Below, one piece after another: positions 1 through 64,000 of a stretch of DNA of 64,000 nt. The DNA is from Candidatus Nanoarchaeia archaeon. Lineage in GTDB: Archaea; Nanobdellota; Nanobdellia; Woesearchaeales; GW2011-AR9. Where the stretch lies: the NCBI GenBank assembly GCA_035290865.1, contig DATDTM010000012.1, positions 11,134 through 75,133 of the forward strand, written 5' to 3'. Positions within the stretch are counted from its first letter, which is position 1. Each line of letters begins with the position of its first letter. The notes under the pieces are model-generated. The model saw only the letters and a list, made by a program, of their open reading frames with translations, was not told the origin of the DNA and searched no databases. Both the position numbers and the translations under genes were made by a program.

Positions 1-334
1 TAACTTTTCTGTCCGGAAAACCCATGCCCGGGCTAATCGCTTTGGAAAAGAATTATTTGGAATATAAACATAAAAAGATTATTGATTGAAAAGTTAAACG
101 AGCTTCTAAGTGTGTTATTCCAAAATATCTCTCTACCGGCTCTGTAGAAAGTCTCGAAAAAGTCGTCTTGGCCTGTGCCTTCGCCTTTTTCTCGCTGTAG
201 TATAAACCGAAAAAGTAGCTTAATCTTATCTTACGAAAAGTTTAGCTCAGGCACAATCTTGGCCTAGGCGGCGACTTTTTCTACAGAGCCCTCTCTGCCC
301 ATAAGTTTATATATTTGCTTTTCTTTTAAAGATT

Positions 335-646
335 ATGGCAAACAAAATATCTAATATTGAACGATATGTGGCTGTAACAGCTTATTTATTGGAGTTAGGT
401 TATTTTATATCTTTTTTGACTAAGGGAGAGTCAGAATTCACGAAATATCATTTTAACCAAGAAAGTAAGATTATTACCCGAGTTCTATTGCCCGGACTGG
501 TGATATTCTTTATAAGTATACTCTGGGAAAGTTCTGTATCTAAAATTCTGATCTATCTTGGAAGTTTAGTTGTAATCTTATCATTTATCCTCTCTTTGAT
601 TGGAGCTATTTACGCATTTAAAGGAGAGCTAAAAAAGGTCTTATAA
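335..646 (+). CDS. small hypothetical membrane protein
   Basis: 103-aa ORF containing hydrophobic helices; no recognisable motif. Confidence 0.4.
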   Translation: MANKISNIERYVAVTAYLLELGYFISFLTKGESEFTKYHFNQESKIITRVLLPGLVIFFISILWESSVSKILIYLGSLVVILSFILSLIGAIYAFKGELKKVL

Positions 647-744
647 TTTTTCAGAAATTAAATTTATCTTTAGTCATAACCAAGCAAAAATATTCTTTTT
701 TTAGAGGGTAAGTTTAAATATTTCTTCTTTTTCTTTCTATTCTA

Positions 745-2073
745 ATGGAACTATCCCACTTCATTCATAAATTAGAGAAGTATTCGGAAAAAGCATTGGA
801 ATTCTCCTTGCGAGAGTATGACCAATTACAAAGCTTAAGGGCAGACGTGCTCAAAATAGAAAAATTCTCTCTTCAAGCCATTGATGCAGATTCACCGATT
901 AAAGAGTACCAAAAGCATACCTTAAAGCTGGAGCGATTATCTGAACGAATAGAAAAAAAATTAAACGCTTATACTAAGAGATTGGAGAAACAAGTTTATC
1001 GCATTGGGCGGCGCCTTAATTTAGAAGATAAAGCCTATTTCCAATCATTTCTAGATCAATTGAGGGTTTGCAAGAATAAGCTAATAATAATTTTAGCAAA
1101 AGGTGGAGAACTTCACCAATTGATTAAGATGAACCCCCCTAAGTGGAATAAAATAAGAGAAAAGATTGACGAAGCGTTGGGCACAGAGACTACCCCAGGG
1201 ATAATGACGATGATTTTATCCCTAAAGCAGTTACAGAGCGTTGAAAAGCGCCTGAAGAATGCCGACCTCGAAAAAGGACTTAAAAGCTATCGGGAAAGAG
1301 CCAACCGGATTTTAGCTGAAAGCGATAGCACCCCTTTCGACTCCGAGGAAATAGGTGCCTCTGAGCGCTTGCGTAAAATTAAAATGGAAAGAGAAGAACA
1401 GGCACTCATTCCAGTAAAAGAGATTATTCGTAAGATTTGTTTTCTGTTCTCCCAAAAATTAGGATTGCCAATAACAGAAAGAGATCTGCCCAATGTTAGG
1501 GTTAACCCTGCCTTAAATAGCCCGGCAGTTTATTATCCAGAAGGCCAATTCATAGAATTGAAGTCTATCCAATCATTTAATGGAGATAGTTTAGCAGAAG
1601 AGATTGCCCATTTCTTTAGAGATAAATTTCATCATGAAAAAACTGAAGAAAGAACCCACGAATTCTTCGGCTATTTAGGAAGGAGATTGTTATACGAAAT
1701 ACTTCCAGTAGCCGAAAAGAGAGCACTATTCCTTACTCCCCCTGTTTATGCAATCACTAAGGAAGTAATGTTGGAGGAAATGCGCCAGGCGAAGGAAAAA
1801 ACATCAGAAAGTATTGAGATACGGATAAAAAAGTCTAAAGCTTACCGAGATGGAGACGAGAAAGAAGTGGAACGGCTTAGAAGAATATTACCCAAACTAG
1901 CAAACTCAGAGTATAGCGATGCCCTTTCGCACCTAACCCACTTTTTGGGTTATTATTATGCTGCACGTGTAGATTTAAGCAAAATTAAAGACTTTAGGAA
2001 ACTGTTTACTATGCCTGATTCCGAAGTTCGGAGAAGGTTCTTTAGGGAAGATCAGGATTACTCTAGGCAGTAA
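745..2073 (+). CDS. hypothetical protein (coiled-coil rich)
   Basis: 442-aa ORF with codon usage typical of the window; no recognisable motif. Confidence 0.5.
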   Translation: MELSHFIHKLEKYSEKALEFSLREYDQLQSLRADVLKIEKFSLQAIDADSPIKEYQKHTLKLERLSERIEKKLNAYTKRLEKQVYRIGRRLNLEDKAYFQSFLDQLRVCKNKLIIILAKGGELHQLIKMNPPKWNKIREKIDEALGTETTPGIMTMILSLKQLQSVEKRLKNADLEKGLKSYRERANRILAESDSTPFDSEEIGASERLRKIKMEREEQALIPVKEIIRKICFLFSQKLGLPITERDLPNVRVNPALNSPAVYYPEGQFIELKSIQSFNGDSLAEEIAHFFRDKFHHEKTEERTHEFFGYLGRRLLYEILPVAEKRALFLTPPVYAITKEVMLEEMRQAKEKTSESIEIRIKKSKAYRDGDEKEVERLRRILPKLANSEYSDALSHLTHFLGYYYAARVDLSKIKDFRKLFTMPDSEVRRRFFREDQDYSRQ

Positions 2074-2328
2074 TGTTTCCGATCCTTTCTTTCATAAGTA
2101 ATTTTGTATAGAGAACTTTGAAAAATAGTAATTTTCATCATTTTGGTATAATCTTTAAATGGAAATTACGACCATTTCAAATTCTCTTAGAGGATTGGGA
2201 TATAAATTATTGGATTATTCAAAGTCCTCTATAAATTAATATACTTTTTACAGACTTTACCAGAAAGAAGTTAAAGATAAGGTATTAAAAAATAGACCCC
2301 TAAAAGTAGAGATCAGGAAAGAAACATC

Positions 2329-3618
2329 TTAAACCTTCACCATCATCTCTTTTCCTAAGGCGATCTTGACCAGATTCTGGAACAGATCTAATTCTCCTTT
2401 CAGAGAAACGTCTGTTTTTCTCAATTCTTCTTCTACGGAATTTACCTCTTCCTCCATCTTATCAAATTGTTTGGAGAAATGATCTAATCTATACTTCGCC
2501 TCTTCTAATTTAAAAGATAGGTCTCGGGTAACCGTGGGCGGAATTTCCGATTTTTTGATCTCAGTTTTCAGACGTTGATATTCCCGATGAAGTTTAGACA
2601 ATTCTTCCTGTTGATGAAAAGCAGACAAGAAACTTTCTACCGAAGCAGCATTCAGTAAGATTTTATTTTCATCCAGACTTTGTTTCAGGCTCTTGATTAA
2701 ACTTAAGATGGCCATTCCTTCATCAGTATAAAAAGTATCTGTGGACCTTTCCAGATAATCTTTGACTAATTTATTTCCTGGATAGACTTCTTGGAATTGC
2801 TTTAAGGCCGGCTTGATCTTGGTGATCCAAGCATTGATCTGATTATTTAACTCTTCCATCTCTCGGGAATGCAGCTGTTTTTTAGTGGCAACATTTCTGA
2901 GCAGGGAAAAACCAGAATTATCCTGTAATAACACTAACTCTCTCTCTTTCTCCATCTTTCGGTCTTCGACAATTTTTAATTTCTCTCTTTTCATGGCTAA
3001 AGATTCGGTTAAGATCTTAATCTTCTCTCGTAATTCATCTAAACGGAAAGCTTTTCTTCTGATATTTTCCATCTTGCTGTATCCGCTGGAGATGATCCTA
3101 TCTTCAAACTCATCTTTTAATCTTCTGGTATCCACAATCTCTTTCAGCAAGGGATTAATATCTGTCTCTTTCTCTTCTTTAGACAAGATAAAAGAATAAT
3201 TGTAAGAAAAAGTGCTTGCCTCCAGAGCTTTCTGCAATTCTTCTAGAGCTAGGTCTAACCTGGAATTTAATTCCAATAAATCTTTGATTAAAACTTTATC
3301 CGAAAAAGTTAATAATTCTAAAAATCTTCTGGTATTCCTAAAAAGTCTGGAGATATCTTCAGTATTGGTAGAACCTAATCCTAGCTGGACAATTTTCTGG
3401 TCCCATTCATCTAGTTTGCATTCTAAAGCCCAACGTTTATCTTTAAGAGAATTAACATAATTGATCTGGGCCTCTTCCAGCTGGAATTGATAGACAATAT
3501 CTTCAGTCCTGATTTTAATCCAGTCCTGAAGGTCATTGATATGAACTTCCACTACTCTGTTTTTATTTTCCCGTTCAGTTAATCCTAATTTATCAAAGAC
3601 ATTTAAGATCCAGCTCAT
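2329..3618 (-). CDS. hypothetical coiled-coil protein
   Basis: 429-aa ORF, highly charged with heptad-like repeats. Confidence 0.5.
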   Translation of the reverse strand: MSWILNVFDKLGLTERENKNRVVEVHINDLQDWIKIRTEDIVYQFQLEEAQINYVNSLKDKRWALECKLDEWDQKIVQLGLGSTNTEDISRLFRNTRRFLELLTFSDKVLIKDLLELNSRLDLALEELQKALEASTFSYNYSFILSKEEKETDINPLLKEIVDTRRLKDEFEDRIISSGYSKMENIRRKAFRLDELREKIKILTESLAMKREKLKIVEDRKMEKERELVLLQDNSGFSLLRNVATKKQLHSREMEELNNQINAWITKIKPALKQFQEVYPGNKLVKDYLERSTDTFYTDEGMAILSLIKSLKQSLDENKILLNAASVESFLSAFHQQEELSKLHREYQRLKTEIKKSEIPPTVTRDLSFKLEEAKYRLDHFSKQFDKMEEEVNSVEEELRKTDVSLKGELDLFQNLVKIALGKEMMVKV

Positions 3619-3771
3619 CTCTATCTTGCTCCTCTTTTCTATTAATGTATACTGCCCAGACCCAGGCTATACTATTAATAGTAATCTAACACCAATAGAA
3701 AAGAGTCTATATAAGAATTTCTATACGGGAAAATAAGCATTTTAAGTACAGTCTGATGCTTACCATTCTTT

Positions 3772-4761
3772 TCACTCCACCGGGAGCATATTCTCCATCC
3801 CCGATAGATCTGGAAGCACTAAACTTTCTGAAGGTAAAATATAAGTCTGGCCTGGTTTGGCTAATTTTGCCTCTACCTTCTTTTTGCCTAACTTTTCTGC
3901 AATTCTTCCTGCCTCCTCTTCCATTCTTGATTCTAATCTAGACAAATAATTATCTGTAGATTCCGGAGCAAAATGAGTGCCTACAATTCTCTGAACCTCA
4001 GCGAGAGTAGCCAATCTGAGTCCAGTTTTATAATCGCTATGACCCCAACCTTTTTTGAAAGATACTGCTTCCTCTTCTGGACTAAGCTGGTCTGCTTGAT
4101 TTGCTGAATCTGCTGAATAAGCTAAATCACCCGAATCTTCTGCTCTTTCCGGCTCGTAGTGCATATCTGCAATCACTAAATCCGCTCCTGCCCAGAATTC
4201 AGCCACTTTATCATCTAGCCAGTTATGTTCCGGTTCATAATCTGTAGAGAAGACAAAAGTAGTCATCTTTCCTTCCCCGAAACGTTCCCGAAAACGATAG
4301 CCGACACTGCCTCCCGAAGGATGATTCTGGAGTAAGGTATCAATGCATAATTCCCCATCATCGTAAATCTCCTCACCCGGCTGAAACTCGTAGATATCCT
4401 TTATTCCTTCTAAAGCGCTAAATGGAACTGGAAAGTTCACCCGCTCATGTTGATTTTCAAGAGCTGTTCTTACACTTATCCCATTAGCTTTTCCATAAAC
4501 AGTAATTCTTCGTTGAGGATCATAAGTTGGTTTAAAGAAAGGCAATCCTTGGATATGATCCCAATGCAAATGAGTCAATAAAAGATATAATTCTTTATCA
4601 CCAACGGAATTTAATCTGCGGATGCCGTTTCCTGCGTCCAGTATAAACGTTTTCCCGCTGTCTGCAGAGACAGAAACACAGCTGGTCTCTCCGCCGTAAG
4701 TTAAATATTGGGGCCCTGAAACCGGTATTGAACCCCGAGTGCCGAAGATAGTTATTCTCAT
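3772..4761 (-). CDS. MBL-fold metallo-hydrolase
   Basis: THLHWDHIQG (HxHxDH) zinc-binding motif typical of the metallo-beta-lactamase fold. Confidence 0.7.
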   Translation of the reverse strand: MRITIFGTRGSIPVSGPQYLTYGGETSCVSVSADSGKTFILDAGNGIRRLNSVGDKELYLLLTHLHWDHIQGLPFFKPTYDPQRRITVYGKANGISVRTALENQHERVNFPVPFSALEGIKDIYEFQPGEEIYDDGELCIDTLLQNHPSGGSVGYRFRERFGEGKMTTFVFSTDYEPEHNWLDDKVAEFWAGADLVIADMHYEPERAEDSGDLAYSADSANQADQLSPEEEAVSFKKGWGHSDYKTGLRLATLAEVQRIVGTHFAPESTDNYLSRLESRMEEEAGRIAEKLGKKKVEAKLAKPGQTYILPSESLVLPDLSGMENMLPVE

Positions 4762-4864
4762 GGTTCTCCCTCCATTCCCTTCAGGAACAAATGACTAATA
4801 TCTTGCTACTATTTAATACCAAATGGCTGTATTTTAGTGATAAATCGTAAAGATTAAATAGTAA

Positions 4865-5905
4865 TTGCTCTTTATTACTTTCATGAGAGTTTTGACTCCT
4901 TCCCGGCAATTGCTTAAGCTTGATGCTAACGACTGGAAAATTCTTTCTGAAATCAAAGATAATGCCCGTCAGCCGTTAACTAAAATTGCAGAAAAAGTCC
5001 ATCTTTCCAGGTCGGCTGTTGAGTACAGGCTGAAACAGATGCATCAAGAGCAATTAATTACTGGATATCGAACTTTAATCAATATTCATAAATTAGGATA
5101 TAAGTCTTACCATGTATTTTTGGATGCGCATACCCCCCATGAAGAAAAAGAGCTGCTGGCCAGAGCCATTAATGCTGATTATGTTAATGCTTTAATTCTC
5201 TACAGCGGAAGATACAATTTAGAGATTTCTATCCTGGCCAAAGATGAGCTAGACTTTCTGGAGAAATATGCTCAATTAGTAGATAAGATCCACTTCCGCA
5301 AGGATTTATATCTAATTTTATTGGAGACAATCTCAGCAAGAGTCCTTCCTGATAAATATATCCAAAAAGGCCAGCCTAAAGAAAAATCTTTTCTTACTCT
5401 AAAAAAGAAGAATAATTCCTCTAAACTGGATTTGGTAGATGTAAAACTGCTTTATTCCATCTCCAAAGAGGCGATTAAAACCTATCTTTCTTTAGCCAAA
5501 GAGCTAAACGTATCTAAAGATGCCTTGAAATACCGCTTAAAGAAATTAGAAGAGAATGGGACCATTCTAGAATATCGGCCGGCAATTAATTATTCCGCCC
5601 TGGGATTATCCATCAATGCGGTATTAATCAACTTAAGCCAGGATACTGAAAAAATAAAGCAGTTTGAAAATTTTTTGAAAAATGAGCCATCAGTTTTATG
5701 GTCAGCACGAACTTTCGGATATTATGATTATCTTCTTTATGTCATCAGCCAGGGGTTGGACGAGTTTCATCAGACCATTAATAATCTTAAAAAACAGTTC
5801 GCGGAATTGATTAAGAATTATGAGGTGCTCTTCGCTTATGAAGAAGTAAAGTATGAATTCATCTCTAAAGGTATGGTGGAAGAATTGAGTAGGAAGTTAA
5901 AATGA
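4865..5905 (+). CDS. tandem Lrp/AsnC-type HTH transcriptional regulator
   Basis: Two AsnC-like wHTH segments, each followed by a RAM-like region (LDANDWKILSEIKDNARQPLTKIAEKV... and LDLVDVKLLYSISKEA...). Confidence 0.55.
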   Translation: MLFITFMRVLTPSRQLLKLDANDWKILSEIKDNARQPLTKIAEKVHLSRSAVEYRLKQMHQEQLITGYRTLINIHKLGYKSYHVFLDAHTPHEEKELLARAINADYVNALILYSGRYNLEISILAKDELDFLEKYAQLVDKIHFRKDLYLILLETISARVLPDKYIQKGQPKEKSFLTLKKKNNSSKLDLVDVKLLYSISKEAIKTYLSLAKELNVSKDALKYRLKKLEENGTILEYRPAINYSALGLSINAVLINLSQDTEKIKQFENFLKNEPSVLWSARTFGYYDYLLYVISQGLDEFHQTINNLKKQFAELIKNYEVLFAYEEVKYEFISKGMVEELSRKLK

Positions 5906-6214
5906 AATATGTGAAAAACATCTTAAACAGATAAGGTTACAATAACCTTATATACCACTAATTCTGTTTAGAATATTATGAACCGAAAATCTGTCTCATT
6001 AATAATCTGATTTATATTTATACTTACTTTTCTCATCTTTGGTTGTTCAAATAAACTTGAGGTTAATTGTGATAATCTTAACGGAACAGATTGCTTGATA
6101 TATCAAAATTCCTGTGAACTATGTCCAGAGAAAATAGTTTCTAGTTATGTCGGCTGTCATACCCTAGACTTTTGCAATAAAATTCCAATTCAGTAATGCA
6201 CTTTTAAGAAAAAA

Positions 6215-7414
6215 TCACTTTCCCGCCACGATCTCCAGCACATCCAAATTCTTCAACAGGTACTCTTTACCCACCGCTCTTTTGGTGCGCACATCTTTAG
6301 CGCAGATAAAATTCTTGCCAAAATCAGTATGCAATTTATAGGCGAAGTCCAAGGCCGTGGATTTAGGAGGCATTAGGAAACAGTCAGGAAGGCATCTTCC
6401 TTCCGAATCTTCCAGTTTAGATACCCCTCCGGGAAAGATAGCTAAATAACCTAATAACTCAAAAACCGCTTTATCCAATACTTGCTGCACTCCCGTACTC
6501 CCAAATTGCTCCAAGATATTTTGCTGGATAAATTTCAGGGCATTTTTCTGTTTCTCAGATAATCTTTTCTCATCTAAAATCTTAAACTGATTCTCTCCAG
6601 GAATATATTCAATTAATCCTGCTTTGGCCGCTTCCCGTAAAGCCAGTTCAGACTCCGCAGAACAGCCGATAAATATCCGGTCTGAAAATTCTTTTTTAAT
6701 TCTGACTAAATTTTCTTTCGCTCCTTTTACATCAATTTTATTAGCAGCAATAAGCATGGGCTTGGTTTTCTTACGTAACACCAGAGCTAATCTCTCTAAA
6801 TCTTTCTCTGTCCAGGAAGCAGGCTTATCTTTATCTAAGTTCAGCTCTTTGATGGTATCTTCCATCATCTTTTCAGTAACTTTCAATCCGGAAAGCTGCT
6901 GAGCCAGAGCAATTTTAATCTCTTTCTTTTCCTGCTGGACTGTTCTGGCAAACCTCTCCCAGCCTTTCTTTAAGATTCCTAAATACCATAGATCCAGCTC
7001 TACTTCTAAGAATTTAACATCATTGGCTGGATCGTAACCACCGGAAGCGATTGGCTCTCCTTTCTCGTTGGTAGTCCCGCCCATATCTACCACATGGATT
7101 AAAACATCAGCCTGACGCAAATCATCTAAGAACTGATTGCCCATGCCCTTACCCTCATGCGCCCCAGGCACTAAACCGGCTACATCAATCATTTGCATGG
7201 GAACAAAACGGAACTCTTTAAGCACATAACCTAAACGCGGATTAGACACTTTATTGAAATCTTTGGCTGGATCTTTAACCTTAACGTAACCTACTCCGGT
7301 GTTCGGTTTGATGGTTGCGAAGGGATAATTAGCGATCTCTACTTCCGCCAGCGTAGCTGCTTTGAAGAAAGTTGATTTTCCTACGTTGGCTTTACCTACG
7401 ATTCCTACAATCAT
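6215..7414 (-). CDS. Obg-like GTPase (YchF/Ygr210 family) with C-terminal TGS domain
   Basis: N-terminal P-loop GIVGKANVGKST with NKID and DxxG elements; C-terminal TGS-like segment. Confidence 0.8.
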   Translation of the reverse strand: MIVGIVGKANVGKSTFFKAATLAEVEIANYPFATIKPNTGVGYVKVKDPAKDFNKVSNPRLGYVLKEFRFVPMQMIDVAGLVPGAHEGKGMGNQFLDDLRQADVLIHVVDMGGTTNEKGEPIASGGYDPANDVKFLEVELDLWYLGILKKGWERFARTVQQEKKEIKIALAQQLSGLKVTEKMMEDTIKELNLDKDKPASWTEKDLERLALVLRKKTKPMLIAANKIDVKGAKENLVRIKKEFSDRIFIGCSAESELALREAAKAGLIEYIPGENQFKILDEKRLSEKQKNALKFIQQNILEQFGSTGVQQVLDKAVFELLGYLAIFPGGVSKLEDSEGRCLPDCFLMPPKSTALDFAYKLHTDFGKNFICAKDVRTKRAVGKEYLLKNLDVLEIVAGK

Positions 7415-7512
7415 ATTTAGGCTAAATTCATCAGTTATTTTTATTCTTTGTTATTGAAAACAACGATTTTTAAAGAAATAAATATAAACCCTAAAGTAAT
7501 TAACTTTAAAAT

Positions 7513-7604
7513 CTGAATTTTCCACCAGTGTTGCACATGTGGCATAAGCTCCAGCGAGATTACATCACGTGGAAAATTCAGGGTCTGAGGAAACCGCGGT
7601 TTCC
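7513..7604. repeat. MITE-like hairpin repeat (family 4, inverted copy of 63185-63253) plus GGAAACCGCGGTTTCC hairpin
   Basis: CTGAATTTTCCAC...GTGGAAAATTCAG terminal inverted repeat. Near-identical reverse complement of 63185-63253. Confidence 0.7.
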
Positions 7605-7635
7605 GATTGACGAAAGTTCAAAAGATAACCAAAAA

Positions 7636-8253
7636 ATGGACCAACTTCACAAGCTCCGCAAATTGTACCGCCTGAAGAACATCGAAAGGGCCAATTCTGT
7701 CCTCAGCAGAAAAGAAAGTTCTGCCGAACATACCTGGAGCTGCCTGCTCCTGGCAGACTATTTTCTTAGCCAGGTTAAAAATAGCCAAATTAAAGCAAGT
7801 AAAGATAAAAGTAATCAAGATAAAGATCAGACTAAAGATAAAAAGCTGGACCGCTTGAAAATCTATGAATTATTGCTTTATCATGACCTCATCGAGATTG
7901 AAGCTGGTGATATTCCCATCCATCACGTAGAAGAAAGAAAGCATAAGCAAGAAAAAGAACAGAAAGCTTTTGCTAGTATGAAAAAGCAGTTTCCTGAAGT
8001 TCTTAAAGAAAAGTTTTCTCACTTATTTCAGGAATTTGAAGAGCAAAAAACTCCTGAAGCTAAATTCGCCCGGGCAGTGGACCGGATTGATGCCTTGATT
8101 CATGAACTGGACTACAAAAAAGATTGGAAGGGCTGGAACGAAGCCAAAGTCCGTCAGTTTTACCAGGAAGAGATCAAAGACGTTCCCATAATCAAAGCTG
8201 CTTTTGAGCAGATTTTAAGCTACGCCCGAGAGCAAGGTTACTTCAATCTTTAG
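7636..8253 (+). CDS. HD-domain phosphohydrolase (YfbR-like)
   Basis: H...HD...D metal motifs (HTWSC, LLYHDLIEIEAGD). Start moved to Met at 7636 because the upstream part of ORF 7528.. lies inside the MITE. Confidence 0.65.
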   Translation: MDQLHKLRKLYRLKNIERANSVLSRKESSAEHTWSCLLLADYFLSQVKNSQIKASKDKSNQDKDQTKDKKLDRLKIYELLLYHDLIEIEAGDIPIHHVEERKHKQEKEQKAFASMKKQFPEVLKEKFSHLFQEFEEQKTPEAKFARAVDRIDALIHELDYKKDWKGWNEAKVRQFYQEEIKDVPIIKAAFEQILSYAREQGYFNL

Positions 8254-8441
8254 CTCCATACCTCAAAAAATAGCGGTAACTTTTTAAATAGAGGGTATTT
8301 ATTTAAGCTCAGTTGCAAAAGAATAAGATTTCTTTTGTTAGTATAGTGAACGTGAGATATTATCGAACGTGAACTATATTAGAAATTGCTTGAATAATGT
8401 TTGGAAATTAAGCAATTTCTCTATATTGGAGGATATATAAA

Positions 8442-8609
8442 ATGAGAAATTTCGACCGATCTGGTCCAAGACCACAAAGTTTCGGGCCAAGAGAAATGCA
8501 TAATGCAGTTTGTTCAGAATGTGGACAAGAGTGCCAAGTGCCTTTCAAACCCACCGAAGGGAAGCCAGTTTTTTGTAAAGAATGTTACTCTAAAAGAAAA
8601 AGATTCTAA
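8442..8609 (+). CDS. small CxxC-x17-CxxC zinc-ribbon protein
   Basis: 55-aa ORF not in the supplied track; CSEC-(17 aa)-CKEC; GGAGG Shine-Dalgarno 8 nt upstream of the ATG. Confidence 0.55.
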   Translation: MRNFDRSGPRPQSFGPREMHNAVCSECGQECQVPFKPTEGKPVFCKECYSKRKRF

Positions 8610-8711
8610 TTTTCTTTGAGTTATACTTCATACTTAAACTATAACCATTTTTTTAATTTTTTATTTGATTTTTTATGAATGAATTTTGACTTGTTCTTAA
8701 AGCACAAAAAA

Positions 8712-9335
8712 TCAGTTCTTAGGAATTCCGATATCTACCACTACAATTCTATCTTTAAATTTCTCCAACCCTTTTTTCAGCTCATGGAAACAAACGATCA
8801 GATCTGCCTGGCAACATTTATCTTCCGCCTCGCCAGTATCCGGATCCAATCCCGAAGGCAAATCTACCGCTACTTTTATCCCCGGGATAAAATTAAACAG
8901 ATCGATTCCTGAGCTAAATGGTTCTCGAGCCTTTCCTTTTATTCCCATTCCTAAGATAGCATCAATTAAAATGTAATCAATCCCCTTCTGAAATTTAAAT
9001 TTAATCAGATCTTCTTTGCTTCCAATCTTGATCACGGGCAGAGCAAGTCTAATCTTATTGTAATTTAACTCTGCCTCCTCGCTGAGCTTATCTTTATCCC
9101 CGAAAAATAAGACTAAAGTTCGAGCTTCTTTCCCAAAATAGCGGGCCGCCACAAAACCATCTCCCCCATTATTGCCCTGACCGCAGAAAACCACTATCTG
9201 TTTACCAACTAGATCATATTTCTCTCTCACGGTCTCAAATACCGCCTTGCCTGCATTTTCCATTAATTCTTCAATAGAAATGCCTTGCTGGGTTGCCCAA
9301 TGTTCCAGTTCTTTCATTTCTTTTGCGCTGATCAT
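8712..9335 (-). CDS. NAD(P)H-hydrate epimerase (YjeF N-terminal domain)
   Basis: CGQGNNGGDG motif characteristic of the YjeF_N family. Confidence 0.75.
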   Translation of the reverse strand: MISAKEMKELEHWATQQGISIEELMENAGKAVFETVREKYDLVGKQIVVFCGQGNNGGDGFVAARYFGKEARTLVLFFGDKDKLSEEAELNYNKIRLALPVIKIGSKEDLIKFKFQKGIDYILIDAILGMGIKGKAREPFSSGIDLFNFIPGIKVAVDLPSGLDPDTGEAEDKCCQADLIVCFHELKKGLEKFKDRIVVVDIGIPKN

Positions 9336-9406
9336 CTTCTAACTTAATAAAAGCGAAAGAAGTTTTATAAATATTCTGCAATTAAAAGATCTAAAAAGGA
9401 GAAAAG

Positions 9407-11212
9407 ATGAAAAATTATCTCAAAAAGTATGAGAAGATTGATTTAAAATACAATCTGAAAACGCTTTGGGGTTTCGTCAAGAAATATCGCTGGTCTTTTT
9501 ATGGATTGATTTTCTTGATGCTATTAAACGAGATTTTTGCTTTTTTAGACAATTTTGCTTTTAAGTACTTAGTAGATAAGGGCACCTTGTTCAGCCAGGG
9601 GAATCTTTCTCCAGAAACTCTCTGGGAAATCTTATTGATCATTGTTTTCTTATTCATTCTGCTTAAGATCATCAGTGCTCTTTTCTGGTTCATCACCTTA
9701 AGGGTAGTCAACCTGATGGAAGCAAAAGTAATGAACGATATCGAAAAGAAATCGTTTTGGCATATTCTAACTTTATCCTACCGTTTCCACCTCAATAAGC
9801 GTACCGGATCTTTGATCTCCCAGTTTACCAGAGGGGTGAATAAGGTAGAAGCTTTTGGAGACGCCATCATCTTCAACTTTATCCCTGTATTCTTTCGTAT
9901 CTTGCTTTCAGTAGGAGTAATCTTCTATTTTGATATTGCTACATCTTTAGTAGTATTGATCACCTGTGTACTCTTCGCTATGGTGGGAATTTACTTTACC
10001 AACCTGCAAAAAGTACCTCAAAATATAGCTAATTACCATGAAGATAACCTAAAACAGAACCTTAGCGATGTTTTTCAAAATATCGAGACCGTGAAATATT
10101 TCGCTAAAGAGAAAGACACTTATCATTATTTTAGTACCCTCTCAGAAAAATTAAAAGTCGCCAGAAATAAGTTCTGGAATTATTTTTCCTGGCTCTCTGC
10201 AATAGACACTTTGGTTTTAGGGTTGGGCATCGCAGCTATCTTTTATTTCAGTTTTACCGGCTTGATGCAGGGAAGAATCAGTTTAGGCAGCATTACTTTA
10301 ATTTACGCTGCAGTTTGGAGATTAATCCCCATGCTCTTTAATTTAATGCATGGCTATCGCCAATTCATCCGTAGCAGCGTGGATGTAGATGCTTTATTTC
10401 AGATGTTCAAAGAAGAGAATGAAGTAATAGATTTACCTGAAGCAAAAAAGCTTCAGGTTGCTCAGGGAAAGATTGAATTCAAGAATGTTTCTTTCGCTTA
10501 TCCAGCCAGCGGAAGGGATAACCGAACCGTAATCAAAAATTTTAGTCATATTCTTAAGCCCAATACCAAAGTCGCTTTAGTTGGTCCCTCTGGTGGGGGA
10601 AAGACCACGGTCATCAAACTGCTCTACCGTCTCTTTGATCTTCCGGAAGGACAAATCTTAATTGATGAACAAGATATCCATCAAGTCGCCCAGGAATCAT
10701 TGCGCAATTCCATCAGTGTAGTTCCTCAAGAGCCGATTTTGTTTGATAATACTCTATGGTTTAATATTGCCTATGCTAACCCCCGTGCAGGCAAAAGAAA
10801 GGTTTGGCAGGCCATCAGGTTCGCTCAGCTGGATAAATTTATTGCCCAGCTACCTAAAAAAGAAAAGACTATTGTCGGAGAGAGGGGGGTAAAATTATCC
10901 GGAGGAGAAAAACAAAGAGTCAGTATTGCCCGAGCCATCCTTGCCGACAAAAAAATCCTGGTTTTAGACGAAGCTACCTCTGCTCTAGATTCAGAGACAG
11001 AAAAAGAGATTCAAGCTTGCCTAGAAAAGTTGATGAAAAATAGGACTACTATCATGATTGCCCATAGACTATCTACGATTATGAAAGCCGATGAGATTAT
11101 TGTCCTAGATCAAGGGCGGATTGTTGAGATAGGCACCCATGATCAGCTCGCTAATAAGCAGGGCGGGCTATACCAAAGATTATGGGGGTTGCAAAGAGGA
11201 GGAAGATTGTAA
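9407..11212 (+). CDS. ABC transporter, fused permease/ATPase (MsbA-like exporter)
   Basis: Six transmembrane segments followed by Walker A GPSGGGKTT, signature LSGGEKQRVSIARA and Walker B ILVLDEATS. Confidence 0.85.
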   Translation: MKNYLKKYEKIDLKYNLKTLWGFVKKYRWSFYGLIFLMLLNEIFAFLDNFAFKYLVDKGTLFSQGNLSPETLWEILLIIVFLFILLKIISALFWFITLRVVNLMEAKVMNDIEKKSFWHILTLSYRFHLNKRTGSLISQFTRGVNKVEAFGDAIIFNFIPVFFRILLSVGVIFYFDIATSLVVLITCVLFAMVGIYFTNLQKVPQNIANYHEDNLKQNLSDVFQNIETVKYFAKEKDTYHYFSTLSEKLKVARNKFWNYFSWLSAIDTLVLGLGIAAIFYFSFTGLMQGRISLGSITLIYAAVWRLIPMLFNLMHGYRQFIRSSVDVDALFQMFKEENEVIDLPEAKKLQVAQGKIEFKNVSFAYPASGRDNRTVIKNFSHILKPNTKVALVGPSGGGKTTVIKLLYRLFDLPEGQILIDEQDIHQVAQESLRNSISVVPQEPILFDNTLWFNIAYANPRAGKRKVWQAIRFAQLDKFIAQLPKKEKTIVGERGVKLSGGEKQRVSIARAILADKKILVLDEATSALDSETEKEIQACLEKLMKNRTTIMIAHRLSTIMKADEIIVLDQGRIVEIGTHDQLANKQGGLYQRLWGLQRGGRL

Positions 11213-11432
11213 CGAAAACTTGCCTGCTCCTGCCTAGGGTCACTAACGTTCTCAAGTTCTCTGACGAGAACTATCCGCGGGCTAAAGCCGGTGGCTTTAC
11301 GGCACTCGCTTACACGGGCAAGTCCCTAAAAAATTGGAAATTTTTGGGGCACAGAAAATCTTTGATTTTCTTGTGTTTCGGAACAGAAATTTAGCGCCCT
11401 AAAAGGTGGGGCTTTATACCCCGCTAAATTTC
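11209..11432. repeat. ~220-bp structured repeat (family 1), copy A
   Basis: About 95% identical to 39986-40188. Several perfect hairpins (GTTCTC..GAGAAC, GAAATTTAGCG..CGCTAAATTTC). Confidence 0.75.
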
Positions 11433-11456
11433 TGTAAAAGAATAAAGAAAATTAAT

Positions 11457-11867
11457 TTATAAAAAATAATAAACCCCGAGACTGACTATCAGCCCAATCA
11501 AAGCTCCCACCAATACCTGTAAAGGAGTATGCCCCATGGCAAAATGAGTTTCAGTCTTCATCTTTAATCGTTTTATGATCAGATTAATCACCGAGCCTTC
11601 CTCACCCGCAGTTCTTCTCACTCCAAAAGCATCCCGAAGCACAATCATCGCTAATACTAAGCTTATGGCAAAGGAAGTATTTAACCCTTCTTCTAGGTAA
11701 ACGCTGCTAGCCAAAGAAATCACAAAAGCAGAATGTGAGCTGGGCATTCCCCCGGTAACCACCAAATCTCTCCAGGATAAAGTTTTATGCTTAAACCAGA
11801 GCCAAATTAATTTAATTGCCTGAGCACCAAATCCTGCAAAAAGCAAGGAAAGAATAATCTTGTTCAT
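11457..11867 (-). CDS. divergent PAP2 family membrane protein (DUF212)
   Basis: GGMPSSHSA motif with hydrophobic profile. Confidence 0.7.
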   Translation of the reverse strand: MNKIILSLLFAGFGAQAIKLIWLWFKHKTLSWRDLVVTGGMPSSHSAFVISLASSVYLEEGLNTSFAISLVLAMIVLRDAFGVRRTAGEEGSVINLIIKRLKMKTETHFAMGHTPLQVLVGALIGLIVSLGVYYFL

Positions 11868-11961
11868 CTTATCATCCCTCTTTTATTATTAAATCATTAT
11901 TAAATTACTATTAACGTAAAATCTTAAGGTTTATATAGTTTACTTTATTTATCCACCTAGA

Positions 11962-12741
11962 ATGAAACAGAAACATCGCGGTTATAGTTATCTGGTTTTA
12001 GTAATACTAATCCTGGCAGTAATTGCAGTAATTTATTACCTACCTGATTTAAAACAATTTTCATCTACAACTTTCATTAGAGAATATCTGGTCGGATTTG
12101 GCTTTATCGGCTATTTAGTTTTTATTCTCTTATTATTCTTAGCTATTGTCTTACCCATACCGGGTACAGTAGTGGTTCTTGCCGGAGGTTATCTCTATGG
12201 GATTTGGCTGGGAAGCTTTCTGGCTTTAATAGGGGTTATTATCGCTTCAATCTTTTCTTTCTGGTTAGTGCGTTATTCTGGCGAACCGTTACTAGAAAAA
12301 TTTGTGGATGCTCATCATATTAAACATTTCCAACACCTTTTCAAAAAACGAGGAGAGAGTTTAGCTTTGATTTCTTATCTCGTCCCCATCTTTCCCAGCG
12401 ATAGTGTTAGTTTTCTGATGGGTTTGACTAAGATTTCATATCACCGGTTCTTGGCCCTGGTCATCATTGGTCATATCCCCAGATTATTGATGGTCAATTA
12501 TATCGGTGAAGATCTCTATTTGGGAATAACCTGGAAAACCGCAATATTATTAGCAATCTCTGGAATCTTAGGAGTAATCGCCCTTTTCAGAGAGCCGATC
12601 AAGAAATTCTTGTTTAAAGAATTGAAAGAGCTGGAAGGTGAGGCAGAAAAGGGAGTAAAAGAAGTTGAGATCGGGGCAGAAGTATTGGAAGAAGATATGG
12701 GAATAAAGAAAAAAAAGAGAAAGAATAAACCTAAAAAGTAA
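11962..12741 (+). CDS. DedA/TVP38 family membrane protein (putative)
   Basis: Multi-pass membrane protein with a Gly-rich re-entrant region; charged C-terminal tail. Confidence 0.45.
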   Translation: MKQKHRGYSYLVLVILILAVIAVIYYLPDLKQFSSTTFIREYLVGFGFIGYLVFILLLFLAIVLPIPGTVVVLAGGYLYGIWLGSFLALIGVIIASIFSFWLVRYSGEPLLEKFVDAHHIKHFQHLFKKRGESLALISYLVPIFPSDSVSFLMGLTKISYHRFLALVIIGHIPRLLMVNYIGEDLYLGITWKTAILLAISGILGVIALFREPIKKFLFKELKELEGEAEKGVKEVEIGAEVLEEDMGIKKKKRKNKPKK

Positions 12742-12801
12742 ATAACTATTGTAGTAAACATTTAAGATAATCTATAGAAGAATTTGGTGGAAATTATTGA
12801 A

Positions 12802-13470
12802 TTATTCAAAGTCCTCTTTAGGCTTAGATTCTACCACTAAACTCCAGGAATCTAATCTTCGATGATCAGATTTAAATGGGTATAAAAAATTGGTGTAGGT
12901 ATGCTCTTGGATATAAAATCCATTTTTACCCAATAACTGGTCTAAATCTTGATAGTTAAGTTTAACCACATGGGGATTTTCAAAACGCAATCTTAGATAG
13001 TTATATAATAGTTGAATAAGGGTACAATCTCCTCGGATACGCTCTTGAGGTATGGCGATGATCAAAGTTCCGTCTCTCTTCATTAATCGCTTTAAACTCA
13101 TTAAGAAAGTATTTCTATCTTTAATGTGTTCCAGTACATGAGATAAGATAATCACATCAAATCTTTCTTGATCAAAAAATTCACTATTAATCTCAAAAAA
13201 AGTAAAAGAAGGATATTTTTTTCTGGCATAATTTAGTGCGTAGGGATTAATATCCGCTCCGCAAAGATCAAAATTCTTTAAAGGGTACTTTTGATGAATA
13301 ATATTAAGGAAATAACCGGAATTGCATCCATAATCTAAAATTCTGACTTTTTCTTTATTATTTAACAAATAATTAATATGGTCTAATTCAGTTTTCCTAT
13401 AATGTAATATCGTCCTAGCCAGAAGTCCGGTTGTCCTCGTAATCAAAGTATAAGATTGGCCATATTTCAT
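12802..13470 (-). CDS. class I SAM-dependent methyltransferase
   Basis: Motif I ILDYGCNSGYF and motif II DVIILSHVLEHI. Confidence 0.7.
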   Translation of the reverse strand: MKYGQSYTLITRTTGLLARTILHYRKTELDHINYLLNNKEKVRILDYGCNSGYFLNIIHQKYPLKNFDLCGADINPYALNYARKKYPSFTFFEINSEFFDQERFDVIILSHVLEHIKDRNTFLMSLKRLMKRDGTLIIAIPQERIRGDCTLIQLLYNYLRLRFENPHVVKLNYQDLDQLLGKNGFYIQEHTYTNFLYPFKSDHRRLDSWSLVVESKPKEDFE

Positions 13471-13673
13471 CTTCTTTCAACCGCTAGAGGTTTTATCTCC
13501 GATAAGCAAGCAAATATGAGTATTATAACTGTGATTTCTGTAACCAAAAATCTTCGATTTAATCCCTTTTTTTTAAACATAAACCCTAAAATTTACTTTG
13601 ATTTTATAAATTTAATGAACTTTATTAAAAAGAACATTCTGGTTAACCGACTATTTAGATTACTAATAAAACA

Positions 13674-14633
13674 TCATAAAAACTTTAACAAGTGCTTAGT
13701 TTTCTGGTGTCCTTTAAGCATCTCTTTCTCCGGTTCCTGGTGATGAGAATGGAAATGGTGCAAGAAATGACTGCCCATTATTTTTTTCTTGAAATAATCC
13801 CATTCCAACAATCCCCGATCTTTCCACATCCGTTCTACTTGCTTAGAAGGAGCTTTCTCTTCTTCACGGATAAATTTTCCTACCGCATGCACTGCATCTT
13901 CCATCAGTTTCTCTTCTTTTCCGATAACCATTGATTTTTTCTTTTTGATCTGATCTAAGAATTCTTCTACTGTCTCTGCTTTACAGATAGTCAAAGCCGT
14001 ACCCAATTCTGCCAGGCAATGGCCATCAGAACCCCCAGTAAAACTTTTACCAATTGACTTAGCCCAGCGGATAGCTTTAGTATTCATCTCTCCAACACAA
14101 CAGCCATTGATCACTTCCACTGCCTGAATCTTTTTTAATAAATCTGCTCTGGGATTGAACTTCTTTATTCCAATCAACCCCGGACCAAAAGGATGAGGAG
14201 CAGTAATCAAGCAATGATATTTGCTAGCCTGGTCAATAATCTCTTCATGATTAAGTTTGATAAACCAAGCACTTTCTTTTACTAATGGTTCCATCACTTG
14301 TTCATAAAATGACTTTAATTCCCTATCTTTATAAAAATGTAAAAGAACATGCGCACCATTATGACAGGTAACCTCTAAACCCGGAATAGTAAAAACCGAG
14401 CCGCAGCTTAATCTCTTGGCCAAATCTGCTCCCCTCCAATGATTATGGTCAGTTACGGCCACACCAATTGAATCTTCTCTACATTTTGTCAATACTGATT
14501 TTATCCCCGCTAAACCATCTATACTGAACCTAGTATGATAATGCATATCTACCGCTTGATAACCCTCTTTTTTAAGCAGAGCGAGCACTGGCCCTTTCAG
14601 AACATCGACCTCTTTAAAGTATACCTGGCTCAT
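13674..14633 (-). CDS. PHP-domain metal-dependent phosphoesterase
   Basis: VDMHYHTRFS...VAVTDHNH histidine clusters of the PHP fold. Confidence 0.7.
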   Translation of the reverse strand: MSQVYFKEVDVLKGPVLALLKKEGYQAVDMHYHTRFSIDGLAGIKSVLTKCREDSIGVAVTDHNHWRGADLAKRLSCGSVFTIPGLEVTCHNGAHVLLHFYKDRELKSFYEQVMEPLVKESAWFIKLNHEEIIDQASKYHCLITAPHPFGPGLIGIKKFNPRADLLKKIQAVEVINGCCVGEMNTKAIRWAKSIGKSFTGGSDGHCLAELGTALTICKAETVEEFLDQIKKKKSMVIGKEEKLMEDAVHAVGKFIREEEKAPSKQVERMWKDRGLLEWDYFKKKIMGSHFLHHFHSHHQEPEKEMLKGHQKTKHLLKFL

Positions 14634-14726
14634 TTATCTTTCACCTTATCTTAAGTAAGAAGAATAAGTTTATAAAGATTATTCATTTAACTTAAAATAT
14701 TAAAAACTAAAAAAAGAGGACTTTCA

Positions 14727-15506
14727 TTGAAGATGAAACCGTTTTTTGAAGGAAAGGTGTTAGATATTGCCCATAGAGGAGCAAGTAGTATCGCTCCTGA
14801 AAACACAAAAGAATCTTTCTTAGAGGCAATTAAAGCCGGAGCAGATGTAATTGAGTTAGATATCCATTTGACTAAAGATAAAAGAGTGGTAGTCATTCAC
14901 GATTTTACGATCAATAGAACTTCAGATGGAAAGGGCAGAGTCTCTGCAATGACCTTAGATGAGTTACGCAAATATGATTTTGGGGTTGGGGTCGAACATC
15001 AGAAAATTCAAACCTTAGCCTCTGCTCTGGCCTCAATCTTTGAACATTCTAACCGTTGCTATATTCTGGTTGAACCTAAGTATAGTATCAAAGGCTATGA
15101 ACAATTAGTAATCGACGAAATCAACCGTTCAAAACATAAAGAAAGAATTTGGGTCCATTCTACCTACAAATCTATTCTGGAAAATATTCGGAAGATAGAT
15201 CCCTCCATCAGATTGGGATACATCCTTGTTTTTTCCTGGTTCCATCGAATTTCTTTTCCCTACTATAAGCGCTGGATAAAAAAATATAATCTCTCTTTTT
15301 TCTCTGTAAGTAATATTTATCCCAATAGTTTTTTTACTCCTGATTTTGTTAAAGAACTGAAGAGATGCGGAGTTGATGTTTATATCTGGACGGTAAATGA
15401 TTTAGTCTCCGCACATTTAGCTTTGGTCAGCGGAGTTAAAGGATTAATTACAAATTATCCAGGCATACTTAAATCTATTTTAAAGAGATACGGGGGGAAA
15501 AAATAA
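14727..15506 (+). CDS. glycerophosphodiester phosphodiesterase
   Basis: IAHRGASS...ENT...IELDIHLTKD GDPD active-site motifs. Confidence 0.75.
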   Translation: MKMKPFFEGKVLDIAHRGASSIAPENTKESFLEAIKAGADVIELDIHLTKDKRVVVIHDFTINRTSDGKGRVSAMTLDELRKYDFGVGVEHQKIQTLASALASIFEHSNRCYILVEPKYSIKGYEQLVIDEINRSKHKERIWVHSTYKSILENIRKIDPSIRLGYILVFSWFHRISFPYYKRWIKKYNLSFFSVSNIYPNSFFTPDFVKELKRCGVDVYIWTVNDLVSAHLALVSGVKGLITNYPGILKSILKRYGGKK

Positions 15507-15569
15507 ATAATCCCCCGAATAGTTTCAAAATAGGGTTGAAAACCATCTTAATCATTATCCTGAGACCAT

Positions 15570-17060
15570 ATGAACCAAAAATTTATTTTAGCCCTTGATC
15601 TAGGAACTACCGGTAATCGTGCAATTATCTTTAATCATAAGCAGCAGATTGTCGCAAAGGCTTATCAAGAATTTAAACAATATTATCCTCAAGAAGGCTG
15701 GGTGGAACACGATCCGATAGAGATTTGGGAAACCACCTTGCAGGTAATAAAAAAAGCTATTTCTGAAGCTAAGATTTCGCCAAAAGATATTCTCGCCGCA
15801 GGTATAACTAACCAGCGGGAAACCACCGTTATTTGGGACAAACATAGCGGAAAACCAGTTTATAATGCTATTGTCTGGCAGTGCCGAAGAACTGCTTCTT
15901 ATTGTGAAAGTCTAGCCAAGAACAAAAAGACTGCTTTACAAATACATCAAAAGACTGGCCTACGTCTAGATGCTTATTTCTCGGCTACAAAAATAAGATG
16001 GATTTTTAAGCATGTAAAAAATTCTTTATCTAAAGCAAAAGCAGGAAAATTATTATTTGGTACCATCGACACCTGGATTCTCTGGAATCTAACCAAAGGG
16101 AAAGTACATGCTACCGATTATTCCAATGCCTCCCGAACCTTGCTGTTTAATATTAAAACGCTAAAATGGGACACCCAATTAATGAATTTATTTAAAGTTC
16201 CCCAAAATATTCTTCCTGAAGTAAAAGAGTCCAGCGGTATTTTCGGGTATATTGATCAGAGTATCCTAAATGCTTCTATTCCTATTGCTGGAATCGCTGG
16301 CGACCAGCAGTGCGCTATGTTTAGCCAAGGATGTTATCAGCCAGGGATCATCAAAAACACCTATGGAACCGGATGTTTTTTATTGATGAATGTAGGTCCA
16401 AAACCAGTTTATTCTAAAAACAAGCTTCTGACCACCATCGCCTGGGGAATAAATCATAAAGTAGAATATGCTTTGGAGGGTAGCGTATTTATGGGTGGTG
16501 CTTCCGTACAATGGCTTAGAGATGGTCTAAAGATTATTAAAAGCGCACGAGATACAGAAAAAATATCAGTAAAAAATAATGGAGGAGTTTATTTTGTCCC
16601 CGCTTTAGTTGGTTTAGGCGCACCCTATTGGGATATGAAAGCACGCGGTACAATTATTGGTTTAACCAGAGGAACAAACCAAGAGCATCTTATTCGAGCA
16701 ACTCTAGAAGCTATTGCTTATCAGTCTAAAGATATGATTAAGGCCATAGAGTTAGATACCGGAACGAAATTACAAACTCTGAAAGTTGATGGGGGTGCCT
16801 GCGCCAATAACCTTCTGATGCAATTTCAGGCAGATATTCTAAATACGAAAGTTCAACGCCCAGAAATAATTGAGACTACGGCTTTAGGTGCTGCTATGCT
16901 GGCGGGATTAGCCCTCGGATTCTGGAAGAATAAAGCAGAGTTGATCCAAAAGAAGGGTATCAACAAAATATTTGTACCCCAGATGAAAAAAGAGGAACAA
17001 AAACAATTATATCATAACTGGAAGAAGGCAGTAGAAAGATCAAAAAATTGGCTGGAATAG
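15570..17060 (+). CDS. glpK: glycerol kinase
   Basis: FGGY-family motifs throughout (LALDLGTTGNRAIIF, GTGCFLLMNVG, DGGACANNLLMQFQADI). Confidence 0.9.
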   Translation: MNQKFILALDLGTTGNRAIIFNHKQQIVAKAYQEFKQYYPQEGWVEHDPIEIWETTLQVIKKAISEAKISPKDILAAGITNQRETTVIWDKHSGKPVYNAIVWQCRRTASYCESLAKNKKTALQIHQKTGLRLDAYFSATKIRWIFKHVKNSLSKAKAGKLLFGTIDTWILWNLTKGKVHATDYSNASRTLLFNIKTLKWDTQLMNLFKVPQNILPEVKESSGIFGYIDQSILNASIPIAGIAGDQQCAMFSQGCYQPGIIKNTYGTGCFLLMNVGPKPVYSKNKLLTTIAWGINHKVEYALEGSVFMGGASVQWLRDGLKIIKSARDTEKISVKNNGGVYFVPALVGLGAPYWDMKARGTIIGLTRGTNQEHLIRATLEAIAYQSKDMIKAIELDTGTKLQTLKVDGGACANNLLMQFQADILNTKVQRPEIIETTALGAAMLAGLALGFWKNKAELIQKKGINKIFVPQMKKEEQKQLYHNWKKAVERSKNWLE

Positions 17061-17109
17061 ATTATCACAGATGATAACTTTTTTATAGTAGTTCTTTTTC
17101 ATCTTAAAG

Positions 17110-18006
17110 ATGTTTACTTTAACTTTTTGGAGAGGACTTTTAAGATTACTCCGCCCCTATTGGTGGGGCAAGACCTTCTTCTTTTTTACTTTCGGAGCAG
17201 TAGCCGCTTTAGGGACTGTCCCTGACCTTTCTCAACTGATCGTAGGTTTGATTCTGATCGGCCCTATTTTTTACGGAGGATTGTATATTTTAAATGATTT
17301 AAGTGATATAAAAGTAGATAAGTTAGATCCAGAAAAGAAAAACAAAACTTTCCCCAGCGGAATGGTTTCGCCCCAAACAGGACTAGCTATAACTATAATC
17401 TTAATTTCATCTGCACTGATATTTAGTTTTAATAATTTTTTCTTCTTTCTCTGTCTTATAGCCATGCTTATAAACCAACTACTTTACAGTTTCCCCCCTT
17501 TTCGTTTAAAAAACCGGGCTTTCTTTGACGTATTGTCTACCGCTGTTCTCTCTTCTAGTTTAAAATTCTTAGCCGGATGGTTTTTTTTTACCGAATCCTC
17601 ATCCATCACCATACTTCCGCTAATCGGGATCTCATTGGTCCAAACCGGATCTTATTTGATGTATAAATGGAAGTATAATCGACCGATTGATTTAGAGTTA
17701 GGTCATCATACCACCGCAGCCTTACTCTCAGAACAAACCATTAAAACTATTTCCAAAATCGCTTTAGCCTGCGGATTAGGAATTTTTGCGTTAATGTCTT
17801 TAATTCCTCTATTCTTCCCCCAATTCCGTTTTTTGGGAGCTCTCCCGCCGTTCTCAATACTTATTATTATCTTTGCCATCTTAGCTACACCTTTCTACTG
17901 GAAAAAATTTACTAACCACCCTGGTGTTTTCAAGATTCAGACTAGAATGTATAATTATTATCTTCTATTTACCTTACTTTTGCTCTTACTTTATTGGCTA
18001 AACTAG
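17110..18006 (+). CDS. UbiA-family prenyltransferase (possible DGGGP synthase)
   Basis: NDLSDIKVDKLD aspartate-rich motif; multi-TM; positioned beside glpK and lipid genes. Confidence 0.65.
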   Translation: MFTLTFWRGLLRLLRPYWWGKTFFFFTFGAVAALGTVPDLSQLIVGLILIGPIFYGGLYILNDLSDIKVDKLDPEKKNKTFPSGMVSPQTGLAITIILISSALIFSFNNFFFFLCLIAMLINQLLYSFPPFRLKNRAFFDVLSTAVLSSSLKFLAGWFFFTESSSITILPLIGISLVQTGSYLMYKWKYNRPIDLELGHHTTAALLSEQTIKTISKIALACGLGIFALMSLIPLFFPQFRFLGALPPFSILIIIFAILATPFYWKKFTNHPGVFKIQTRMYNYYLLFTLLLLLLYWLN

Positions 18007-18574
18007 AAGCTTCTGTCTCATTTTTTCTGTTAAGAAAAGCAATACTAATCGTTTGAACAATTGCCAACCCTACTGCTAAAAATATAAATACCCAGGTAAA
18101 AAATACTACTTTTCCAGTTAATAGTCCCAGAATCATAATCCAGCCAATCCAGGCCGGAACCCAAGGTAAAGTTTTCACCTGATTTTCTTCAACAAAATGA
18201 GCTATATAATTGCCAAAAGCATCCAAAAAAACCGCTAAAATTGCCAGTTTTAGAGAAATAAAATTAGCTAAACCCAGAACGATCCAAATTAACTGCCGGC
18301 ATTGGTCTGCAGTCCGATCAAAGAAATGGCCAAGTTTAGTGGTCTTATTTGTTGCTCTGGCAGTCGAGCCATCAATCGCATCAAAGAATAGATTAATGAT
18401 TAAAGCCAAACCACCATAAAACAAGAATTGGTTATAAATTAAGAAAGCAGCTAAAACTAAAAAAACAAAACCGATCCCTGTAGCTAAATTAGGAGTAAAT
18501 CCTAATCCTGCTGCGATAGTACCTACCTTGAATAAAAAAGGGCTTAGTTTTTTTTTAACTCTATCTAAAAACAT
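17969..18574 (-). CDS. CDP-alcohol phosphatidyltransferase
   Basis: DAIDGSTARATNKTTKLGHFFDRTAD, matching D-G-x2-A-R-x8-G-x3-D-x3-D. Confidence 0.7.
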   Translation of the reverse strand: MFLDRVKKKLSPFLFKVGTIAAGLGFTPNLATGIGFVFLVLAAFLIYNQFLFYGGLALIINLFFDAIDGSTARATNKTTKLGHFFDRTADQCRQLIWIVLGLANFISLKLAILAVFLDAFGNYIAHFVEENQVKTLPWVPAWIGWIMILGLLTGKVVFFTWVFIFLAVGLAIVQTISIAFLNRKNETEASSLANKVRAKVR

Positions 18575-18744
18575 TCTTTCTCACCTTAAATTAGGGTTAA
18601 TAACACCATTTAATATTGTTTCTAAACCGATTAGATTAATCTGTAATTGATATATGATTAATATTTTTACCTTTTCTAGAAAGAAAAGCAGATTAGTTCT
18701 TAAAATCTACTATCTTTAGAAAGATAATTTTAAAGTTAAACCGC

Positions 18745-19578
18745 TTATCTTCTCACCGAACGCATAAACATTCTTATCGGATCCCTTTCCTTAATCCGAG
18801 CATAAACTCCTAGAACCAAAGGATTCTCAGCCGCTTTCTGGATTTCCTCTACTGAACCAACCGCTTCATAAATGGTTGGCTCTGATACTTCTCCGAAGGC
18901 CATTATTCTGGGAACTGTGATCAAGTCATACCCTTGATTTGGAGCAGCTGAGACTGGGATAGCTACCGGTCCTAACTTAGCCGCTAAATGCCTGCTTTTA
19001 GCGTACCTTCCCTCTACCAAATCCAATTTACTTCCAAAGAAAGAATCAAAATATACCTGTTCCGCACCCAAACCAGCTTTAGACAATTCCGCATGAACTT
19101 TAATTACAGCTTCAGCAGAAGTAGGATATTTCAACTCCAGACATAAAATCGGAACCACCCAGCCTTCAGAAGGGAAAAACGAATATCTTTCCAGGATTTC
19201 ACTGAAATAAGCTGCTTTTCCTGCTCTTCTTTTCGCTTCAAAAACTTCTTTGGTTACCTCTCCCAGATTCTGATGGGTAAAGATTAAATTCCCATCCGGA
19301 AGCATAAACAGATCTCCTTCACAGGCAGGTACGATTCTTCTGCCATTAGTATGCTTTCCAAGAAGTAAACCTTCTTCCACTACCGCTTCTAAATTTAGAT
19401 TTGGATTATTTAATGCATCATGCTGGACGATCAGAAAATCTGAATGATCAGCTAAGAAGGGGGTATATCTTTTATGTTTAGTTGGTTCTTTTGTTGGTTC
19501 TTTTTTTCCCTCATCGCATTCTAAAGTCATTCCTATTCCTCCCATTGCAGTTAAAAAGATAAATCTTCTTCGGTTCAT
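18745..19578 (-). CDS. hypothetical exported protein (RRRF Tat-like signal)
   Basis: MNRRRFIFLTAMGGIG N-terminus; no recognisable catalytic motif. Confidence 0.4.
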   Translation of the reverse strand: MNRRRFIFLTAMGGIGMTLECDEGKKEPTKEPTKHKRYTPFLADHSDFLIVQHDALNNPNLNLEAVVEEGLLLGKHTNGRRIVPACEGDLFMLPDGNLIFTHQNLGEVTKEVFEAKRRAGKAAYFSEILERYSFFPSEGWVVPILCLELKYPTSAEAVIKVHAELSKAGLGAEQVYFDSFFGSKLDLVEGRYAKSRHLAAKLGPVAIPVSAAPNQGYDLITVPRIMAFGEVSEPTIYEAVGSVEEIQKAAENPLVLGVYARIKERDPIRMFMRSVRR

Positions 19579-19692
19579 CGGTTAATAACTACCTGACAAA
19601 ATCATCTCAGACCAACTACTTTTTAAATCTTTTGCTACTTTCAAGAGAAGAATAATGTTATAAAAACACTCTTAAATCAAAAGATTCTTCAA

Positions 19693-21069
19693 TCACTTCA
19701 GAATTCCATACCCAATCAGCCTAAACCGATCTCCTACTTTTCTAGAGATGGTAATCCGATCTCCCGGAAAAGCCGCGATAGGTTTTTTTAAAACACAAGT
19801 AGTATTTTTCTTGGAAGGGTCCATTACTACTCCTACCGTAGCTGCAGAATTAACGTTCAACATTAAGACTTCACCTTTCGCCAGGGGTTTAACTTCCACC
19901 TCTTCTTTAGTGCCCACTACCCGTTCCAAAAGATTGGTTACTAAAGAGATTTGGTAATGTACCGGAGGCAGTTTTCCCGGATGACCGACAATTGAACCGG
20001 TAAGTGTATCAGATTTAACGATAGAAGGATCTAAAGTAGTAGAGATGGCCATGCTTCCACCAGGAATAATTTCTTCTACCGGAACTCCACCCGAAAAGAT
20101 CTGGATAACTTTTGTCTGTAAAGGTTTCCATATTTTCTTGTTTTTCTCTTCAGTCATAAAACCTGGAACAATTTCAAGCTCGTCTCCAACTTTAAATTTG
20201 CCTTGTTTAACCGTTCCGCCTAAAACCCCGCCTTTTAATTGTGCTGGTTTAATCCCCGGCTTATTAATATCAAAAGATCTGGCCACTAGCATTAATGGTT
20301 GAGCATTAAGATTCCTTTCTGGAGTGGGAACCTGCTCAGAAATGGTTTTGATCAAAACATCAATATTCGCATTTGCTCTGGCTGAGATTGGAATAATTGG
20401 CGCATCTTTGAAATCTGTATCAGATAAAAACTCTTTAATCTGTTTGTAATTTTCTAAAGCCTCTTCATGAGAAACCAGATCGATTTTGTTCTGAACAATA
20501 ATCACTTTTTTAATTCCACTGATCTGCAAGGCGATCAAATGCTCTTTAGTCTGGGGTTGAGGACATTTCTCGTTGGCAGCTATTAATAATAAAGCCCCAT
20601 CAACAATCGCTGCTCCGCTTAACATGGTGGCCATCAGAGATTCATGTCCCGGAGCATCCACTAAAGATATTTTCTTCAAAGGAATAGTCTTTTCATTGCA
20701 TTTCAGACATTTTTCTTTGGTGGTGTAAAAACCGCATTTTGGGCATTTATAAAAAACTACATCGGCATAACCTAGACGGATGGTAATCCCTCTTTTCAGC
20801 TCTTCAGAATGGGTATCGGTCCATTTTCCGGAGAGTCTTTCCGTCAGGGTAGTTTTACCATGATCAACATGACCAACTAAAGCCAGATTTAATTCTGGCT
20901 GGATAGCTAATTTCTTAACCTTTTCAATAATTTCTATCTTATTTTTTTCAGTTGCTTCAATTTTTGCTCTTTCCAGAAGCTTTTCAGATGGAACGGTCTT
21001 CTCTGCAGCTAATTCCGGTAATTCTTTTGATACTTTAGGTTCAGTTTCCGCAGCTTTTTTCTTAGCCAT
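19693..21069 (-). CDS. eif2g: translation initiation factor aIF-2 gamma subunit
   Basis: GHVDHGKTTL, NKIDL and the Cys4 zinc knuckle CPKCG...CLKC. Confidence 0.9.
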   Translation of the reverse strand: MAKKKAAETEPKVSKELPELAAEKTVPSEKLLERAKIEATEKNKIEIIEKVKKLAIQPELNLALVGHVDHGKTTLTERLSGKWTDTHSEELKRGITIRLGYADVVFYKCPKCGFYTTKEKCLKCNEKTIPLKKISLVDAPGHESLMATMLSGAAIVDGALLLIAANEKCPQPQTKEHLIALQISGIKKVIIVQNKIDLVSHEEALENYKQIKEFLSDTDFKDAPIIPISARANANIDVLIKTISEQVPTPERNLNAQPLMLVARSFDINKPGIKPAQLKGGVLGGTVKQGKFKVGDELEIVPGFMTEEKNKKIWKPLQTKVIQIFSGGVPVEEIIPGGSMAISTTLDPSIVKSDTLTGSIVGHPGKLPPVHYQISLVTNLLERVVGTKEEVEVKPLAKGEVLMLNVNSAATVGVVMDPSKKNTTCVLKKPIAAFPGDRITISRKVGDRFRLIGYGILK

Positions 21070-21134
21070 TATAATTTACTAAAAAAGAAGTGTATTTATA
21101 AAGGTTTAGGGTTTCTTAATCGACTGATGTTTAG

Positions 21135-22091
21135 ATGAGCCAAAAGAAACTCAGACCGAAATTTCCAAGCCTAGAATCAGATATCATCCTGGCTCCCATG
21201 GCTAAGATTACTGACCCTGCCTTTCGTAGCTTATGTAAAGAATACGGTTGCGGTTTGACTGTAACTGAAATGATTTCTGCTAATGATTTAGCTAGGAAAG
21301 ATAAACTGGCAATGAAAGAATTAGAACAACTGAAATCTGAATCCAAACCCAGATGCGTTCAATTGTATGGCCGGAATATAGACAATTTCATTACCGCTAC
21401 AAAAATGGTGCAAGGTTATGCAGAAGTTCTTGACTTAAATTTTGGCTGCCCTTATTATAAAATCATTGCCCAAGGTTTGGGCTGTGCCTTGATGGAACTT
21501 CCCGGAAAGATTAGGCAGATTGTTCAAAATGTAGTCGCAAATTCAAAAATACCCGTAACCTGCAAGATTCGCTTGGGGATGGATGCTAAAAATATTACCG
21601 TTTTAGAAGTAGCTAAGAAAGGTGAAGAATCTGGTGCAGTTATGATTACAGTCCATGCCCGCACCCAGAAACAAGAATATTCCGGAAAAGCAGATTGGAG
21701 TTGGATCAAGAAGGTTAAAGACACAGTCCAAATTCCAGTCTGCGGTAATGGAGATGTAAGAACTGTCGAAGATTATGTCAGATTGAAAAAAGAAACCGGC
21801 TGCGATTATGTCATGATTGGTCGAGGAGCGATCGGCAATCCATTTATTTTCAAACAGATAAATGAGTTCAATAAAACGGGAAAATATAAGATTCCTACCT
21901 CTGAAGAAAGAATCAAAGCTTTAAGAGAATATCTGGTTCTGGCAGAGAAGTTCGAAATAGAATTTGAACAGGTCAAGAAACAGGCGATGTATTTCTTAGA
22001 ACGAACTCTGCCGGATAAGCTGTTTAAAGCAGAGTTGGAAAAAGTTAAGAATAAGAAAGAGATGGGAATTCTACTAAACTCTTTTCTCTAA
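21135..22091 (+). CDS. dus: tRNA-dihydrouridine synthase (Dus), paralog 1
   Basis: ILAPMA..TD, LNFGCP, TVHARTQ and VMIGRGAIGNP motifs. Confidence 0.85.
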   Translation: MSQKKLRPKFPSLESDIILAPMAKITDPAFRSLCKEYGCGLTVTEMISANDLARKDKLAMKELEQLKSESKPRCVQLYGRNIDNFITATKMVQGYAEVLDLNFGCPYYKIIAQGLGCALMELPGKIRQIVQNVVANSKIPVTCKIRLGMDAKNITVLEVAKKGEESGAVMITVHARTQKQEYSGKADWSWIKKVKDTVQIPVCGNGDVRTVEDYVRLKKETGCDYVMIGRGAIGNPFIFKQINEFNKTGKYKIPTSEERIKALREYLVLAEKFEIEFEQVKKQAMYFLERTLPDKLFKAELEKVKNKKEMGILLNSFL

Positions 22092-22796
22092 TGAATCTTT
22101 GTTGCTAACTGCATCTTCCGACGACTCTACCCCGAGGACGCGGCCGTAGTTGTAGAAGTAGTAGACGCCGCCAAGGCTATTGTTGACGTAGTTGCCGCCA
22201 AGAACCAGCCAGCGCCCCTTCGCAACATTGTCTAAATCATTAACAATTCTAAGATGTATTTTACTTCCGATTCTCTTGCCAAAAGCATCTAAATATGATT
22301 CAGCACGCTCTTTCCCACCCAAGAAGGGAATCATCATTGGGTGAGCTAATGCTGTACTAACTTCAATATCACCATATTGGGAATTCATCAATTCTTGGTG
22401 GTCTCTGACAAAAACTGTCTTTTCGTCTTCCAAACCAAGCAATTTTAGGAATTCATCCTGAGGCATGAGCCCTGCACCATTACTCAATCCATTCTGATAA
22501 ACTTTTTTGAGATTTTCTAAGTTTGAAAAGTAATTCGAGCCATGATCATAAACAACCACGGCTTTACCGGCTCTGTTTCTGCCGGTAACTATAATACTCG
22601 GTTGAGTGAAATCATTCTGCCACAGATAATCATTGCAATTAGGAGTAATCTTGGCATCAACCAGTTCTGGTATGAACCAAGGCTGAGCTTTTGCATCAAC
22701 ACATTCAGTATAAGCTTTAAGAATGCCGTCTATTTCAAGTCTTTCAAAGACTTGAACATCTTGATTTCTGACAATCGGGGTGGTTATGGTTTGCAT
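22074..22796 (-). CDS. hypothetical protein, MQTITT paralog A
   Basis: ~85% aa identity to 23600..24520; contains a GC-rich codon patch; no known domain. Confidence 0.55.
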   Translation of the reverse strand: MQTITTPIVRNQDVQVFERLEIDGILKAYTECVDAKAQPWFIPELVDAKITPNCNDYLWQNDFTQPSIIVTGRNRAGKAVVVYDHGSNYFSNLENLKKVYQNGLSNGAGLMPQDEFLKLLGLEDEKTVFVRDHQELMNSQYGDIEVSTALAHPMMIPFLGGKERAESYLDAFGKRIGSKIHLRIVNDLDNVAKGRWLVLGGNYVNNSLGGVYYFYNYGRVLGVESSEDAVSNKDSLEKRV

Positions 22797-22968
22797 TTTA
22801 GTTTTACCTTTTTGGTTTTTATGATTTTTTTTATTATCTTTAAACAGGTTTAATGGAGGTTAAAAATTGGGCCTGTTTATAAACGTTTTGATGTTTGTTA
22901 CTATGAAATGGTCTCTTTTTGAGTAGTTTCGGGGAAAATTTTAAATATCCCCCCGATTACACCAGACC

Positions 22969-23262
22969 ATGGTCAACCAAACTATTAACTCTCTCAAAAA
23001 AATAATTGTACCCATCCTTAAGAAGAATGATGTAGTTAAAGCAGGAATTTTTGGTTCTTACGCCAGAGGAGAACAGAAGAAAAGCAGTGATATAGACCTG
23101 TTGATAAAATATGGCCGGAAGAAAAAGAGTTTGTTAGACCTGGTTCATTTAAAATATGCTTTAGAAGATAAATTGAACCAAAAAGTGGATATTTTAACCT
23201 ATAAATCAATAAATAATCTGTTTAAGAAAGAGATTCTGGACTCAGAGGTTAAAATATTATGA
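22969..23262 (+). CDS. MNT-type nucleotidyltransferase antitoxin
   Basis: GIFGSYARGE...SDIDLLI minimal NTase motif; overlaps the downstream HepT gene by 4 nt. Confidence 0.75.
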   Translation: MVNQTINSLKKIIVPILKKNDVVKAGIFGSYARGEQKKSSDIDLLIKYGRKKKSLLDLVHLKYALEDKLNQKVDILTYKSINNLFKKEILDSEVKIL

Positions 23263-23591
23263 AAAGCGATTTAAAATACCTTCAGCACATTCTGGGATCG
23301 ATTGACCTTATCGATAATTTTGTTTTGGGGCTGGATAAGAACAAATTTTCCAAGAATATAGAAAAACAGTTTGCAGTTATACGGGGATTAGAGATAATTG
23401 GTGAAGCGGTAAAGAATTTGTCCGAAGAAACAAAAATAAATCATCCAGAAATAGTCTGGCGAGAGATTGCCGGAACACGAGACATTTTAATTCATTCTTA
23501 CTTTAGTGTGGATTTGGACTTAGTATGGGATATTATCCAGAGTGATTTGCCCAAATTAAAAACACAGATCAAAATAATCTTAAAAAAATAA
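23259..23591 (+). CDS. HepT-like toxin (DUF86/HEPN)
   Basis: R-x4-H-x-Y motif (RDILIHSY) near the C-terminus. Confidence 0.75.
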   Translation: MKSDLKYLQHILGSIDLIDNFVLGLDKNKFSKNIEKQFAVIRGLEIIGEAVKNLSEETKINHPEIVWREIAGTRDILIHSYFSVDLDLVWDIIQSDLPKLKTQIKIILKK

Positions 23592-23599
23592 GAAATAAA

Positions 23600-24520
23600 T
23601 TAATTCTTCTTAGTCAATAACTGGTAGGCTTCCGGCGAGATCTGATCCTGCCTGATAACAACTAGACCATTGCCAACATCGTTGCCTTTGCCCAGAAGAG
23701 ATTCTAAAGATGAAACGGGATTTTTCAGCGCGTCCTCCTTCGGAGGAACGATAACCGGGCTCGTCGAGTCACTTCGTTCGTGACTTTGCTGCGACAAAGC
23801 TTCGTTCGCCACCGACGACGACTCTACCCCGAGGACACGGCCGTCGTTGCTGAAGCTGTAGCTGCCGCCAAGGTCGCCGCCAAGGTTGTAGTAGATGTAG
23901 TCGCCAAGGACCAGCCAGCGCCCCCTGGGAACTTCGCTTAAATCATTAGTAATTCCTAAATACATTTTACTTCCGATTTTTTTACCGAAAACATCTAAAT
24001 ATTGTTCAGCACGATCTTTCCCACCCAAAAAAGGAATTATCATAGGATGGGCCAAAGCTTTGCTGACTTTAATATCGCCACGAGCAGAATTCATCAATTC
24101 TTGGTGGTCTCTGACAAAAATCGTCTTTTCATCATTCAAACCAAGCAATTTCAAAAATTCTTCCTGAAGCATGAGCCCTGCACCATTACTCAATCCATTC
24201 TGGTAAACTTTTTTGAGATTTTCTAAGTCTGAAAAGTAATTCGAGCCATGGCTATAAACGACCACGGCTTTTCCGGCTCTGTTTCTGCCGGTAACTATGA
24301 TACTCGGTTGAGTGAAACCATTCTGCCACAAATAATCATTGCAATTAGGAGTAATCTTGGCATCAACCAGTTCTGGTATGAACCATGGCTGGCATTTTGC
24401 ATCAACACATTCAGTATAAGCTTTAAGAATACCGTCTGTTTCAAGTCTTTCAAAGACCTGAAGGTCTTGGTTTCTGACGCTGACAATCGGGGTGGTTATG
24501 GTTTGCATTTTTGGGTTCAC
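23600..24520 (-). CDS. hypothetical protein, MQTITT paralog B (C-terminal extension of uncertain reality)
   Basis: ~90% DNA identity to paralog A over the shared part. An extra ~60-aa tail lies over a GC-rich hairpin-rich stretch. Confidence 0.5.
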   Translation of the reverse strand: MNPKMQTITTPIVSVRNQDLQVFERLETDGILKAYTECVDAKCQPWFIPELVDAKITPNCNDYLWQNGFTQPSIIVTGRNRAGKAVVVYSHGSNYFSDLENLKKVYQNGLSNGAGLMLQEEFLKLLGLNDEKTIFVRDHQELMNSARGDIKVSKALAHPMIIPFLGGKDRAEQYLDVFGKKIGSKMYLGITNDLSEVPRGRWLVLGDYIYYNLGGDLGGSYSFSNDGRVLGVESSSVANEALSQQSHERSDSTSPVIVPPKEDALKNPVSSLESLLGKGNDVGNGLVVIRQDQISPEAYQLLTKKN

Positions 24521-24716
24521 CTTTTTGAGTTTTGTAAATTAATTTTTAAATTTGTTTAATAAAAGATTAAAAAGAGGGTGGATTTATAAATGTTTTGGTT
24601 GTTTTACTACCCGATAGTAAATATCAATTCAGGGAGCAGATAACAACCTAAAAAGAGGTATCCGGTTACCTAATTGTCGGTAAAGCTTAAATATCAGTTC
24701 TGTTTCAAACAAGATA

Positions 24717-25331
24717 ATGATTACCAAAGAACAAATCAAAATTTTAGGTGTCTTCAACAAAGACCTCTTCACTAGTTTTACTTTCCGCCAGATTAAGGAG
24801 CAAAGCCAGCAGAAATCAAATAATGTCGTCCAGATAGCCCTAAAAGAATTCCAGAAACAAGATTTAGTAACTATAAAGAAAATTGGGAATGTTAAAACAT
24901 ACAACTTAAATTTAGACAACAATCTCACTTTATCTTATCTTAATCTGATCAATGAATTAGAAATCCGCCGTAAAATATTTCCCAAAGAGATCTTAGCCGA
25001 GATTAAAAAAAAGATCGAGAAGAAAAGCGAGTTCTTTATTTTAATTGTTTTTGGAAGCTATGCTAAAAATAAAGCTACAGAAAAATCTGATTTAGATCTA
25101 GCAGTTATTATCGAATCCGAACCAACAAAAAAAGAAATAGCCCCTTTATTAGAAACAATAAAAAGAAGAGAACTCAAACCCATAGATTATCATCTCTTCA
25201 CCAGAAGTGAGTTTTTAGAAATGCTTAAAGCAGATTATGAAAATATGGGCAAACAAATTTATAAAAACCATCTTATTTATTATGGTTATATCGAATTTTG
25301 CAATCTAATCCGGGGTATAAAAAATGGATGA
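24717..25331 (+). CDS. nucleotidyltransferase with N-terminal wHTH
   Basis: FGSYAKNKATEKSDLDLAVI NTase motif; overlaps the downstream HEPN ORF by 8 nt. Confidence 0.65.
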   Translation: MITKEQIKILGVFNKDLFTSFTFRQIKEQSQQKSNNVVQIALKEFQKQDLVTIKKIGNVKTYNLNLDNNLTLSYLNLINELEIRRKIFPKEILAEIKKKIEKKSEFFILIVFGSYAKNKATEKSDLDLAVIIESEPTKKEIAPLLETIKRRELKPIDYHLFTRSEFLEMLKADYENMGKQIYKNHLIYYGYIEFCNLIRGIKNG

Positions 25332-25809
25332 TAAATCCGAATTATATCTGCAGAGAGCAGAAAATGAACTGGTTGTTGCCCAGATGCTATTTCAAATCTC
25401 AAGTAATACTTTTCTCCAAAAAGAGCAATTTAAACTTGAAAAAGAATTTACTTTCTACAGCACCGTCATTGGTCATTCCTATTATTGTATCTTTTATTCT
25501 GCAAAAGCGATCTTAATCCAAAATGGGATTAAAACAGAAGCTCCTGAAGAACACAGAAAAACTTTAGAAGCCTTTGAGGACTTCTTAGTCAAATCTGGAA
25601 GACTAGATGTAGAATTATTGAAGATCTACAAAAAGATGGTAATTAGAGCAGAAGAACTATTAGAAATATTTTCTAGAGAAAAAGGAAAAAGAGGAGAATT
25701 CACTTACCGAAAACTACCACAGGCAAATTTAGACCCGGCCCAAGAATCTTTAGATAATGGGTTATTATTTTTTAAGAACATTAATGCAGTTTTAAGAAAG
25801 ATTAACTGA
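25324..25809 (+). CDS. HEPN-domain protein (partner of the upstream NTase)
   Basis: All-helical protein of HEPN-like length and gene order. Confidence 0.55.
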   Translation: MDDKSELYLQRAENELVVAQMLFQISSNTFLQKEQFKLEKEFTFYSTVIGHSYYCIFYSAKAILIQNGIKTEAPEEHRKTLEAFEDFLVKSGRLDVELLKIYKKMVIRAEELLEIFSREKGKRGEFTYRKLPQANLDPAQESLDNGLLFFKNINAVLRKIN

Positions 25810-25816
25810 TTACAAA

Positions 25817-26761
25817 ATGCCTCAACTTCCAAAACTTTCATCCGATACCATCCTCGCCCCCATGGCCGGCGTAACCGATGTAGCTTTTCGTGTGCTCTGC
25901 AGAAGGTCTGGCGCAGGATTAACTTGTACTGAAATGATTTCCGCTAATGCCCTCGCTAGAAGTAACCAAGCCACTTTAAAACTGATTAATCTGGCAGAGG
26001 AAGAGAAACCGCGAGTAATCCAGCTCTTCGGCCAGAATACTGATTGCCTGATTAAATCCGCACAATTCATAGAACAGAATAATCTTTGCGAAATCATCGA
26101 CCTAAACTTCGGCTGTCCGGCAGAAAAAATCATCCGTCAAGGTGCAGGCAGTGCTTTGTTGGAACGACCAAACAAGATTAAAGAGATTATAGAGGCAGTT
26201 ACTAAAGCGGTAAAGATTCCCGTAACTTGTAAATTAAGATTAGGGATCAGAACCAGTAACATTAATATCTTAAAAGTAGCTAAGATCTGTGAAGAAGCAG
26301 GCGCAAGTATGCTCACCATCCATGCCCGGACTCAGAACCAAGGTTATACCGGAACCGCGGATTGGTCTTGGATCAAGAAAGTTAAAGAAGCTGCTAAGAT
26401 TCCTGTTTGCGGTAATGGTGATGTCAGAACAGTTGAAGATTATGTGCGTATGAAAAAAGAAACCGGCTGTGATTATGTCATGATTGGGAGAGGCGCGATA
26501 GGCAATCCTTATTTGTTCAAACAAATCAGCGATTATAATAAAACCGGAAAATATTCTGAGAGAACTAAATCCCAGCAGATGGAAGATTTCTTTGCCTATC
26601 TTAAATTAGCCAAAAGATATAAAGTAGATTTCCAATATATCAGATTTCAGGCTATGGCCTTTACTAAAGGGCTGCCTGACTCTGCCCAGCTAAGATTGAA
26701 GTTGAGCAAGGTAAAGAATATAAAAGAGATTGAAAGAGTGATTGTACAGAAAGATTTATAA
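25817..26761 (+). CDS. dus: tRNA-dihydrouridine synthase (Dus), paralog 2
   Basis: Same Dus motifs; ~55% aa identity to paralog 1. Confidence 0.85.
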   Translation: MPQLPKLSSDTILAPMAGVTDVAFRVLCRRSGAGLTCTEMISANALARSNQATLKLINLAEEEKPRVIQLFGQNTDCLIKSAQFIEQNNLCEIIDLNFGCPAEKIIRQGAGSALLERPNKIKEIIEAVTKAVKIPVTCKLRLGIRTSNINILKVAKICEEAGASMLTIHARTQNQGYTGTADWSWIKKVKEAAKIPVCGNGDVRTVEDYVRMKKETGCDYVMIGRGAIGNPYLFKQISDYNKTGKYSERTKSQQMEDFFAYLKLAKRYKVDFQYIRFQAMAFTKGLPDSAQLRLKLSKVKNIKEIERVIVQKDL

Positions 26762-26784
26762 ATAGTTACTTTTAAGTAGTTACT

Positions 26785-27711
26785 ATGTCTCAATTACTGA
26801 TTATATGCGGACCATCCGGTGTTGGGAAGAACACTTTAACCGACGCAATTATAAGAGAATATCCCTATCTAAAATATTTTAGAAAAATAACTACCCGAGA
26901 CAAAAGACCAGATGATCGGGATACAGAAGCTAGATTTGTAACCGGAGGAGAATATGAGGGATTGAGATTACAACACAGAATTGCTCTTCCGTATGAAATT
27001 AGAAGCAATAATTATGGGCTTCCGGTAGATTCTTTTGCCGACCTGAAAAATGGGCCGCGAATTGTTTGTCTTGGAGACTTTCAATTAATACAATCCCTTC
27101 ATGATGCTTTTGATACAACTACTGTTTATGTAACTGCTCCAATTGATCTGATTATTAAAAGATTAGAAGCTAGAGAAGATACGCTTCCGCAAAGGCAAAA
27201 AAGTATTGAAGCCGTTCCAACACATCTAAAAGATTATGACAGATTTAAAAAGTTGTTTGATTATGAAATTACTAACGGGGTTGATCTTAAAGCAGCACAG
27301 GAAAAATTACTTGATATTGTTAGAGAAGAAATTTTGTCACATAGATTAATTTATAACTTTTTGATGCCTAGAAGCGAAAGTGATCAAAGGCAAGCACAAA
27401 AAGAATTAAATCAGGAAGGAAATGGTTATCAATCTTTACCAACTTTTGATAATATAAAACAAAGACTTGAAAAAGCCATGACCCCATTTTATGTTGGAAG
27501 AGGGATTCATCCATTACATTATTCATTCATGCATGGACCAATAATTCTCTCATTTTATGGTTCTAAAGATAGGGAAAGAAGTCAAGTTGCTTTCGGTTCT
27601 TTTGAATTACAAGGTCCAAAAAAGAAACTTGCTAAAACCGGAGATTTACTTAAAGAATTGTTTCCGGAATTAGAAGAATATGGGTCAAGACAAGTTAGGG
27701 TTTTAGATTAA
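26785..27711 (+). CDS. guanylate-kinase-like P-loop kinase with ~100-aa C-terminal extension
   Basis: LIICGPSGVGKNTL...ITTRDKRPDD resembles the Gmk GPSGVGK / TTR motifs. Confidence 0.5.
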   Translation: MSQLLIICGPSGVGKNTLTDAIIREYPYLKYFRKITTRDKRPDDRDTEARFVTGGEYEGLRLQHRIALPYEIRSNNYGLPVDSFADLKNGPRIVCLGDFQLIQSLHDAFDTTTVYVTAPIDLIIKRLEAREDTLPQRQKSIEAVPTHLKDYDRFKKLFDYEITNGVDLKAAQEKLLDIVREEILSHRLIYNFLMPRSESDQRQAQKELNQEGNGYQSLPTFDNIKQRLEKAMTPFYVGRGIHPLHYSFMHGPIILSFYGSKDRERSQVAFGSFELQGPKKKLAKTGDLLKELFPELEEYGSRQVRVLD

Positions 27712-27819
27712 GAATACTTCTTTACCTCCTAGTCTGAACTATTAAACCTAGCCAGAAAAATATCCTCAATAAAAACCTTTAAAAACAAACTAATCTTAAT
27801 TCTATAAAAAGAGGTAAAT

Positions 27820-29481
27820 ATGACTTTATATGAGCTATTGAAGAACCATCAGAATCGCAAGCGTATCGAAGAGATAGTCCATGTCTTCTTTGAAGAAGAA
27901 TTCGGCTATCTAATCTCCAAGATAAAATTACATCATCATCTGCCTTTCCATAAAAGGATTCAGGCCCGTATCGCTAGAGAAAAAGCCATTGACCATCAAG
28001 TCCGGTTAAGAAAAGCCTTCGAAAGATTAGGGCCGACTTTCGTTAAGTTAGGCCAGCTCTTATCCTTGCGCCCGGACTTAGTTCCACCAGAATTTCTTAC
28101 TGAATTTGAAAAGATGCAAGATCGAGTTCCTTCCTTCCCTTTCTCGGTTGCTAAGACCATCATTGAAAGCGAACTGAAAAAACCATTAAATAAAATTTTC
28201 ACTTCTTTCGACCAGAAACCGATTGCTTCTGCCTCCATGGCTCAGGTGTATAAAGCCAAGATCGGAAAAGAGATTGTAGCAGTAAAAGTCCAGCGTCCGG
28301 GGATCGAACAGATCATCAAAGAAGATATCGAAATCATGTACAAGATTGTAGAATTATTGGAGCACCATCTTCCAGATTTCAAAGAATATGCTCTAAAGAA
28401 TACCGTCCATGAATTTGAGAAATGGACCATCAAAGAGCTAAATTTTGGGATAGAAGCGCATTACGCTCAGCAGATCGCCAATAATTTTAAGGGAAGCAAA
28501 ATCCTAAAGATACCTAAAGTGTATTCAGGATATACTACCTCTAAAGTTTTAACTACAGAATTCTTAGATGGGATTCCTTTACACAATATAGACGAGATCA
28601 GAAAAAAGAAAATCAATTTAACCAGAGTAATCCGTAACGGATATTATGTCATTCTCAAACAGGTTTTCGTAGACGGTTTTTTCCATGCCGATCCTCATCC
28701 CGGAAATATTTTAGTTCTTAAAGACGGAAGAATTGGATTGATTGACTTTGGGATTTTAGGCCATTTCGATAAAAAGCTGAGAAGGTACGCCTTAGATTTA
28801 TTTTACAGTTTTATAAATAATGAACCAGAAAAAGCTGTAGATATTATTTTACAAACTAATCCCCAGAGCGATATTGATAAAGAAGCTTTCCTTAAAGATG
28901 TTCGAGACATTTTCGAACAGCTGCATTATTCTTCCTCTAAAGATCTGTTAGTAGGAACTTTCATCAAAGAAACTTTGACTACTGCCTATAAGCATCACAT
29001 TGAAATTCCTACAGATTTCGTACTTTATGGGAGAACCGTGGCCATTGTAGAAGGATTAGCTTTACGCTACCAGCCTGACTTTCCTTTTTATAGAGTAACC
29101 CGAGAAATTTTAACCGAACTGGTCACTCCCCAATTCCTGGCCAGAGAAGCTTATGACCGCACTAAATCAAAATTATCCAAGTATCAAGAGGTAATCAGCA
29201 GCTTTCCGGAGACAGCTTTAGAGATCATGGAAAAAGCTAAGAAATTCAAGATGAATATAGATATAGAAGATGCTGATGTCAAAAACATTACTTCTGAGCT
29301 GGAACGTTCCTCAGGGAACCTTTCTTTAGGCTTTATCATTGCTGCTTTGATCGTCTCCTCTGGTCTGATGATGTTGGCTAAAACACCAGCTTCATTTTAT
29401 TGGACTGGTTTTTTCCTGGCCGGGGCTTTAGGCTTATGGCTGATTCATCGCACTATCTTTCTGAAAACAAAGAAAGAATAA
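27820..29481 (+). CDS. ABC1/UbiB-family atypical kinase
   Basis: KLGQLLSLRPDLVP, ASASMAQVYKA and HADPHPGN motifs with two C-terminal TM helices. Confidence 0.8.
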   Translation: MTLYELLKNHQNRKRIEEIVHVFFEEEFGYLISKIKLHHHLPFHKRIQARIAREKAIDHQVRLRKAFERLGPTFVKLGQLLSLRPDLVPPEFLTEFEKMQDRVPSFPFSVAKTIIESELKKPLNKIFTSFDQKPIASASMAQVYKAKIGKEIVAVKVQRPGIEQIIKEDIEIMYKIVELLEHHLPDFKEYALKNTVHEFEKWTIKELNFGIEAHYAQQIANNFKGSKILKIPKVYSGYTTSKVLTTEFLDGIPLHNIDEIRKKKINLTRVIRNGYYVILKQVFVDGFFHADPHPGNILVLKDGRIGLIDFGILGHFDKKLRRYALDLFYSFINNEPEKAVDIILQTNPQSDIDKEAFLKDVRDIFEQLHYSSSKDLLVGTFIKETLTTAYKHHIEIPTDFVLYGRTVAIVEGLALRYQPDFPFYRVTREILTELVTPQFLAREAYDRTKSKLSKYQEVISSFPETALEIMEKAKKFKMNIDIEDADVKNITSELERSSGNLSLGFIIAALIVSSGLMMLAKTPASFYWTGFFLAGALGLWLIHRTIFLKTKKE

Positions 29482-29555
29482 TAATAGTAATAATAACAAT
29501 AATAATTAATAAGTAAATGGATCAAAAAAATCCTGAAAAAAATGAGGTGTAAAAG

Positions 29556-29813
29556 ATGAAAACAGAACAGATGGTTAAGAAAGGTTTATTGGTAGGAGTA
29601 GGATTAGCTGCTTTTGCTAAAACCAAAGCTGAACAGGCAGTCAAAGAATTAGTTAAGAAAAGAAATTTAAGTCCTGCAGAAGGAAAAAAAGCCGTTAGGA
29701 AAATCTGCTTAGAAGCAGAAAAGTCAGGAAAGAAAGTAGCTGGTGTAATGCAGGCTGAACTGAAACGCTTGATTAAAGTAGTCAACGAGAAGAAGGGGAA
29801 GAAAAGAAAATAA
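29556..29813 (+). CDS. small basic hypothetical protein
   Basis: 85-aa Lys-rich ORF. Confidence 0.35.
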   Translation: MKTEQMVKKGLLVGVGLAAFAKTKAEQAVKELVKKRNLSPAEGKKAVRKICLEAEKSGKKVAGVMQAELKRLIKVVNEKKGKKRK

Positions 29814-29899
29814 TTAGTTTAAAAAGAATGTACTGCTAAAAAGAAGATTGATATAATCAGGAATACTGAATAAAACTAAAAAACAATCCTTAGAAAAAC

Positions 29900-30181
29900 C
29901 TACTTCTTCGCCAGAGTTATCTCAATAGTGCTTACCCTTACAGTTCTTCCTTCTTGGTTTTCAAACTCTTCGCTATCTATCCGAATATCTTTTACACCTA
30001 CAGTATTATCCATAAACCTTTTCCTAGCTACTTCTGCAATATCTACTGCTCGGCTGATAAACTTTCCTCTGGCTTTGACTATTACCTCGCTTGAGCCTTT
30101 GCTGGTAAACTGCATTACCACACCCGTAACATAATTCATGAAAGGCTTGTTTCCGATAAAAATAGAATTGTCGTTAGCCAT
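29900..30181 (-). CDS. albA: Alba DNA/RNA-binding protein
   Basis: ~90-aa protein (IFIGNKPFMNYV...VVKARG...ISRAVDIAE) typical of Alba. Confidence 0.85.
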   Translation of the reverse strand: MANDNSIFIGNKPFMNYVTGVVMQFTSKGSSEVIVKARGKFISRAVDIAEVARKRFMDNTVGVKDIRIDSEEFENQEGRTVRVSTIEITLAKK

Positions 30182-30368
30182 GTTCTAGTCCCTCCATCTT
30201 TTTTCTATGATACACTCAGCAACTAGTCTGATTATAGCAAATGTGTTAAGTTTCCGTACATTTATTCACACATTTGCTATTAGGAGAAATGTTAAATAAA
30301 CTCAACATGCTGGTCTCGTAATGTTGCTACGGCAACATGTTCGTAAATTTAACACTTCGAGTATAAAT

Positions 30369-30557
30369 TTATTGCCCTTGTTTTTTCAGTCTGGTCATAT
30401 AACCAGCAATAATATTCCTCAACTTATTGGTATAAGTGTCCGCATATTTTGCAGTAAGGGCTTTATTCTGAGAGAAATCAGTAGTAAATTTATCTCCATG
30501 CTTGGCTAACAATTCTTTAGTTTTCCTTTTCAGTAAAGTTGATTTGATTCTACCCAT
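30369..30557 (-). CDS. rps17e: ribosomal protein S17e
   Basis: MGRIKSTLLKRKTKELL...NK N-terminus characteristic of S17e. Confidence 0.8.
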   Translation of the reverse strand: MGRIKSTLLKRKTKELLAKHGDKFTTDFSQNKALTAKYADTYTNKLRNIIAGYMTRLKKQGQ

Positions 30558-30676
30558 GTTAACTACTTTAAGAAGCAGGTATTTTATAAACCTTTCTTTT
30601 TTTATGCGTCAAAAGTCCAAGATACAAAAATAATAGTAAACTTTATAAATCAAGCCTTCAGTTTAGACTTCCAAAG

Positions 30677-30874
30677 ATGGAAGAAGCATCAGTTGAACCA
30701 ACCAGCCCGGGGCGCTTGAAAAAGTTTTTTAAGGAGACTATGCGGGTATTGCGTATTACCAAAAAACCTAATAAAGAAGAATATTTAACCAGCGTCAAGA
30801 TAACTGGGATTGGCATTGCCATTATTGGAGCTATTGGTTTCATCATCTTCCTCATCGTGCAATTATTTTTTTGA
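30677..30874 (+). CDS. secE: protein translocase subunit SecE/Sec61-gamma
   Basis: 65 aa with a single C-terminal TM helix; located immediately upstream of spt5 as in many archaea. Confidence 0.7.
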   Translation: MEEASVEPTSPGRLKKFFKETMRVLRITKKPNKEEYLTSVKITGIGIAIIGAIGFIIFLIVQLFF

Positions 30875-30900
30875 AATAAACCATAAACTTAACTCAAAAA

Positions 30901-31368
30901 ATGAGCAGCAGCAAAATCTTTGCCATCAGGACTTCAGCCAATCGGGAAGACCAAGTAGTAGACTTTTTTACCTCTAAATTACAGAAAGAGACCCAGCATG
31001 AAGTCTACTCCATTATCCGACCACATGGCATGAGAGGGTACATTTTCGTAGAGACCGCCTCTAAAGAGGCAGCTGATGCTGCTTTACAGAACGTGCCTTA
31101 CGCTCGAGGCATCTTACCTAAAGAAATTCCCTATCTAGAGATCGAACATATGCTCGAACAGGTTAAAGTCGAGGTAAATATTCTTAAAAACGATATTGTC
31201 GAAATTATTTCCGGTCCGTTCAAGAGAGAGAATGCCAAAGTCATCCGGATCAATAAGCAGAAAGAGGAAATTGTAGTAGAATTATTAGAATCGGCTGTGC
31301 CCATTCCCATCACCGTAAAGATAGACGCAGTAAAGGTTATCCGCAGGGAAAACTCAGAAGAAGCGTAA
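30901..31368 (+). CDS. spt5: transcription elongation factor Spt5 (NusG)
   Basis: NGN domain (IFAIRTSANRE) followed by KOW (GPFKRENAKVIRI). Confidence 0.8.
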   Translation: MSSSKIFAIRTSANREDQVVDFFTSKLQKETQHEVYSIIRPHGMRGYIFVETASKEAADAALQNVPYARGILPKEIPYLEIEHMLEQVKVEVNILKNDIVEIISGPFKRENAKVIRINKQKEEIVVELLESAVPIPITVKIDAVKVIRRENSEEA

Positions 31369-31370
31369 AC

Positions 31371-31685
31371 ATGGTTAAAACAGTTCTTTCGCTAGAGGAT
31401 ATTGATTTTTCTGGTTTTGAGTTGCCTCAGCCAGATTGCGCTTTATTTCCTATAGAAGCTGCTTTTCTGGAAGAAATATCCTGGAATTGCCTCTTGATTA
31501 GTTTAAAAAAAGCACCTGCTCTTACCGTCTTCAAGCATACTAATGGTTATTGTCCTTTAGGTAATTATGCCCTCGCTTATGCTTATGCAGCTCACGGAAG
31601 AAAAACAATTCCGGCAGAAGTGCTTCACCCGAATCATTTAGATATTCCTACTTACCTTAGAATGGGCTTAGAATTATTAGATTAG
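31371..31685 (+). CDS. hypothetical protein
   Basis: 104-aa ORF with no recognisable motif. Confidence 0.4.
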   Translation: MVKTVLSLEDIDFSGFELPQPDCALFPIEAAFLEEISWNCLLISLKKAPALTVFKHTNGYCPLGNYALAYAYAAHGRKTIPAEVLHPNHLDIPTYLRMGLELLD

Positions 31686-31699
31686 AAAAGGTTAAGAAA

Positions 31700-31948
31700 A
31701 TGTTACAGCTAAATTTAGAATTAGAAAAATTATTTTCTGTTTTAGAAAAGAATAAAGCCCAGAAAGTTTTAATCCAGCTTCCGGATGGATTAAAACCAAA
31801 AGCAAAAGATATCCAGGAAAAGATCAAAAAGAAATTTCCCAAAATTAGGTTAACTTTCTGGGCTGGCTCTTGTTATGGTGCTTGTGATGTTCCTAATGTT
31901 TCTGGCTACGATCTATTGGTCCAGTTTGGACATTCAGAGTGGAGATAA
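31700..31948 (+). pseudogene. dph2: diphthamide synthase Dph2, N-terminal fragment only (~80 of ~340 aa)
   Basis: KVLIQLPDGLKP...AGSCYGACDV...LLVQFGHSEW matches the Dph2 N-terminus. A stop follows and no continuation exists in any frame. Confidence 0.6.
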
Positions 31949-31979
31949 GACTTAGACCAATAACCAATTGTATCCCTGC

Positions 31980-32252
31980 CTAAAATCTCTCTCTCCCTCT
32001 TCTATCTTTAATTAAAACTTCTGGTAAAGAGGTATATTGAAAATTGTCCGTTAATGCTGCTTCGTAACTTTTTTGGGAAACTGGATAGACATAAATGACT
32101 GATTTTCCCGGAGCTTGACGAACTAAATGGCTTTTTATAGCCTTCTCTAGATTACCTAGAGCATCTTCCATACTTCCTCCTGTTCTTACCCCAAAAGTAT
32201 CCTCTAGCTGCAAATCTGGTGCTTTCTTTAACGGAACAACGCGATAGGTCAT
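31980..32252 (-). CDS. small protein, possible HicB-like (UPF0150) fold
   Basis: YRVV..FGVRTGGSMEDALGNLEKAIKSHL loosely matches HicB N-domain; no HicA partner found. Confidence 0.3.
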   Translation of the reverse strand: MTYRVVPLKKAPDLQLEDTFGVRTGGSMEDALGNLEKAIKSHLVRQAPGKSVIYVYPVSQKSYEAALTDNFQYTSLPEVLIKDRRGRERF

Positions 32253-32357
32253 TTTTCTCTGGAGAAACCAATTAGTTAATAAAGATTATTGTGATGGTGA
32301 AATGACCAATAGGATAGAGATAATTATTTAAATAAAAGATCAGTTTATTCTTTTCAT

Positions 32358-32473
32358 ACGGCTGTGGTCTAACGGCATGATCCGAGCTTCCCAAGCTTGT
32401 GGCCCGGGTTCAATCATACTCGCTAGCGTTAATAGCTTTCCACGCTAGAGCATTGAAAGTCCCGGCAGCCGTA
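32358..32473 (+). tRNA. tRNA-Gly(CCC) with 45-nt intron in the T-arm (after position 60)
   Basis: Acceptor ACGGCTG/CAGCCGT pairs perfectly. D-loop AACGGCA. Anticodon arm CGAGC-TTCCCAA-GCTTG. T-stem CCGGG/CCCGG, interrupted at 32416-32460 by an insert carrying its own stem. Confidence 0.7.
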
Positions 32474-32500
32474 ATTCAATATTATAAATTAAGAGAAAAA

Positions 32501-33073
32501 ATGAAAATCAAAGAGATCGAAGTAGAAATCAGAGGCAGACTGGATTCTAAAAGCTACGCTGAACTAAAACTGTTTTTAGAAAAAAATGGTACTCACCACG
32601 CCAGCCAAGAACGGGAAATGTATTTATTACAGGATTATCCAGGTTATACCCCGGATTTTGTCGACCGTCCGATGGACATTAGGTTGCGCAATACCAACGG
32701 CCAGTGTGAAATTATGATGAAATGCGCTGTCCAAGGCGCACGCGAAGAAGTATCTCTAGAACTGAAAGATTCAAATTTGGAAAAAGCTAAGAAAGTTCTG
32801 AAAGGTTTAGGCTGCGCCAAGGCCATTTGGATGCACCGCCTAAAAGTGATTTATAAATACAAAGATATAGAATGGTCACTGGTGATTGCGCCCAACGATA
32901 TCCGCTATTACGAGGCAGAGTTGGTCGTGGCTAATGATCAGGAAGTAGCTCAAGCAAACCAAAGATTGGTCCAAGTGGCAACTGAACTCAAACTAGAAGT
33001 GTTAGACGATACCGGCACAAGAGCTTTAATTGAGAAACTGGATAAAGAAGCTAATAAACCGGTCCAACTTTAA
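32501..33073 (+). CDS. CYTH-domain (triphosphate tunnel) protein
   Basis: EIEVEIRGRL N-terminal beta-strand motif. Start trimmed from 32399 because the upstream part overlaps the tRNA. Confidence 0.65.
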   Translation: MKIKEIEVEIRGRLDSKSYAELKLFLEKNGTHHASQEREMYLLQDYPGYTPDFVDRPMDIRLRNTNGQCEIMMKCAVQGAREEVSLELKDSNLEKAKKVLKGLGCAKAIWMHRLKVIYKYKDIEWSLVIAPNDIRYYEAELVVANDQEVAQANQRLVQVATELKLEVLDDTGTRALIEKLDKEANKPVQL

Positions 33074-33075
33074 AT

Positions 33076-33229
33076 GTCAAAATGCTCGCGACCACCACCG
33101 GTCAGAGACCGGTGGCATGCTCGCCCTTCGGGCTCGGGTCGCTCACATCATAAGAGCTGAGCATTTTGACTTAGGAATGTAACTAGTGTTTAAACCACTG
33201 GTGAAAACACCAGTGGAATGACTTTATTC
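33076..33229. repeat. MITE-like element (family 2; TIR GTCAAAATGCTC) plus CCACTGGTG hairpin module
   Basis: 12-bp perfect terminal inverted repeats at 33076/33170. Core CACCACCGGTC-AGA-GACCGGTGG is shared with the 40191 and 63120 copies. Confidence 0.7.
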
Positions 33230-33291
33230 AAAACCAACAGCTTTTTAAACTATCCGAATATTCTTAATCTAATAAAAAGAGGTGATTAAAA

Positions 33292-33498
33292 ATGTGCATT
33301 TATGGATGGAAAGGATTAGTATTTTGTCTGTTATTGCTGCTAAACGTTTTTGTCTGGCCTTTATGGCAAGGCGTAGATGGGTGGATTGCATACTTAGCAG
33401 TATTAGGAGTGCTCTGGTGCCTATTAACTTTGATTTGGCCAAAATGGTTCAATGATAATGGTTATAGTGTAAAAGCCCCAGCTAAAAAGAAGAAATAA
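33292..33498 (+). CDS. small membrane protein (hypothetical)
   Basis: 68 aa, two TM helices; AGAGGTGA Shine-Dalgarno upstream. Confidence 0.35.
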   Translation: MCIYGWKGLVFCLLLLLNVFVWPLWQGVDGWIAYLAVLGVLWCLLTLIWPKWFNDNGYSVKAPAKKKK

Positions 33499-33554
33499 AT
33501 CTTTCTTTTTTTTCTCTTTTTCTAGATTATTTTTATAAAGAAGTAACCATTTCC

Positions 33555-33755
33555 CTTTCTAAGCCTCATGTTGTTTGCCAGCGGGGCATACTCAGAAACA
33601 AGTTTCTGGTCGCCGCGCTGTCTCGTGCTGCTCGCCAGCGTGGCACAATCCGGTACTGCGGCGGATAGAATCAAGCCGAATCTCGAATCCGGATGGAAAA
33701 CCGCTCCCGCAAGGGACTCTCGGTTCAAATGAGAGATAAGAAAAACTTATTTTTC
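33555..33755 (+). ncRNA. candidate structured ncRNA, identity unknown
   Basis: ~55% GC island in a 33% GC genome. TTTTTATAAA TATA-like box ~25 bp upstream; oligo-T (TTATTTTT) at the 3' end. Several hairpins (CAGAAAC/GTTTCTG, CTCTCGGTTCAAATGAGAG). Confidence 0.35.
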
Positions 33756-33777
33756 GGAAGGTCCGAGCGCTGGCGTT

Positions 33778-34140
33778 TTATTTTCTTCTTTTAGTCACTC
33801 TACCCTTAACCTGCTCTTTAATCTTCAAAGCTTTCTCATGAGTCTTTTCTCTTAAAGCTTTAGTCGCATCATAGATCTTATGCGAACCTCGCTTGAGATG
33901 CTCATGATAATAATGATAATGAAAATATCTCCGCAAGCTGTCCGCATATTCTTTCCCTACCCACCACACTCCTAAGATCAATAAAGGCCAAGAAAAAATA
34001 TAAATCACCGCTGAAAGCATCTGAAGATAAGAATCATAAAAATAAAAGATAAAGGTTATTTTACTCACCAAACCCAGAATTAAACTTAACAAGATCAGAA
34101 TAATACCCCAATAAAACTTTAATGAATATTTTAGCTCCAT
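33778..34140 (-). CDS. hypothetical membrane protein
   Basis: 120 aa with two TM helices and a basic His-rich tail. Confidence 0.45.
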   Translation of the reverse strand: MELKYSLKFYWGIILILLSLILGLVSKITFIFYFYDSYLQMLSAVIYIFSWPLLILGVWWVGKEYADSLRRYFHYHYYHEHLKRGSHKIYDATKALREKTHEKALKIKEQVKGRVTKRRK

Positions 34141-34178
34141 TTTAAGTAAGATGGTTTAAGTCTAATTAAACTTTTCCC

Positions 34179-35450
34179 CTAACCAAACTTAATTTCTTTA
34201 ACCGCTTTAATTTTCTCTTTGAAATATTCTTCTTTCAGACAGTTCTTCACCTGATTCTCCAAGCTAGGAAATTCTACTTTTATTTTAGCCATTATCTTTC
34301 CATCACTTTCAAAAGTATTCTTATTCTTCTTCTTGAAATCTTTGACAAACTCTTTTAATTTCAAGGGCGGACCAGGCCGAATTTCTTCCTCAGGCAAGAG
34401 CTTTTTAGCTAAAAAGAAATAAAACACTGCTTTTTTATCCCAATCCCAGCCGGATTGCTTTATCTCAAATTTGCTTAATTCTGTCTTCAGAAACTCAAAA
34501 GCTTTGACTAATTTAGCCCCCACTACATCTTCTTTCCCTGCCAAAGGCCCTATAGTAAGATAAACTAAATTATACTTATTTTCTTTCTCTCGCAATCTTT
34601 TAAAGCTGATTTCTTCCCGCTCAAAGTATTTCTGGTCTGGATGCTCCAGATATTCTCTGGCCACTTTCTTTAAAGAAATAAACTTTTCCAGAGATAAAGC
34701 CGCAGCTGCATTCCGGTCTTTATCTACCGGATCAATCACTACAATAGGAGATTGCAGCTTAGACTTATTGATCTGAAAAAAAACATCTTTCCCTTTATAA
34801 TATTCTTTAATATCAATCACTTCATTGATACCCATGGAGATAGCTGCTTTCAAGAAACCCTCAAAAGAACCGTATTTAGTGATTAAGATTTCTAGCACAT
34901 AGCCGCTGAAGCCAGAGATATAAGATTCAGCCCCGTATAATTGGTTGGCTTTACAGAACTGTTTAGCTAAACGAATTTCATCTTTCAATTTTTTAGCCTG
35001 GTGATTGACCCAGATTGCATGTAAAAGAGAAATATCTGTGATATTCAAAGCTTCCTCAACTTTTTTGATCTTTATAATCGGAACAAGCTCAAAATTGTAT
35101 TTTTGATAGACCAATTGGAAATAATCCCTGCTTCCATGTAATCTATTTAGTTTAACTTTAGGAAAAGCTCTTTTCAAAGCAGCATAAAGAAGTTCAGATA
35201 ATTCCGCTGATTTATCTTTATATTGCTGGTAATCGTATTGCACAAAAATATCAATATCATGGATACCAGAAAGCCAGGTATCTTTTTCCCCACTTCCTCC
35301 TAAGATGGCCTTAGCTCCGCTTAAGTTTGAATTTAATTTCTTCAAGAAAGAGTTCACCGCTGCTTTAACTTTCTGCGATTCAGTCTTATTTGGCTTGATT
35401 TTCTCTAAGACTTTCTTCTCTACTGCTTTTCTGAGGATTAAGTTAGCCAT
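34179..35450 (-). CDS. cca: archaeal CCA-adding enzyme (class I tRNA nucleotidyltransferase)
   Basis: ILGGSGEKDTWLSGIHDIDIFV matches archaeal Cca GSxARGTxL..SDIDIFV; length 423 aa. Confidence 0.8.
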   Translation of the reverse strand: MANLILRKAVEKKVLEKIKPNKTESQKVKAAVNSFLKKLNSNLSGAKAILGGSGEKDTWLSGIHDIDIFVQYDYQQYKDKSAELSELLYAALKRAFPKVKLNRLHGSRDYFQLVYQKYNFELVPIIKIKKVEEALNITDISLLHAIWVNHQAKKLKDEIRLAKQFCKANQLYGAESYISGFSGYVLEILITKYGSFEGFLKAAISMGINEVIDIKEYYKGKDVFFQINKSKLQSPIVVIDPVDKDRNAAAALSLEKFISLKKVAREYLEHPDQKYFEREEISFKRLREKENKYNLVYLTIGPLAGKEDVVGAKLVKAFEFLKTELSKFEIKQSGWDWDKKAVFYFFLAKKLLPEEEIRPGPPLKLKEFVKDFKKKNKNTFESDGKIMAKIKVEFPSLENQVKNCLKEEYFKEKIKAVKEIKFG

Positions 35451-35712
35451 ATCGGTAAAGAAAAGGTGGTTAGTTATATTAAACTTTGCGATGAGGGATA
35501 TATAGATAATTGCGTTGATTATGTTATTCGTTTTGGCAATTATCTATATTAGAAATGCGTTTATTGTGTCACAAAATCAACGCATTTCTCTATATTTAAT
35601 CCAGATTCTGTTCATCCCCTCGCGGGGGGTTGGTGGGTGGTTACTTACTTAACAGTGATGACTAAGCCAAAAACTTTATAAACAGAACCTCTTTCTAGCC
35701 TAAAATATAGCT

Positions 35713-37263
35713 ATGGCAACGAAAAAAGAAGAAGGTGCTCCTCAAGCAGAGCCTCAAACTGAACCTACTTTTCTGAAAGGCGTAGCAACGATGGCTACTC
35801 TGGCAGAAGAAGCGAGCCGCAAGTTAAGGACGGAAGTTCATGGGGACAGCTTTAGATTCAAAGATTTAGATTTATCTTACTTATTTCCTCAAGCCGTTGG
35901 TTCTGTGGAATATTTGGAGAGATTAGAGCCGGTAGTCAGCGAGTATTTAGCTCAAACAGCACGATTCGGGTTAGAGCAGGGCGACCATCGCGCCGGCACT
36001 CCTATTGAAGAGAATACTGCACACTATGAATCTACAGTTACAGAATGGATGGCAAAAGTTTACACCCCCAGAAAAGAAGAGATTGATAAAAAAGTGGATG
36101 ATGCTTTTCTTAGAATTACTAACCATGCTACTCAAGAATTAAGAGATCTTGCTTTTGCTCTTTGCTCTGGCTCTGCGGAGATAGATAGAGCTTTAGCAGT
36201 GGTGGGAAGGCCAGAATTAAGTTTAGAAGAGCTAGCCGGAAAAAAATCTGAACTTAAAACCAGATTCTATGAGGCGGAACTTCCCCATCCTGAAGATTTA
36301 ATCAAATTGTACGAATTATGTTTCAATGCCGAAGTCAAACAGCGAGGCTGGATGGAGTTAAAGGATGAGAAATTAGCTGAAGCTTTGGAAATGGAAAACG
36401 TTCCCTTAGAAATGTTTGCGAAATATACTGGAAGGGAAGTAAAACTGCCGGAAAAGCAGCCGAATGAAGAATTAAAGCCCAAAAAGAAAAGGAAACGTAG
36501 GCAGATACTGGATATCTTGAGCGGTTCAACGCCGTCAGCTAGTACGGGAATAAGAATTAGCTTAACCGGACAGAATTCAGAATTTACTGCCCGCGACCAT
36601 GTGGAAGGCTCAAATTATGTTAAAGCGTTACGAGCTCTGCGTACTTCTTACGCTAAGAAAAAATGTCCCGCTCAACCAACTATCACCATTAACGGAAAAA
36701 TTTATGTTCGACCGCCGACATTGTATGAAGTTCTAACTGCAAGAGTGAATGATTTCAATAGCAAGACGAATCCAGACGGAACTCCTCGTGAGAGTGAAGA
36801 TCTTCTGCGTTTCTTTAATGTAGCTTTAGATTCCTGTACCGGTAGGCAGTATCGTGGTGGAACCAGCAAATTCAAATTAATTCCCATCTGCCCACAATTA
36901 GTCGCTTTATCTGCTTTGCCTCGAGAGAATTATTTGGAATTACCTTACGCTGATTCTGTAGGTGAAGAAAGAGATAGCAATAATGGGAAGTATAATGTTA
37001 ATTTAAGCAAGAGTGAAGTGCTGAAGCATCCGGACTGGATTTTTTTAGCTAACGGAGACCGCTCTTTGCTTGGCGCTACTTTTGATATTTTTACACAGGT
37101 TTGCGGAGGCGATAAGGATTGGAGGGGAATGGCTGTTTACATCAATCCTTTGCCGCAAAAAGATGCATTGAGGTCGCTGTGCGTCAACAGCCACAGCTAT
37201 CAAAGTGATGCTGACGGCGGGGACTTGCACTACTGCAGCCGCTTCCTGTACGGGTATAGTTAA
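35713..37263 (+). CDS. hypothetical protein, compositionally foreign (GC-rich codons)
   Basis: 516-aa ORF with much higher GC and GC-ending codons than its neighbours. KKKRKRRQ basic patch; no recognisable domain. Confidence 0.55.
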   Translation: MATKKEEGAPQAEPQTEPTFLKGVATMATLAEEASRKLRTEVHGDSFRFKDLDLSYLFPQAVGSVEYLERLEPVVSEYLAQTARFGLEQGDHRAGTPIEENTAHYESTVTEWMAKVYTPRKEEIDKKVDDAFLRITNHATQELRDLAFALCSGSAEIDRALAVVGRPELSLEELAGKKSELKTRFYEAELPHPEDLIKLYELCFNAEVKQRGWMELKDEKLAEALEMENVPLEMFAKYTGREVKLPEKQPNEELKPKKKRKRRQILDILSGSTPSASTGIRISLTGQNSEFTARDHVEGSNYVKALRALRTSYAKKKCPAQPTITINGKIYVRPPTLYEVLTARVNDFNSKTNPDGTPRESEDLLRFFNVALDSCTGRQYRGGTSKFKLIPICPQLVALSALPRENYLELPYADSVGEERDSNNGKYNVNLSKSEVLKHPDWIFLANGDRSLLGATFDIFTQVCGGDKDWRGMAVYINPLPQKDALRSLCVNSHSYQSDADGGDLHYCSRFLYGYS

Positions 37264-37380
37264 CCAAGAAAGTTCTTTAGCAGAAAGAACGCCACTTGGT
37301 TTACTATAATGAGGTCGCAAGCCGAATGTAGCCCATCGTCGTCGCACAAAAATGTTTAGGTTTGCGAAAACTTTTTATTG

Positions 37381-38634
37381 CTAATCTAACCCATAGAAAC
37401 AAAACTTCCAGAGTGGCATCCAAAATATATTTCCTTTCTGCCCTTCCACATCTCTGGTAATCAAAAAAGCTTTTTTTATCTTTAAGCTTCCCCCATACTT
37501 TTCTAAGAAAAATTCCACCCAACGGAGATCATTTTTTCTAATCTCTGAAGAATATTTTACCTCAACCGGCAATGATTCTTTCAGGAAATCTATCTCTTTT
37601 TCTTTATCTCTCCAGTAATACTTTGCTTCCAGCTCAAATCCAACTAAACTCTCCGCATACTTGTCCTCTGAAACTTCGTAGGGGAGAGTAAGGCAAGGAT
37701 GGTAAGGATAAATTTTAGATAACTTGCGGGAAGCAGCCCGTAGTGAAGGGCGGAAATTTAATACCCTCTTTATCAGGAAAGAGAATTCTAAGTAAAATAA
37801 AGCTTTATATAATGTGGCTTTCGCTCTGCCCAACTCTTTAGCTAAATCATCTATGGAAATGATTTGACCGGGCTGGCCCAGAAATAAATTAACTAATTTT
37901 TCCAGCAATAAGATATCTACATCTTTGAATTCTTTGGGAATGTCTTTCAGGAGAATAGGCTCGATGACTGCTTCCCTTATGTAATTTTTAATAAACAAAA
38001 TGTCCGCTTCTTTTACTAAAGCAGGGAAAGGGCGGTAGAGGAAAGCACGAAATTCTTTTTTTAGCAATTCTTCATACAAAGCCGGCTTGTTTTCATCGAA
38101 TTTAGTTCCTTTTAGCTGTAGAAATTCTTTAAAATGAAGCGGCTTTAATTCGTAGTACATTGCTCTCCCAGCCAGGCTTTTCTTTGCCTCAGCAAGAATA
38201 GGCAGAGAAGCTGATCCCGAGACTACGATTTTAATATTATGATAATGGTCATAAAGTAATTTGGTGCTGGCTACCCACTCCTTCGCTTTTTGGATCTCGT
38301 CTAAGAATAAATACACTTTCTCTTTCCGGAAATCTATCCCTGTTAAAGATGAGTATTCCTCCAGAATTTCTTCTATTCTTCTGCTTTGAAAGTTGGGCTC
38401 ATCAAAGGTACAGTATAAGATTTGAAGCGGGGAAACATTACTTTTAATTAGATCTTCTATTAGCTGAAAGATTAGAGTAGACTTTCCCACTCGGCGCAAA
38501 CCAACAACTACCGTAATCATTCTGCGCGAGAGATCCTTTTGCAGGTTAAAGAACAGTTCCCGGCGTACTGCGGGAACCATTTCTGGCTTTACTTTACTTT
38601 CTGTCCACCAAGGGTTTAACTCATTTAGCTTCAT
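37381..38634 (-). CDS. archaeal ATPase (AAA_14 + DUF4143 family)
   Basis: NPWW N-terminus, Walker A GLRRVGKST, Walker B LFLDEIQ; C-terminal DUF4143-like region. Confidence 0.75.
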   Translation of the reverse strand: MKLNELNPWWTESKVKPEMVPAVRRELFFNLQKDLSRRMITVVVGLRRVGKSTLIFQLIEDLIKSNVSPLQILYCTFDEPNFQSRRIEEILEEYSSLTGIDFRKEKVYLFLDEIQKAKEWVASTKLLYDHYHNIKIVVSGSASLPILAEAKKSLAGRAMYYELKPLHFKEFLQLKGTKFDENKPALYEELLKKEFRAFLYRPFPALVKEADILFIKNYIREAVIEPILLKDIPKEFKDVDILLLEKLVNLFLGQPGQIISIDDLAKELGRAKATLYKALFYLEFSFLIKRVLNFRPSLRAASRKLSKIYPYHPCLTLPYEVSEDKYAESLVGFELEAKYYWRDKEKEIDFLKESLPVEVKYSSEIRKNDLRWVEFFLEKYGGSLKIKKAFLITRDVEGQKGNIFWMPLWKFCFYGLD

Positions 38635-38778
38635 TATTTGTTTTGTAACAGAACGAATATATAAGCTTTTCGTTCTTCAATAAAACAAATCTATGTGACA
38701 ATAGGGGACAGCAAGAAAACGCCAGCGGCATACAAAAAACAGAAAGTTTTAAATACTACAACTTTGTAGTATGGAGTA

Positions 38779-39930
38779 ATGGCTGAAGAATTACCTTACT
38801 TTGCTGGAAAAGAAATTCCCCCAAAATATTTAGGAGAATACTTTTTCAATCGCGGGAAAGAGCTAAAAGAATTAAAATGGAAATTAGAACGAGTTCCCCC
38901 GTTAAACTTTGCTCTGTACGGCCAAAGGCGGGTCGGAAAAACTTCTTTGATTGAAAAATTAAAACAAGAATTAGAAAAAAAGAATTTACCCATTTTCATT
39001 AAATGCGAGGAATTACTGCCTCTTGATGAACTTACTTTTTTAGAAAATCTCACTCTTAGGCTATTAGAGGAGTATAGCAAATTAAGCCCGCTTCTGGGAG
39101 TTAAAAAAACGATGCAGGACTTGGTAACTACCACCAAAATTGGATTAGAAATGGCTGACCTTACCTTTTGGCTGAGGTTTGGCGAAAAAAAAATAACTCT
39201 TAAAGAAGCTCTTGACAAAAGCTTTGATTTAATTAATAAAATAAGCTTGAAATCACAGAAAAAAGTAATTATCTTTCTCGATGAATTTCAAGAGCTGTTT
39301 GGGTTTGGAGATAAATTCTTATGGGCGTTGAGGGCAAAAATTGCCTCCAGCCAGGCTTCCTTTGTAGTCAGTTCTTCCTGGCATCGCTTTAAAGAGGAAT
39401 TAACCCATGAAAAAAGGCCTTTCTTTAATTTTTTTGAGACTTATGAGATAAAAGCCGTACCCAAAGAAGAGGCGCGGAGCTTTCTGCTCAAAAGGGCCCA
39501 GAAGTTCAACCTTTGTTTTGATGGAGCGGTTTTAGATAAAATTTTGGAAGTTTCTGAATGTAAGCCGTTCTATCTGCAGCTTTTAGCCTTAAAATGTTAT
39601 ATCTTAAGTTTGCCTAAGAAAAAGGTTACTTTAAGTGTTTTTGAAGCTGCTTTAAAAGAAACTATCACTTCCATTCCTGCCCATCTGATAACCGGTTTTG
39701 AGCGCCTGAGGGGAAGGAACAAAGAAGTCTTCCTGACTCTGTGCCTTTTTGACTTTAAAAAACCAGCTGAGATTGCATCAAAAATCGGTTTAGATGCAAA
39801 GAATGTTATCGTCATTCTGCATCGATTGATTAAAGAGCACGACTTAGTTAAAAAAGAAGAAAATAATTATTTTGTCGCAGATAAATTCCTTAAAGAATAT
39901 GTGAAGCTCCAGTATACTACATTATTGTAG
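38779..39930 (+). CDS. archaeal ATPase (Arch_ATPase/PF01637-like) with C-terminal wHTH
   Basis: Walker A GQRRVGKTS, Walker B IIFLDEFQ; transcribed divergently from 37381..38634. Confidence 0.7.
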   Translation: MAEELPYFAGKEIPPKYLGEYFFNRGKELKELKWKLERVPPLNFALYGQRRVGKTSLIEKLKQELEKKNLPIFIKCEELLPLDELTFLENLTLRLLEEYSKLSPLLGVKKTMQDLVTTTKIGLEMADLTFWLRFGEKKITLKEALDKSFDLINKISLKSQKKVIIFLDEFQELFGFGDKFLWALRAKIASSQASFVVSSSWHRFKEELTHEKRPFFNFFETYEIKAVPKEEARSFLLKRAQKFNLCFDGAVLDKILEVSECKPFYLQLLALKCYILSLPKKKVTLSVFEAALKETITSIPAHLITGFERLRGRNKEVFLTLCLFDFKKPAEIASKIGLDAKNVIVILHRLIKEHDLVKKEENNYFVADKFLKEYVKLQYTTLL

Positions 39931-39985
39931 TACTACAAGTTTGTAGTATATTAAAGATTTTTTTTCTCCAAACGTTAGAGTTATA

Positions 39986-40188
39986 GTAACGAAAACTTGC
40001 CTGCTCATGCCTAGGGTCACTAACGTTCTCAAGTTCTCTGACGAGAACTATCCACGGGCTAAAGCCCGTGGCTTTACGACACTCGCTTACACTGGCAAGT
40101 CCCTGAAAAATTGAAAATTTTTGGGGCACAGAAAATCTTTGATTTTCTTGTGTTTCGGAACAGAAATTTAGCGCCCTAAAGGGTGGAG
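39986..40188. repeat. ~200-bp structured repeat (family 1), copy B
   Basis: About 95% identical to 11209-11412. The terminal hairpin is truncated by the adjacent MITE. Confidence 0.75.
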
Positions 40189-40190
40189 CT

Positions 40191-40410
40191 GTCAAAATGC
40201 TCGCGACCACCACCAGTCACATTCTGTCGTTGCACTCCGAAGTTGCTTAACAGCAACGACTGGTGGCATGCCCGCCCTTCGGGCTCGGGTCGCTCGCAGA
40301 ATGAGAGCTGAACATTTTGACTGAGAAGTGCGCCACCAATCAAATCAAGTTGGAACTTTGTTCCTCGTGAGTTGCTTAACAGCAACGATTGGTGGAAACG
40401 ACTTTATTAT
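40191..40410. repeat. composite MITE (family 2 with internal insertion + family 3 hairpin module); left arm of the inverted pair flanking lysS
   Basis: GTCAAAATGCTC TIRs at 40191/40331, then a CCACCAATC..GATTGGTGG module. Reverse complement is found at 42041-42198. Confidence 0.75.
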
Positions 40411-40440
40411 AACCTAAACTCCGTTATAAGTAACACCAGC

Positions 40441-41940
40441 TTATTTTCCTCCCCTTCCTTCTTCCTTCTCTTCCTCTCTCGGCTTCATAGTTGGAAACAA
40501 AATTATGTCCCGGATAGAATCTGCCCCAGTCATCAGCATCACCATCCGATCCACCCCAATCCCAATCCCCGTATTAGGAGGCAGGCCGATCTCTAAAGCA
40601 CGGATGAAATCCTCATCCATGGGATGCGCTTCTTCATCTCCGCCCCGGCCTTTCTTAGCCTGTTCTTCTAACAATTCCCGCTGTAAAATAGGATCATTTA
40701 ATTCCGAATAACAATTACCCACTTCCCAGCCATTGATGAACGGTTCGATCCTCTCAATTAATTCTGGATCATTTCTATGCTGTTTAGCTAAAGGACAAGA
40801 TTCTTTAGGATGGTCAATAATATGGGTCGGTTGGATTAATTTATCTTCACACAACTCTTCAAATAATAAGACCATCATCTCCCCCCGGGAAGTTTTTCCC
40901 TCACACTCGATCTTATGCTGGCGGATTAAGGCTACCAATTCTTTATCAGACAACTTATCTAAATCAATCTTCGCTAACTGTTTCAAGGCCTCTTTCATGG
41001 TCAATCTTTTCCAGGGCGCTGTCAGATCGATCTTATTCCCGCCATATTCGATGATCGTAGTTCCTAACACTTTCTTGGCTACATAATCCCAGAGCTGTTC
41101 GGTTAATTCCATAGCTTTATTATAATCCGCATAAGCCCATTGGATTTCCATCATGGCAAATTCAGGGTTATGGGTTCTATCTGCATCTTCGTTCCTGAAA
41201 CAAGAGCTTAAATCATAAATCCTTTCGAAACCGCCTACAATCAGCCGTTTCAAATCTAATTCATAAGCAATTCTAAGATACATGGGCATCTTCCAGGCAT
41301 TGATTTGAGTAATAAACGGCCGGGCATTCGCTCCTCCATACTGAGTTTGTAAAATAGGCGTTCTAACTTCAATAAAATCTTTCTGATCTAAGAACTCTCT
41401 GATCGCCCGATAGATCTTCGCCCGTTTGATGAAAACTTCTTTAACTTCCGGATTGACAATTAAATCTACATATCTTTGCCTGTACCTTAACTCTTCATCT
41501 TTAAGACCATGAAATTTTTCCGGTAAAGGTAATAAAGATTTGCATAAGATCTCAGAACTGGAAACTTCAATGGTAACTTCCCCTTTTTGAGTTTTAAAAA
41601 TAATTCCAGCAATACCCAAAAAATCACCCAGATCAGTTTTTTTAGTTATAATATCGTATTTTTCTTTACCTAATTTATCCTCCTGAAGATAAAGCTGAAC
41701 TTTTCCGCTTTGATCTTGGAGATGAAAAAAGCTGGCCTTGCCCATGACCCGTTTAAGCATGATCCTTCCTGCCACCGAAACTGTATCTTTGGTATGGTCT
41801 CCTGAATTCAGATGAGAATATTTCTGATTAATTTCCAGAGCATGATCAGTTTGAGAATAAGAATAGGGATAAGGATTGATTCCTAAGGCTTTTAATTCTT
41901 CCAGTTTCTTTAATTTGCTTTCATCTAAATTTTCAGCCAT
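40441..41940 (-). CDS. lysS: lysyl-tRNA synthetase, class II
   Basis: N-terminal OB anticodon-binding domain plus class II motifs 1-3 (FRNE, GIGIGVDRMVML). Confidence 0.9.
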   Translation of the reverse strand: MAENLDESKLKKLEELKALGINPYPYSYSQTDHALEINQKYSHLNSGDHTKDTVSVAGRIMLKRVMGKASFFHLQDQSGKVQLYLQEDKLGKEKYDIITKKTDLGDFLGIAGIIFKTQKGEVTIEVSSSEILCKSLLPLPEKFHGLKDEELRYRQRYVDLIVNPEVKEVFIKRAKIYRAIREFLDQKDFIEVRTPILQTQYGGANARPFITQINAWKMPMYLRIAYELDLKRLIVGGFERIYDLSSCFRNEDADRTHNPEFAMMEIQWAYADYNKAMELTEQLWDYVAKKVLGTTIIEYGGNKIDLTAPWKRLTMKEALKQLAKIDLDKLSDKELVALIRQHKIECEGKTSRGEMMVLLFEELCEDKLIQPTHIIDHPKESCPLAKQHRNDPELIERIEPFINGWEVGNCYSELNDPILQRELLEEQAKKGRGGDEEAHPMDEDFIRALEIGLPPNTGIGIGVDRMVMLMTGADSIRDIILFPTMKPREEEKEEGRGGK

Positions 41941-42040
41941 AAACCGCTGTTAATAGCTAGAGTTATATAAAGATTTCTTTGGAATAGTACTATATTAGGT
42001 GCGATTCAGATTAAGTGAAAACAACCCCCACCTAGATTAA

Positions 42041-42198
42041 AATAAAGTCGTTTCCACCAATCGTTGCTGTTAAGCAACTCACGAGGAACAAAGTTCCGAC
42101 TTGATTTGATTGGTGGTGCACTCCTCAGTCAAAATGCTCAGTTCTCATTCTGCGAGCGACCCGAACCCGCAGGCGAGTATGGTCGCGAGCATTTTGAC
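42041..42198. repeat. composite MITE, right arm (inverted orientation) flanking lysS
   Basis: Reverse complement of 40332-40410 followed by the family-2 element with a shorter core. Confidence 0.75.
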
Positions 42199-42292
42199 AG
42201 TAAGCCAGAAAGAGTCCAGTAAATTATTACTTATTTTATATATTATTACTAATTTAAGAACAATTTATAAAGAACTGTATATTTTAAGTAAC

Positions 42293-42955
42293 ATGGTGAT
42301 TATTTACAATCCTGATAGCGAACAGATCATCCCAGAACGGATAAAGCAAGCAGAAGCTATTTTATCCCAGATTCCGACTAAATATTGTTTTATTACCGGT
42401 TCATTTTTGTACCAAGAGAAATATAAAGATATTGACCTTTTCGTCATCTCCAAGACCAAAAAAGAATTAAAAAGCAATAACCAAAAAGTAAAAATAACCT
42501 TTTTAGACTTTAACCAACTTTATTCTTTATTTTATCATTCTATCTCTAAAAGTTGTTTCGCTAAAAATATTCTTCCCCAAAAGCCGTTAAAGGTTACTCT
42601 TTCTGACTATTGGCAAATTATTAATGAAGCTATTCCGACTTTATTAAATCAGAAAGATAAATTCCACAAGAATGTTCGCTTTTTAATCCTTTACACCGAA
42701 TACTTTAAAACCGGCCAAATCTTAGATAGTTTCCAGCTCAGCCAAAAAATTCTTTCTTTTAAAAATTACCTAGAAATTATTTATTACGTTCAAGCTGAAG
42801 TTCCCCCAATCATCCAAAAACAGAGTAAACCTTCTTACGCCAAACGTTTCTTTTATACCCAGGCAGGATATTATAAAGAGCATCAAGAATATGCCGCCCA
42901 AAAGTTTTTATATCAATTAACTCATGAAATAGCTAGGATTTTTGCATATGGTTAA
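42293..42955 (+). CDS. nucleotidyltransferase-like protein
   Basis: GSFLYQEKYKDIDLFVI NTase-like motif. Start trimmed from 42110 because the upstream part lies inside the repeat. Confidence 0.45.
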   Translation: MVIIYNPDSEQIIPERIKQAEAILSQIPTKYCFITGSFLYQEKYKDIDLFVISKTKKELKSNNQKVKITFLDFNQLYSLFYHSISKSCFAKNILPQKPLKVTLSDYWQIINEAIPTLLNQKDKFHKNVRFLILYTEYFKTGQILDSFQLSQKILSFKNYLEIIYYVQAEVPPIIQKQSKPSYAKRFFYTQAGYYKEHQEYAAQKFLYQLTHEIARIFAYG

Positions 42956-43325
42956 ACCAGAAGAATTCAAACAGAAGATAGAAGAGTTAGTTTCGCAGGA
43001 ATACAAGGTAGAATATTTAGGCAATAATTTTGACCAGATCGTTAATCTTCTTACCGAAGTAAAAGCTCAAAAGATCTATCAATGGATAAGTGAAGTAGTT
43101 CAACGGAAAATTCAACCGATTGTCATCGGTTCAAAAAAGCTATATAAAGAATGGACTGCTAATGAATTACTTACTTTCCGTTATCCTTTCAATATCGAAA
43201 ATACAGAATATCGAATTCTTTTTGTAAAAGTTAAGAATTCAGTTTACATTGAATTTCATCTAGGAGATCATAAGTATTATGATAAAATAAGAACAGATCT
43301 TAATCTCAAGAAAAATAGTAACTAA
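42942..43325 (+). CDS. RelE/ParE-like toxin-fold protein (putative)
   Basis: C-terminal EYRILFVKVKNSVYIEFHLGDHKYY resembles the RelE/ParE core; overlaps the upstream gene by 14 nt. Confidence 0.45.
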   Translation: MHMVKPEEFKQKIEELVSQEYKVEYLGNNFDQIVNLLTEVKAQKIYQWISEVVQRKIQPIVIGSKKLYKEWTANELLTFRYPFNIENTEYRILFVKVKNSVYIEFHLGDHKYYDKIRTDLNLKKNSN

Positions 43326-43339
43326 TCTTACTTAATTCT

Positions 43340-43960
43340 TTACTCTTTCAAATGGCTGGGATAAGCCATGGAGGTAAAGAAATCTTTATTCTCTTCGTAA
43401 GGCAGATATCTCTTTAGTTTAAACCACTGTTTGATATAATTCTGTAAAGCATAAGATTCCTGATACAATTCTTTCTTTCTCAGATCTATGGCATCGCTGT
43501 AGATCCGATTGGTAAACAAATCTAATAAGTGTTTCAAAAGCCAATGTTTCTTCCACTCTGCAACATATTTTTTTTCTAAAATAGAATTAATTTTCAGTTC
43601 AATTTCCCCTTTGTTTAATTTAATCTTTTGGCCTTTAACCACCATTTCGGTAGTGGTAATGCCTAAACAATGCATCTCGATATCCATATAATACTGTATC
43701 TTAGCATCATCTAGTTCTTTGGTTATCCGCCAGAGAATCCAGATCTCTTTCATTCCCTGCTGATTAGTCCTATCCCCATAATAACTTTCCCAATGGTCTA
43801 ATTTATCTTCCTTATCTTTCCAATTATTTTCTAACATCCATTCATGTAAAGCTTCATAGAAAGCTTTCAGGTCAAATACATCTTTATATTTAACCCTGAT
43901 GGGCATGAAAGGAGGAAAAATATTGATCTGGGCATCTTTATCCAGTTTCTGGGTAGGCAT
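43340..43960 (-). CDS. hypothetical protein
   Basis: 206-aa ORF with no recognisable motif. Confidence 0.45.
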   Translation of the reverse strand: MPTQKLDKDAQINIFPPFMPIRVKYKDVFDLKAFYEALHEWMLENNWKDKEDKLDHWESYYGDRTNQQGMKEIWILWRITKELDDAKIQYYMDIEMHCLGITTTEMVVKGQKIKLNKGEIELKINSILEKKYVAEWKKHWLLKHLLDLFTNRIYSDAIDLRKKELYQESYALQNYIKQWFKLKRYLPYEENKDFFTSMAYPSHLKE

Positions 43961-44032
43961 AATTAGAAGTAGTCTTTAATGGTTTATAAATTTTTACTCT
44001 TCAAAGCACTACCTAGAAAGCCAAAAGACCAT

Positions 44033-44548
44033 TCAGAACCTCAATCTCATTTTCATCCAAAGATAAAAAATCCAGGCGGTACCTAAGCCCATGTCTAAGA
44101 TAGCTAATTTTAAGAAAGTTCTGAGCTGGTTGGCACTAGCACTAAGCATGGTAATTCCAGACTTTCCTAGAGTAATTCCAAAAGGGGTAAAATAATAATT
44201 TAATGGCCAGAGGAAAGGCACACCCTGATGAGAAACAAAATCTATCAATAGATGCATCAAAACACCAATACTTAAGGCAAAGGCGAATCTTTTCGCTTGT
44301 TTTTCATTTAACAGCCAAAAGACAAAGAAAGCCAAAATCCAGGCTAAAATTACAAACAAAAAACTATGGGTAAAAGTGCGATGGAAATTTGAGTGCAGAA
44401 TAAAATTTATCAAATAATCTGCATCCGGAAGAATTCCTCCTAAAATCAGCCAGGCCCAGGTATAATTTCCGATTTTATTCTTATTTAAAAATTCATAGCT
44501 CTTGCCTGCCAACCAGGATCCGATCAGATGTCCGAAAGCGAAAGTCAT
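44033..44548 (-). CDS. membrane-bound metal-dependent hydrolase (DUF457/YdjM-like)
   Basis: HRTFTHS motif; multi-TM. Confidence 0.6.
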   Translation of the reverse strand: MTFAFGHLIGSWLAGKSYEFLNKNKIGNYTWAWLILGGILPDADYLINFILHSNFHRTFTHSFLFVILAWILAFFVFWLLNEKQAKRFAFALSIGVLMHLLIDFVSHQGVPFLWPLNYYFTPFGITLGKSGITMLSASANQLRTFLKLAILDMGLGTAWIFYLWMKMRLRF

Positions 44549-44624
44549 AACTAATCCCGCAAAGAAGTGCTTTTTTAAAGCTTGTTAAAGTGAGTTTTAT
44601 GCATAGAAGATATAATCCAAATAT

Positions 44625-45455
44625 TTAAATTTCTTCCCAAGCTTTTTTCAATCTTAAAGCATCTTCATCATTAATCGGACTCTCAGAAATAACTATCCCT
44701 TTAACTCTAAATTCTTTCAATGCTTTTAATAGCTCCAGATAGCGTAAATCACTCTGGTTCAGGTTCAGGTGCCATTTCTCTCCTTTCTCTCCATATTCTA
44801 TTCCTGAGATATGAATATGCATATTATCTAAAATTCTTCTACCTAACTTTTTTTCCAGAAAAGTTAAAATTTCTTTAAATTCTACATAACTATTATTTTT
44901 CCCGATAGAACGCGCATGCAGATGGGAAAAATCTACGCAGGGTAATACCTGTTCCAGCTCCTGGCTTAATCTTACGATTTCGGGAAGGGTTCCCCATTGA
45001 GAAGGTTTACCAGTAGTTTCCGGCCTTAACCAGATCAGATTATTTTCTGAGTTTAAGATTTCAATTATCTCAGCCATTCCTTTCTTAATTATCGAGAAAA
45101 CTTCTTCAACATTCTGGCCCATATAATATCCAGCATGGAAAGTTAAACTTTTCGCTCCAGCTTTCCAGGCAATTCTGGCTGCCTTAAGAATACGCTCTTT
45201 GCTCTCTTCTATTTTTTGTTTTTCCAGAGAACTGAGATTAATATAATATTGCCCGTGGCAGGTAAGATTAATTCCATTCTTCTCTGCGATTATCTTTACC
45301 TCTGCTGCCTTCTCTGCAGAGATATTTATTGAACGCACAAATTCCAATTCCATTGCTCCTAGGCCTAATTTTCGAACTTGTTCAATTCCGCTCAGCACTC
45401 CGCTTTTGGGAGTGGATAAAGGAATTCCTGCTGTGCCAAAATATAGTTTGTCCAT
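44625..45455 (-). CDS. nfo: endonuclease IV (AP endonuclease family 2)
   Basis: CHGQYYINLSS, FHAGY, PETTGK and DFSHLHA align to the Nfo H..Y.INL, FHPGS, ENTAG and DTCH motifs. Confidence 0.7.
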   Translation of the reverse strand: MDKLYFGTAGIPLSTPKSGVLSGIEQVRKLGLGAMELEFVRSINISAEKAAEVKIIAEKNGINLTCHGQYYINLSSLEKQKIEESKERILKAARIAWKAGAKSLTFHAGYYMGQNVEEVFSIIKKGMAEIIEILNSENNLIWLRPETTGKPSQWGTLPEIVRLSQELEQVLPCVDFSHLHARSIGKNNSYVEFKEILTFLEKKLGRRILDNMHIHISGIEYGEKGEKWHLNLNQSDLRYLELLKALKEFRVKGIVISESPINDEDALRLKKAWEEI

Positions 45456-45565
45456 AGATCAGAATAAGAAATTAAATGTATATAAAAATTATTACATTCT
45501 AATCTATTCAAATCCAATAAAAAGATTTAAAATAGGCTCTGCTTTCCTAAGCTAAAAAGTAACTA

Positions 45566-45850
45566 GGGTCAGCTAGGCTGGCGCGCTAGCCCTGCGTTGT
45601 TACCGTGAATGAGCTTTACACGGAGCCGAAGCCTGATAAAAGGGCCAGTTTGGTTTTGTTGGTCCTGATCCGCTTTGCAGACAGCTTGTCCTTTGGGATG
45701 GACTTGCTGGGAATCTGGTCAGATCCGGAAGGAAGCAGCCATAACCTGTAGGTTTCATGTTCAGAGGGTCGCAAGCTCGAGAGGCTTTCAGGAACAAACC
45801 AATGGAGCTATATTGGTTCGATTGTCGGGCCTGCCCCTAAAGTTTCTTTT
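45566..45850 (+). ncRNA. signal recognition particle RNA (7S RNA)
   Basis: GGUCAGAUCCGGAAGGAAGCAGCCAUAACC matches the helix-8 core of 4.5S/7S RNA (GGUCAGGUCCGGAAGGAAGCAGCC). GC-rich island with a TATA-like box ~30 bp upstream. Confidence 0.75.
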
Positions 45851-45917
45851 AGTTCGATCAGAATAAATTATTCTAAGAATATCTATAGACCCAAACTAAA
45901 AACAATTTAAAACCATC

Positions 45918-46397
45918 TTAACTCTTGACCATAAAACTTTCCAGAGAGAGATTAATCAGTCCTTCTTTCGCCTGCATCTCTTTGAAGGCAGGATCTAATT
46001 TCACTAACAATTGACTGTTGCAGAAATGCCTTTGCACTGGCACGCCTTTGCTCATCAGGCTGGATAAGCATTCCGGAATCAAAGAATTAGTTAATTGCGC
46101 TTTCTGGGCGATCTCAGGGTAAGATAAAGGCTGTTCTTCAGTATACAAAACTAAGAAAACTTTTCTCTCCGTTTGATTTAAAGGCATAATCTGGGGCTTT
46201 TCCAAATTCAATCCCATCCCCAACTGCAGATTATCTAAACGCTGAGACATTTTTTCTACTTTAATTTCCATCTCTTGAAGATAATCAAACAGAGCTTGAA
46301 TTTCAGTAGTATTCTCATTAATAGAATTCAGGTGCTCTTCTAAAGCCTGCTTGACCTGGTGAAATTCTCCTCTTATTCCTCGGATTAAGTTTGACAT
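45918..46397 (-). CDS. hypothetical coiled-coil / wHTH protein
   Basis: 159-aa ORF. Confidence 0.4.
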   Translation of the reverse strand: MSNLIRGIRGEFHQVKQALEEHLNSINENTTEIQALFDYLQEMEIKVEKMSQRLDNLQLGMGLNLEKPQIMPLNQTERKVFLVLYTEEQPLSYPEIAQKAQLTNSLIPECLSSLMSKGVPVQRHFCNSQLLVKLDPAFKEMQAKEGLINLSLESFMVKS

Positions 46398-46692
46398 ATT
46401 AATATCAAACGCACGAAATAATTGTAATAAAAACGAAGCGATTTAAGCCTAACCGGTACGTTTGATATTACGAGACGTTCGTACGTCGAGTTTACCTCTA
46501 ATCCCCATTATCAAAAAAGAGCAGAAAGATTTTGCTCTCTCTCACTACCACCCTGTTAAAATGGATTTTTTACTGATTTAAATACCTTTCGTTTTTGCTT
46601 CTAACATCACTTTGGAATGGTTAGAAAAGGTTAATAAAGAGTTTAAGTTTAAAGAACAATTCTTCTTAAAAAACTATTCTCTTTAAATCAGT

Positions 46693-47319
46693 TTAAACAA
46701 AATCCAATAATTCTTTTAATACTATTGACAGTTCAGTAATTCCATCACTGCCGCTATAATGAGCTTTATCTTTTTCAATCACGATTTTAGCTCCCAATTT
46801 CTCTTTAAATATTTTCGAATCAGTTAAGGGAACAAAATGATCATTATCTGAAAATATGGCCGTAAAATTAGAAGTGTGGGATTTAATTTTCTGCCAATCG
46901 ATCGGTGTATCCAACCAGGGACGGGCAGTTTGGAAATCTTCTGCATTTTCAAAAGCTTTCTCGCTTAGGTTTATCCAGCCAGCCAATAGGATAACTCCGC
47001 CAACTTTAACTTTTGGGCTTAAAGATTCTAAATATCTTAAAACCGTTTGCGCTCCGATAGAATGTCCTACTAAAAAAGTGTTCTCATCTGGCTTCCTCAC
47101 TACTTTTCTTAAGAAACGAACCCACTCTTCAATTTTCGGGTGTTTTGGTTGAGGCATAGCTGGAACCGTAACTTGAAAACCTTTCTCTTCCAATTCTTTC
47201 TTCAGCCAGGGAAAACCCCCCTCTTCAGGATAGCCGTCCCAGCCATGGATGATAAAGACTCGTTTCATGATCAAGTAAAACTCAACTTTAGTTATAAACT
47301 TTTTCAAACCATACAACAA
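46693..47319 (-). CDS. alpha/beta serine hydrolase (YdeN/RBBP9 family)
   Basis: IIHGWDGYPEEGGFPWL N-terminus with HS.G nucleophile elbow (GHSIGA). Confidence 0.65.
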   Translation of the reverse strand: MLYGLKKFITKVEFYLIMKRVFIIHGWDGYPEEGGFPWLKKELEEKGFQVTVPAMPQPKHPKIEEWVRFLRKVVRKPDENTFLVGHSIGAQTVLRYLESLSPKVKVGGVILLAGWINLSEKAFENAEDFQTARPWLDTPIDWQKIKSHTSNFTAIFSDNDHFVPLTDSKIFKEKLGAKIVIEKDKAHYSGSDGITELSIVLKELLDFV

Positions 47320-47351
47320 ACCTTAAAAACTCTTTCTACTTCTAATCCAAC

Positions 47352-47978
47352 ATGGGTATCCGCTCCAAGAAAGATTTAGAATTAGAATTAAGCAAACTCA
47401 AAAATTTCCAGAATCCTTCTTTAGAATTAGAACAGTATGCCACTCCCGAAGATATTGCCGCAGACTGGGTCTGGCAGATGGCTTTGAAAGGCGAAGTTGC
47501 TGGAAGAATCATACTGGATGCAGCCTGCGGTCCGGGCATCTTAGGAATAGGCTTATTACTGATGGGAGCAAAAAAAGTTTATTTTCTGGACCAGGATAAA
47601 GAAGCCATCAAATTATGCCAGGAGAATTATCAAGCCATCCAAAAAGAGTACGAATTAGGTTCCGCAGAATTCATCATCGAAGATATCTCTTTGTTTGATG
47701 AACCAGTGGATATCGTTATTCAAAATCCTCCTTTCGGCACTAAAAACGAACATGCAGACAAGAGGTTTTTAGAGAAAGCTTTTTCCGTAGCTAAAGTAGT
47801 CTACAGTATGCACAAATTTTCCACTAAGACTTTCGTAGAAGCCATCGCCAAAGATTTTGAATTTAAGATAACCCATCATTGGCGTTATGATTTTCCCATC
47901 AAAGCCACTTTTGAATTCCATCAGAAGCCAGTAAAAATTGTAGATGTAGGTTTATGGAGAATGGAAAAGATAAGATAA
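47352..47978 (+). CDS. METTL5-like N6-adenine RNA methyltransferase
   Basis: LDAACGPGILG motif I and NPPFG catalytic motif. Confidence 0.7.
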   Translation: MGIRSKKDLELELSKLKNFQNPSLELEQYATPEDIAADWVWQMALKGEVAGRIILDAACGPGILGIGLLLMGAKKVYFLDQDKEAIKLCQENYQAIQKEYELGSAEFIIEDISLFDEPVDIVIQNPPFGTKNEHADKRFLEKAFSVAKVVYSMHKFSTKTFVEAIAKDFEFKITHHWRYDFPIKATFEFHQKPVKIVDVGLWRMEKIR

Positions 47979-48195
47979 GAAGTATTCTTGATTTTAACCG
48001 AGTATAGAAATAAATTAGAAGATTAGTTATAGACGATTTTGAAAAACTATTCAAAATCGTCTTAAAGGACTTTAGTTTAAGCCCAAACTTTTATGGTTAA
48101 AGAGGTTATTCAAAGTCCTCTATAATCGAATCGTATTAATTCTTAAACATTTACAAAAGCGCAACATTTAAATATACCAACTATTTAAACGCATT

Positions 48196-48438
48196 ATGGC
48201 TACCATTACTATTAATATAGATAACCAAACTGAAACCATCTTCAGGGAAGCTGTTAAAGAGGAATTAGGCACAGAAAAAGGGAAATTGGGGCAGGCGGTA
48301 AATGAGGCGCTTCAATTATGGATCAATAAAAAAAAGCAGGAAGAGATTTCCCAGCGGCAATTAACGCTATTAAAGACTGGTTTTAAATTAGGTAAGTGGA
48401 AATTTAACCGGGATGAGCTTCATGAACGAACCAATTGA
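48196..48438 (+). CDS. VapB-like antitoxin (putative)
   Basis: 80-aa ORF overlapping the downstream PIN gene by 26 nt. Confidence 0.5.
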   Translation: MATITINIDNQTETIFREAVKEELGTEKGKLGQAVNEALQLWINKKKQEEISQRQLTLLKTGFKLGKWKFNRDELHERTN

Positions 48439-48862
48439 TTGTTATTTAATAGATAGTAATATCTTAGTTTATGCTTATGACCGCACTGATACTAAGAAGA
48501 ATGCCCTTGCCGTAAAGATATTAGAACAGTGTTGGAAAAGAGAAACGGTTTATGCTATTTCGGTACAGAATTTAGCAGAATTCTTCGTGATTATTACTAA
48601 AAAAGTACCTTCTCCCTTACCTGTAGAAAAAGCAGAGGAGATTATCTCAGACATCTGTTCTTTTTCCGGATGGAGGATTCTTAGTTATAATCCAGAAACA
48701 CTTATACTGGCGATACAATTATACCAAAAGCACAAAAAACATTTTTGGGATGCAATCTTGGTAGCCACTATGCTTCAATCGGGAATAACCCAGATTTATT
48801 CGGAAAATGAATCAGATTTAAAAGTTTTTGATAAGGTTGTAGTTAAGAATCCTTTTTTGTGA
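48413..48862 (+). CDS. vapC: PIN-domain VapC toxin
   Basis: YLIDSNILVY and FWDAILVATM acidic motifs. Confidence 0.75.
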   Translation: MSFMNEPIDCYLIDSNILVYAYDRTDTKKNALAVKILEQCWKRETVYAISVQNLAEFFVIITKKVPSPLPVEKAEEIISDICSFSGWRILSYNPETLILAIQLYQKHKKHFWDAILVATMLQSGITQIYSENESDLKVFDKVVVKNPFL

Positions 48863-48881
48863 TGATTCCTGTTTTTTGAAG

Positions 48882-49403
48882 TTATCTCTTCTTCTCTTCC
48901 CAATCCAAGAAAGTTTCTTTTTTACGATTAATAAAAAATAAAGTTACAAAGAAAGTAATCACTAAAATCACAAACCCAATCTTGCTCTTGCTCTGGAAAT
49001 AGACTAAAGTAGCGATAAAAGTGGTTACGATACTGCCCATGAACAAGCCCATGATAATGCTCTCTTGGAACTTCACGAATAAAGCCAATATTAAAATGAT
49101 TAAGTTAAAGATAATCATAAACATATATTTCTGCCCTTCATAAGCATTCTTTTCCTCTTCCCAACCTTTTTGATCGTTCCAATACTCTTCCTGACATTTC
49201 TGCTGTTTGTCAGAGATGGCTAAAGATTGCGCTTCAGTAACTTTTTCAGTAGCTGGATAAGGATATTTGCTATAACAATCCGGACCCTGATAATAAGAAT
49301 CTGTGCCGGTATATTTAGGAAAGAAAACATTCGCTCCCAAGAAGACCATGGGGACGTATAATAATACGATAATCAGAACGTAAAGTAATTTAGTCCAATT
49401 CAT
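48882..49403 (-). CDS. hypothetical membrane protein
   Basis: 173-aa ORF with four TM helices. Confidence 0.45.
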   Translation of the reverse strand: MNWTKLLYVLIIVLLYVPMVFLGANVFFPKYTGTDSYYQGPDCYSKYPYPATEKVTEAQSLAISDKQQKCQEEYWNDQKGWEEEKNAYEGQKYMFMIIFNLIILILALFVKFQESIIMGLFMGSIVTTFIATLVYFQSKSKIGFVILVITFFVTLFFINRKKETFLDWEEKKR

Positions 49404-49612
49404 TAAGTAAGAAGAATAATTTAGAAGTATTTAATGGTTGCGATTAGGTGACTTTAATTAAGTCTTAAGTATCTAAAATCTCTCCCGCCTCTGCAATGTT
49501 TCATCGTTTACCTTTTGCATAAAACGAACTATTGGGCCTAAGTGAGAGTGACCTCCTCCCCGCACTAAAGTGCGGAGATTTCTGGCTCACTTTGTTAAAA
49601 AATCTGTATTCA

Positions 49613-50734
49613 TCACTCTTTAATTATTTTACCTGGACCTGCATCATAAGGAAAAGGCACATAAGCCTTACAAAGCGGAGCTGGATGTTCACTCTCACAA
49701 TCATTGCTGGTGACTTCAGCCACTTCTTCCTCATCTATCTTGTTATTATCATTCTTATCAAATGACATTTTTAATGTATATTTGACTTGACTGCCATCTC
49801 GCCAGGTAATACTGGGGGAAAATTGTTTCCATTCAATCATCTCCTCAAAATTGCCGTCGCCATCTTTGTCATGTTTTCTGATAATAAACCCTTCTCTAGA
49901 ACAAGTGGTTACATCATCGATTTTGCCATCCCTATTCAAATCATAAGACAATTTAATTAATTGATATTCATCATTATAATAACTACTTGCGGAAGTTACG
50001 GCATCTGCATCACCAAAAACATCAGAACAATTGTAATAGAGGTAATCTAACGATCCGTCCTCCCCGCCAGGCAGCATCGTTCTAATAAATGTTAAACTAT
50101 CTTTTCTAGTAAATTCTTTATTCTCTATCGGATAACCACTTCCAGCCACAAAAGAAATCCGGACAAGAGGTACATCCTGTCCTTCTCGAAGAGGAGGCAC
50201 GTACAATCTCTTCAATTTATCTACATAAAATTCCTCTTTATAAACCACAGCCACCTCATTCACAACTAATTCATCTATGCCCGGACCAGGATTTCTTGTA
50301 GTTAAGTACTCCAAAGTGTATTCATCGACAGTCGGGCCTGAATCATGATATATTGTAGTTTGGTACCGCCCAAGAATCCTTTCTTGATCGTAATGCATGG
50401 GAGTAATCTTAGGGTCAAATATCTTTGGATTATATGGGCGACCAATCCACCGGGTTTTTGTCGGAAGAATGCCCCAAATGACATCGGATTTACCATCGCC
50501 ATCTAAGTCATACGAGTTTCCAGTTAAATATCCATTATCATCTTTTATCTCTGTCCAAAGATTTCTTGCTTTCTCACTTGAATCTTGACTTTGAGGCGAT
50601 TCAACTGCTGGTTTTTGAGAATAAAATGATGGATTAATTTTACATGCTAATGGAGATAAACCAAGTCCCAAAACTAATGCTGCAAGACCTGTAAATCTTC
50701 TTACTGTTCGTAATAAATTGTGAATATATTTCAT
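49613..50734 (-). CDS. secreted lipoprotein-like protein with Ca-binding Dx[DN]xDG repeats
   Basis: Start set at MKYIHNL because of the signal peptide with LSPLAC lipobox-like site; DLDGDGKSD, DGKIDD and DKDGDGNFEE repeats. Confidence 0.55.
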   Translation of the reverse strand: MKYIHNLLRTVRRFTGLAALVLGLGLSPLACKINPSFYSQKPAVESPQSQDSSEKARNLWTEIKDDNGYLTGNSYDLDGDGKSDVIWGILPTKTRWIGRPYNPKIFDPKITPMHYDQERILGRYQTTIYHDSGPTVDEYTLEYLTTRNPGPGIDELVVNEVAVVYKEEFYVDKLKRLYVPPLREGQDVPLVRISFVAGSGYPIENKEFTRKDSLTFIRTMLPGGEDGSLDYLYYNCSDVFGDADAVTSASSYYNDEYQLIKLSYDLNRDGKIDDVTTCSREGFIIRKHDKDGDGNFEEMIEWKQFSPSITWRDGSQVKYTLKMSFDKNDNNKIDEEEVAEVTSNDCESEHPAPLCKAYVPFPYDAGPGKIIKE

Positions 50735-50973
50735 TTTTGTATTTGTGCCCCCCTTTGAGAGTATAGTTACTACTTTCCCATCCCCCACCAAATTGTTATT
50801 GGTAAGTAACAAGTATATTAAACTTCCGTTAGGAATTCCATTCAAAATAAGAAAAACAAAAAATGAATTTGAAAAGATAGTTACGTTATCAAAAGAACAA
50901 GAAAAGATAATGAAAGCTGTTGATAAGAATATTCTGAAACTCAATGTATAAAAATTAGGAGAAATTCAGGTAA

Positions 50974-52224
50974 TTATTTCTTTGCTTTTCGATATGCTTC
51001 CATAGCCTTTGCTCCTTCACCAACACTGTTCCAAACATCTCCAAGTAATTTCCATTCACCAATCTTTTCAAAAATATTGGCAGCTTTACCATATTGATCA
51101 CTCCTCTCATACCAGATACCAAGCTGTCGCTGAACATCATGCTCATTTAAACCAGTTTTTTGGAGAGTTTTAAGACATAACCTCAACTTACCGTTAGAAA
51201 AATAACTTTGTGCTAACTTCAGTTCTAATTCTTTTGCCTTATCTTTTTGACCTATTCTATTTAATATCTCTATTATTTTCAGGTAAGTCTTATACTCTAA
51301 TCCGCCTCTTTTTTCAAGCTCTAATCCTAGTTCTAAAGCTACCTCTAACTTTCCAGCTTTTTCAAATGCATTTATAGCTTTTAATTTACAATCATAGTAA
51401 TTTCCGCGGTCATACTCGTGATATTTAGAATAATTATATGGACTCTTCCACCAGTTAGCTACTCTTTCCCAACAAGGTCCCGCTCTTTCCCAATCACCTA
51501 CTTTTTCAAAAGCTTCTGCAAGATGTTCTTTCTTCCCAATACCAACAATCAAACTCATTAATATACTCACTATTCCTTCGTAAGTTTCTTTTGGTAAACT
51601 CTTTTTATGTTTCACAAAACCGATTAAGTAATTAAATTGTGCTTCTGGTTGCAAACACCGCAATTTTGCATGTATTTCTTCCAAATTATCCCCATATATT
51701 TGATCAAATTCTTCACTTAATTTCTTTGCTCCATTCAAATCAGTAGAGAGTGCAGCAATCCACTTTTCGGTATTTTCTGCTAATTTTGCTAATTCCATTA
51801 AGCATTGGTGGGCTTGTTCTAGCTCTTTAGATTTAATCGCAGCTTGGAGCTGAACCAGCAAGTCGCGAAGGCGACCCTCATACATAGAAGAACTATTAAC
51901 CAAATCAGCAGCTTCTAAATGTAAACGGCGGATTAATTCTTCAACTTCAGTAATCGTTCCAGAAACTTTAATTTTATCTTTCGCCTTAGACAAAATGCTC
52001 TCTACATTATGTTCATAACGATTAAATCTTCGTTCAGCTTTTCCAATATAACGGACATCTCGTAGCAGAAATCTTAACCCCTTCAAATCTGCATTACTTT
52101 TGGCTCTTTCTATATCTGTTTTTAACTTGAAAATATCTTTTTTTAACTCTAAGAAATAATTATGTTCGGTAGCTAACCAAGCTACGGCTTTACTAATCAC
52201 CTTTTGAAGCTCTTTTTTGTCCAT
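50974..52224 (-). CDS. TPR-repeat protein
   Basis: Repeated 34-aa helical units with W/Y-G-A spacing in the C-terminal half. Confidence 0.55.
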   Translation of the reverse strand: MDKKELQKVISKAVAWLATEHNYFLELKKDIFKLKTDIERAKSNADLKGLRFLLRDVRYIGKAERRFNRYEHNVESILSKAKDKIKVSGTITEVEELIRRLHLEAADLVNSSSMYEGRLRDLLVQLQAAIKSKELEQAHQCLMELAKLAENTEKWIAALSTDLNGAKKLSEEFDQIYGDNLEEIHAKLRCLQPEAQFNYLIGFVKHKKSLPKETYEGIVSILMSLIVGIGKKEHLAEAFEKVGDWERAGPCWERVANWWKSPYNYSKYHEYDRGNYYDCKLKAINAFEKAGKLEVALELGLELEKRGGLEYKTYLKIIEILNRIGQKDKAKELELKLAQSYFSNGKLRLCLKTLQKTGLNEHDVQRQLGIWYERSDQYGKAANIFEKIGEWKLLGDVWNSVGEGAKAMEAYRKAKK

Positions 52225-52987
52225 TTATAATCTTAAACAGAAATATAATTCTCTTAGTTATAAACTTACCTTACCCCTCTCCGCTAGTAAAAGAAGAAAA
52301 ATGTCAGTTCGGACGCTGTTGCAAGACCACCACAAATGCTTTTTTTCTCCTCTTCTCGGAATAATTTGCTTAGAAAAAATAAGTGTTTCTCTTTCTCAGT
52401 AGCTTAACACGTTTGTTTTTCCTCACTTTTTCTCTTCTTTTTTAGTCAAAAAAGAGAGCTCACGCTGGTTAGGATGCTACCACTACCCATTTCTTACAGT
52501 TTGTATACTCGATGACATAAATAATTATAGGGGACTTTGAATAACCTCCTACGGACAACACAATTGAGCCTATTCTAAGTCCTCTAAGACTATTTTGAAT
52601 ATATCAAATGCGAAGTGGTATTTGAGACTATGAGACCATGTCGAATATAGGTTTTTCAAAATCGTCTATACAGAATAATATGTCATCTCGTAATATACCG
52701 AAGGACATATAGCAAAGCGTTTGCTATATGTCCTTCGTACACAAAGTGAAAAAATTATTTCACTTGTGCACAGATGAAGTAGTTTCTTCATCTAGTATAT
52801 AGTGTCGAAGAATTATTGTTCAATATTTATGTTCGCTACTATATGTCGTCGAAAGAGGAAAAAGATACACAATACAAAAGCGGAAAACACTGTGACCATA
52901 CAGCCACCGCCCACCCGACTAAGCTTTATAGTTTCTCTTACAGCCTGTCAACTTTATGTAAAGAAGAGATAATGAGTTGGTTTAATA

Positions 52988-53542
52988 TTATCGCCTTAAT
53001 CGAGAAATTATTATTCCATTAATTGATTCCATCTTTTCTTGTTTCTGATGCAATTGTGCTTGTTCCCCTACGGAGAAAACGCCAGCTGTACCGCTTTTCC
53101 CAAGACTCATTAAATCTTTAAGGAGAGAGACAATATCTCTTAAAACCGTGGGATGGAGATTATCCCAAGATTTTCTCCAGGGAACATCGGTGCGCACCCT
53201 TTTTATAATCCATTCCAAGAAAGCGGTATAATCCAAATATTTTTTGGTTATTATTTTCTCCAAATCCTCCATGCGGCTTAAGCAATTCTTCCGAAGTTCT
53301 AAATCTGCCTGCTTTTTAACACCATATCTCAATATGATCATCATCTTTTGGGCACTTTTCCATGAATTTTTTATCGCGTCTAATGTCACTCTAGCTTGGG
53401 CTTTCTCGTTTTCTAATCGCTTATTTTTAGCTATACTATTGGTTAATACCAGCGATCCAGGAAGAGCTTTTTCTATTTCTGCATAAAAAATATCTGCTGC
53501 GACACAAAATTTCTGAATTACATCCATTTTAATAACCTCCAC
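52988..53542 (-). CDS. hypothetical protein (second gene of a two-gene operon)
   Basis: 184-aa ORF, 18 nt downstream of 53561..54856. Confidence 0.45.
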   Translation of the reverse strand: MEVIKMDVIQKFCVAADIFYAEIEKALPGSLVLTNSIAKNKRLENEKAQARVTLDAIKNSWKSAQKMMIILRYGVKKQADLELRKNCLSRMEDLEKIITKKYLDYTAFLEWIIKRVRTDVPWRKSWDNLHPTVLRDIVSLLKDLMSLGKSGTAGVFSVGEQAQLHQKQEKMESINGIIISRLRR

Positions 53543-53560
53543 TCACTGATTTTAATAGTT

Positions 53561-54856
53561 TCAACCAATTCCCGCAAACTTTAAAGTCCTTCGTGATACT
53601 TCTTTCTGCACAAAATTACCATACGCCTCGAATTCTCCCCGAGCCAAGAGTTCACTGGCCTCTTCTCTGGGATAAAACTTTTTCCAAAGGGCAATCAGTT
53701 CCCCCCATATCGCTTTTTCTCTTCCCCGAGCAATAAGGGGAACGCTTTCTTTACTCACGGAAGCATACTTTTCCATCACTTTGAAAAAATGTTGATATTC
53801 ATCGTTACAAAGATTGGCTACGGCACTAACTTTATATCCAATACCACTTGTTAATCCCCATTTTGAGCTGTAAGTACAAAGATAAGATATAACACTTCTA
53901 AGAATATTTTCCTTGTTTTTTGGGAGAACAAAATCTTTTTTGTCCCAAAATGAGAAGCCAGTAAAATCCTCATACTGACCATGAGATGCATAATTATACG
54001 TGGCATTGATAATATCATACAATAAATGCCCAATCATTAGGTTCGCTACCAATAATTTCCCGTCCAAGAGCCCACAACCGTGAATGCGAGATTCAATAAT
54101 ATGCTTAGCGATGTAATCTCCCCCGCCGATGGCTTGATGCTTGGAAAGCTGTATATCTGAAAAAATGCCCTGAGAATCAATCCATGATTTTTTCTCATAA
54201 AAAACAGTATTAGCCATACTTGCCAAGAACTGGGCAACCTCCAAATCTATTTTAAAACTCTCGGCATTCATCCCCTCCCGATATAAGAGAGTAGTTCCCT
54301 CTTTAACATCTTCCCTTTTCTTTTCGTCCCATAATTTTCCTAAATCTGTGATCAAGATTAAGAGGGCTTTAAGGTGAGAAAGAGTTTCTTTTACTACCGC
54401 GTTTATTTCTTCCCAATTTATGGGTTTCTTAGACAATAGCTTATGCAATTCCCCATTCCAGGATAATTTATTAATTAAATCTTTTTTGTATAAATCCGTT
54501 TCTGCCCGATGTTTTCTAAGAGTCGCTAGTTCTTCGGTTCTCCCCAACGCCGTTTCTAATTCGATATAATGGTCTAAAGCATCAATGAGCCTGCCGCAAA
54601 AGCGGTCCATTCTCTTTTCTATTCTACTTACAGTTTTTGCTTCATGCCCGGCTTCTTTAAGAAAATGTTTTTCTGCATGGATAATAGCTGCATCATATTT
54701 GCCTGCACTTATTTTTAATTCTAATCTTAGAATGTTGCCAAGGTCTTCAGCCAGTTCTGTAACCTCTGTATCCTCTTTTATAATCCAATTCTGAGATCGT
54801 TTGGTTTGCTTAATTAATTTTCCTAAAGCTTCTTTCAACTCTTTCTCTCGCATCAT
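53561..54856 (-). CDS. hypothetical protein
   Basis: 431-aa ORF with no recognisable motif. Confidence 0.5.
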   Translation of the reverse strand: MMREKELKEALGKLIKQTKRSQNWIIKEDTEVTELAEDLGNILRLELKISAGKYDAAIIHAEKHFLKEAGHEAKTVSRIEKRMDRFCGRLIDALDHYIELETALGRTEELATLRKHRAETDLYKKDLINKLSWNGELHKLLSKKPINWEEINAVVKETLSHLKALLILITDLGKLWDEKKREDVKEGTTLLYREGMNAESFKIDLEVAQFLASMANTVFYEKKSWIDSQGIFSDIQLSKHQAIGGGDYIAKHIIESRIHGCGLLDGKLLVANLMIGHLLYDIINATYNYASHGQYEDFTGFSFWDKKDFVLPKNKENILRSVISYLCTYSSKWGLTSGIGYKVSAVANLCNDEYQHFFKVMEKYASVSKESVPLIARGREKAIWGELIALWKKFYPREEASELLARGEFEAYGNFVQKEVSRRTLKFAGIG

Positions 54857-54900
54857 TTTTATATCGGAAGGGCAAATAGTTTTTAAATTTATGGGTAATA

Positions 54901-55025
54901 AGTATGTATTAAGTTTCTTTGAGGCAGGGGTTTAAAATTGAGCGAATAGAATCTGCCTTCTGACTGACTGTTTAAATCGGGCAGACCTATTCCGCCTCCC
55001 TGTCCCCGACTTAATACATACACTA
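54901..55025. repeat. ~125-bp element bounded by AGTATGTATTAAGT / ACTTAATACATACACT inverted repeats
   Basis: 14-bp TIRs with a GC-rich hairpin interior (GAATAGAATCTGCC..GGCAGACCTATTC). Confidence 0.55.
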
Positions 55026-55137
55026 TTTCATAACACTTTTAATTTTACGTGCAAGAAATTCCATGTGCTCCTTAGGATGCACTAGAAGCATAGCCATACT
55101 TTAGATACAATGACAAAAATGAAAATAATAATACGGT

Positions 55138-57435
55138 TTATCCCACATAATCAATCTTCTTTTCTTTGATCTGTTTAGCCCGGGCTTTGCCGAAATAATC
55201 TTCCAATTGCTGGTAAGCTTCTTCAATTTCTTTATCCACAGAAGGTTTGACCACTTCTAAAGCTTTCAGGAAATGTTCCATTTTCACTTCTTTAGATTTA
55301 ATATCTTCCCGCAAAGAGATCATCGCTGCTTCTCGACAAACTCCTTCAATATCCGCACCCACATAACCTTTGGTTTTCTCAGCAAGTTTTTCAGCGTTAA
55401 TTCCTTTAGCTAGAGGCATACGTTTCAGATAGATCTCAAAAATCTTTTTCCTTCCCGCTTCTTCAGGAACCGGAGTAAAGATGATCCGATCAAATCTTCC
55501 CTGACGCAATAAAGCCGGGTCAACAATATCCGGACGGTTAGTTGCTCCGATTACTACCACATCATTAAGGCTTTCCAATCCGTCCATCTCCGTTAACATC
55601 TGGTTGACGATTTTCTCGTTGACTCGATGCCCCTCATCGCCAGAACCGCTTCTGCGCGGAACTAAAGCATCAATCTCATCAAAGAATAATATGGTTGGTG
55701 AAGTTTGTCTCGCTTTTCTAAATATCTCTCGAACAGCTTTTTCTGATTCGCCCACCCATTTAGATAATAAACTTGGACCGTTAACTAAGATAAAATTAGC
55801 TTCACTTTCTTTAGCTACTGCTTTAGCCAGCATGGTTTTACCAGTACCTGGCGGGCCATAAAGTAAAATACCGCGCGGAGGACGGATACCCATACGCTTG
55901 AACACTTCCGGTTGTTTCAAGGGCCATTCTACTGCCTCTTTTAATTTGTTCTTAATTTCTTCAAGACCGCCAATATCTTCCCAGGTGACATCCGGAATTT
56001 CTACCATTACTTCCCGCATGGCTGAAGGACGCACAATCTTCAATGATTCCTGGAAATCTTGTTGGGTAAGCATTAATTTTTCTAAAATTTCTTTTGGAAT
56101 AGCTTGACCATCCTCAATTCCTTCTTTCTTCAAATCTGGAAGAACTCTTCTTAATACAATCATGGCTGCCTCTTTGGCTAGAGCGTTCAAGTCTGCACCC
56201 ACAAATCCATGGGTTACCCGAGCAATTTCTTTAAGAACAACATTCTTTGATAGTGGCATATTTCTAGTATGAATCTTTAAAATTTCCAACCGGCCTTCTT
56301 TCCCAGGCACGCCAATCTCAATTTCCCGATCGAATCTTCCCGGCCTTCTCAAAGCAGAATCTAATACCTGGGGCATATTGGTAGCTGCAATGACAATCAC
56401 TTTACCTCTGGATTTCATTCCATCCATTAGTCCTAATAGCTGAGCTACTACTCTTTTTTCTACATCTCCCCGCGTCTCTTCCCGCTTGGTGGCGATGGCA
56501 TCAATCTCATCAAAGAAAATTATAGAAGGTGCATTCTGTTCTGCTTCTTCGAACTTTTTTCTTAAGTTCGCTTCCGATTCTCCATAAAACTTGGACATAA
56601 CTTCCGGTCCATTAATCAGAATGAAATGGGAATTTGTTTCTGAAGCTACTGCCTTGGCTAATAAAGTTTTTCCTGTACCTGGCGGACCATGCAATAAAAC
56701 TCCCTTGGGAGGTTCGATACCTAACTTTTCAAAGATTTCCGGATGTTTTAAAGGTAATTCAATCATCTCCCGGACTTTTTTGATCTCATCTCCTAATCCC
56801 CCGATATCTTCATAATTTATCCCTAAACTTAATCCTTCCTCTTCTTTAAGCTCTATCGCTTGAGGATTGAATTCCACTTCAGTTTCTGGAGTGACTACTA
56901 CTATCTCTTTCTTAGGAATTGTATCTACTACCATAAATTTCAGATCACCAAAACCGAACCCAGCAAACTGCGCTTCCATTGCCGAGAAAATACTTTCCAT
57001 ACTATTCCCGCTGACATTTACTCTTCTTCTCGACCCGCTTAAAGAAATAATATCCCCTTTGACTAAAGCCTTGCTCATTAAGCTGCGCTTAAACAATTCC
57101 GGAGAAGCTCTGATCATGACCCCTTTCTGAGCCGGAGCGATAACTACTTTTTTCGCGGGCTTGATTTCCGCTTTCTTGACTATAACCATCTCGCCTATGG
57201 AAGTTTTAGCGTTCCTGCGCAGATTTCCATCCATCCGAATAATATTTAGACCAATATCTCCCGGATAAGCTCGATCCACAATTGCGGCAGTAATTCTTTC
57301 CCCTTTAACTTCTACTATATCCCCAGAATTAACCCCAATCTCTTTCATAAAGCCAGAATCTATTTTAACTATACCTTTATTTACATCATCCTGTACTGCT
57401 TCCATTACTTTAAGTTTAAGTTCTGGCTGAGTCAT
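55138..57435 (-). CDS. cdc48: CDC48/VCP-like AAA+ ATPase
   Basis: N-domain plus two AAA modules, each with Walker A GPPGTGKT and second-region-of-homology motifs. Confidence 0.95.
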
Positions 57436-57541
57436 CTTTACCTTTTTTAGCTTGCCTTTTATATAAAGATTATGGTTTTAAAAGTATATTACTACTAAAT
57501 AATAGCGAAAATCTTATAAATACTCTTATTAAATAAAGGTA

Positions 57542-58174
57542 TTGAGTTATATAATCCTAAAACTGAATAAAATACCTAAAATGAGATCAACACTTTGTGC
57601 GCTTTTAGCTGGATTAAGTTTAATTCCATCTACAGCTAGTCCTAAAATTCCAGAATCAAGAATGGACCCATTAGTTGTAAAAATAGTGGAATTATTAAAA
57701 GCTGATCCTACTACTTCCCGTAATTTACAAGATAACTGGAAAGCAGATTTTTCCCGCCATTCAACTGATGGTAGAGGAAGTGCTTATTTTCCAGCCAAAA
57801 GCGGAACTTTAATCACTTATTCCCAGCAATTTCGAGAAGGAGATAAAACCATTATAATTGGATATTTTGATAATGATGACAAAAATTTTAAGCATCCTGA
57901 CTTTCAATCTGATGGAATAATCGGACCTGCAGACTCGTTAACAATTAATATAAATTATGATTCCGTCCGGGGGAAAAAACACAGATCCGGTTACGAATTA
58001 AGAGATTATGGATTAGATCGAAAATTGGATGTGTCCCATGGAGATGTACTAGAATTAGGTGTAAGCTCAGATGAAGCCAGTGATTATTTTTATGAAAAAA
58101 GTACAGAAATTGATCAAAAATATACTAATCTTCTAAAAGAAATGGAAAACAGATTAACTAAAAAGAAAGAATAA
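57542..58174 (+). CDS. hypothetical secreted protein
   Basis: Signal peptide MRSTLCALLAGLSLIPSTAS. Confidence 0.45.
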   Translation: MSYIILKLNKIPKMRSTLCALLAGLSLIPSTASPKIPESRMDPLVVKIVELLKADPTTSRNLQDNWKADFSRHSTDGRGSAYFPAKSGTLITYSQQFREGDKTIIIGYFDNDDKNFKHPDFQSDGIIGPADSLTININYDSVRGKKHRSGYELRDYGLDRKLDVSHGDVLELGVSSDEASDYFYEKSTEIDQKYTNLLKEMENRLTKKKE

Positions 58175-58196
58175 AAAACACTCTGATCTAAACTAC

Positions 58197-58640
58197 TTAT
58201 TCCTCTTCTTTTTCTTCTTTCTCCTCTTTGGGAGCAGGCCCGGCTTTGACCTTGGGTAAGGGCAAGGGGCTAGGTAAACTTACTTCTTCGCTGATCTTAA
58301 TGGCTTGGATATTGCCTTTATGTAACGCAGCATTGATGACCATCTCCATTACTTCGGGAGGAATTCTTTTGTTTTTGTCCCAACCTTTCTTGATCTCATC
58401 AATTTTCTTTTTATCTTCCACATAAAGAACCTGGCCTTCCACCTCAATCTTGCCGTAATTCGGCTCGTAATTGCAGATAAAGCCAAAAGTAAATTTAAGG
58501 CCTTTCTTACCTTCCATGGCAAAGGTAAAATCCTCTAACTCTTTGATAGAAACATTATTATTAATCTTGATCTGACCACCTTTAGCATCTAAGTCTCTCT
58601 CTGCAATAATCTTATGTAAATTTATTTTCACAATTGTCAT
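58197..58640 (-). CDS. hypothetical protein with acidic KEEKEEKEEE tail
   Basis: 147-aa ORF. Confidence 0.45.
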   Translation of the reverse strand: MTIVKINLHKIIAERDLDAKGGQIKINNNVSIKELEDFTFAMEGKKGLKFTFGFICNYEPNYGKIEVEGQVLYVEDKKKIDEIKKGWDKNKRIPPEVMEMVINAALHKGNIQAIKISEEVSLPSPLPLPKVKAGPAPKEEKEEKEEE

Positions 58641-58909
58641 TATTAACCACCTTTTTCTGTTTTTACTAAACTTTATTCGTTTTCATCCATTAGCAAGGAT
58701 AGTTATTTATAAATTTTCCGAGATTTTTCTTCTTAGATTTAAGATCACTTCACTTTAAAATCGCATTTCTGCATTTCTGTAGGTGTAAGAAAACTACCGA
58801 TTTTGCAATTTTGTAGTTATGGTTTAAGCTTAGATTATTTGATCCCAGTAATTCCAGTCCAGATTTTTGCATTCATGTAGGTGTAAGTTTTTGGGTTAAG
58901 TTTATATAT

Positions 58910-59854
58910 TTGTTTCAATTTAATCCAAAAATGTTCTTACAAAAGAGAGTGATTAATGGAATTACTTATACTTACTTAGACCATAGTTTTCGCATTGGAA
59001 ACGAAGTTAAAAAAGTTTCTTTAATTCTGGATAAGAATAAACAAGATTATAATGAAGCGATAATAGAAAAAATCGCTGCTGCCCGTGCGGCATATTTCAC
59101 CAAAAACTTCCAAACTTATTTTTCAGAAGAGGAAATGACTAAAATTGAAACTGAAAAGATATTTTATCAAATATTCTTTAACTCATTAGACCGAAAATTC
59201 CAAGAAGCCATCTGGGAAGAATATTTACGCCTCTTTCTAGCCAACAGTATGGAATTAGAAGGATCAACTATAACTCCTCAGCTGGCAGAGAATATTGATA
59301 AGAGAAAGAGAACAATTTTGCCTGAAGCAGAAGTTAAATTATATCATAACTCTAAAGGTGCATTCAAAGAGATAATAGGCTCTGAATTAAGGTCTGTAAT
59401 CCAGTTTAAGCAATTTCATCAAATGATTTATGAGGGAATCATCCCAGATGCAGGCAATTTCAAAAAATTGCCCAACACTTTTGGTTATACTGAAAAAGCA
59501 AGAACCGCTCCTCCAGAAAAAGTAAGATTAGAATTAAAGAAAACCTTAGAGAATTATCAGAATAAAGAGATATACCCTTTCCTAAAGCCGTTGCTATTCC
59601 ACTTAAATTACCAGAAGACTCATCCTTTCACTGATGGAAACAGCAGGCTGGGAAGGATACTCCTGGTAGCGCAGATGTGTAAGTTGAATTATCCTGCCCT
59701 GATCTTCAAAGGTGATTTGGGTTTCCAGATCAGAGAGACTTTAATGGAATATATCAATCGTAACCACTTGGATTTCTGCAGGTTATGCTTAGAGCAATAT
59801 TTGCTAACTTCAATAAAATTCTGGAGGCCAATGATTAGGAAGTATTTGTATTGA
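58910..59854 (+). CDS. fic: Fic/Doc-family protein (AMPylase-like)
   Basis: HPFTDGNSRLGR matches the Fic motif HxFx(D/E)GNGRxxR. Confidence 0.8.
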   Translation: MFQFNPKMFLQKRVINGITYTYLDHSFRIGNEVKKVSLILDKNKQDYNEAIIEKIAAARAAYFTKNFQTYFSEEEMTKIETEKIFYQIFFNSLDRKFQEAIWEEYLRLFLANSMELEGSTITPQLAENIDKRKRTILPEAEVKLYHNSKGAFKEIIGSELRSVIQFKQFHQMIYEGIIPDAGNFKKLPNTFGYTEKARTAPPEKVRLELKKTLENYQNKEIYPFLKPLLFHLNYQKTHPFTDGNSRLGRILLVAQMCKLNYPALIFKGDLGFQIRETLMEYINRNHLDFCRLCLEQYLLTSIKFWRPMIRKYLY

Positions 59855-60000
59855 CTATTAGATAGTCTTATAATAAATTGCCTGGTTTAGGTTGCATTAT
59901 TTACGCAATTTACTATTAGATAATTGCGGATTAAAGCCACAATATTAACCCAATTATATTTCAGAATCAATTCTCTATTCTAGTACTCGTTTCTTTAGTA

Positions 60001-60843
60001 TTAACGCACACTTTGAACATCAGAAATTATCTTTTTAGCAATTGTCTCAGCAAGGAAAGAGTTATTAATCAGTTCTACGTTTATTTTTTGTTTTCCATTG
60101 ATTAATTCCATAAATCGGATATAATCCAAGTCTTCGTATGATCTTGCTTTCTGATATAATTCATCCAATTGCTTAGCTAATTCTTTCGGAACTGAAAGCT
60201 TAAGCAAAAATGGGCCGGAAGTGCCATAATAATTAATGTTATTAAATGAAGGAACAATCTTGGAGATACAATTTTTACCAGAGTAATATTTTCTAGAAAT
60301 CTTGTCCAAAGAAGTATTTCCTGTGATTTTTACATATATTTTAGCATGATGTTTTGCGTGATTATTTATTAGACTATCTTCGTTTTCCAAATTACCGATT
60401 ACCCACCAAACATGATGGCCTTCCCAGGTTATAATCGGGTTTGTACTGATAGAAGCTCCTTTAACCTCAATTTCGCTCCAGAACAAATCACTCTGAACTA
60501 AGTTATCAAATTCATAAACAGAGGTTTCTCCCTTGGAAAATATATTATTATTCACAGAAGGTTTGATTTTGTTGTAATAAATTGCTAACCGCTCAAAAAA
60601 CTTCTTTCGTTCAATGATCCAGGCTAAACTTAGCTTATACTTGGCTTGGTCATTTTGTAGAATGCCTTCTGCCACCAGTTCTTTTACATTCTTAAATGTC
60701 GCCTGATAAGAATGTTTGTCCCCATCCAAAGAATGATGTATTTGCATTATGCTTAAAGGATACTTATTAATAAGGATATTAATTATCTTTTCTTTGCTTT
60801 TCATTTCAAGCGGGTTAAGCATAAATTCAAGTAAAGGAGGCAT
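60001..60843 (-). CDS. hypothetical protein
   Basis: 280-aa ORF. Confidence 0.45.
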   Translation of the reverse strand: MPPLLEFMLNPLEMKSKEKIINILINKYPLSIMQIHHSLDGDKHSYQATFKNVKELVAEGILQNDQAKYKLSLAWIIERKKFFERLAIYYNKIKPSVNNNIFSKGETSVYEFDNLVQSDLFWSEIEVKGASISTNPIITWEGHHVWWVIGNLENEDSLINNHAKHHAKIYVKITGNTSLDKISRKYYSGKNCISKIVPSFNNINYYGTSGPFLLKLSVPKELAKQLDELYQKARSYEDLDYIRFMELINGKQKINVELINNSFLAETIAKKIISDVQSVR

Positions 60844-60894
60844 CCATTTAAACTTTTTGGTTGATTTTCATTAAACCATAGATTTTTATAGATA

Positions 60895-61128
60895 TTGGTT
60901 AAAGTTAAGAGCATGGAGAGAACAATTGTTGAAGAAATGTGGGGGATTTACTCTCTATCATATGTAAAGAAAAGAATGTCAAAAGAAAGAGAAGAGCTGG
61001 ACAAACGCTATTATCAAAGAGCTACAGCGGGTGAAAGATTTGGCAGAGTGTTATATGACGCAATGGTAAATTTGTTGAAAGAGGCTTCAGATTACAGGAC
61101 ACAAAACCAGAAAAACACTGAAAAATAA
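60895..61128 (+). CDS. small ORF 1 upstream of the radical-SAM gene
   Basis: 77 aa; same strand and tightly spaced with ORF2, ORF3 and the rSAM gene. Confidence 0.35.
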   Translation: MVKVKSMERTIVEEMWGIYSLSYVKKRMSKEREELDKRYYQRATAGERFGRVLYDAMVNLLKEASDYRTQNQKNTEK

Positions 61129-61140
61129 AAGGGATACAAA

Positions 61141-61404
61141 ATGCCAAGAGAGAATAATATTTTCCAAAGAGAGATTAGATGTCACGTCCCAGATTCATAC
61201 GATGTATATTCGGGGGATATAATCGCAGTAATTTATCCTGACGGCCGGTCAGAAGTATTATGCGGATACGCGGTTAGAAGACACAATAATGGAGATCCAA
61301 TTATCGCCTGTTCTCTGAAAGAGAAGGACAGATTTGATGAAAAATTGTATCACAAAACTTCATGTGGGTATAATATTCAAAGAGAGTTAACGGATCAGTA
61401 CTGA
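61141..61404 (+). CDS. small ORF 2 (four Cys) upstream of the radical-SAM gene
   Basis: 87 aa; Cys at positions 14, 41, 57 and 75. Confidence 0.4.
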   Translation: MPRENNIFQREIRCHVPDSYDVYSGDIIAVIYPDGRSEVLCGYAVRRHNNGDPIIACSLKEKDRFDEKLYHKTSCGYNIQRELTDQY

Positions 61405-61437
61405 AATAAAAAGTTAAAACAATGGAGGGTATTAAAA

Positions 61438-61656
61438 ATGGTTGTATCTGAACAGTCTTTTGAAACGCTCGGAGCGTTATACCAACGCTATATTTTACAG
61501 AAGGACTCTTCTAAAGCAAGTGGGGATTTAAGTACCCCAGCATTAGATTACATCGTTGCCGAAACTGAATCGATGAGGGGCTATGATAAATGCAATCGGC
61601 AATATAGCGATTATAGAGATCGCGGTAAGTGTAGGTGTATACTGTTTTCAAGTTAG
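61438..61656 (+). CDS. small ORF 3, candidate precursor peptide with Cys-rich C-terminus
   Basis: 72 aa ending ...KCNRQYSDYRDRGKCRCILFSS; GGAGGG Shine-Dalgarno 8 nt upstream. Confidence 0.45.
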   Translation: MVVSEQSFETLGALYQRYILQKDSSKASGDLSTPALDYIVAETESMRGYDKCNRQYSDYRDRGKCRCILFSS

Positions 61657-61716
61657 AAGCAGCTATTTTGGTAGTTCAGCTTTATTAAACAGTAATGATT
61701 TTTCAGCACCATAAAA

Positions 61717-62874
61717 ATGAAAATATCTCGGCCAGATAAGTTTCCTCTTACGGTAATAGTTAAACCCACTAAGAGATGTAATTTAAGTTGTAAGTACTGT
61801 TATGAAGACACCAGCAGAGATAACAAATCAATGGATAATTCTACCCTCGAAAAGGTAATCTTTGAGGTTTTGGCTTACAATGACCAAGCTTTTGGGAATG
61901 GAAAGTTTGTGCAGGAAACAGAATTTATCTGGCATGGCGGGGAACCATTACTGATGGGAAAAGACTTTTTCCAAAAAATTAAATCGCTTCAACAAGAATA
62001 TTTAAGCGGTCGGACTGACCACAAAGTTAAAAATGGAGTGCAATCTAATCTAACTTTATTGACCCCGGAACTCTGGACTTTCTTAAGAGATGAAGATTTT
62101 GTGGTTGGTTCCAGTTTAGATGGTTCTAAAGAAATCCATGACCGTTGTCGGGTATACCAAAATGGTGAAGGGTCTTATAAAGCAGTAATAGAAGCCATAG
62201 ATTATACTAGACCAACATCAAGATCATTCTCTCCTATAGGTGTTTTAGTTGTTTTAACTAAAGACAAGTTAGATCAAATCTCCGAGCTGTATCATTTCTT
62301 TAAACAACAAAGAATCAATTTTGATTTTGGTCAATTATCTGTTGCCGGAAAAGCAGAAGAGAACCGAAGTTCACTGGAGGTGAGTGCGGAAGAATGGGGA
62401 AAAGCAATTATAGAGCTTTTTGATTTATGGTTTTATGATACCACTGAACCTTCTCTTTATATCTCTGAGTTAGTTAAATCTGCTGCAGGAGTTCTTAGTG
62501 GAAGTATTTCCTCATGTATGTTTTCAGGAAATTGTCGCCAAAGTTATATTTCTATAAACCCCAATGGAGAGGTATACCCTTGTGGACGTTTTGGAGCAGA
62601 AGAAACTTTTAAACTAGGGAATATTAATGCTCAGAGTCTCGCAGAAATTATGCAATCCCCCACCCAAAATTATTTACTCTCCCGAGATATAAGAACTATT
62701 GAAGATTGTAACGGATGTGAATATAAAAGCCTTTGCAACGGTGGTTGTTTTTATAATGCGTACTTAGCAACTGGTGATATTTTCCAGAAAGATCCACTTT
62801 GTGAAGGATATAAAATGGTTTACAAACATATTAGTAAAAGACTACAAGAACAATTAACTCAATTATTGATTTAG
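61717..62874 (+). CDS. radical SAM / SPASM-domain peptide-modifying enzyme (anSME-like)
   Basis: CNLSCKYC (CxxxCxxC) near the N-terminus; C-terminal SPASM CNGCEYKSLCNGGC and further Cys. Confidence 0.85.
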   Translation: MKISRPDKFPLTVIVKPTKRCNLSCKYCYEDTSRDNKSMDNSTLEKVIFEVLAYNDQAFGNGKFVQETEFIWHGGEPLLMGKDFFQKIKSLQQEYLSGRTDHKVKNGVQSNLTLLTPELWTFLRDEDFVVGSSLDGSKEIHDRCRVYQNGEGSYKAVIEAIDYTRPTSRSFSPIGVLVVLTKDKLDQISELYHFFKQQRINFDFGQLSVAGKAEENRSSLEVSAEEWGKAIIELFDLWFYDTTEPSLYISELVKSAAGVLSGSISSCMFSGNCRQSYISINPNGEVYPCGRFGAEETFKLGNINAQSLAEIMQSPTQNYLLSRDIRTIEDCNGCEYKSLCNGGCFYNAYLATGDIFQKDPLCEGYKMVYKHISKRLQEQLTQLLI

Positions 62875-63108
62875 AATAATTAAAATGAATGAGTACAGAT
62901 ATTCAATTAACCTAAAAAAGGCTTTTCTAATCCCTGAACAATAAAATGTATTTTCTCTTACCACCAAAAATTCGGAGACATTTATGTTTTTTGGATCGGT
63001 CATTAAAAACAGGTGGACTGGGTTTTTATCTTTTCCAAGAGATGGTTGAATATAATCAAAATGATTTAATTTAAACTAAATATTTTCATAAAAATTTATC
63101 TGTCAATC

Positions 63109-63253
63109 GGAAACCGCCCACCACCGGTCACAGACCGGTGGCATGCTCGCTCCCTTCGGTCGCTCGGGGCGGTTTCCTCAGACCCTGAATTTTCCACGAA
63201 ATGCAATCTCGCTGAAGCTTATGCCACCAGTGTAACACTGGTGGAAAATTCAG
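63109..63253. repeat. MITE-like composite (GGAAACCGCC TIR element with family-2 core + family 4)
   Basis: GGAAACCGCC...GGCGGTTTCC inverted repeats enclosing CACCACCGGTCACAGACCGGTGGCATGCTCGC. Followed by CTGAATTTTCCAC...GTGGAAAATTCAG. Confidence 0.7.
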
Positions 63254-63670
63254 ATTTTACTGGCCATCTTATTATCTGGCCTTTCAACTTCTAATACAAT
63301 TTTTTGCTTGTTCTTTGAGAGATATTCTTTCAGTAAGTCTGTTCCATTCCTTTTTCCCTAAATTCTTCTTTTATTGCCAAATATTCCATAACCCATAAAT
63401 CTCCAAAATCCCAATTAGTAACTATTGCAACTATTTTTTATCTTTAATAACAATGGAGAAAAAAGAGTATCGCTTGTTTTTAATCAGCTTTTTCTGTAAA
63501 TCCATTGTTCTTCTTTCGTCTGAAGGGAAAGAAGATTCATATATCCCCCACACTCCTCTAAATTCTGCTGAATTCTCGTCTCTTATTTTGATGAATCCCA
63601 TCTTGCAAGTGATAAGATTTAATCTTTTATTTATTGGGCTATTTATTGAGTAATATGAAGATGAGCCGAA

Positions 63671-64000
63671 TTATTCCACTGCAAAACTCCCCGCAACCAG
63701 CAGCGGAAAAGCGATCGTCGCATCGCAGTGGATTTTTACATTGGGAGCATTAACTTTTACCTTGCCCCAGGTAATCGCCTCTTCCACTCTCGCTCCTGAA
63801 TCCGAGCCGTCATATTCCTGGGCAGTATTGATATAAACTACAAAATCAAACCCTTCTTTGAAAATATTGGCATTGAGAGCAAAATGTTTGCTGATCCCAC
63901 CTCCTAAAATTATTCCTCCGGTCTTCTCAGAGTTTAATACCAGCTGAACTATATCTTTCATCTCTTTGGCTATATCAATCAGAAAATCCGGATGGCTCTG
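63671..64000 (-). CDS. dys: deoxyhypusine synthase (C-terminal part; gene continues beyond window end)
   Basis: GGGISKH and EYDGSDSGA motifs of DHS. Reading frame open to position 64000. Confidence 0.8.
   Translation of the reverse strand, partial: QSHPDFLIDIAKEMKDIVQLVLNSEKTGGIILGGGISKHFALNANIFKEGFDFVVYINTAQEYDGSDSGARVEEAITWGKVKVNAPNVKIHCDATIAFPLLVAGSFAVE

Follow-up and report, generated by a model that had tools for sequence, protein, structure and literature searches.

In a diversity-generating retroelement (DGR), a template repeat (TR) is transcribed and a reverse transcriptase (RT) makes cDNA from it, misincorporating opposite the template adenines. This cDNA overwrites the variable region (VR) of a target gene, and two features guide the replacement: the IMH, an invariant GC-rich stretch with which the VR ends on its 3′ side, and a hairpin located downstream. 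AvpA-like proteins, which are targets of this kind, may provide small symbiotic archaea with a binding surface that can be altered quickly.

AvpA (PDB 5IOO) is the variable protein of DGR2 from DUSEL4 Nanoarchaeota (Paul et al. 2015, PMC4372165; Handa et al. 2016, PMC5006420). Proteins of its type share the conserved motifs GXXVVVYAH, HPXXXPFXG and RFXGV, and AvpA itself carries a post-VR extension of 46 aa with a hairpin inside (Handa 2016, PMC5006420). In nanoarchaea, the published IMH is TGGGGT in the VR and the corresponding IMH* is TGGAAT in the TR, hairpins with a GRA loop have been described inside target genes, and fragmentary DGRs have been discussed in terms of multi-target action or of mobile RT/TR units (Paul 2015, PMC4372165). 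DGRs acting on remote targets escape surveys (Roux 2021).

The DNA analysed here (the window, the whole stretch of 64,000 nucleotides to which all positions refer) contains two paralogous genes, A and B, each with an internal GC-rich patch. We consider it highly probable (about 0.93) that these patches are the VRs of two AvpA-type variable proteins diversified by a nanoarchaeal DGR, and we infer that they were written by a TR and an RT located outside the window. The DGR system is already known in nanoarchaea; the result neither extends the mechanism nor resolves a pending question.

Results

Composition of the GC-rich patches

The two genes and their patches are located as follows.

22074-22796, minus strand: paralogue A, predicted AvpA-like DGR variable protein, short form (240 aa, HLD72154.1, VJA23_01065)
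23600-24508, minus strand: paralogue B, predicted AvpA-like DGR variable protein, long form (302 aa from MQTITT, HLD72157.1, VJA23_01080)
22119-22218, minus strand: GC-rich patch, proposed VR of paralogue A (GC3 0.853, adenine 0.18; coordinates verified)
23816-23924, minus strand: GC-rich patch, proposed VR of paralogue B (delimited by the shared flank pattern; GC3 0.865, adenine 0.16; coordinates verified)

The NCBI protein identities were taken from cluster membership, and the B reading frame has an alternative GTG start at 24520. A and B share 81% amino-acid identity and are separated by 0.8 kb, with their starts 1.7 kb apart and an MNT/HepT toxin-antitoxin pair between them.

Sliding GC and GC3 analyses confirmed that the patch noticed in both genes by the preliminary description is real, correctly placed and non-random, and allowed its limits to be sharpened. 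In 120-nt windows, GC peaked at 0.59 in A and 0.65 in B, the latter being the maximum of the 64-kb window (mean 0.37, sd 0.06); the background GC is therefore 37% and not the ~33% first reported. Past the B patch, raised GC continued to ~23700. GC3 reached 0.853 in A (34 codons) and 0.865 in B (37 codons), compared with 0.32 and 0.36 upstream in the same genes and 0.36 in 17 other genes, and none of 7,271 background windows of 34 codons came as high as either patch (maximum 0.735). Adenine fell to 0.16-0.18, versus 0.32 upstream in the same genes.

Gly, Tyr, Asn and Ser abound in the encoded peptide, and the patch might accordingly be viewed as a by-product of amino-acid content, that is, of a Gly/Tyr/Arg-rich motif needing no special mechanism. 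Amino-acid content, however, leaves the synonymous choice unexplained: in the two tracts described below Tyr was encoded by TAC in 12 of 12 cases and Asn by AAC in 5 of 6, with Phe as TTC and Val as GTC. GC3 values of 0.85-0.87, above all 7,271 background windows, argue in the same direction, and homologues, instead of using ordinary AT-rich or AT-ending codons for the same residues, carry the same GC-rich ones. We regard this explanation as scarcely credible.

Homology of A and B to AvpA

When the family profile was compared with PDB chains, AvpA (5ioo_A) was matched with an E-value of 6.5e-74 and all other chains had E >=0.4. Individually, phmmer aligned A (residues 37-230, E 5.1e-43) and B (residues 40-236, E 1.3e-40) with AvpA, and both alignments extended through the VR. 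The AvpA motifs are present as GKAVVVY(D/S)H, HPM(M/I)IPFLG and RVLGV (GKAVVVYDH and HPMMIPFLG in A), the departures from the consensus, D/S for A and V for F, being conservative in both cases. Neither Pfam nor NCBIfam returned a family match for A or B; evidently, neither library includes a model of the AvpA family.

An AlphaFold2 model built from only 12 sequences was of low confidence (mean pLDDT 55, below 50 across the VR). Used in Foldseek, it gave 5ioo_A as its sole significant match (E 7.7e-13, TM 0.47/0.53, ~42% identity). Given the poor model, the lectin fold rests on sequence homology to 5IOO, from which we infer that A and B probably adopt a C-type lectin fold. The two proteins are thus, as judged from their alignments, AvpA homologues and predicted C-type-lectin-fold variable proteins of nanoarchaeal DGRs.

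Architecture of the VRs

Within each patch, a hypervariable codon tract is followed on the coding strand by an invariant end.

22146-22199, minus strand: hypervariable codon tract of A, encodes GGNYVNNSLGGVYYFYNY (from codon lists)
22119-22145, minus strand: invariant 3′ end of the A VR, IMH-like, GGCCGCGTCCTCGGGGTAGAGTCGTCG (contains CGGGGT, encodes GRVLGVESS)
23843-23905, minus strand: hypervariable codon tract of B, encodes GDYIYYNLGGDLGGSYSFSND (from codon lists)
23816-23842, minus strand: invariant 3′ end of the B VR, IMH-like, GGCCGTGTCCTCGGGGTAGAGTCGTCG (pattern match, coordinates verified)

The A tract comprises 18 codons, of which 15 have C at the third position and the other 3 have T (AAT once, CTT twice). 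The B tract comprises 21 codons, 19 ending in C and two (CTT) in T. Differences among A, B and homologues in this tract were found only at codon positions 1-2 of NNC codons; the variable residues are those encoded by NNC codons, flanked by scaffold codons free of adenine. Such a pattern is what a DGR would be expected to leave. The template would hold the variable residues as AAC codons, which become NNC in the VR, and the scaffold residues would be kept adenine-free (GGC, CTT, TTC, CGY, GTC, CTC, GGG, TGG, CTG) because adenines in the template would be mutated as well. The AAC-to-NNC logic and the adenine-free scaffold would together yield an adenine-poor patch of high GC3, with its codon usage dictated by the template and not by the genome.

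The GRVLGVESS sequence at the end of the A VR aligns with the β5 strand of AvpA. The 3′-end pattern occurs in the window at these two places alone and is absent from shuffled sequences. Both window VRs read ...CTCGGGGTAGAG, while the TR of L001, a contig from a different organism (see below), reads ...CTCGGAATAGAT, with CGGAAT at the place occupied by CGGGGT in the window VRs. In other relatives, the VRs of contigs L020 and L023 contain TGGGGT, and the L023 TR contains TGGAAT. The CGGGGT/CGGAAT pair formed by the window VRs and the L001 TR matches the published nanoarchaeal IMH/IMH* pair.

The two VRs are not identical in layout. The B VR is 9 nt longer than that of A and has an internal repeat of CTTGGCGGC, and three further differences are non-adenine (GTT/GTC, AAT/AAC and CGC/CGT). 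This disagreement in length and at non-adenine positions means that A and B cannot both have been recently rewritten from one TR. VR length across the subfamily ranged from ~85 to 109 nt between the common flanks.

Complete cassettes in relatives

In contig L001, a homologue of A and B (P0005) lies ahead of a second copy of its own VR (the TR), after which comes an RT reading frame (RVT_1, E 1.2e-16) with LGNLTSQ and YVDD. Between the L001 VR and TR, 12 of the 26 adenines of the template were mismatched, as was 1 of the 60 other bases (p 7e-7). Contig L020 is a second cassette, in which an AvpA-like gene is likewise followed by a TR and an RT, and here the mismatches affected 16 of 25 adenines and none of 54 other bases. 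When the window A patch was set against the heterologous L001 TR, that of another organism, mismatches affected 12 of the 26 adenines and 4 of the 60 other bases (p 5e-5). As the mechanism would predict, the L001 TR has 52% GC and 30% A, and the VRs have 61-74% GC and 6-17% A.

The RT family of L001 and L020 had 7,976 matches at E<1e-10, the few named ones being from Nanoarchaeota or Woesearchaeota. A close relative of the L001 RT, P0017 (74% identical to it), had as its best PDB match the 328-aa chain 8ub7_A (E 6e-45), followed by a retron-type RT (E 4e-27). The deposited title of 8ub7_A is only 'Reverse transcriptase'; we take this chain to be the Bordetella phage DGR reverse transcriptase.

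Among the readings offered by the preliminary description, a captured segment or recombination hotspot came closest: what it needs in addition is that the VR is repeatedly overwritten, at a defined homing site, by cDNA derived from a template. A DGR acting on an AvpA-type protein was not among its explanations. Taken literally, a hotspot or GC-biased gene conversion between the paralogues would have raised local GC, and indeed the copies lie 1.7 kb apart, and are ~82% identical across the aligned gene and flanks, and mixed head/tail alleles occur (P0151 and P0153). Conversion should nevertheless increase identity, and it was in the patch that identity between the paralogues was minimal (75.7% over 140 nt). 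The patch is also present in a single-copy orthologue (contig L002) and in the L016 and L020 homologues (35-44% identical), and the differences obey the template-adenine pattern. Gene conversion is thus a very improbable source of the patches.

The C-terminal tail of B and its hairpins

After the common ...GVESS sequence, A continues for 14 residues and B for 71.

23600-23815, minus strand: C-terminal extension of B, 71 aa, ending in ...VSSLESLLGKGNDVGNGLVVIRQDQISPEAYQLLTKKN (conserved in some homologues)
23733-23747, minus strand: hairpin TCCTCC-GAA-GGAGGA, 6-bp GC-rich stem with a GRA triloop (from folding; coordinates verified)
23767-23785, minus strand: second hairpin AGTCAC-GAACGAA-GTGACT (from folding; coordinates verified)

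Read on the plus strand, the two hairpins are CCTCCTTCGGAGG (23733-23747) and GTCACTTCGTTCGTGAC (23767-23785). They had been quoted correctly at the outset, as had the peptides, and the view that the hairpins and the B tail belong with the patch was borne out; the extra tail of B is real too. At the protein level, the B-type tail is kept in P0002, P0011, P0153 and, partly, P0007, and other homologues have a different tail or none. Its counterpart in AvpA is the disordered stretch that extends that protein past the VR.

The first hairpin is conserved as a structure. At the same place, L001 carries TCCTCC/GGAGGA and L011 a GGA loop, and the equivalents in L016, L020 and L023 are GTCCCC-GTA-GGGGAC, GATGCC-GAA-GGCATC and GTCGCC-GAA-GGCGAC, so that stem pairing is preserved in these five relatives by compensatory changes. 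DNA homology between L016 and the window begins at this hairpin (L016:816 aligned to 23743). We read the hairpin at 23733-23747 as the DGR hairpin/cruciform target element. The second hairpin sits in an insert of 17 codons (51 nt), VANEALSQQSHERSDST, that is specific to the B allele and absent from P0002 and P0153. Paralogue A, likewise folded, lacks such a hairpin.

The local GC-rich hairpins of B, together with stop-free antisense reading frames over the patches (23780-23941 and 22192-22344, plus strand), could be taken as signs of a structured RNA, embedded in the gene on either strand as had been suggested, or of an antisense gene, either of which would impose the GC-rich composition. The antisense frames are expected anyway, since the reverse complement of NNC is GNN, which is never a stop. 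Rfam gave no match to the patches at the gathering score or at E<=1, and they folded no better than shuffled sequence (z-scores of -0.69 for B and +0.54 for A). Positions 1-2 of the codons in the central tract vary freely, and no partner positions change to compensate; the only hairpin that is conserved belongs to the known cis elements of DGRs. An embedded RNA or antisense gene is therefore most improbable. This reading, like paralogue gene conversion and the amino-acid explanation, is rejected on the tests described.

Searches for the template and the reverse transcriptase

Strict-flank patterns and low-stringency blastn, with the window VRs and the L001 TR as queries for a third copy, found only the two VRs in the 64-kb window. 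No RT was detected in the window by tblastn; one weak match (37738-37992, E 0.02) was rejected because it falls in an AAA_14 ATPase. Neither a TR nor an RT was present in sister contigs L012-L015, which cover 10 kb past each window end. The window VRs must therefore be remote targets or relics.

A scan of the genome_contigs collection found only L001. The TR-specific scan of metagenome_contigs gave zero matches and missed even the TR of L001 itself, this collection being incomplete for these samples; a broader VR/TR pattern found only L011, a VR, and the scan of viral_contigs returned nothing. Overall, apart from the TR of L001, a different organism, the public scans returned VRs only. An RT candidate, P0073, has a representative from the same sequencing run as the B variant P0001, and its contig (L023) comes from the same sample as L007. 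P0073 was rejected as the cognate RT: the DGR on L023 is another one, whose target is not an AvpA and whose TR does not match.

Natural variation and current activity

Sister contigs L002 and L005, which carry the single-copy orthologue, are 99.85% identical across 18.5 kb, and 26 of their 27 differing columns lie at 10606-10654, inside the VR. Relative to the L001 template layout they show five-codon and one-codon deletions. At the protein level, P0003, P0154 and P0155 differ chiefly in the VR: P0003 and P0154 are identical outside it, and P0155 has a few additional scattered changes. An RT or TR was not found within 8-10 kb of the L002 locus, which also lacks the hairpin. The rewriting of a VR at this RT- and TR-less locus indicates that action from a distance occurs in this group.

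The VRs of A and B themselves look stable: the exact A protein was found on 8 contigs and the exact B protein on 9, the sole B variant (P0001) having one changed VR residue, D to G, inside the B tract. The evidence, which is limited, tends towards little or no rewriting of the window VRs at present, especially that of A. It is possible, at odds a little short of even, that they are relics, formerly written by a DGR whose TR and RT were lost or moved away, and now frozen and subject to ordinary mutation only. Such a history bears on current activity and leaves the DGR origin unaffected. It would fit the failure to find a TR or RT in the window or in sister contigs up to 10 kb past its ends, the near-invariance of both proteins across contigs, the missing hairpin of A, and three C/T transitions in A at positions where the L001 TR is non-adenine and other VRs are constant; fragmentary DGRs have, besides, been noted in nanoarchaea (Paul 2015, PMC4372165). 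Against it, the single-copy orthologue, with neither nearby RT/TR nor hairpin, shows complete VR rewriting between near-identical contigs. The TR/RT search, moreover, spanned the window and 10 kb on each side, all but ~43 kb of a contig of 127 kb in one genome, and consensus assemblies mask variation at the population level.

Rather unlikely, in our judgement, is that A and B are live remote targets of one TR/RT unit located >10 kb away or on another replicon, with retrohoming also making whole-codon indels. If they were, length variation would join adenine mutagenesis as a product of the system, and the hairpin would be dispensable for short-tail targets.

Discussion

A compositional oddity in two hypothetical genes thus gains a precise and known mechanism, and A and B can be annotated as AvpA-like DGR variable proteins. 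The DGR signature (NNC codons, an adenine-free scaffold, the CGGGGT end and the GRA-loop hairpin) was readable without an RT or a template. Surveys anchored on the RT overlook, by design, targets that have no local RT or template.

In having VR genes without a local TR or RT, the window resembles remote or fragmentary DGR targets, and departs from the AvpA system, in which these elements are adjacent. It also departs from that system in its two paralogues flanking an MNT/HepT toxin-antitoxin pair, in the 14-aa tail of paralogue A, from which the hairpin is absent, in an IMH reading CGGGGT instead of TGGGGT, and in the variable length of the subfamily VRs (~85 to 109 nt between common flanks). 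The likenesses to AvpA lie in the VRs themselves, which are internal and not at the extreme C-terminus, are short, with ~12-14 AAY-derived variable codons, and have an IMH encoding the R(F/V)xGV β5 strand; as in AvpA, the post-VR extension of B has a GRA-triloop hairpin in coding DNA.

Compared with the prototype, the Bordetella phage BPP-1 DGR (Mtd, TR, bRT and Avd), AvpA belongs to a different lectin-fold subclass (Handa 2016, PMC5006420), the hairpin has a 3-nt GRA loop within the ORF instead of a GRNA tetraloop beyond the stop codon (Paul 2015, PMC4372165), and no Avd gene was identified here. The RTs of the relatives nevertheless appear to belong to the same clade as that of BPP-1 (8ub7_A, taken to be the Bordetella phage enzyme, being the best match of P0017). 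Also in common with BPP-1 are the adenine-specific TR/VR differences, as seen in the L001 and L020 cassettes, and AAC-to-NNC codons, a VR with a GC-rich IMH at its 3′ end, a GC-rich hairpin further downstream and the predicted C-type-lectin scaffold.

Composition and layout of the GC-rich patches

The preliminary description had claimed a GC-rich segment in both paralogous genes A and B, whose proteins are 81% identical, and such a segment, with sharp edges, lies near the 3' end of each. The peptides, hairpin sequences and longer B tail that it reported were all correct, but its genome GC of about 33% has to be replaced by 37% for the window. In 120-nt windows, GC rose to 0.59 in A and to 0.65 in B, the latter being the top value of the window (mean 0.37, sd 0.06). 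GC3 was 0.853 in the A patch and 0.865 in the B patch, compared to 0.36 in a set of 17 other genes and 0.32-0.36 in the portions of A and B upstream of the patch, and none of the 7,271 background 34-codon windows exceeded 0.735; the enrichment is a synonymous effect. Adenine dropped from 0.32 to 0.16-0.18. Genes and patches are laid out as follows:

22074-22796, minus strand: paralogue A, 240 aa
23600-24508, minus strand: paralogue B, 302 aa from MQTITT
5' block of both patches: 19 nt, adenine-free, GGGGCGCTGGCTGGTYCTT
Middle tract: 18 codons in A, 21 in B, nearly all C-ending (AAC, TAC, GTC, GGC, AGC, GAC, ATC, TTC)
3' block of both patches: 27 nt, invariant, GGCCGYGTCCTCGGGGTAGAGTCGTCG

Exactly two occurrences of each flanking block were found in the window and none in shuffled sequences. 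The middle tract is the least similar part of A and B (75.7% over 140 nt), its differences being found at the first and second codon positions, the pattern expected if a template AAC were copied with random bases for adenine. Gene conversion between the paralogues was rejected, the patch being the part in which they are least alike and being present also in single-copy and distant homologues. Amino-acid composition as the cause was discarded too, as it leaves the synonymous choices unexplained. An embedded structured RNA, proposed in the preliminary description, found no backing, with no Rfam match in the patches even at E<=1 and folding no better than that of shuffles.

A and B are AvpA-like proteins

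Pfam and NCBIfam gave no match to A or B, and a word-indexed protein search returned 11 relatives only, all unannotated, the sole named one being Candidatus Nanoarchaeia. The profile of these relatives matched one solved structure, 5IOO (E 6.5e-74), which is AvpA, the variable protein of a diversity-generating retroelement (DGR) from DUSEL4 Nanoarchaeota, with a C-type lectin fold (PMC5006420). Single sequences matched it as well (A, E 5.1e-43; B, E 1.3e-40) in alignments spanning the variable tract, and the three AvpA family motifs (PMC5006420) were found in A/B as GKAVVVY(D/S)H, HPM(M/I)IPFLG and RVLGV. The AlphaFold2 model was poor (pLDDT 55) and its sole significant Foldseek match was 5ioo_A (E 7.7e-13). 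An exhaustive profile search yielded 498 clusters at 50% identity (E<=1e-3), indicating a sizeable family. One member from the representative library (P0162, 925 aa) carries two tandem AvpA-like domains followed by an apparent ClpX-like AAA+ ATPase region, as judged by eye; it could be a true fusion or a gene-calling artefact.

Complete retroelement cassettes in relatives

Contig L001 (MAG archaeon DeMMO3_35) was located by scanning GTDB genomes for a DNA pattern; on it, a homologue (P0005) has another copy of its patch downstream and, after that, a reverse transcriptase (RT) ORF (RVT_1 E 1.2e-16; motifs LGNLTSQ and YVDD). The downstream copy is the template repeat (TR), having AAC where the P0005 gene has NNC. 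The variable region (VR) of P0005 differed from it at 12 of 26 adenines and at 1 of 60 other bases (p 7e-7). Compared with this template from another genome, A had mismatches at 12 of the 26 adenines and at 4 of the 60 other bases (p 5e-5), these four being C/T changes, as expected between genomes. The second complete cassette (L020) comprises an AvpA-like gene 44% identical to A, a TR and an RT, with VR and TR differing at 16/25 adenines and 0/54 other bases. The RT family had 7,976 matches at E<1e-10, the few named ones being from Nanoarchaeota or Woesearchaeota. The best solved relative of the RT P0017 was 8ub7_A (E 6e-45; 328 aa, deposited under the bare name 'Reverse transcriptase'), which we take to be the Bordetella phage DGR enzyme, and the next match was a retron-type RT (E 4e-27). 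At their 3' ends, VRs carry an IMH of (C/T)GGGGT and TRs carry GGAAT, which fits the published nanoarchaeal rule (Paul et al. 2015, PMC4372165).

Two details of L001 deserve mention. Its TR (L001:1281-1270) reads CGC TGA CTG, versus CGC TGG CTG (the invariant Trp of GRWLVL) in every VR; if this position is copied, only A-to-G yields a functional protein. Selection at this position is strong, or else the homed tract begins downstream of it. The RT (L001:111-1143, minus strand) is broken into ORFs 418-1143 and 111-398, which do not share a frame, reflecting either an assembly-error frameshift/stop or a decaying RT.

The L001 template has 52% GC and 30% A, while VRs have 61-74% GC and 6-17% A. 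Random bases in place of template adenines raise GC, scaffold codons have to avoid adenine, and the IMH and hairpin are likewise GC-rich; the template thus sets the codon usage of the patches. Antisense ORFs over the patches are a by-product, as NNC reads GNN on the opposite strand, which is never a stop.

Targeted variation and VR length

One 18.5-kb locus was present in two groundwater assemblies (L002 and L005), syntenic with the window (aIF2-gamma, Dus, target, NTase, Dus, guanylate kinase) and with a single target gene. The two versions are 99.85% identical; their alignment has 27 differing columns, 26 of them within the VR, at 10606-10654. Some of the changes are deletions of whole codons when set against the layout of the L001 template; L002:10585-10682 and L005:10585-10670 differ by whole-codon indels and are identical elsewhere. 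Rewriting is possible, as this locus shows, even for a short-tail target that has no RT within 8-10 kb. Outside the VR, proteins P0003 and P0154 have the same sequence and P0155 shows a few further scattered changes; the VRs of all three are unrelated. Between identical flanks, subfamily VRs measured 72, 84, 87 and 96 nt up to GTCCTCGG, in steps of whole codons. To our knowledge, length change is no part of the textbook DGR mechanism.

Hairpins and the tail of B

Whether the B tail is conserved as protein had been left as a question, and it is, in P0002, P0011 and P0153 and partly in P0007. Its counterpart in AvpA is the extension of 46 residues after the VR, and the DNA encoding this extension reportedly holds the DGR hairpin/cruciform (PMC5006420). 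Hairpins were located in B and at the equivalent place in relatives:

23733-23747: B, TCCTCC-GAA-GGAGGA
23767-23785: second B hairpin, within a 17-codon insert particular to the window's B allele
L001: TCCTCC-GAA-GGAGGA
L011: stem as L001 (TCCTCC/GGAGGA), GGA loop
L016: GTCCCC-GTA-GGGGAC
L020: GATGCC-GAA-GGCATC
L023: GTCGCC-GAA-GGCGAC

Stem sequences at this site differ among relatives with complementarity kept, and most loops are GRA, matching the published description (Paul et al. 2015, PMC4372165). By folding, A and its short-tail orthologues have no hairpin of the 23733-23747 type. In L016, the lectin body of P0011 is ~35% identical to A/B, and its C-terminal tail and downstream HepT/MNT are nearly identical; DNA homology (83%) between L016:816-1512 and window 23743-23046 starts at the hairpin. 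From these sequences, the P0011 gene seems to have had its body exchanged, with the VR/hairpin boundary as the junction. In alleles P0151 and P0153, B's VR is joined to other tails.

Genomic surroundings and other features

Toxin-antitoxin (TA) pairs adjoin both paralogues (MNT + HepT, 22969-23591; NTase + HEPN, 24717-25809). Next to the target gene, HepT/MNT is also conserved in four further loci (L007, L011, L016, L009), sitting where complete cassettes have TR and RT. Two tRNA dihydrouridine synthase (Dus) paralogues (21135-22091 and 25817-26761; 76% identity over 300 nt) bracket the target/TA block, the stop of the first overlapping the 3' end of A by 18 nt. The same bracket encloses a single target gene in L002, so the second AvpA copy and TA pair look like an insertion or duplication.

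Elsewhere, a GC-rich intergenic repeat family (7507-7597, 33066-33180, 40181-40416, 42033-42173, 63092-63260; also 11206-11413 and 39983-40190) has terminal inverted repeats GTCAAAATGCTC...GAGCATTTTGAC and internal hairpins CCACCGGTCaCAGACCGGTGG and GCCCTTCGGGC, two inverted-orientation copies flanking ORF 40441-41940. These repeats have no AAC tracts and are thus unrelated to the DGR; they had no Rfam match and may represent a MITE-like element or a structured RNA not yet described. An intergenic GC island at 33537-33747 (0.62) had no ORF and no Rfam match at E<=1. The sole Rfam match in the window was archaeal SRP RNA (45566-45837, plus strand), and ARAGORN found no tRNA genes in the 64 kb.

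Origin, activity and comparison with known systems

A DGR origin of the patches is secure; present activity is not. No TR or RT was found within the 64-kb window or on sister contigs reaching 10 kb past each of its ends, and no public scan returned a cognate TR. The exact A protein occurs on 8 contigs and the exact B on 9, with one B variant changed at a single VR residue. The VRs of A and B disagree at three non-adenine positions and in length, so both cannot be recent rewrites of one template. Either a TR/RT elsewhere in the genome acts on the patches as remote targets, or they are frozen relics; both cases have been discussed for nanoarchaea (Paul et al. 2015, PMC4372165; Roux 2021).

The feature singled out in the preliminary description is real and mechanistically meaningful, and it belongs to a known system that was described in 2015-2016, that of nanoarchaeal DGRs with AvpA-like variable proteins. 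Its local particulars are the presence of two paralogues, 1.7 kb from start to start, the absence of a nearby RT/TR, the lack of the hairpin in one copy, and VRs whose length varies by codons across the family; they are worth a note and do not amount to a new mechanism.

Follow-up and report, generated by a model that had tools for sequence, protein, structure and literature searches.

The window, i.e., the whole stretch of 64,000 nucleotides of archaeal DNA that was analysed, contains at positions 32358-32473 of the plus strand the sole tRNA gene found in these 64 kb, a tRNA-Gly(CCC) gene whose T-arm is interrupted by 45 nucleotides (Table 1). Each of the cloverleaf elements listed in the initial annotation is readable in the sequence, and the interruption does contain, as had been stated, a helix of its own built up from the hexamers CTAGCG and CGCTAG. 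The identity set of tRNA-Gly comprises an NCC anticodon with C35 and C36, the C2-G71 and G3-C70 pairs and the discriminator A73. All of these residues are present in the window tRNA, which belongs to class I and possesses a short variable region. The acceptor stem begins with A1-U72, a first pair unusual in elongator tRNA, where G1-C72 would be usual; the same A1-U72 pair occurs in 14 relatives (loci L007-L040). The putative promoter located upstream of the gene has counterparts in other members of the group, since TTTAWATA-type motifs occur 31-38 nt upstream of the tRNA-Gly of L022, L036, L041, L046, L049, L050, L056 and L065.

Table 1. Coordinates of the tRNA-Gly(CCC) gene, of the predicted bulge-helix-bulge (BHB) motif and of other features of the window.
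Feature	Position	Strand	Description	Basis
TATA-box-like sequence	32327..32334	+	TTTAAATA; 31 nt upstream of tRNA position 1, putative promoter	
5' exon	32358..32414	+	tRNA positions 1-59, T-loop part UUCAAU	sequence, ARAGORN after in-silico splicing
Acceptor 5' strand	32358-32364	+	ACGGCTG; 7 bp with CAGCCGT at 32466-32472	
D-arm	within 5' exon	+	GTCT-AACGGCA-TGAT	read from sequence
Anticodon arm	anticodon 32390-32392	+	stem CGAGC/GCTTG, loop TTCCCAA, anticodon CCC	read from sequence
Variable region	within 5' exon	+	4 nt	read from sequence
T-stem	32404-32408 with 32461-32465	+	CCGGG with CCCGG; doubles as BHB outer helix	
BHB central helix	32409..32412 with 32454..32457	+	4 bp, exon UUCA (T-loop 54-57) with intron UGAA	
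5' bulge	32413..32415	+	A-U/C, 3 nt; predicted cut 32414/32415, after the second nucleotide	
Intron, tRNA position 59/60	32415..32459	+	45 nt, CATACTCGCTAGCGTTAATAGCTTTCCACGCTAGAGCATTGAAAG	strict BHB scan, relatives
Inner intron helix and loop	32416..32453	+	pairs 32416-17/32452-53 (A32416-U32453, U32417-A32452), 32419-20/32449-50 (C-G, U-A), 32423-28/32443-48 (CUAGCG/CGCUAG); loop 32429-32442	
3' bulge	32458..32460	+	A-G/U, 3 nt; predicted cut 32459/32460, after the second nucleotide	
3' exon	32460..32473	+	tRNA positions 60-73: U60, CCCGG, CAGCCGT, A73	sequence, ARAGORN
Predicted spliced exon junction	32414-32460	+	GGGUUCAAU/UCCCGG	
Discriminator A73	32473	+	CCA not encoded	read from sequence
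CYTH-domain gene	32501..33073	+	190 aa; not part of the tRNA	Pfam CYTH from residue 5
CCA-adding enzyme gene	34179-35450	-		tRNA_NucTransf2, E = 3.5e-36
Archaeal SRP RNA	45566-45837	+	113 bits	Rfam
HgcC-family RNA, sub-threshold	49535-49660	-	23 bits vs gathering score 50	

The 3' part of the tRNA is covered by an open reading frame (32399..33073) which starts with a GTG at 32399, in frame with an ATG at 32501, an overlap correctly pointed out in the initial annotation. The first 34 codons of this frame are non-coding and correspond to a spurious N-terminal extension of a gene encoding a 190-aa product, in which a Pfam CYTH domain is readily recognized, in line with the CYTH label that the gene had been given. 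The start at ATG 32501 is assigned on the basis of the position of the domain, of the 190-aa form in which the product is recorded on 21 contigs, and of contig L005, on which the CYTH gene is 99.5% identical while the DNA upstream of ~32485 is unrelated and contains no tRNA. Another strain contig, L003, carries the substitution C32469A, which breaks the acceptor pair G4-C69, and continues with unrelated DNA after 33228. Owing to these breaks in L003 and L005, the CYTH gene sits in variable contexts. Contigs identical to the window come from groundwater metagenomes of the Rifle aquifer. Together with the archaeal SRP RNA, the nearest relatives of the locus, which are Woesearchaeota, Nanoarchaeia and Pacearchaeota MAGs, assign the DNA to a DPANN archaeon. 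An oligo-T run, found 3' of the tRNA in most relatives, is absent from the window, and the start codon of CYTH lies 28 nt downstream, so that the tRNA may be co-transcribed with the CYTH gene.

On the other side of the tRNA, a gene pair for SecE and Spt5/NusG lies upstream in the window, in L022/L066 and in L016 with the same orientation, and in L015/L053 with the tRNA inverted. The Spt5 of L022 is only ~76% identical to that of the window, although the tRNA exons of both loci coincide at 70 of 71 positions. The segment 31371-31948 plus 31980-32252 contains an 82-aa Dph2 fragment, a 104-aa ORF devoid of any Pfam match and a 90-aa ORF on the minus strand, and no similarity to the Dph2-fragment segment was seen in the relatives that share the SecE-Spt5-tRNA synteny. 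The fragment is indeed a truncated Dph2, as had been proposed, since it covers only positions 1-56 of the Diphthamide_syn profile (302 positions); the HicB-like label attached to the 90-aa ORF is not retained, because this ORF has no Pfam match. The suggestion that the tRNA sits at the edge of an inserted region holds in part. It agrees with the divergence of the strain contigs at 33228 and 12 nt beyond the tRNA, and with relatives in which neither the CYTH gene nor the 90-aa ORF nor the Dph2 fragment adjoins the tRNA, but a repeat of the tRNA 3' end is missing: a search of the window for a second copy of its terminal 14 or 21 nt found none even when up to 2-3 mismatches were tolerated, and a repeat scan of positions 30000-40000 returned nothing relevant.

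The gene escapes the usual detection tools. ARAGORN calls no tRNA on the raw 64-kb window and nothing on the precursor sequence with its intron options switched on, and the search of the window with Rfam at the gathering threshold yields the SRP RNA alone, with no tRNA at 32358-32473. When Rfam is used in E-value mode, the unspliced gene reaches 15.4 bits versus a gathering score of 29 for the tRNA model. In this sub-threshold alignment, positions 32358-32402 are properly assigned to positions 1-45 of the model; the acceptor is mis-paired and the molecule is left unclosed. As soon as the 45 nt are deleted in silico, a tRNA-Gly(CCC) of 71 nt is called by ARAGORN, with all stems intact in its drawing, which bears out the complete cloverleaf described in the initial annotation. 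A close term of comparison consists of the uninterrupted tRNA-Gly(CCC) genes of DPANN metagenome-assembled genomes (MAGs), e.g., L016, L007 and L014, which contain no intron and score 57-62 bits with the Rfam tRNA model. The tRNA of L016 (61.6 bits), ACGGCTGTGGTCTAACGGTATGATTCGAGCTTCCCAAGCTTGTGACCCGGGTTCAATTCCCGGCAGCCGTA, is identical to the window tRNA spliced at 59/60 at 68 of 71 positions, exhibits the same D-arm and the same A1-U72 pair, and has the T-loop UUCAAUU. Judged from the two sequences, this match is far beyond chance.

The position of the intron was deduced from the geometry of the BHB motif. In archaea, this motif consists of two bulges of 3 nt on opposite strands, separated by 4 bp, and in either bulge cleavage follows the second nucleotide. 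This cleavage rule was compared with the canonical 37/38 geometry and with the relatives of the window gene. A scan for the strict form of the motif (hBHBh') places the two sites at 32414/32415 and 32459/32460, next to an outer helix of 5 bp. At a low threshold, the same scan also returns many chance matches in the flanking DNA, so that the motif taken alone constitutes weak evidence, the weight being carried by its position and by the relatives. In the unconstrained minimum free energy (MFE) fold, for the precursor as well as for the T-arm, the BHB is absent, whereas the acceptor, anticodon and T stems are recovered together with the intron hairpin. Because of this absence, the explicit BHB rule and a constrained fold were used; with the BHB imposed, the T-arm lies 2.4 kcal/mol above the MFE, versus 0-5 kcal/mol in five homologues. 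Strict hBHBh' geometry can be modelled at the exon-intron junctions by scan and by constrained fold alike, in agreement with the BHB intron suggested in the initial annotation. The latter had rightly recognized a non-canonical site in the T-arm; its boundaries, 32416-32460 or 60/61, are one base off, and the intron at 59/60 extends over 32415-32459. According to the BHB geometry and to the T60 of the relatives, it is U32460 and not C32415 that is retained as nucleotide 60, and the mature T-loop therefore reads UUCAAUU.

Relatives were collected without reference to the T-arm by scanning GTDB species, each represented by a single genome, with a pattern restricted to the D-arm and the anticodon loop, the T-arm being left unconstrained. 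The 34 loci thus retrieved belong mostly to Woesearchaeota, Nanoarchaeia and Pacearchaeota MAGs. In 27 of them, the T-loop is an uninterrupted heptanucleotide (TTCAATT, TTCGATT and similar) with T60 in all 27, and these uninterrupted relatives are called tRNA-Gly(CCC) by ARAGORN. An insertion of the 59/60 type occurs in 5 of the 35 genes of this unbiased set, namely in L015, L022, L026, L036 and the window. In the four relatives, the insertion begins directly after TTCRAT and ends with YGAA-NN followed by T-CCCGG. The strict BHB scan accepts L015, L022 and L026 and rejects L036 on account of a single A/A mismatch adjoining the 5' bulge, as read by hand. Within the same set, the nucleotide preceding C61 is T in 5/5 genes with a T-loop intron as well as in 27/27 uninterrupted genes. 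Splicing in silico at 59/60, and also at 37/38 where a second intron occurs, converts all of the T-loop-intron genes into a 71-nt tRNA called as tRNA-Gly.

A second collection was obtained by scanning metagenomes with a pattern made of the T-arm and the 3' half of the BHB motif. It contains 29 further loci with mostly CCC, and some UCC or GCC, anticodons. Every locus that is not cut by a contig end exhibits a matching 5' acceptor strand and an upstream tRNA-Gly body, neither of which was required by the pattern. When these loci are combined with those from the genomes and with the window, 27 distinct T-loop introns of 17-48 nt are obtained, which differ in sequence and share the same geometry. 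The helix abutting the 5' bulge, which is not imposed by the pattern either, sums up to 91 bp over the 27 introns versus 16.7 +/- 5.0 bp in shuffled sequences (0/5000). The first intron nucleotide is A in 15 introns, T in 7, C in 4 and G in 1, while position 60 is always T; such a variability of the first nucleotide and of the intron nucleotides of the 3' bulge, combined with a constant T60, is what the 59/60 assignment predicts.

Two of these introns are homologous to that of the window. In L022/L066 (Woesearchaeota UBA10204 and a JGI contig, respectively), the intron also measures 45 nt, of which 36 are identical, and the tRNA-Gly contains an additional intron at 37/38. In L045/L061, a tRNA-Gly(UCC) is interrupted by a homologue of 46 nt (34/46 identical). 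The pairs of the BHB are invariant across the three homologous introns; a compensatory change is visible at 32425:32446 (A-U, G.U and G-C, respectively), which is not significant, since 329 of 500 shuffles equal it. Between the CCC and UCC isoacceptors, the intron is ~74% identical and the exons ~80%, the latter figure being counted by hand. The occurrence of a homologous intron in CCC and UCC genes suggests, as far as sequence comparison goes, that it is older than the duplication which gave rise to both isoacceptors, or that it has moved between genes.

Up to three introns are found in a single tRNA-Gly(CCC) gene of this group, one in the D-loop behind GGTA, one at 37/38 and one at 59/60, in the metagenome contigs L051 (Ga0209541_10002799) and L056 (Ga0209541_10124112), and also in L046 and L060. 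After splicing by hand, these three-intron relatives are called by ARAGORN as tRNA-Gly of 71 nt.

Taken together, splicing restores the cloverleaf of the window gene, an hBHBh' motif coincides with the junctions, and the site is conserved in relatives while the intron itself varies. The locus is thus very probably a functional tRNA-Gly(CCC) gene of a Woesearchaeota/Nanoarchaeia-like DPANN archaeon, with a 45-nt intron at position 59/60. The motif, the splicing in silico and the use of the same site in other DPANN tRNA-Gly genes all speak for the reading put forward in the initial annotation, a tRNA-Gly(CCC) with a non-canonical BHB intron in the T-arm.

Other explanations were considered for the interrupted T-arm. 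If the arrival of 45 nt in the T-loop, such as the remnant of a mobile element, had turned the gene into a tRNA-Gly pseudogene, this would account for the rejection of the gene by standard finders, for the absence of an oligo-T terminator, for a neighbourhood rearranged between strains and for the broken acceptor pair in L003. It would not be expected, however, that the insertion falls exactly where a strict BHB forms, that it is devoid of terminal repeats and of a target-site duplication, and that ~27 distinct tRNA-Gly genes contain insertions, unrelated in sequence and length, at this very site and with the same geometry. In addition, the exons have remained almost unchanged with respect to L022 (70/71) in spite of the divergence of the Spt5 proteins (only ~76%), and in L022, L026 and L015, the three genomes for which every intron of the locus was tested, the gene with the T-loop intron is the sole tRNA-Gly(CCC) copy seen at the locus. 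With stems intact, exons conserved and the insertion bounded by the BHB, the C32469A substitution of L003 is the only sign in favour of a decayed gene, and inactivation is very unlikely. It is likewise extremely unlikely that the intron is genuine but located at 60/61 (32416-32460), with UUCAAUC as the mature T-loop. Deletion of the latter segment also produces a 71-nt tRNA-Gly(CCC) according to ARAGORN, yet the 3' bulge would then take in C61 and break the G53-C61 pair. Moreover, T and never C is found at position 60 in the 27/27 uninterrupted relatives, and among the homologues it is the first intron nucleotide that varies, the nucleotide before C61 being always T. The 60/61 junction was rejected on two grounds, no BHB being drawable for it and T60 occurring throughout the relatives.

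The 3' ends of tRNA genes are common integration sites, and the window tRNA could have served as an attachment site for a CYTH-containing segment, the interruption being a recombination scar instead of an intron. The breakpoints of the strain contigs, 12 nt past the tRNA and at 33228, are in keeping with such an event, and in L019 the 3' end of a tRNA-Gly is directly repeated at a distance of ~85 nt (16 nt). Against this stands the finding that the tRNA 3' end, even with mismatches allowed, occurs only once in the window, which thus contains no direct repeat of the kind left at attachment sites. The 45 nt are located inside the T-loop and are conserved in L022 and L045 in spite of different downstream DNA, and an integration beside the tRNA would have to be considered separately from the intron. 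A recombination scar accordingly has next to no probability, and the 45 nt are best regarded as an intron at 59/60.

Introns at this position have been described in the ARMAN-2 archaeon (Ca. Micrarchaeum), where 59/60 BHB introns adopt a relaxed form in pre-tRNA-Cys(GCA) and a strict one in pre-tRNA-Pro(GGG) (Fujishima et al. 2011, PMC3239211). The site and the superphylum (DPANN) are the same as for the window gene, and the tRNA-Pro(GGG) intron shares the strict hBHBh' form. The two cases differ by the tRNA species concerned (Cys/Pro versus Gly), by the lineage and by the intron sequences, which are unrelated. They probably differ also by the splicing endonuclease, which from the literature alone (PMC5829648) would be of the alpha4 type with an L3 loop in the lineage of the window, compared with the epsilon2 type of ARMAN-2. 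In the Thermoproteales, a tRNA gene may contain as many as three introns, at non-canonical positions (Sugahara et al. 2008, reviewed in PMC4033280). Three introns also occur in the window relatives L051 and L056, whereas the window gene itself has one; besides, the Thermoproteales belong to the TACK archaea and the window gene to the DPANN. Non-canonical BHB introns are known from several archaeal lineages, in line with the initial annotation. With respect to the canonical archaeal intron at 37/38, the window intron displays the same succession of a 3-nt bulge, a 4-bp helix and a 3-nt bulge, from which the use of the same enzymes is deduced. The difference lies in the helices, since the outer helix corresponds to the T-stem and the central helix involves T-loop positions 54-57, instead of the stem and the loop of the anticodon arm. 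The window intron adds a further case to the 59/60 BHB introns known in archaea, which will come as no surprise to the specialist.

From the analysis as a whole we infer that the gene is transcribed, and that its transcript is cleaved, ligated and used in translation. Archaeal BHB introns are cut out by the endonuclease EndA, and the exons are joined by RtcB. Transcription would start from the TATA-like promoter located ~31 nt upstream, and the precursor would form the strict hBHBh' motif, with the succession of the T-stem, the AG/U bulge, the helix between positions 54-57 and UGAA, the AU/C bulge and the inner helix. The archaeal EndA is predicted to cut after the second nucleotide of each 3-nt bulge, and a ligase of the RtcB type would then join U59 to U60, resulting in a 71-nt tRNA with the T-loop UUCAAUU. 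The released intron would probably be circular. The CCA end would be added post-transcriptionally, and the window happens to contain a gene for the CCA-adding enzyme at a distance of 1.7 kb downstream. Pfam detected neither an EndA nor an RtcB domain in 39 scanned ORFs of the window, as expected for 64 kb of a genome of ~1 Mb.

In terms of annotation, the window tRNA is missed by both ARAGORN and the curated thresholds of Rfam and is partly swallowed by an over-extended ORF call. Missed genes of this kind make the tRNA sets of small DPANN genomes look incomplete. In this respect, the tRNA sets of Woesearchaeota and Pacearchaeota were reported to be incomplete and undetected disrupted genes were suspected, and DPANN lineages possessing a loop-bearing alpha4 EndA were found to contain more disrupted tRNA genes (Kaneta et al. 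2018, PMC5829648). The T-loop intron at 59/60 is widespread in the tRNA-Gly genes of the group, where it is sometimes accompanied by introns of the D-loop and of the anticodon loop, which extends to the DPANN a multi-intron pattern best known in the Thermoproteales. The T-loop-intron genes of DPANN also represent natural substrates for exploring the substrate range of splicing endonucleases.

It is unlikely that the 59/60 intron represents an old, selectively maintained feature of tRNA-Gly across the Woesearchaeota-type DPANN, as opposed to a neutral passenger. Such a reading is suggested by the homologous 45/46-nt intron that CCC and UCC genes share, conserved to about the same degree as their exons. 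If it were selected, its possible roles could consist of splitting the T-arm and 3' end targeted by integrases, or of guiding or ordering the modification of the T-loop. The former role corresponds to the Randau-Soll idea (cited in PMC4033280).

A few additional observations concern the relatives and the remaining part of the window. L019 (~1649-1820; Nanoarchaeota MAG PPR_0046) contains a tRNA-Gly(CCC) without intron whose 3'-terminal 16 nt, ATTCCCGGCTGGCGTA, recur ~85 nt downstream, and L028 possesses the same tRNA without the extra segment. From its sequence, the repeat resembles an att-type duplication, of the sort that insertion into the 3' end of a tRNA gene leaves behind, in which case the 3' end of tRNA-Gly would be an insertion target in the group. 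Elsewhere in the window, two dihydrouridine synthase (Dus) paralogues (21135-22091 and 25817-26761) flank a segment of ~3.7 kb, which contains two paralogous ORFs (22074-22796 and 23600-24508) with near-identical N-termini and no assigned function, a nucleotidyltransferase/HepT pair (22969-23591) and a Pol-beta NTase/HEPN pair (24717-25809). This segment, within 21135-26761, has the appearance of a toxin-antitoxin island that was duplicated or inserted.

Some contigs with a tRNA-Gly of the Woesearchaeota type are filed under Nomurabacteria (L016) or under Methanosarcinales MAGs (among L007, L036, L021, L028 and L029); these are probably binning errors, L016 carrying an archaeal SecE-Spt5. Finally, L036 contains at 1380-1523 of the plus strand, 2 kb upstream of its T-loop-intron tRNA-Gly, a second tRNA of 144 nt (42.6 bits, Rfam), which probably contains an intron as well.

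Follow-up and report, generated by a model that had tools for sequence, protein, structure and literature searches.

The third small open reading frame (ORF3) of the locus and the radical-SAM (rSAM)/SPASM gene that follows it are best explained as a RiPP-type precursor-maturase pair of a rare, uncatalogued family, a reading to which a probability of roughly three in four is given as a whole. ORF3 is very likely the substrate of the adjacent enzyme. Both genes lie in the window (the whole 64,000-nucleotide stretch of DNA that was analyzed), which comes from a DPANN (Nanoarchaeia/Woesearchaeota-like) archaeon. The pair represents a rare and so far undescribed family, of which a few bacteria also have members. 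When a profile of the upstream peptides from other loci was run against a database of 5.8 billion proteins, ORF3 was matched with an E value of 1.4e-15. This match, the purifying selection on ORF2 and the recurring gene order show that the arrangement is more than chance.

Layout of the locus

Three small co-directional ORFs and then a 385-aa radical-SAM/SPASM protein are encoded on the + strand, and all four lie at the coordinates assigned to them by an earlier, sequence-only reading. The features are:

60001..60843, - strand: 280-aa divergently transcribed gene, family unassigned; conserved neighbor of the module
60913..61128, + strand: ORF1, 71 aa from the ATG at 60913; predicted all-helical small protein
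61141..61404, + strand: ORF2, 87 aa; conserved accessory protein with invariant Cys C14, C41, C57 and C75
61424..61429, + strand: ribosome-binding site GGAGGG of ORF3, 8 nt ahead of its ATG
61438..61656, + strand: ORF3 precursor peptide, 72 aa; aligns with the peptides upstream of close rSAM homologues
61603..61653, + strand: predicted core/target region of ORF3, with invariant Y, D, Y and C columns in a 13-sequence alignment
61717..62874, + strand: radical-SAM/SPASM maturase gene, 385 aa; no N-terminal RRE, eight SPASM Cys, DynA-/anSME-like
61441..62912, + strand: exchangeable cassette (precursor and maturase), bounded by the blastn homology breaks against the syntenic locus L094

The sizes first proposed for ORF2 (87 aa) and ORF3 (72 aa) stand, as does the GGAGGG Shine-Dalgarno sequence of ORF3. 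The 77 aa proposed for ORF1 is revised to 71 aa. The longer form requires TTG 60895 as the start codon, and ATG 60913 is the start used both by gene callers on identical contigs and by the L094 homologue. A promoter and terminator scan using bacterial consensus sequences (the host is archaeal) gave no signal above shuffled sequences. No protease or exporter was found in the locus, and an exporter or leader protease was likewise missing from every locus that was inspected. The surroundings are island-like: upstream lies a Fic gene, L001 has HEPN/nucleotidyltransferase genes on the downstream side, and L094 contains an att-like repeat.

ORF3 and the precursor family

ORF3 is predicted to consist of a leader of ~48 residues, carrying the motif P34-A-L-D-Y-I-V40, and a core formed by residues ~49-72 (...NRQYSDYRDRGKCRCILFSS). 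In the target region, Y56-S-D58-Y59-R-D61-R-G-K-C65-R-C67-ILFSS, the triads Y-S-D and Y-R-D stand in tandem, and C-R-C and then a hydrophobic tail come after them. Direct reading of the sequence bore out the Cys-rich C-terminal end (KCNRQYSDYRDRGKCRCILFSS) that had been noticed before.

In 5.8 billion proteins the precursor profile finds no more than 11 protein clusters, all with the same motifs; with two uncalled peptides these give 13 distinct peptides. Their alignment has a common PAL..IL leader motif, and its invariant positions are the A of PAL, the Y-x-D-Y sequence and one Cys column, ORF3 itself having three Cys. C-R-C is conserved in the DPANN subtype, and an Asp sits four residues ahead of the Cys in every member. 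Two or three tandem aromatic-x-[D/N] triads ([WY]-x-[DN]) are present in every core (13/13): W-x-N, Y-x-D and Y-x-[DN] in the bacterial type; Y-K-D, Y-R-D and Y-K-D in L093 and L096; Y-S-D and Y-R-D in the window. Pfam and NCBIfam scans gave no match for ORF1, ORF2, ORF3, the type-B peptide described below or the L015 peptide. A literature search found no account of a Y-x-D-Y-type precursor or of this enzyme clade, and no described RiPP that matches the core motif Y-x-D-Y-x-D.

The peptide gene and the enzyme gene occur together. All examined rSAM homologues of at least 49% identity (49-56%; L006, L007, L010, L011, L012, L013, L014, L093 and L096) have an ORF3-like peptide of 51-75 aa directly upstream on the same strand. 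A precursor HMM was applied to every ORF in 92 loci; its matches were confined to these loci, and the 78 whose rSAM has 43% identity or less yielded none. Viral contigs contain rSAM relatives of at most 34% identity. The contexts of the pair are archaeal in L006, which has archaeal ribosomal genes, and in the DPANN loci (window, L093, L096); they are bacterial in Planctomycetia (L014), Firestonebacteria (L013) and L010, where a sigma-54 activator is present. Thus the peptide and the enzyme travel as a unit across domains. The features of a RiPP precursor and its maturase are found here: a short peptide gene adjacent to the enzyme gene, co-inheritance, a variable leader and a conserved core. 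The sequence-only reading had made its proposal depend on the small ORFs being conserved and co-localized in relatives, and they are. Its precursor-plus-maturase system holds for ORF3 as the precursor, but not for ORF1 and ORF2 as additional ones. The case for an enzyme-substrate relation between ORF3 and the rSAM is strong.

The radical-SAM/SPASM enzyme

The CxxxCxxC site recognized earlier is C21-N-L-S-C25-K-Y-C28, and C21-x3-C25-x2-C28 is invariant in a 20-sequence alignment. The C-terminal SPASM cluster is also as described (C331-NG-C334-EYKSL-C340-NGG-C344, plus C267, C273, C289 and C362). These residues contain the complete seven-Cys SPASM motif (C273...G284-x4-C289, C331-x2-C334-x5-C340-x3-C344, C362), with C267 as the eighth Cys. 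Both domains are recognized by Pfam: Radical_SAM PF04055 at 45.1 bits (cutoff 29.5; E 1.5e-11) and SPASM PF13186 at 46.2 bits (cutoff 21.5; E 5.6e-12). The enzyme has no N-terminal recognition (RRE) domain.

The top-scoring family model is DynA NF041298, with 331.6 bits over the full length (cutoff 450), followed by the anaerobic sulfatase-maturating enzyme (anSME) model TIGR03942 with 248.7 bits (cutoff 349.45). DarW (172 bits), TIGR04083 (169.9; cutoff 300), PRK13745 and PRK13758 (162-163; cutoffs 441-484), DarE (152) and YhhB (141) score lower. The thioether maturase models PapB NF047865, CefB, SCIFF TIGR03974 and CcpM give 143.8, 101.5, 94.0 and 93.4 bits (cutoffs 340-600), and the triceptide models XyeB, GrrM, FxsB, YhhB and AmcB give 86.5-140.8 bits (cutoffs 310-450). 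The mycofactocin rSAM model reaches 73.5 bits and PqqE an E value of 4e-05. None of the equivalog cutoffs is reached, and for this reason the chemistry of the enzyme is not transferable from any characterized enzyme. The closest solved structure by sequence is that of Clostridium perfringens anSME (PDB 4k36-4k39; E 1e-37). Among archaea, the nearest relative of the dynobactin maturase is this enzyme.

The resemblance to the dynobactin system of Photorhabdus extends beyond the model score. In both, a compact enzyme without a recognition domain adjoins a short precursor, and the cores abound in aromatic and Asn/Asp residues, which form aromatic-x-x triads. However, the rSAM falls below the 450-bit equivalog cutoff, ORF3 is unrelated in sequence to the dynobactin core, the core of the ORF3 family is Tyr-based with an invariant Cys, no transporter is linked, and the hosts are DPANN archaea, Planctomycetes and Firestonebacteria. 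With the triceptide enzymes (XyeB, GrrM/OscB, FxsB, YhhB, AmcB, ChlB) the system shares an rSAM/SPASM maturase and tandem repeated aromatic-X-X motifs in the core, but the enzyme is in no known 3-CyFE maturase family, its scores of 86-141 bits lie far below the cutoffs, and the N-terminal SPASM cysteines of the rSAM are missing from ChlB (PDB 9gm3). TIGR04083, whose model name rSAM_pep_methan suggests a methanogen family, is a predicted peptide-modifying SPASM enzyme that matches significantly; it belongs to a different clade with no shared precursor.

Proposed cross-link chemistry

In the proposed mechanism the ORF3 leader would dock the peptide on the enzyme through P-A-L-x-x-I-[VL] without a separate recognition domain, as in DynA and anSME. 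The enzyme would cleave SAM reductively at the C21/C25/C28 cluster, and the resulting 5'-deoxyadenosyl radical would remove a hydrogen at an sp3 carbon within the C-terminal ORF3 core. Capture of the substrate radical would then give intramolecular cross-links, with the two fully Cys-ligated auxiliary clusters accepting the electron.

DynA and DarE are cyclophane synthases (PMC11851443). Dynobactin A, WNSNVHSYRF (PMC10125368), has two unlinked cyclophane rings. More generally, rSAM enzymes install 3- and 4-residue cyclophanes, WVN is a documented cyclophane triad and WxN-type triads are known substrates (bioRxiv 10.1101/2024.12.16.628070). By analogy with dynobactin and triceptide cyclophanes, the ORF3 product may carry two adjacent three-residue macrocycles, each joining a Tyr ring to an Asp beta-carbon (Y56-S-D58 and Y59-R-D61); the chance of this is put a little short of even. 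Cyclophane-type i-to-i+2 links are favored over thioethers because each core has two or three tandem aromatic-x-Asp/Asn triads. Nevertheless, the case for any particular type of cross-link is weak.

The wider clade shows a similar pattern. Sequences rich in Tyr and Asp and mostly free of Cys recur as partners or as fused parts of related enzymes, and would be putative substrates. Next to rSAMs of 30-39% identity, ORFs or C-terminal fusions dense in Y-x-[DEN] amount to 17/1302 near versus 10/8847 far, an enrichment with an odds ratio of 11.7 (p 1.5e-9). Some of them have the same YPDY motif (L018, L020 and L023), and the fused tail of P0011 is EYSDYDAYQGEYDEYWE. Several of the tails end with Cys (L018 YEDCMVLT, L023 SSPMC). 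Given these tails, the invariant Cys of the precursors and the DPANN C-R-C, Cys may well take part in the chemistry.

Accessory genes and cassette exchange

The four spaced Cys described for ORF2 are residues 14, 41, 57 and 75, and they are invariant in the five homologues, that is, ORF2 and four others of 62-89% identity with the same gene order. These come from five distinct loci only (window, L093, L094, L096, L097), in which ORF2 is always immediately upstream of a peptide and an rSAM. The order ORF1-ORF2-peptide-rSAM recurs in the four loci outside the window, which are independent of one another, save that ORF1 is missing in L097. The outer flanks differ: an AsnC regulator and a helicase in L096, a dCTP deaminase and CYTH in L097, and the 280-aa gene and GNAT/DHS in the window and L094. 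The dN/dS of ORF2 (0.08-0.20) indicates purifying selection. ORF2 was not found elsewhere in 5.8 billion proteins; a metagenome scan returned the L096 locus again and nothing further, and the viral contigs contained none. No Pfam, NCBIfam or meaningful profile-versus-PDB match gave it a family or fold, and its AlphaFold model from the five-sequence alignment was unusable (pLDDT 41). Two candidate features were rejected: a role as a PqqD-like recognition element found no support, the prediction consisting only of strands at low confidence, and an internal repeat (GDxIIA...CGY twice) was not significant (p about 0.07). ORF2 is under selection and conserved, and no bacterial member of the ORF3/rSAM family has it; it is therefore not a precursor but a small protein found alongside two unrelated peptide/rSAM pairs.

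Of the five loci with ORF2, four also have ORF1. Its dN/dS is 0.55 against L094, its identity to the L093 and L096 versions is 23-31%, and a search of a library of 1.8 billion representatives returned itself alone. It is not a precursor. A ribbon-helix-helix fold, suggested by eye, was not supported because AlphaFold, given the single sequence, models ORF1 as one long helix (pLDDT 85), which is uninformative for a fold search; a profile-versus-PDB search gave no meaningful match. The 280-aa protein is matched by a homologue of 72-73% identity that occupies the equivalent place in L094/L095, the type-B locus, and L093 has a remnant of it. The 280-aa gene has a dN/dS of 0.16. No significant Pfam, NCBIfam or PDB match was found for the protein, and by eye its N-terminus looks like a winged helix. 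Judged by conservation and gene order, ORF2, in most cases accompanied by ORF1 and frequently also by the 280-aa gene, would constitute a lineage-specific accessory module of Woesearchaeota-like DPANN archaea. Peptide handling, immunity or another partner function, and a metal/redox helper are candidate roles, and the case for any of them is very weak.

The L094 locus is syntenic with the window at 80% DNA identity, except that an unrelated Cys-rich peptide and a PapB-like rSAM stand exactly in the place of the ORF3 and rSAM segment. In blastn the homology ends at 61440 and resumes at 62913, so that one breakpoint falls at the ORF3 ATG and the other about 40 bp past the rSAM stop. The GGAGGG of ORF3 is the last conserved element ahead of the cassette, and the type-B peptide of L094 has an equivalent GGAGGA. 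The replacement enzyme is PapB/SCIFF-like in the family scan and its peptide has four Cys. Thus the accessory module stays put while the peptide and enzyme cassette behind it is exchanged. A likeness of the type-A DPANN cores to the type-B core was considered and was not significant (p 0.05-0.3).

Alternative explanations

The sequence-only reading had placed the system with the sactipeptides and ranthipeptides, that is, with a SPASM enzyme that makes thioether bridges from Cys of ORF3, possibly also ORF2, to acceptor carbons. Such a bridge, starting at the invariant Cys, is the chief rival of the cyclophanes, though an unlikely one. The Cys itself, the DPANN C-R-C and the Asp four residues ahead of the Cys are what this class would lead one to expect, PapB-type ranthipeptide maturases being formers of Cys-Asp links. 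An rSAM/SPASM enzyme behind a small Cys-containing peptide is the usual arrangement of PapB, CteB and SCIFF systems, the alternative cassette in L094 and L097 is of that kind, and the PapB, CefB, SCIFF and CcpM models match the rSAM significantly. All of these matches are below cutoff, however (93.4-143.8 bits), and the suggested check with ranthipeptide and sactipeptide maturase models therefore points away from the class: PapB reaches 144 bits and the SCIFF maturase 94 against 332 for DynA. The recognition domain usual in sacti- and ranthi-synthases is absent, and the enzyme has all eight SPASM Cys, as in anSME, which leaves no obviously open auxiliary-cluster site. The precursors have a single invariant Cys whereas Y-x-D-Y is invariant throughout, the partners in the wider clade are mostly Cys-free, and ORF2 is not a plausible precursor. 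The enzyme could instead be an anSME, or another protein-maturating SPASM enzyme, with a target encoded elsewhere and the small ORFs incidental. The second-best model, the closest structure, the length, the domain layout, the missing recognition domain and the eight SPASM Cys are all shared with anSME. Yet the score is 100 bits under the anSME cutoff and 83 bits under the score against the DynA model. The anSME sequence YPCD aligns to YPCG in the window, so that Gly290, invariant in the clade, takes the place of Asp277 (C. perfringens numbering), which we take to be the catalytic base; a catalytic role of this residue was reportedly described by Goldman et al. in 2013. Close relatives are accompanied by ORF3-like peptides without exception, not by a sulfatase, and the 64-kb window has no credible sulfatase signature, the sole regex match being an 82-aa ORF. 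By the model scores and the Gly at the Asp277 position the enzyme does not fall with the anSMEs, the outcome that would have undone the original proposal, and this explanation is barely credible.

If ORF3 is modified, the peptide might still be the precursor of an intracellular cofactor or signal and not a secreted product. PqqE makes a Glu-Tyr link in PqqA, where Tyr and an acidic residue are likewise the key residues, and mycofactocin offers another precedent. The invariant Tyr and acidic residue, the minimal two-gene unit without exporter or leader protease and the reduced genome of the host fit such a role, but the mycofactocin and PqqE scores are low, the follow-up enzymes needed by cofactor pathways are not linked, and the patchy, HGT-like distribution and the cassette exchange are more typical of accessory or conflict functions; altogether a cofactor is quite improbable. 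Somewhat less so, though still improbable, is the idea that ORF1 and ORF2 are mere syntenic neighbors, for example a toxin-antitoxin-like pair in an island, with no functional link to the cassette. No bacterial-type member of the ORF3/rSAM family has either of them, ORF1 is fast-evolving and not present in L097, the Fic, HEPN/nucleotidyltransferase and att-like elements give the region an island-like character, and shared synteny is expected between the window and L094 as close relatives with 80% DNA identity. Against this, ORF2 was found nowhere else in the protein, metagenome and viral scans, stands directly ahead of the peptide and rSAM in 5/5 loci despite the differing outer flanks, and persists across the exchange of the downstream cassette.

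Significance

To our knowledge no RiPP product has been characterized from DPANN archaea. The archaeal RiPP products characterized so far are lanthipeptides only (PMC12144867). With just two genes, for a peptide of 72 aa and an enzyme of 385 aa, the ORF3/rSAM pair is a compact system that is open to direct test. It is conceivable, although doubtful, that the DPANN locus is a plug-and-play one in which the fixed module would serve any inserted cassette. Type A would then be a new Tyr-Asp cyclophane (or mixed Tyr/Cys) class exchanged by HGT with Planctomycetes and Firestonebacteria, and ORF2 a new RiPP partner (immunity, carrier or redox helper) in the interaction between episymbiont and host. 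Tyr-to-Asp cyclophanes, if they are formed, would be a new cross-link type for radical-SAM peptide chemistry. The clean swap of peptide and enzyme behind the conserved ORF2 offers a natural experiment on the assembly of such clusters, and it points to an accessory protein family without known relatives.

Organization of the locus

The module consists of three small ORFs just upstream of a radical-SAM/SPASM gene (rSAM), with a divergently transcribed neighbor.

Genes of the module and structural RNA of the window
60001-60843, minus strand: gene for a 280-aa protein, divergently transcribed
60913-61128, plus strand: ORF1, 71 aa, ATG start at 60913
61141-61404, plus strand: ORF2, 87 aa
61438-61656, plus strand: ORF3, 72 aa
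61717-62874, plus strand: radical-SAM protein, 385 aa
45566-45837: archaeal SRP RNA (Rfam; sole match at the gathering threshold in the 64-kb window)

The window is archaeal, as shown by the SRP RNA together with genes for deoxyhypusine synthase and a CDC48-type ATPase. ARAGORN found no tRNA genes across the whole 64 kb. The ORF sizes in the sequence-only reading are right for ORF2, ORF3 and rSAM; ORF1 alone was corrected, from a TTG start at 60895 to the ATG at 60913 (71 aa), on which gene callers on identical contigs and the homologue in the database locus L094 agree. The sequence features described there are present: the CxxxCxxC motif (C21/C25/C28) and the SPASM Cys cluster CNGCEYKSLCNGGC (C331-C344) in rSAM, the Cys-containing tail of ORF3 and its GGAGGG Shine-Dalgarno sequence 8 nt ahead of the ATG, and four spaced Cys in ORF2. 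Both the Radical_SAM and the SPASM domains of the 385-aa protein score above the Pfam gathering thresholds.

ORF3 is the partner of the enzyme

ORFs 1-3 and rSAM had been read as a precursor-plus-maturase system, and a lack of conservation or co-localization of the small ORFs in relatives was set beforehand as the outcome that would refute it; the relatives do not show that outcome, a peptide upstream of rSAM being conserved. A database search returned eight rSAM relatives at 49-56% identity, the next ones being at most 43% identical. For five of these eight, and for two more relatives taken from the genome collection, the surrounding DNA was examined; each has, directly upstream and in the same orientation, a 51-75-aa ORF that aligns with ORF3. 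Searched against 5.8 billion proteins, a profile built from the peptides matches just 11 clusters, among them the window ORF3 (E 1.4e-15). When a peptide HMM was run over all reading frames of 92 loci, matches were confined to loci with an enzyme at least 49% identical; the 78 whose enzymes are more distant gave none. In the alignment of 13 peptides, [PH]-A-[LF]-x-x-[IV]-[LVMF] lies within a variable N-terminal part, and the C-terminal part has an invariant Y-x-D-Y followed by a Cys; this reads as the leader/core anatomy of a precursor.

The pair is found on archaeal contigs (L006, with archaeal ribosomal protein genes, and the DPANN contigs of the window, L093 and L096) and in bacteria (the Planctomycetia genome L014 and the Firestonebacteria MAG L013); the pair-bearing contigs L010 and L011 have sigma-54 or sigma-70 genes. 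Its hosts belong to both domains, so horizontal transfer moves the two genes together.

The loci show additional features. Between the precursor and rSAM genes of L006 there is a second, degenerate precursor-like frame (5825-5998; ...QRLPALELILKDAKATENVAKKTVSYHNHYPTDACKRDW...) with no ATG start and a decayed core, which may be a decaying duplicate. The bacterial-type loci L007 (1344-5268) and L014 (300-4244) have in common three conserved upstream genes encoding proteins of 226 aa (66% identity), ~325 aa (72%) and 523-756 aa, none with a Pfam match, and L011 has part of the large one. These may be further members of a bacterial version of the cluster. L006 and L012 have instead a common divergent AbrB/PhoU-like gene.

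Affinity of the enzyme

Of the NCBIfam models, that of the dynobactin maturase DynA scores far above the others for rSAM (331.6 bits over the full length; cutoff 450). It is followed by the anaerobic sulfatase maturase (anSME) model TIGR03942 (248.7 bits; cutoff 349), DarW (172), TIGR04083 (170), DarE (152), PapB (144), YhhB (141) and SCIFF maturase (94). No equivalog cutoff among the NCBIfam models is reached, so the enzyme lies outside every curated family. The first cluster Cys comes after just 20 residues; thus rSAM has no N-terminal peptide-recognition domain, and its full-length alignment to the 356-position DynA model and to anSME fits this absence.

Among solved structures, Clostridium perfringens anSME is nearest in sequence (E 1e-37), with CteB and the triceptide enzyme ChlB next. 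All eight SPASM Cys of anSME are kept in rSAM (C267, C273, C289, C331, C334, C340, C344, C362) and are invariant in an alignment of 20 members of the clade. It is very unlikely that rSAM is itself an anSME acting on a distant sulfatase: the TIGR03942 score is under the cutoff, the position of Asp277, which we take to be the catalytic base of anSME, is Gly290 in rSAM with Gly invariant in the alignment, the peptide partner is obligate, and the 64-kb window has no sulfatase signature. The ORF3 product might also be a peptide-derived cofactor of the PQQ or mycofactocin kind. This is possible, in keeping with no locus having a linked exporter or protease, but linked follow-up enzymes are missing as well and rSAM scores low with the models for PqqE and MftC. 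From sequence, ORF3 and rSAM would work like a radical-SAM/SPASM RiPP pair.

Predicted cross-link

Aromatic-to-beta-carbon cyclophane-type links are the leading candidate for the ORF3 modification, at somewhat under one chance in two. The DynA score of rSAM exceeds those of the NCBIfam thioether maturase models by 190-240 bits. The 13-sequence alignment has a single invariant Cys column, while Y, D and Y are invariant throughout. Aromatic-x-Asp/Asn triads, two or three in tandem, make up every core: W-x-N, Y-x-D and Y-x-[DN] in the bacterial-type members, Y-K-D, Y-R-D and Y-K-D in L093 and L096, and Y56-S-D58 and Y59-R-D61 in the window ORF3. This arrangement matches that of three-residue cyclophane substrates, a documented example being the W-V-N ring of the xenorceptides (bioRxiv 10.1101/2024.12.16.628070).

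These observations, together with the Tyr/Asp-dense and mostly Cys-free sequences that accompany more distant enzymes of the clade (below), point away from the Cys-centered thioether peptide of the sequence-only reading, although computation cannot settle the chemistry. Yet because the Cys that follows the second triad does not vary in the family, the DPANN-subtype tail D-R-G-[KR]-C-R-C-[IM]-L-F-S-S is strictly conserved and some distant-clade tails also have a terminal Cys, a thioether, alone or additional, stays a serious alternative, if a distinctly less probable one than cyclophane links. The rest of the probability goes to radical reactions of another kind at Tyr, Asp or Cys.

ORF2 and cassette exchange

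ORF1 and ORF2 are not present at bacterial-type loci. Direct search found four ORF2 homologues (62-89% identity), and the gene order at all their loci is (ORF1-like,) ORF2-like, small peptide, radical-SAM gene. A metagenome scan re-found one known locus and nothing further, and viral contigs had none, which limits the family to five distinct loci. ORF2 had been read as a possible precursor; it is a real, constrained protein instead, with 42 of 87 positions invariant, all four Cys among them, and a dN/dS of 0.08-0.20. ORF1, found at 4 of the 5 ORF2 loci, is under much weaker constraint (dN/dS 0.55), its identity to the versions in L093 and L096 being 23-31%, and its predicted structure is one long helix. 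The structure model of ORF2 was unusable, and neither these two proteins nor the 280-aa neighbor have Pfam, NCBIfam or PDB matches.

Two kinds of peptide-enzyme cassette stand behind ORF2. L093 and L096 have the window type, with peptides ending ...YKDSYRDYKDRG[KR]CRCMLFSS and enzymes 55-56% identical to rSAM. L094/L095 and L097, from Woesearchaeota MAGs, have a different pair: a 65-aa peptide ending ...ERGCGRYGCNCVNYDRSNCIIF and a radical-SAM protein of 418-423 aa that is extended at the N-terminus (top models PapB, 105 bits, and SCIFF maturase, 97 bits). The window is 80% identical in DNA to L094 over 60013-61440, a stretch that begins within the 280-aa gene, takes in ORF1 and ORF2 and ends at the ORF3 start codon. 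Similarity is absent from 61440 to 62913 and restarts ~40 bp past the rSAM stop codon. Thus exactly the peptide and enzyme segment has been exchanged within an otherwise syntenic locus, and the ribosome-binding site ahead of the peptide is kept across the exchange. That ORF2 holds its position before two unrelated pairs, despite different outer neighbors, argues that it works with such pairs and is not a chance neighbor. The rival reading, that ORF1 and ORF2 are unrelated island genes, is plausible for ORF1, less so for ORF2.

L094 has a duplication of the ~90 nt that end its deoxyhypusine synthase gene and encode ...KVKVNAPQVKIYCDATLAFPLLVAGSFAVE (6757-6846 and 10468-10507; window counterpart 63674-63763), and the copies flank a block of 275-aa gene, ORF1, ORF2, peptide, rSAM and GNAT genes. 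These att-like direct repeats on both sides suggest that the whole ~3.6-kb block is an island inserted at the 3' end of the synthase gene; no integrase was seen, and the left repeat is absent from the window. A Fic-domain gene (58910-59854) just upstream of the module and a nucleotidyltransferase/HEPN pair a few kb downstream (19778-20726 of L001, the longer contig) lend the neighborhood an island-like or defense-like flavor.

A GC-rich structured element (63101-63254; 54% GC vs 37% for the window) is an insertion relative to L094. It comprises two modules that each recur elsewhere: A (63115-63171), with copies at 33089-33141 (88%) and at L096 60-111 (75%), the latter with compensatory changes in a hairpin, and B (63169-63259), with a minus-strand copy at 7507-7597 (92%). 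The predicted folding energies lie between -67 and -75 kcal/mol, and the element has no Rfam or tRNA match; it may represent small ncRNA genes or MITE-like repeats. It splits the minus-strand remnants of a GNAT acetyltransferase gene (62865-63100 and 63255-63669; intact in L094, 9857-10402) with loss of the single ORF, so the window gene is probably a pseudogene.

The wider clade and known systems

Relatives of rSAM at 30-39% identity occur in Woesearchaeota, Methanosarcinales, Spirochaetia, Anaerolineales and Armatimonadetes; one Aenigmatarchaeota MAG has two copies on different contigs (L022, L024). They repeatedly adjoin, or carry as C-terminal fusions, Tyr-x-Asp/Glu/Asn-dense sequences, most without Cys in the repeat region (L015 ...EYKEYKDYKDYDDKYHTDEWV; L018 ...FYPDYGDFYDDWPEYMEYMEYDDYY...; L023 ...HYPDYKVHNKYPEYKVYFEYKEY...; tail of the distant homologue P0011 ...EYSDYDAYQGEYDEYWE). 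Such ORFs are ~12-fold enriched beside the gene for the enzyme, compared with elsewhere in these loci (17/1302 vs 10/8847, p 1.5e-9). In the Micrarchaeota loci L063 (4819-4935) and L074 (4818-4931), with enzymes of 30-32% identity, a different conserved upstream peptide of 37-38 aa (...KSKIL...WRGH[NR]..S[KS]) is a candidate for another precursor family. In several distant homologues, substrate-like Tyr/Asp-rich tails are fused to the C-terminus of the radical-SAM protein: P0011 (residues ~390-452), L018, L020 and L023; if these tails are substrates, enzyme and substrate are fused in one protein.

The ORF3/rSAM pair is nearest to dynobactin-type and triceptide cyclophane systems, its enzyme belonging to none of the curated families. 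The precursor family has no curated model, and no description of it was found in the literature searched. A survey of archaeal RiPPs reports predicted radical-SAM RiPP clusters in DPANN, with lanthipeptides the sole ones characterized from archaea (PMC12144867). The concept of a radical-SAM/SPASM RiPP pair is already known; what this locus adds is its precursor family, ORF2 as an accessory protein, an exchange of cassettes and, probably, the cross-link.

Follow-up and report, generated by a model that had tools for sequence, protein, structure and literature searches.

Palindromic repeats in a Nanoarchaeia genome are very probably gene-less relatives of IS200-group insertion sequences

Palindrome-associated transposable elements (PATEs) were described in the haloarchaeon Haloquadratum walsbyi, HqIRS46 being an example (Dyall-Smith et al., 2011; PMC3119063). 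They lack terminal inverted repeats (TIRs), carry similar palindromes in direct orientation near both ends, do not duplicate their target, are too short for a transposase gene and have ends related to those of IS605-type transposons; versions of about 52 bp that comprise only the termini result from deletion between the two palindromes, and other small elements lie nested in the palindromes (PMC3119063). PATE-like mini elements of the ISGst families of Geobacillus stearothermophilus (Meers et al., 2023; PMC10055086) are likewise minimal and non-autonomous and keep the left and right ends of a co-resident IS200/IS605 element; their target and element-end motifs covary with DNA guides, and their mobilisation in trans by one TnpA has been proposed (PMC10055086). 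The paradigm of the IS200/IS605 family is IS608 of Helicobacter pylori, in which the first base of the guide pairs with position -3 of the cleavage site and the second with position -4, at both ends of the element (PMC3201880, PMC5934647).

The DNA analysed here, a stretch of 64,000 nucleotides to which we refer as the window, is part of a metagenome-assembled genome (MAG) of 'Candidatus Nanoarchaeia', a member of the tiny-genome DPANN archaea, and its proteins are labelled Ca. Nanoarchaeia. It contains five related, strongly folding non-coding elements (Table 1). We consider it highly probable that these are PATEs, that is, gene-less derivatives or relatives of IS200-group insertion sequences (IS) within the IS200/IS605 family. 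The published PATE definition (PMC3119063) is matched by the features of the family, which shares with the Haloquadratum elements each of the traits given above. Our reading draws on the anatomy of the elements, on one precise polymorphism of insertion, on guides and targets that covary, on the homology of their ends to those of a transposase-carrying IS, and on the co-occurrence of both in the same samples. The elements are a new family of an already known and well-explained kind, and the known working of PATE and IS200/IS605-type elements is unchanged by our findings; a literature search found no description of this family, nor of PATEs in DPANN archaea.

Table 1. Coordinates in the window of the five elements read as probable PATEs and of associated features. 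Top strand denotes the transposon top strand, which is the complement of the strand reading GTCAA...
Feature	Position	Top strand	GTCAA... strand	Remarks
Copy A33	33076..33226	-	+	type A, 151 nt, complete
A33 right-end tail	33076-33094			19 nt; plus-strand reading; reverse complement ...GAGCATTTTGAC, cleavage motif TGAC
A33 right subterminal hairpin	33095-33115			plus-strand reading CCACCGGTC-AGA-GACCGGTGG
A33 CATG guide	33116-33119			
A33 left subterminal hairpin	33195-33216			
A33 left-end spacer	33217-33226			top-strand guide CATT
Target motif beside A33	33227..33232	-		plus strand TTCAAA; 33227-33231 on top strand TTGAA, immediately 5' of left end
Copy A40	40191..40406	-	+	type A, 216 nt
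Copy A42	42043..42198	+	-	type A, 156 nt
A42 target motif	42038-42042			TAAAA
Copy B63	63102..63254	-	+	type B, 153 nt, complete
B63 flank	63255-63259			TTTTA
Copy B7	7512..7611	+	-	type B, 100 nt
B7 target motif	7507-7511			TAAAA
R208a	11206..11436	+		uninterrupted copy of a separate structured repeat of ~230 nt
R208b	39983..40190	+		second copy of the R208 repeat, 95% identical to R208a over 208 nt

A preliminary description of this DNA had listed five copies of modular, MITE-like elements (7513-7604, 33076-33229, 40191-40410, 42041-42198 and 63109-63253). All five exist, with limits slightly shifted, and their occurrence in both orientations and in intergenic DNA is borne out, as are the hairpin modules named there: the pattern CCACCRGT-N(3-30)-ACYGGTGG is found three times, against 0.00 expected from shuffled sequence. 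Types A (33076) and B (63102) are about 69% identical in a full-length alignment, and the elements fold far above shuffled sequence (z-scores from -3.6 to -7.4). Across the family their lengths range from 39 to 290 nt, with incidental ORFs only, which is too short for a transposase gene. The loops of both subterminal hairpins are expanded in A40 and have small hairpins nested inside. A42 has suffered an exact deletion of its right subterminal hairpin (GCGACCA|TACTCGCC) and is hence probably immobile. B63 possesses the two hairpins and the CATG guide as in type A, with different outer stems (GGAAACCGCC/GGCGGTTTCC and CTGAATTTTCCAC/GTGGAAAATTCAG), while B7, a decayed relic, has lost its inner module together with the right subterminal hairpin (GGAAACCGC|GGTTTCC) and has an imperfect left hairpin. 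The copy at 7513 is not, as had been stated, the exact reverse complement of a copy at 63185; the two are only 92% complementary over 91 nt, and 7512-7611 lacks the inner hairpin module.

The boundaries of the elements were set by an empty site in the closely related strain L001 and by the points at which the resemblance between copies stops. L001 is 99.97% identical to the window over the 3.7 kb upstream of the 33076 site, lacks exactly 151 bp at this point, where it reads AAAT|TTCAAAACC, and diverges downstream of the site; TCAAAA stands at both junctions and leaves the boundary uncertain within 6 nt. The target motif beside A33 is also present in this empty site. The copy at 33076 is thus present in the window and absent from near-identical DNA, and the earlier proposal of a recently active, non-autonomous mobile family is supported by this strain comparison. 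It is the one clean pair of a filled and an empty site: for the other four copies, the public contigs with their flanking genes are identical to the window, and no further empty site was found among them. A partial pair exists within the window itself, since A40 interrupts the repeat R208b in the loop of its 3' hairpin. Its uninterrupted relative R208a serves as a paralogous empty site (...GGTGGGGCT|TTATACCCC); the homology between the two repeats ends exactly at GTCAAAATG, where A40 starts, so that the left boundary of A40 is fixed, and 7/8 bases match on the right side. A target-site duplication was found neither in the L001 empty site nor in the comparison of R208a with R208b (one clean and one partial pair), and the near-repeat GTCAAAA/TTCAAAA is confined to the 33076 copy and absent at the other copies. 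On the top strand, TT[A/T]NAA stands directly before the left end in 24/24 copies of the wider family described below, its TT being invariant. The same one-sided target, read on the GTCAA... strand, appears as TT following all 24 copies, with T at +4 in 17/24 and A at +5 in 20/24; in these 24 copies the flank opposite the target motif is weakly biased.

These boundaries bear directly on the possibility that the elements are classical MITEs, which are short, have TIRs at their limits and depend on a DDE-type transposase; such an enzyme recognises the TIRs as double-stranded DNA and generates a target duplication. Perfect inverted repeats of 12-13 bp do exist (GTCAAAATGCTC/GAGCATTTTGAC and CTGAATTTTCCAC/GTGGAAAATTCAG) in short, multicopy elements that lie between genes, in either orientation. 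However, these repeats are not the limits of the unit whose presence varies, as the 151-bp indel of L001 reaches 56 nt past GAGCATTTTGAC; between the true ends, GTCAAAATG... and ...GACTTTA, there is no inverted repetition, and neither the L001 nor the R208 pair shows the expected duplication. Moreover, the supposed TIR sequences of types A and B are unrelated, yet the hairpins, guides and cleavage motif are common to both, and the ends have their homologues in an IS200-type element, from a family that lacks TIRs. We give a MITE origin almost no credence. What had been quoted as different terminal inverted repeats are internal stems of a mobile unit with asymmetric ends: GTCAAAATGCTC and CTGAATTTTCCAC are genuine inverted repeats, although not its termini, and the modules, real as they are, represent two subterminal, putatively transposase-binding hairpins and a structured core. 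Classical prokaryotic MITEs (Correia elements, Sulfolobus SM1-SM4) and the pneumococcal BOX elements are likewise short, multicopy, intergenic, strongly folding and modular, with variable internal modules. They have TIRs and usually target duplications, both of which are missing from the elements studied here.

The PATE reading accounts for an anatomy that is consistent among the complete copies. On the top strand, the target motif and the boundary are followed by a spacer of 10-11 nt that ends in a 4-nt guide, the left hairpin, the structured core, the CATG guide, the right hairpin and a 19-nt tail that ends in TTGAC at the second boundary; for comparison with IS608, spacers measure 10-12 nt on the left and 8 or 18-19 nt on the right. 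The two subterminal hairpins, palindromes 21 nt long, are similar to each other and in direct orientation, with 9-bp stems of the CCACNNGTN type and a loop of 3-4 nt in the left hairpin. Nine distinct, fully complementary variants of the stems occur, with compensatory change in six of the nine pairs; 97.5% of the cells are paired, and the observed covariation score was reached by none of 500 shuffles.

At the right end, all three pairs of the IS608 rule can be formed between the guide CATG and the cleavage motif TGAC, which has T at -4 and A at -2. The third of these pairs, between guide position 4 and -1, is our own reading of the complementarity in IS608 between AAAG and TTAC and between GAAT and TCAA. 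GAAT is the IS608 guide that partners TCAA. At the left end, the pairs [1]:-3, [2]:-4 and [4]:-1 between guide and flank are matched in 12/24, 21/24 and 23/24 copies, with permutation p-values of 0.0011 for the first and 0.00015 for the second pair that overstate independence because the copies within a subfamily are related. A change of a guide base from T to A (A to T at X3 of the plus strand) is accompanied by a shift of the flank in step (4/4 copies in one state versus 17/19 in the other). The [1]:-3 pair is formed in only four of the 13 copies of the commonest subfamily, whose guide is GTTT. This variation, with TTGAA, TATAA and TAAAA as targets and CATT, ATTT/GTTT and TTTT as guides, offers a small set of comparative data on how archaeal IS200/IS605 elements choose their targets by means of DNA guides. 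The opposite assignment, with the strand starting GTCAAAATG as the active one, was rejected: its left flank is not conserved, and its guides do not pair with the cleavage sites (ACCA with a variable flank; TGCA with TTTA). Read on that strand, the spacers of 19 nt and 10 nt equal the numbers of IS608, which at first seemed persuasive.

The preliminary description had suggested a search for a cognate IS200/IS605 element, and a likely autonomous partner was found in the same metagenomes as the window genome. It is an IS200-type element of 666 bp (TACCATCGATTT...GAGCTATTGAC) that encodes the TnpA protein P0041 (Pfam Y1_Tnp, E 4.9e-16). Fourteen short contigs carry it; the eight that were read present seven distinct left and four distinct right flanks. 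All seven distinct left flanks end in TATAA, and the guide ATTT and the flanking ATAA follow the IS608 rule. Its right end is identical to that of copy 33076 at 51/69 nt, in a like layout and with a compensatory difference in the enclosing stem (GGCTTG/CAAGCC versus GCGACC/GGTCGC), and its left end matches the PATE left end at 28/42 positions. A second Y1_Tnp gene (E 3.5e-13), in L057, is followed by CATG-CCACCAGTC-TGT-GACTGGTGG-TTCTTGAC, and L063 and L064 are further transposase-carrying examples with related ends. The sources of the 666-bp IS (ERZ4903072, ERZ27254763, ERZ4903055 and the ANAN16-1 series) all also gave contigs of the window genome; it was recovered as well from JGI 3300025317, the source of other PATE copies. 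Two named relatives of the transposase have telling NCBI labels: P0018, which is 70% identical to the L057 TnpA, is assigned to Nanoarchaeota, and a member of the more distant P0104 cluster to Ca. Woesearchaeota. The repeats are in this way linked to a specific small IS200-type element of Nanoarchaeota/Woesearchaeota. A Pfam search and the annotations of neighbouring genes revealed no transposase gene in the window or its surroundings (~9 kb upstream, ~8.7 kb downstream), and none of the flanks of the 666-bp IS matches the window; the link of this IS to the window's genome is accordingly one of shared samples, and it may reside in that genome.

Other searches for an enzyme beside the copies gave no candidate. 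A regular expression for the Y1 motif had no match over 448 kb, and ORF clustering of 278 kb of archaeal sequence (the window and 27 loci) returned no recurrent neighbour beyond syntenic genes. A helicase-like gene adjoining two copies was dismissed, as it is not a transposase. The elements were also considered as carriers of an IS110 bridge RNA or a TnpB guide RNA; neither a recombinase gene nor tnpB lies beside any copy or the 666-bp IS, and no Rfam family matches. This reading survives only within the rather unlikely idea on the junction given below.

Enzymes of the same Y1 (HUH) superfamily also service REP/BIME repeats, and the elements might be such host repeats, attended by a domesticated single-copy RAYT (TnpA-REP), instead of derivatives of a mobile IS. 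Short palindromes (21 nt) in multiple intergenic copies and a guide-type architecture are common to both. REP sequences, however, form alternating clusters and have a conserved 5' GTAG-type tetranucleotide, which is absent here, whereas the present family consists of bounded units with two hairpins in direct orientation. The related tnpA, furthermore, lies inside a 666-bp unit with the same ends and seven distinct left flanks, which is the behavior of an IS and not of a single domesticated gene. We hold a REP/BIME-like nature to be highly improbable.

Under the PATE interpretation, a Y1 (HUH) transposase supplied in trans would bind both hairpins on single-stranded DNA, and the guide tetranucleotides would base-pair with the cleavage sites. 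The element would then leave its site as a single-stranded circle and enter a new one on the 3' side of a target motif that is not duplicated ('peel and paste'). The TnpA of the 666-bp IS may mobilise the window copies, through strand-specific cleavage and circle formation. With IS608 the elements share hairpins near the ends of one strand, with a 4-nt guide at the 5' side of the foot of each hairpin that forms the pairs [1]:-3, [2]:-4 and [4]:-1. A cleavage motif bearing T at -4 and A at -2 is likewise common to both, as is insertion on the 3' side of a short target that is not duplicated and that resembles the right-end motif (TTGAA/TTGAC here; TTAC/TCAA in IS608). The elements differ from IS608 in being gene-less, in their spacers (19 nt left and 10 nt right in IS608), in their perfect 9-bp stems, where IS608 has imperfect palindromes with an extrahelical T, and in the third guide base, which is T here and A there. 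Compared with the Haloquadratum PATEs, the hosts are DPANN Nanoarchaeia instead of haloarchaea, the partner is of the IS200 group with tnpA only and no tnpB seen, a conserved multi-stem junction surrounds the right end, and the longer spacer lies at the 3' end, whereas it lies at the 5' (target) end there; the portion of the Haloquadratum account compared here offers no sequence resemblance. The ISGst mini elements often encode TnpB or IscB guide RNAs (PMC10055086), while searches around the present elements revealed neither tnpB nor iscB nor a recognisable guide-RNA family.

The family is not restricted to the window: 24 non-redundant copies are distributed across DPANN MAGs and metagenome contigs, and L050 holds one further minimal copy. 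The ~9 kb upstream and ~8.7 kb downstream of the window contain neither further copies nor an IS. Scans of viral contigs with the 19-mer and the type B end yielded nothing or chance matches, and a scan with the left-end 18-mer matched a phage gene four times by chance and L062 once, possibly as a fragment of an end. Most differences among the copies are deletions between the two hairpins and insertions in the hairpin loops. Terminal-only derivatives of 39-52 nt exist elsewhere and probably owe their origin to a deletion between the two hairpins, which are direct repeats; they and the copies at 42043-42198 and 7512-7611, each of which has lost a hairpin, are decay products.

This distribution also has to be set against the notion that the elements are structured non-coding RNAs or cis-regulatory elements (terminators, small RNAs, protein-binding hairpins), retained by the host for the sake of their function. 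Very stable folds are predicted for them (z as low as -7.4), the stems covary, and the larger stems are maintained across types A, B and the IS by wholly different yet complementary sequences. Three of the five window copies are found in sense orientation upstream of a gene, and one relic occupies the same position in L014 and L020, whose flanks are 87% identical. Against conserved host function speak the presence/absence difference between near-identical strains, the location of A40 inside another repeat, and the unrelated gene contexts, which include sites between convergent genes. Heavy decay, with hairpin loss and remnants of 39-52 nt, argues against purifying selection at individual loci, and transposition of single-stranded DNA explains the hairpin covariation equally well. 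No Rfam family matches the elements: the only match of Rfam 15 in the window is the archaeal SRP RNA at 45566-45837, and a relaxed search of 32900-33400 gave matches at chance level (E >= 1.4). Bulge-helix-bulge introns, tRNA-like structures, C/D or H/ACA sRNAs and ribozymes were likewise discarded, as their motifs were not seen by eye and Rfam had no matches. We regard maintenance for an RNA or regulatory role as very unlikely, while the host may use some copies secondarily.

The right end lies inside a conserved multi-stem junction, made up of a long outer stem, an inner stem that encloses the right hairpin, and a small hairpin with, in most copies, a UUCG-type loop. In types A and B the whole junction is kept by complementary sequences that differ entirely; the same is true of the inner stem in the autonomous IS. 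An identical 25-mer recurs in elements of different genomes, where its internal position varies. We entertain, as a rather unlikely idea, that the junction is a working device (a single-stranded DNA or RNA structure that controls cleavage of the right end, or a small RNA encoded by the element) and that the hairpin loops are landing pads for a second tier of smaller hairpin modules. If true, the landing pads would represent nested parasitism like that of the Haloquadratum SMR-A elements, in a lineage of minimal genomes. The features of junction and loops exceed the needs of a simple transposition model.

For this DPANN genome, the repeats gain a concrete, testable mechanism, and their limits and active strand are corrected. 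Filled and empty sites can be used as strain markers. The elements also break assemblies, in that several public contigs end within them, and they mislead gene callers. A case in point is the HD-domain ORF next to B7, whose upstream start candidates, GTG 7528 and ATG 7537, both lie within the element. One public gene call starts this gene at 7636 (205 aa), and Pfam homology begins at residue 45 of the ORF that starts at 7528, corresponding to nt 7660; a start at 7636 is plausible.

All five related palindromic elements proposed in a preliminary description of this DNA were recovered (see the table), and a sensitive BLAST search detected no sixth copy in the window. A repeat finder linked the copies to one another by direct and inverted matches, and full-length alignment of type A (33076) with type B (63102) by sensitive BLAST gave approximately 69% identity. 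The hairpin pattern CCACCRGT...ACYGGTGG occurs three times in the window versus 0.00 times expected from shuffles, and all copies fold far more stably than shuffled sequence (z = -3.6 to -7.4). The copy at 7513, previously described as the exact reverse complement of that at 63185, is instead 92% complementary to it over 91 nt.

Features of the window and their positions
Feature	Position	Strand	Remarks
Element 7512	7512-7611
Element 33076	33076-33226		type A; 151 bp
Element 40191	40191-40406
Element 42043	42043-42198
Element 63102	63102-63254		type B
R208 repeat, intact copy	11206-11436
R208 repeat, second copy	39983-40190
Paralogous genes/segments	21135-26761		300-nt repeats, 76-80% identity, and shorter ones (22180/23886, 21545/26212, 22768/24480)
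GAGG-TTATTCAAAGT-CCTCTATAA motif	2188-2233; 12775-12820; 48102-48126; 52524-52548	-	small hairpin, then TATAA
Archaeal signal recognition particle RNA	45566-45837	+	Rfam RF01857, 113 bits, E 6.8e-25; sole Rfam family match in the window
Ends of public assemblies (L003, L004, L024, L025, L031)	33075; 33146; 40340; 42136; 63141		within or at the edge of elements

The limits of the mobile unit were revealed by contig L001 (ENA ERZ27254763) of a closely related strain, from which the 33076 copy is absent. L001 matches the window at 99.97% identity over 3.7 kb up to position 33075, and the match picks up at 33227, so that the empty site reads AAAT-TTCAAAACC. Because L001 lacks exactly these 151 bp, they represent the mobile unit; it starts with GTCAAAATG, ends with AATGACTTTA, and contains a GTCAAAATGCTC...GAGCATTTTGAC domain and a second hairpin. 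There are no inverted repeats at its two ends, and the comparison with the empty site revealed no target-site duplication; the terminal inverted repeats quoted in the preliminary description are internal stems. Taken alone, the L001 comparison is ambiguous within 6 nt, since TCAAAA is present at both junctions. This ambiguity is resolved by the agreement of the similarity limits across the family: across 24 non-redundant copies, whose flanks are unrelated, similarity without exception begins with GTCAA and stops at ...A followed by TT, and a junction repeat like that of the 33076 copy is absent from the others.

Further downstream of the empty site, L001 departs from the window. Directly after the polymorphic site (L001:3685-4027 versus window 33227-33621), about 70 nt are retained at approximately 90% identity before the sequences diverge; a small gene of 68/69 amino acids cannot be aligned between the two, and similarity is back at 96.8% farther on. 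The 33076 element coincides with a variable locus or a breakpoint of recombination.

A paralogous comparison agrees with the L001-based boundaries. The two copies of R208, a separate repeat of about 230 nt, are 95% identical over 208 nt; homology in the second copy halts exactly at the start of the 40191 element, and seven of the eight bases past this element (TTATAACC) agree with the continuation of intact R208 (TTATACCC). The insertion point is the loop of the 3' hairpin of R208. R208 itself is non-coding and strongly structured (z = -5.0), lacks an Rfam match, and leaves a remnant after 40406; it contains a GGCACAGAAAATC-TTTG-GATTTTCTTGTGT hairpin resembling the small hairpins nested in some elements elsewhere.

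Asymmetric ends, the lack of a duplication, and hairpins that lie subterminally in the same orientation point to the IS200/IS605 family, whose gene-less derivatives were named PATEs (palindrome-associated transposable elements) in Haloquadratum (PMC3119063). While the earlier mobile-element reading stands, its assignment to MITEs with terminal inverted repeats does not: we are confident that these are PATEs of the IS200/IS605 class, forming a new family within an established type of element. Literature searches yielded no published description of this family or of PATEs in DPANN archaea.

In IS608, a four-base guide on the 5' side of each hairpin foot pairs with the cleavage site, guide base 1 lying opposite -3 and base 2 opposite -4 at both ends; within the cleavage sites, T occupies -4 and A occupies -2 (PMC3201880, PMC5934647). 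When the strand reading GTCAAAATG was considered as the active one, its 19-nt and 10-nt spacers coincided with the IS608 values; nonetheless, the guide rule failed there and the adjoining flank was barely conserved. One IS608 guide sequence is GAAT, which lies opposite TCAA. From the complementarity of AAAG/TTAC and GAAT/TCAA, we read guide base 4 as probably pairing with -1.

On the complementary strand, TT(A/T)NAA directly precedes the element, with TT present in 24/24 copies and the other positions strongly biased. At the right end (CATG-hairpin-...TTGAC), the guide CATG forms 3/3 pairs with TGAC, and T and A occupy -4 and -2. The left-end guide (the four bases that follow hairpin 2, reverse-complemented) agrees with the flank at pair 1 in 12/24 copies, at pair 2 in 21/24, and at pair 3 in 23/24; with flanks shuffled among copies, p = 0.0011 for pair 1 and p = 0.00015 for pair 2. 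Read on the GTCAA strand, copies with ...GG-AATG have TTCA flanks with A at +4 (4/4), T stands at +4 in those with AAAC, AAAT, or AAAA (17/19), and the AAAA copies possess a TTTTA flank (3/3). Guide and flank thus covary across copies. The target of the 33076 copy, TTGAA, differs from the right-end motif TTGAC solely in its final base, a near-identity that is usual in the IS200/IS605 family.

The hairpins are selected as structures. Pairing amounts to 97.5% (18 hairpins from 11 elements), both-sided changes are found in six of nine stem pairs, and the covariation score was reached by none of 500 shuffles; 278 kb of DPANN sequence contain 19 perfect 9-bp hairpins with four or more G/C, of which 15 are family hairpins. 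A conserved multi-stem junction encloses the right end.

The family is not restricted to the window. A scan of 185,579 species-representative genomes and JGI metagenomes with the 19-nt end GTCAAAATGCTCGCGACCA identified 10 loci, whose MAGs carry the labels Woesearchaeota, Nanoarchaeota, "archaeon" and, once, Methanosarcinales, about 16 metagenome contigs, and a handful of obvious chance matches in G+C-rich bacteria. The typical type A copy in the MAG labelled "uncultured Methanosarcinales archaeon" (L008; CAYJXA010000010.1, a 52.5-kb contig with 42% G+C) reflects either a mis-binned DPANN contig or an element common to several lineages. A viral contig with 31% G+C (L062:1735-1752; IMGVR_UViG_3300012666_000586) carries, just past a gene end, the left-end-like fragment GGTGGAAACGACTTTA with the expected flank TTATAAG and no recognisable rest of the element.

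Copies are 39-290 nt long. Complete ones (135-151 nt) are all built alike: 19 nt lead into hairpin 1 (3-nt loop on a 9-bp stem), followed by CATG and a small hairpin; a strand returning to close two long stems comes next, then a linker, hairpin 2, and 10-11 nt. Hairpin 1 is exactly missing in the 42043 copy and at locus L050. Terminal-only copies of 39-52 nt (L014, L012, L056, L039, L049, and a second copy in L050) keep a single hairpin between the 19-nt and 10-11-nt ends, as if deletion had removed the whole stretch separating two hairpins in direct repeat; the 52-bp terminal-only PATEs of Haloquadratum arise by deletion between two palindromes, and small elements insert into palindromes there (PMC3119063). 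Long inserts of further small hairpins occupy the hairpin 1 or 2 loops or a side arm in the 40191 copy and at loci L009, L016 (3131-3420), L018, and L037 (5342-5630), with the nested modules taking the form CAC-stem-6-nt loop-stem-GTG. The identical 25-mer hairpin module CAAGATGAAGAAACTACTTCATCTG resides at different internal positions in the L016 and L037 elements of two genomes, and both hairpins of the 40191 copy carry AGTTGCTTAACAGCAACGA in their loops. These modules are reminiscent of the Haloquadratum SMR-A elements, which target PATE palindromes. Since the two genomes represented by L014 and L020 share one decayed copy at the same position (flanks 87% identical), the family comprises old relics besides strain-level polymorphism.

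A likely autonomous partner, an IS200/IS605 element of the kind that the preliminary description suggested looking for, was found in the same samples as the window genome. Scanning viral contigs with hairpin 1 plus CATG led to L057, whose 141-aa ORF is an IS200-like transposase (Pfam Y1_Tnp, E 3.5e-13, 50 bits versus a cutoff of 23) followed, 16 nt past its stop, by CATG-CCACCAGTC-TGT-GACTGGTGG-TTCTTGAC. This TnpA has 146 relatives at E <= 1e-5, most on contigs of 0.6-1.5 kb, including an NCBI "IS200/IS605 family transposase [Nanoarchaeota archaeon]" with 70% identity; a more distant cluster contains "transposase [Candidatus Woesearchaeota archaeon]". The named relatives fall in the same broad lineage as the window host. 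In two longer contigs (L063, L064), complete elements follow TATAA and read TTCTTTAGATTT-CCACTAGTC-loop-GACTAGTGG ... tnpA ... CATG-hairpin-T(T/A)(C/G)TTGAC.

TnpA P0041 (62% identity to the L057 protein; Pfam E 4.9e-16) is encoded by a 666-bp element without an adjoining tnpB and occurs on 14 short contigs, eight of which were read; these gave seven distinct left flanks, all ending in TATAA, and four distinct right flanks. Its guides (left ATTT versus ATAA, right CATG versus TGAC) are both within the IS608 rule. The right end, AGCGA-GGCTTG-TGAGCCGAAGGCGAA-CATG-hairpin-T-CAAGCC-GAGCTATTGAC, corresponds to ...GCGACC-CGAGCCCGAAGGGCGAG-CATG-hairpin-T-GGTCGC-GAGCATTTTGAC in the 33076 copy; right ends are identical at 51/69 and left ends at 28/42 positions, and the stem enclosing the right hairpin is kept through compensatory changes. 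As judged from these alignments, both element ends are homologous to those of a transposase-carrying IS200-type element present at multiple sites. The P0041 sources ERZ4903072, ERZ27254763, ERZ4903055, and the ANAN16-1 series each also gave window-genome contigs, and JGI 3300025317 is the source of other PATE copies. The IS is tied to the window genome at the level of these common samples: its flanks do not match window sequence, and neither the window nor about 18 kb of adjoining sequence yielded a transposase gene. Five IS contigs (L066, L067, L068, L071, L072) with differing left flanks share at least 130 nt past the right end (GTTTTACTATTT...), which could stem from the assembly graph or reflect a longer composite unit that uses another boundary downstream; three others have unrelated right flanks.

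We predict that P0041 TnpA or a close relative would mobilise the window copies by single-strand "peel and paste". The 33076 and 63102 copies are predicted to be still competent and the 40191 copy probably so, while the 42043 and 7512 copies would be dead because the right hairpin is missing in each.

The window (G+C about 37%) is archaeal, with genes for Alba, S17e, SecE, Spt5, eIF2-gamma, the CCA-adding enzyme, Cdc48, and class II LysRS, and its host is a DPANN archaeon. Many metagenome assemblies from ENA, JGI, and Logan contain contigs nearly identical to it, and the element repeats appear to fragment such assemblies of this population. The paralogous block suggests tandemly duplicated gene cassettes. 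The GAGG motif, of which at least the first copy lies between convergent ORFs, may serve in termination or regulation, or may be a further tiny repeat.

Both upstream starts of the HD-domain ORF (GTG 7528 for the long ORF, and ATG 7537) lie within the inserted 7512 element. Public gene calls differ (238 aa from 7537 versus 205 aa from 7636), and Pfam homology of the long ORF begins at residue 45; the more plausible start is the one predicted at 7636.
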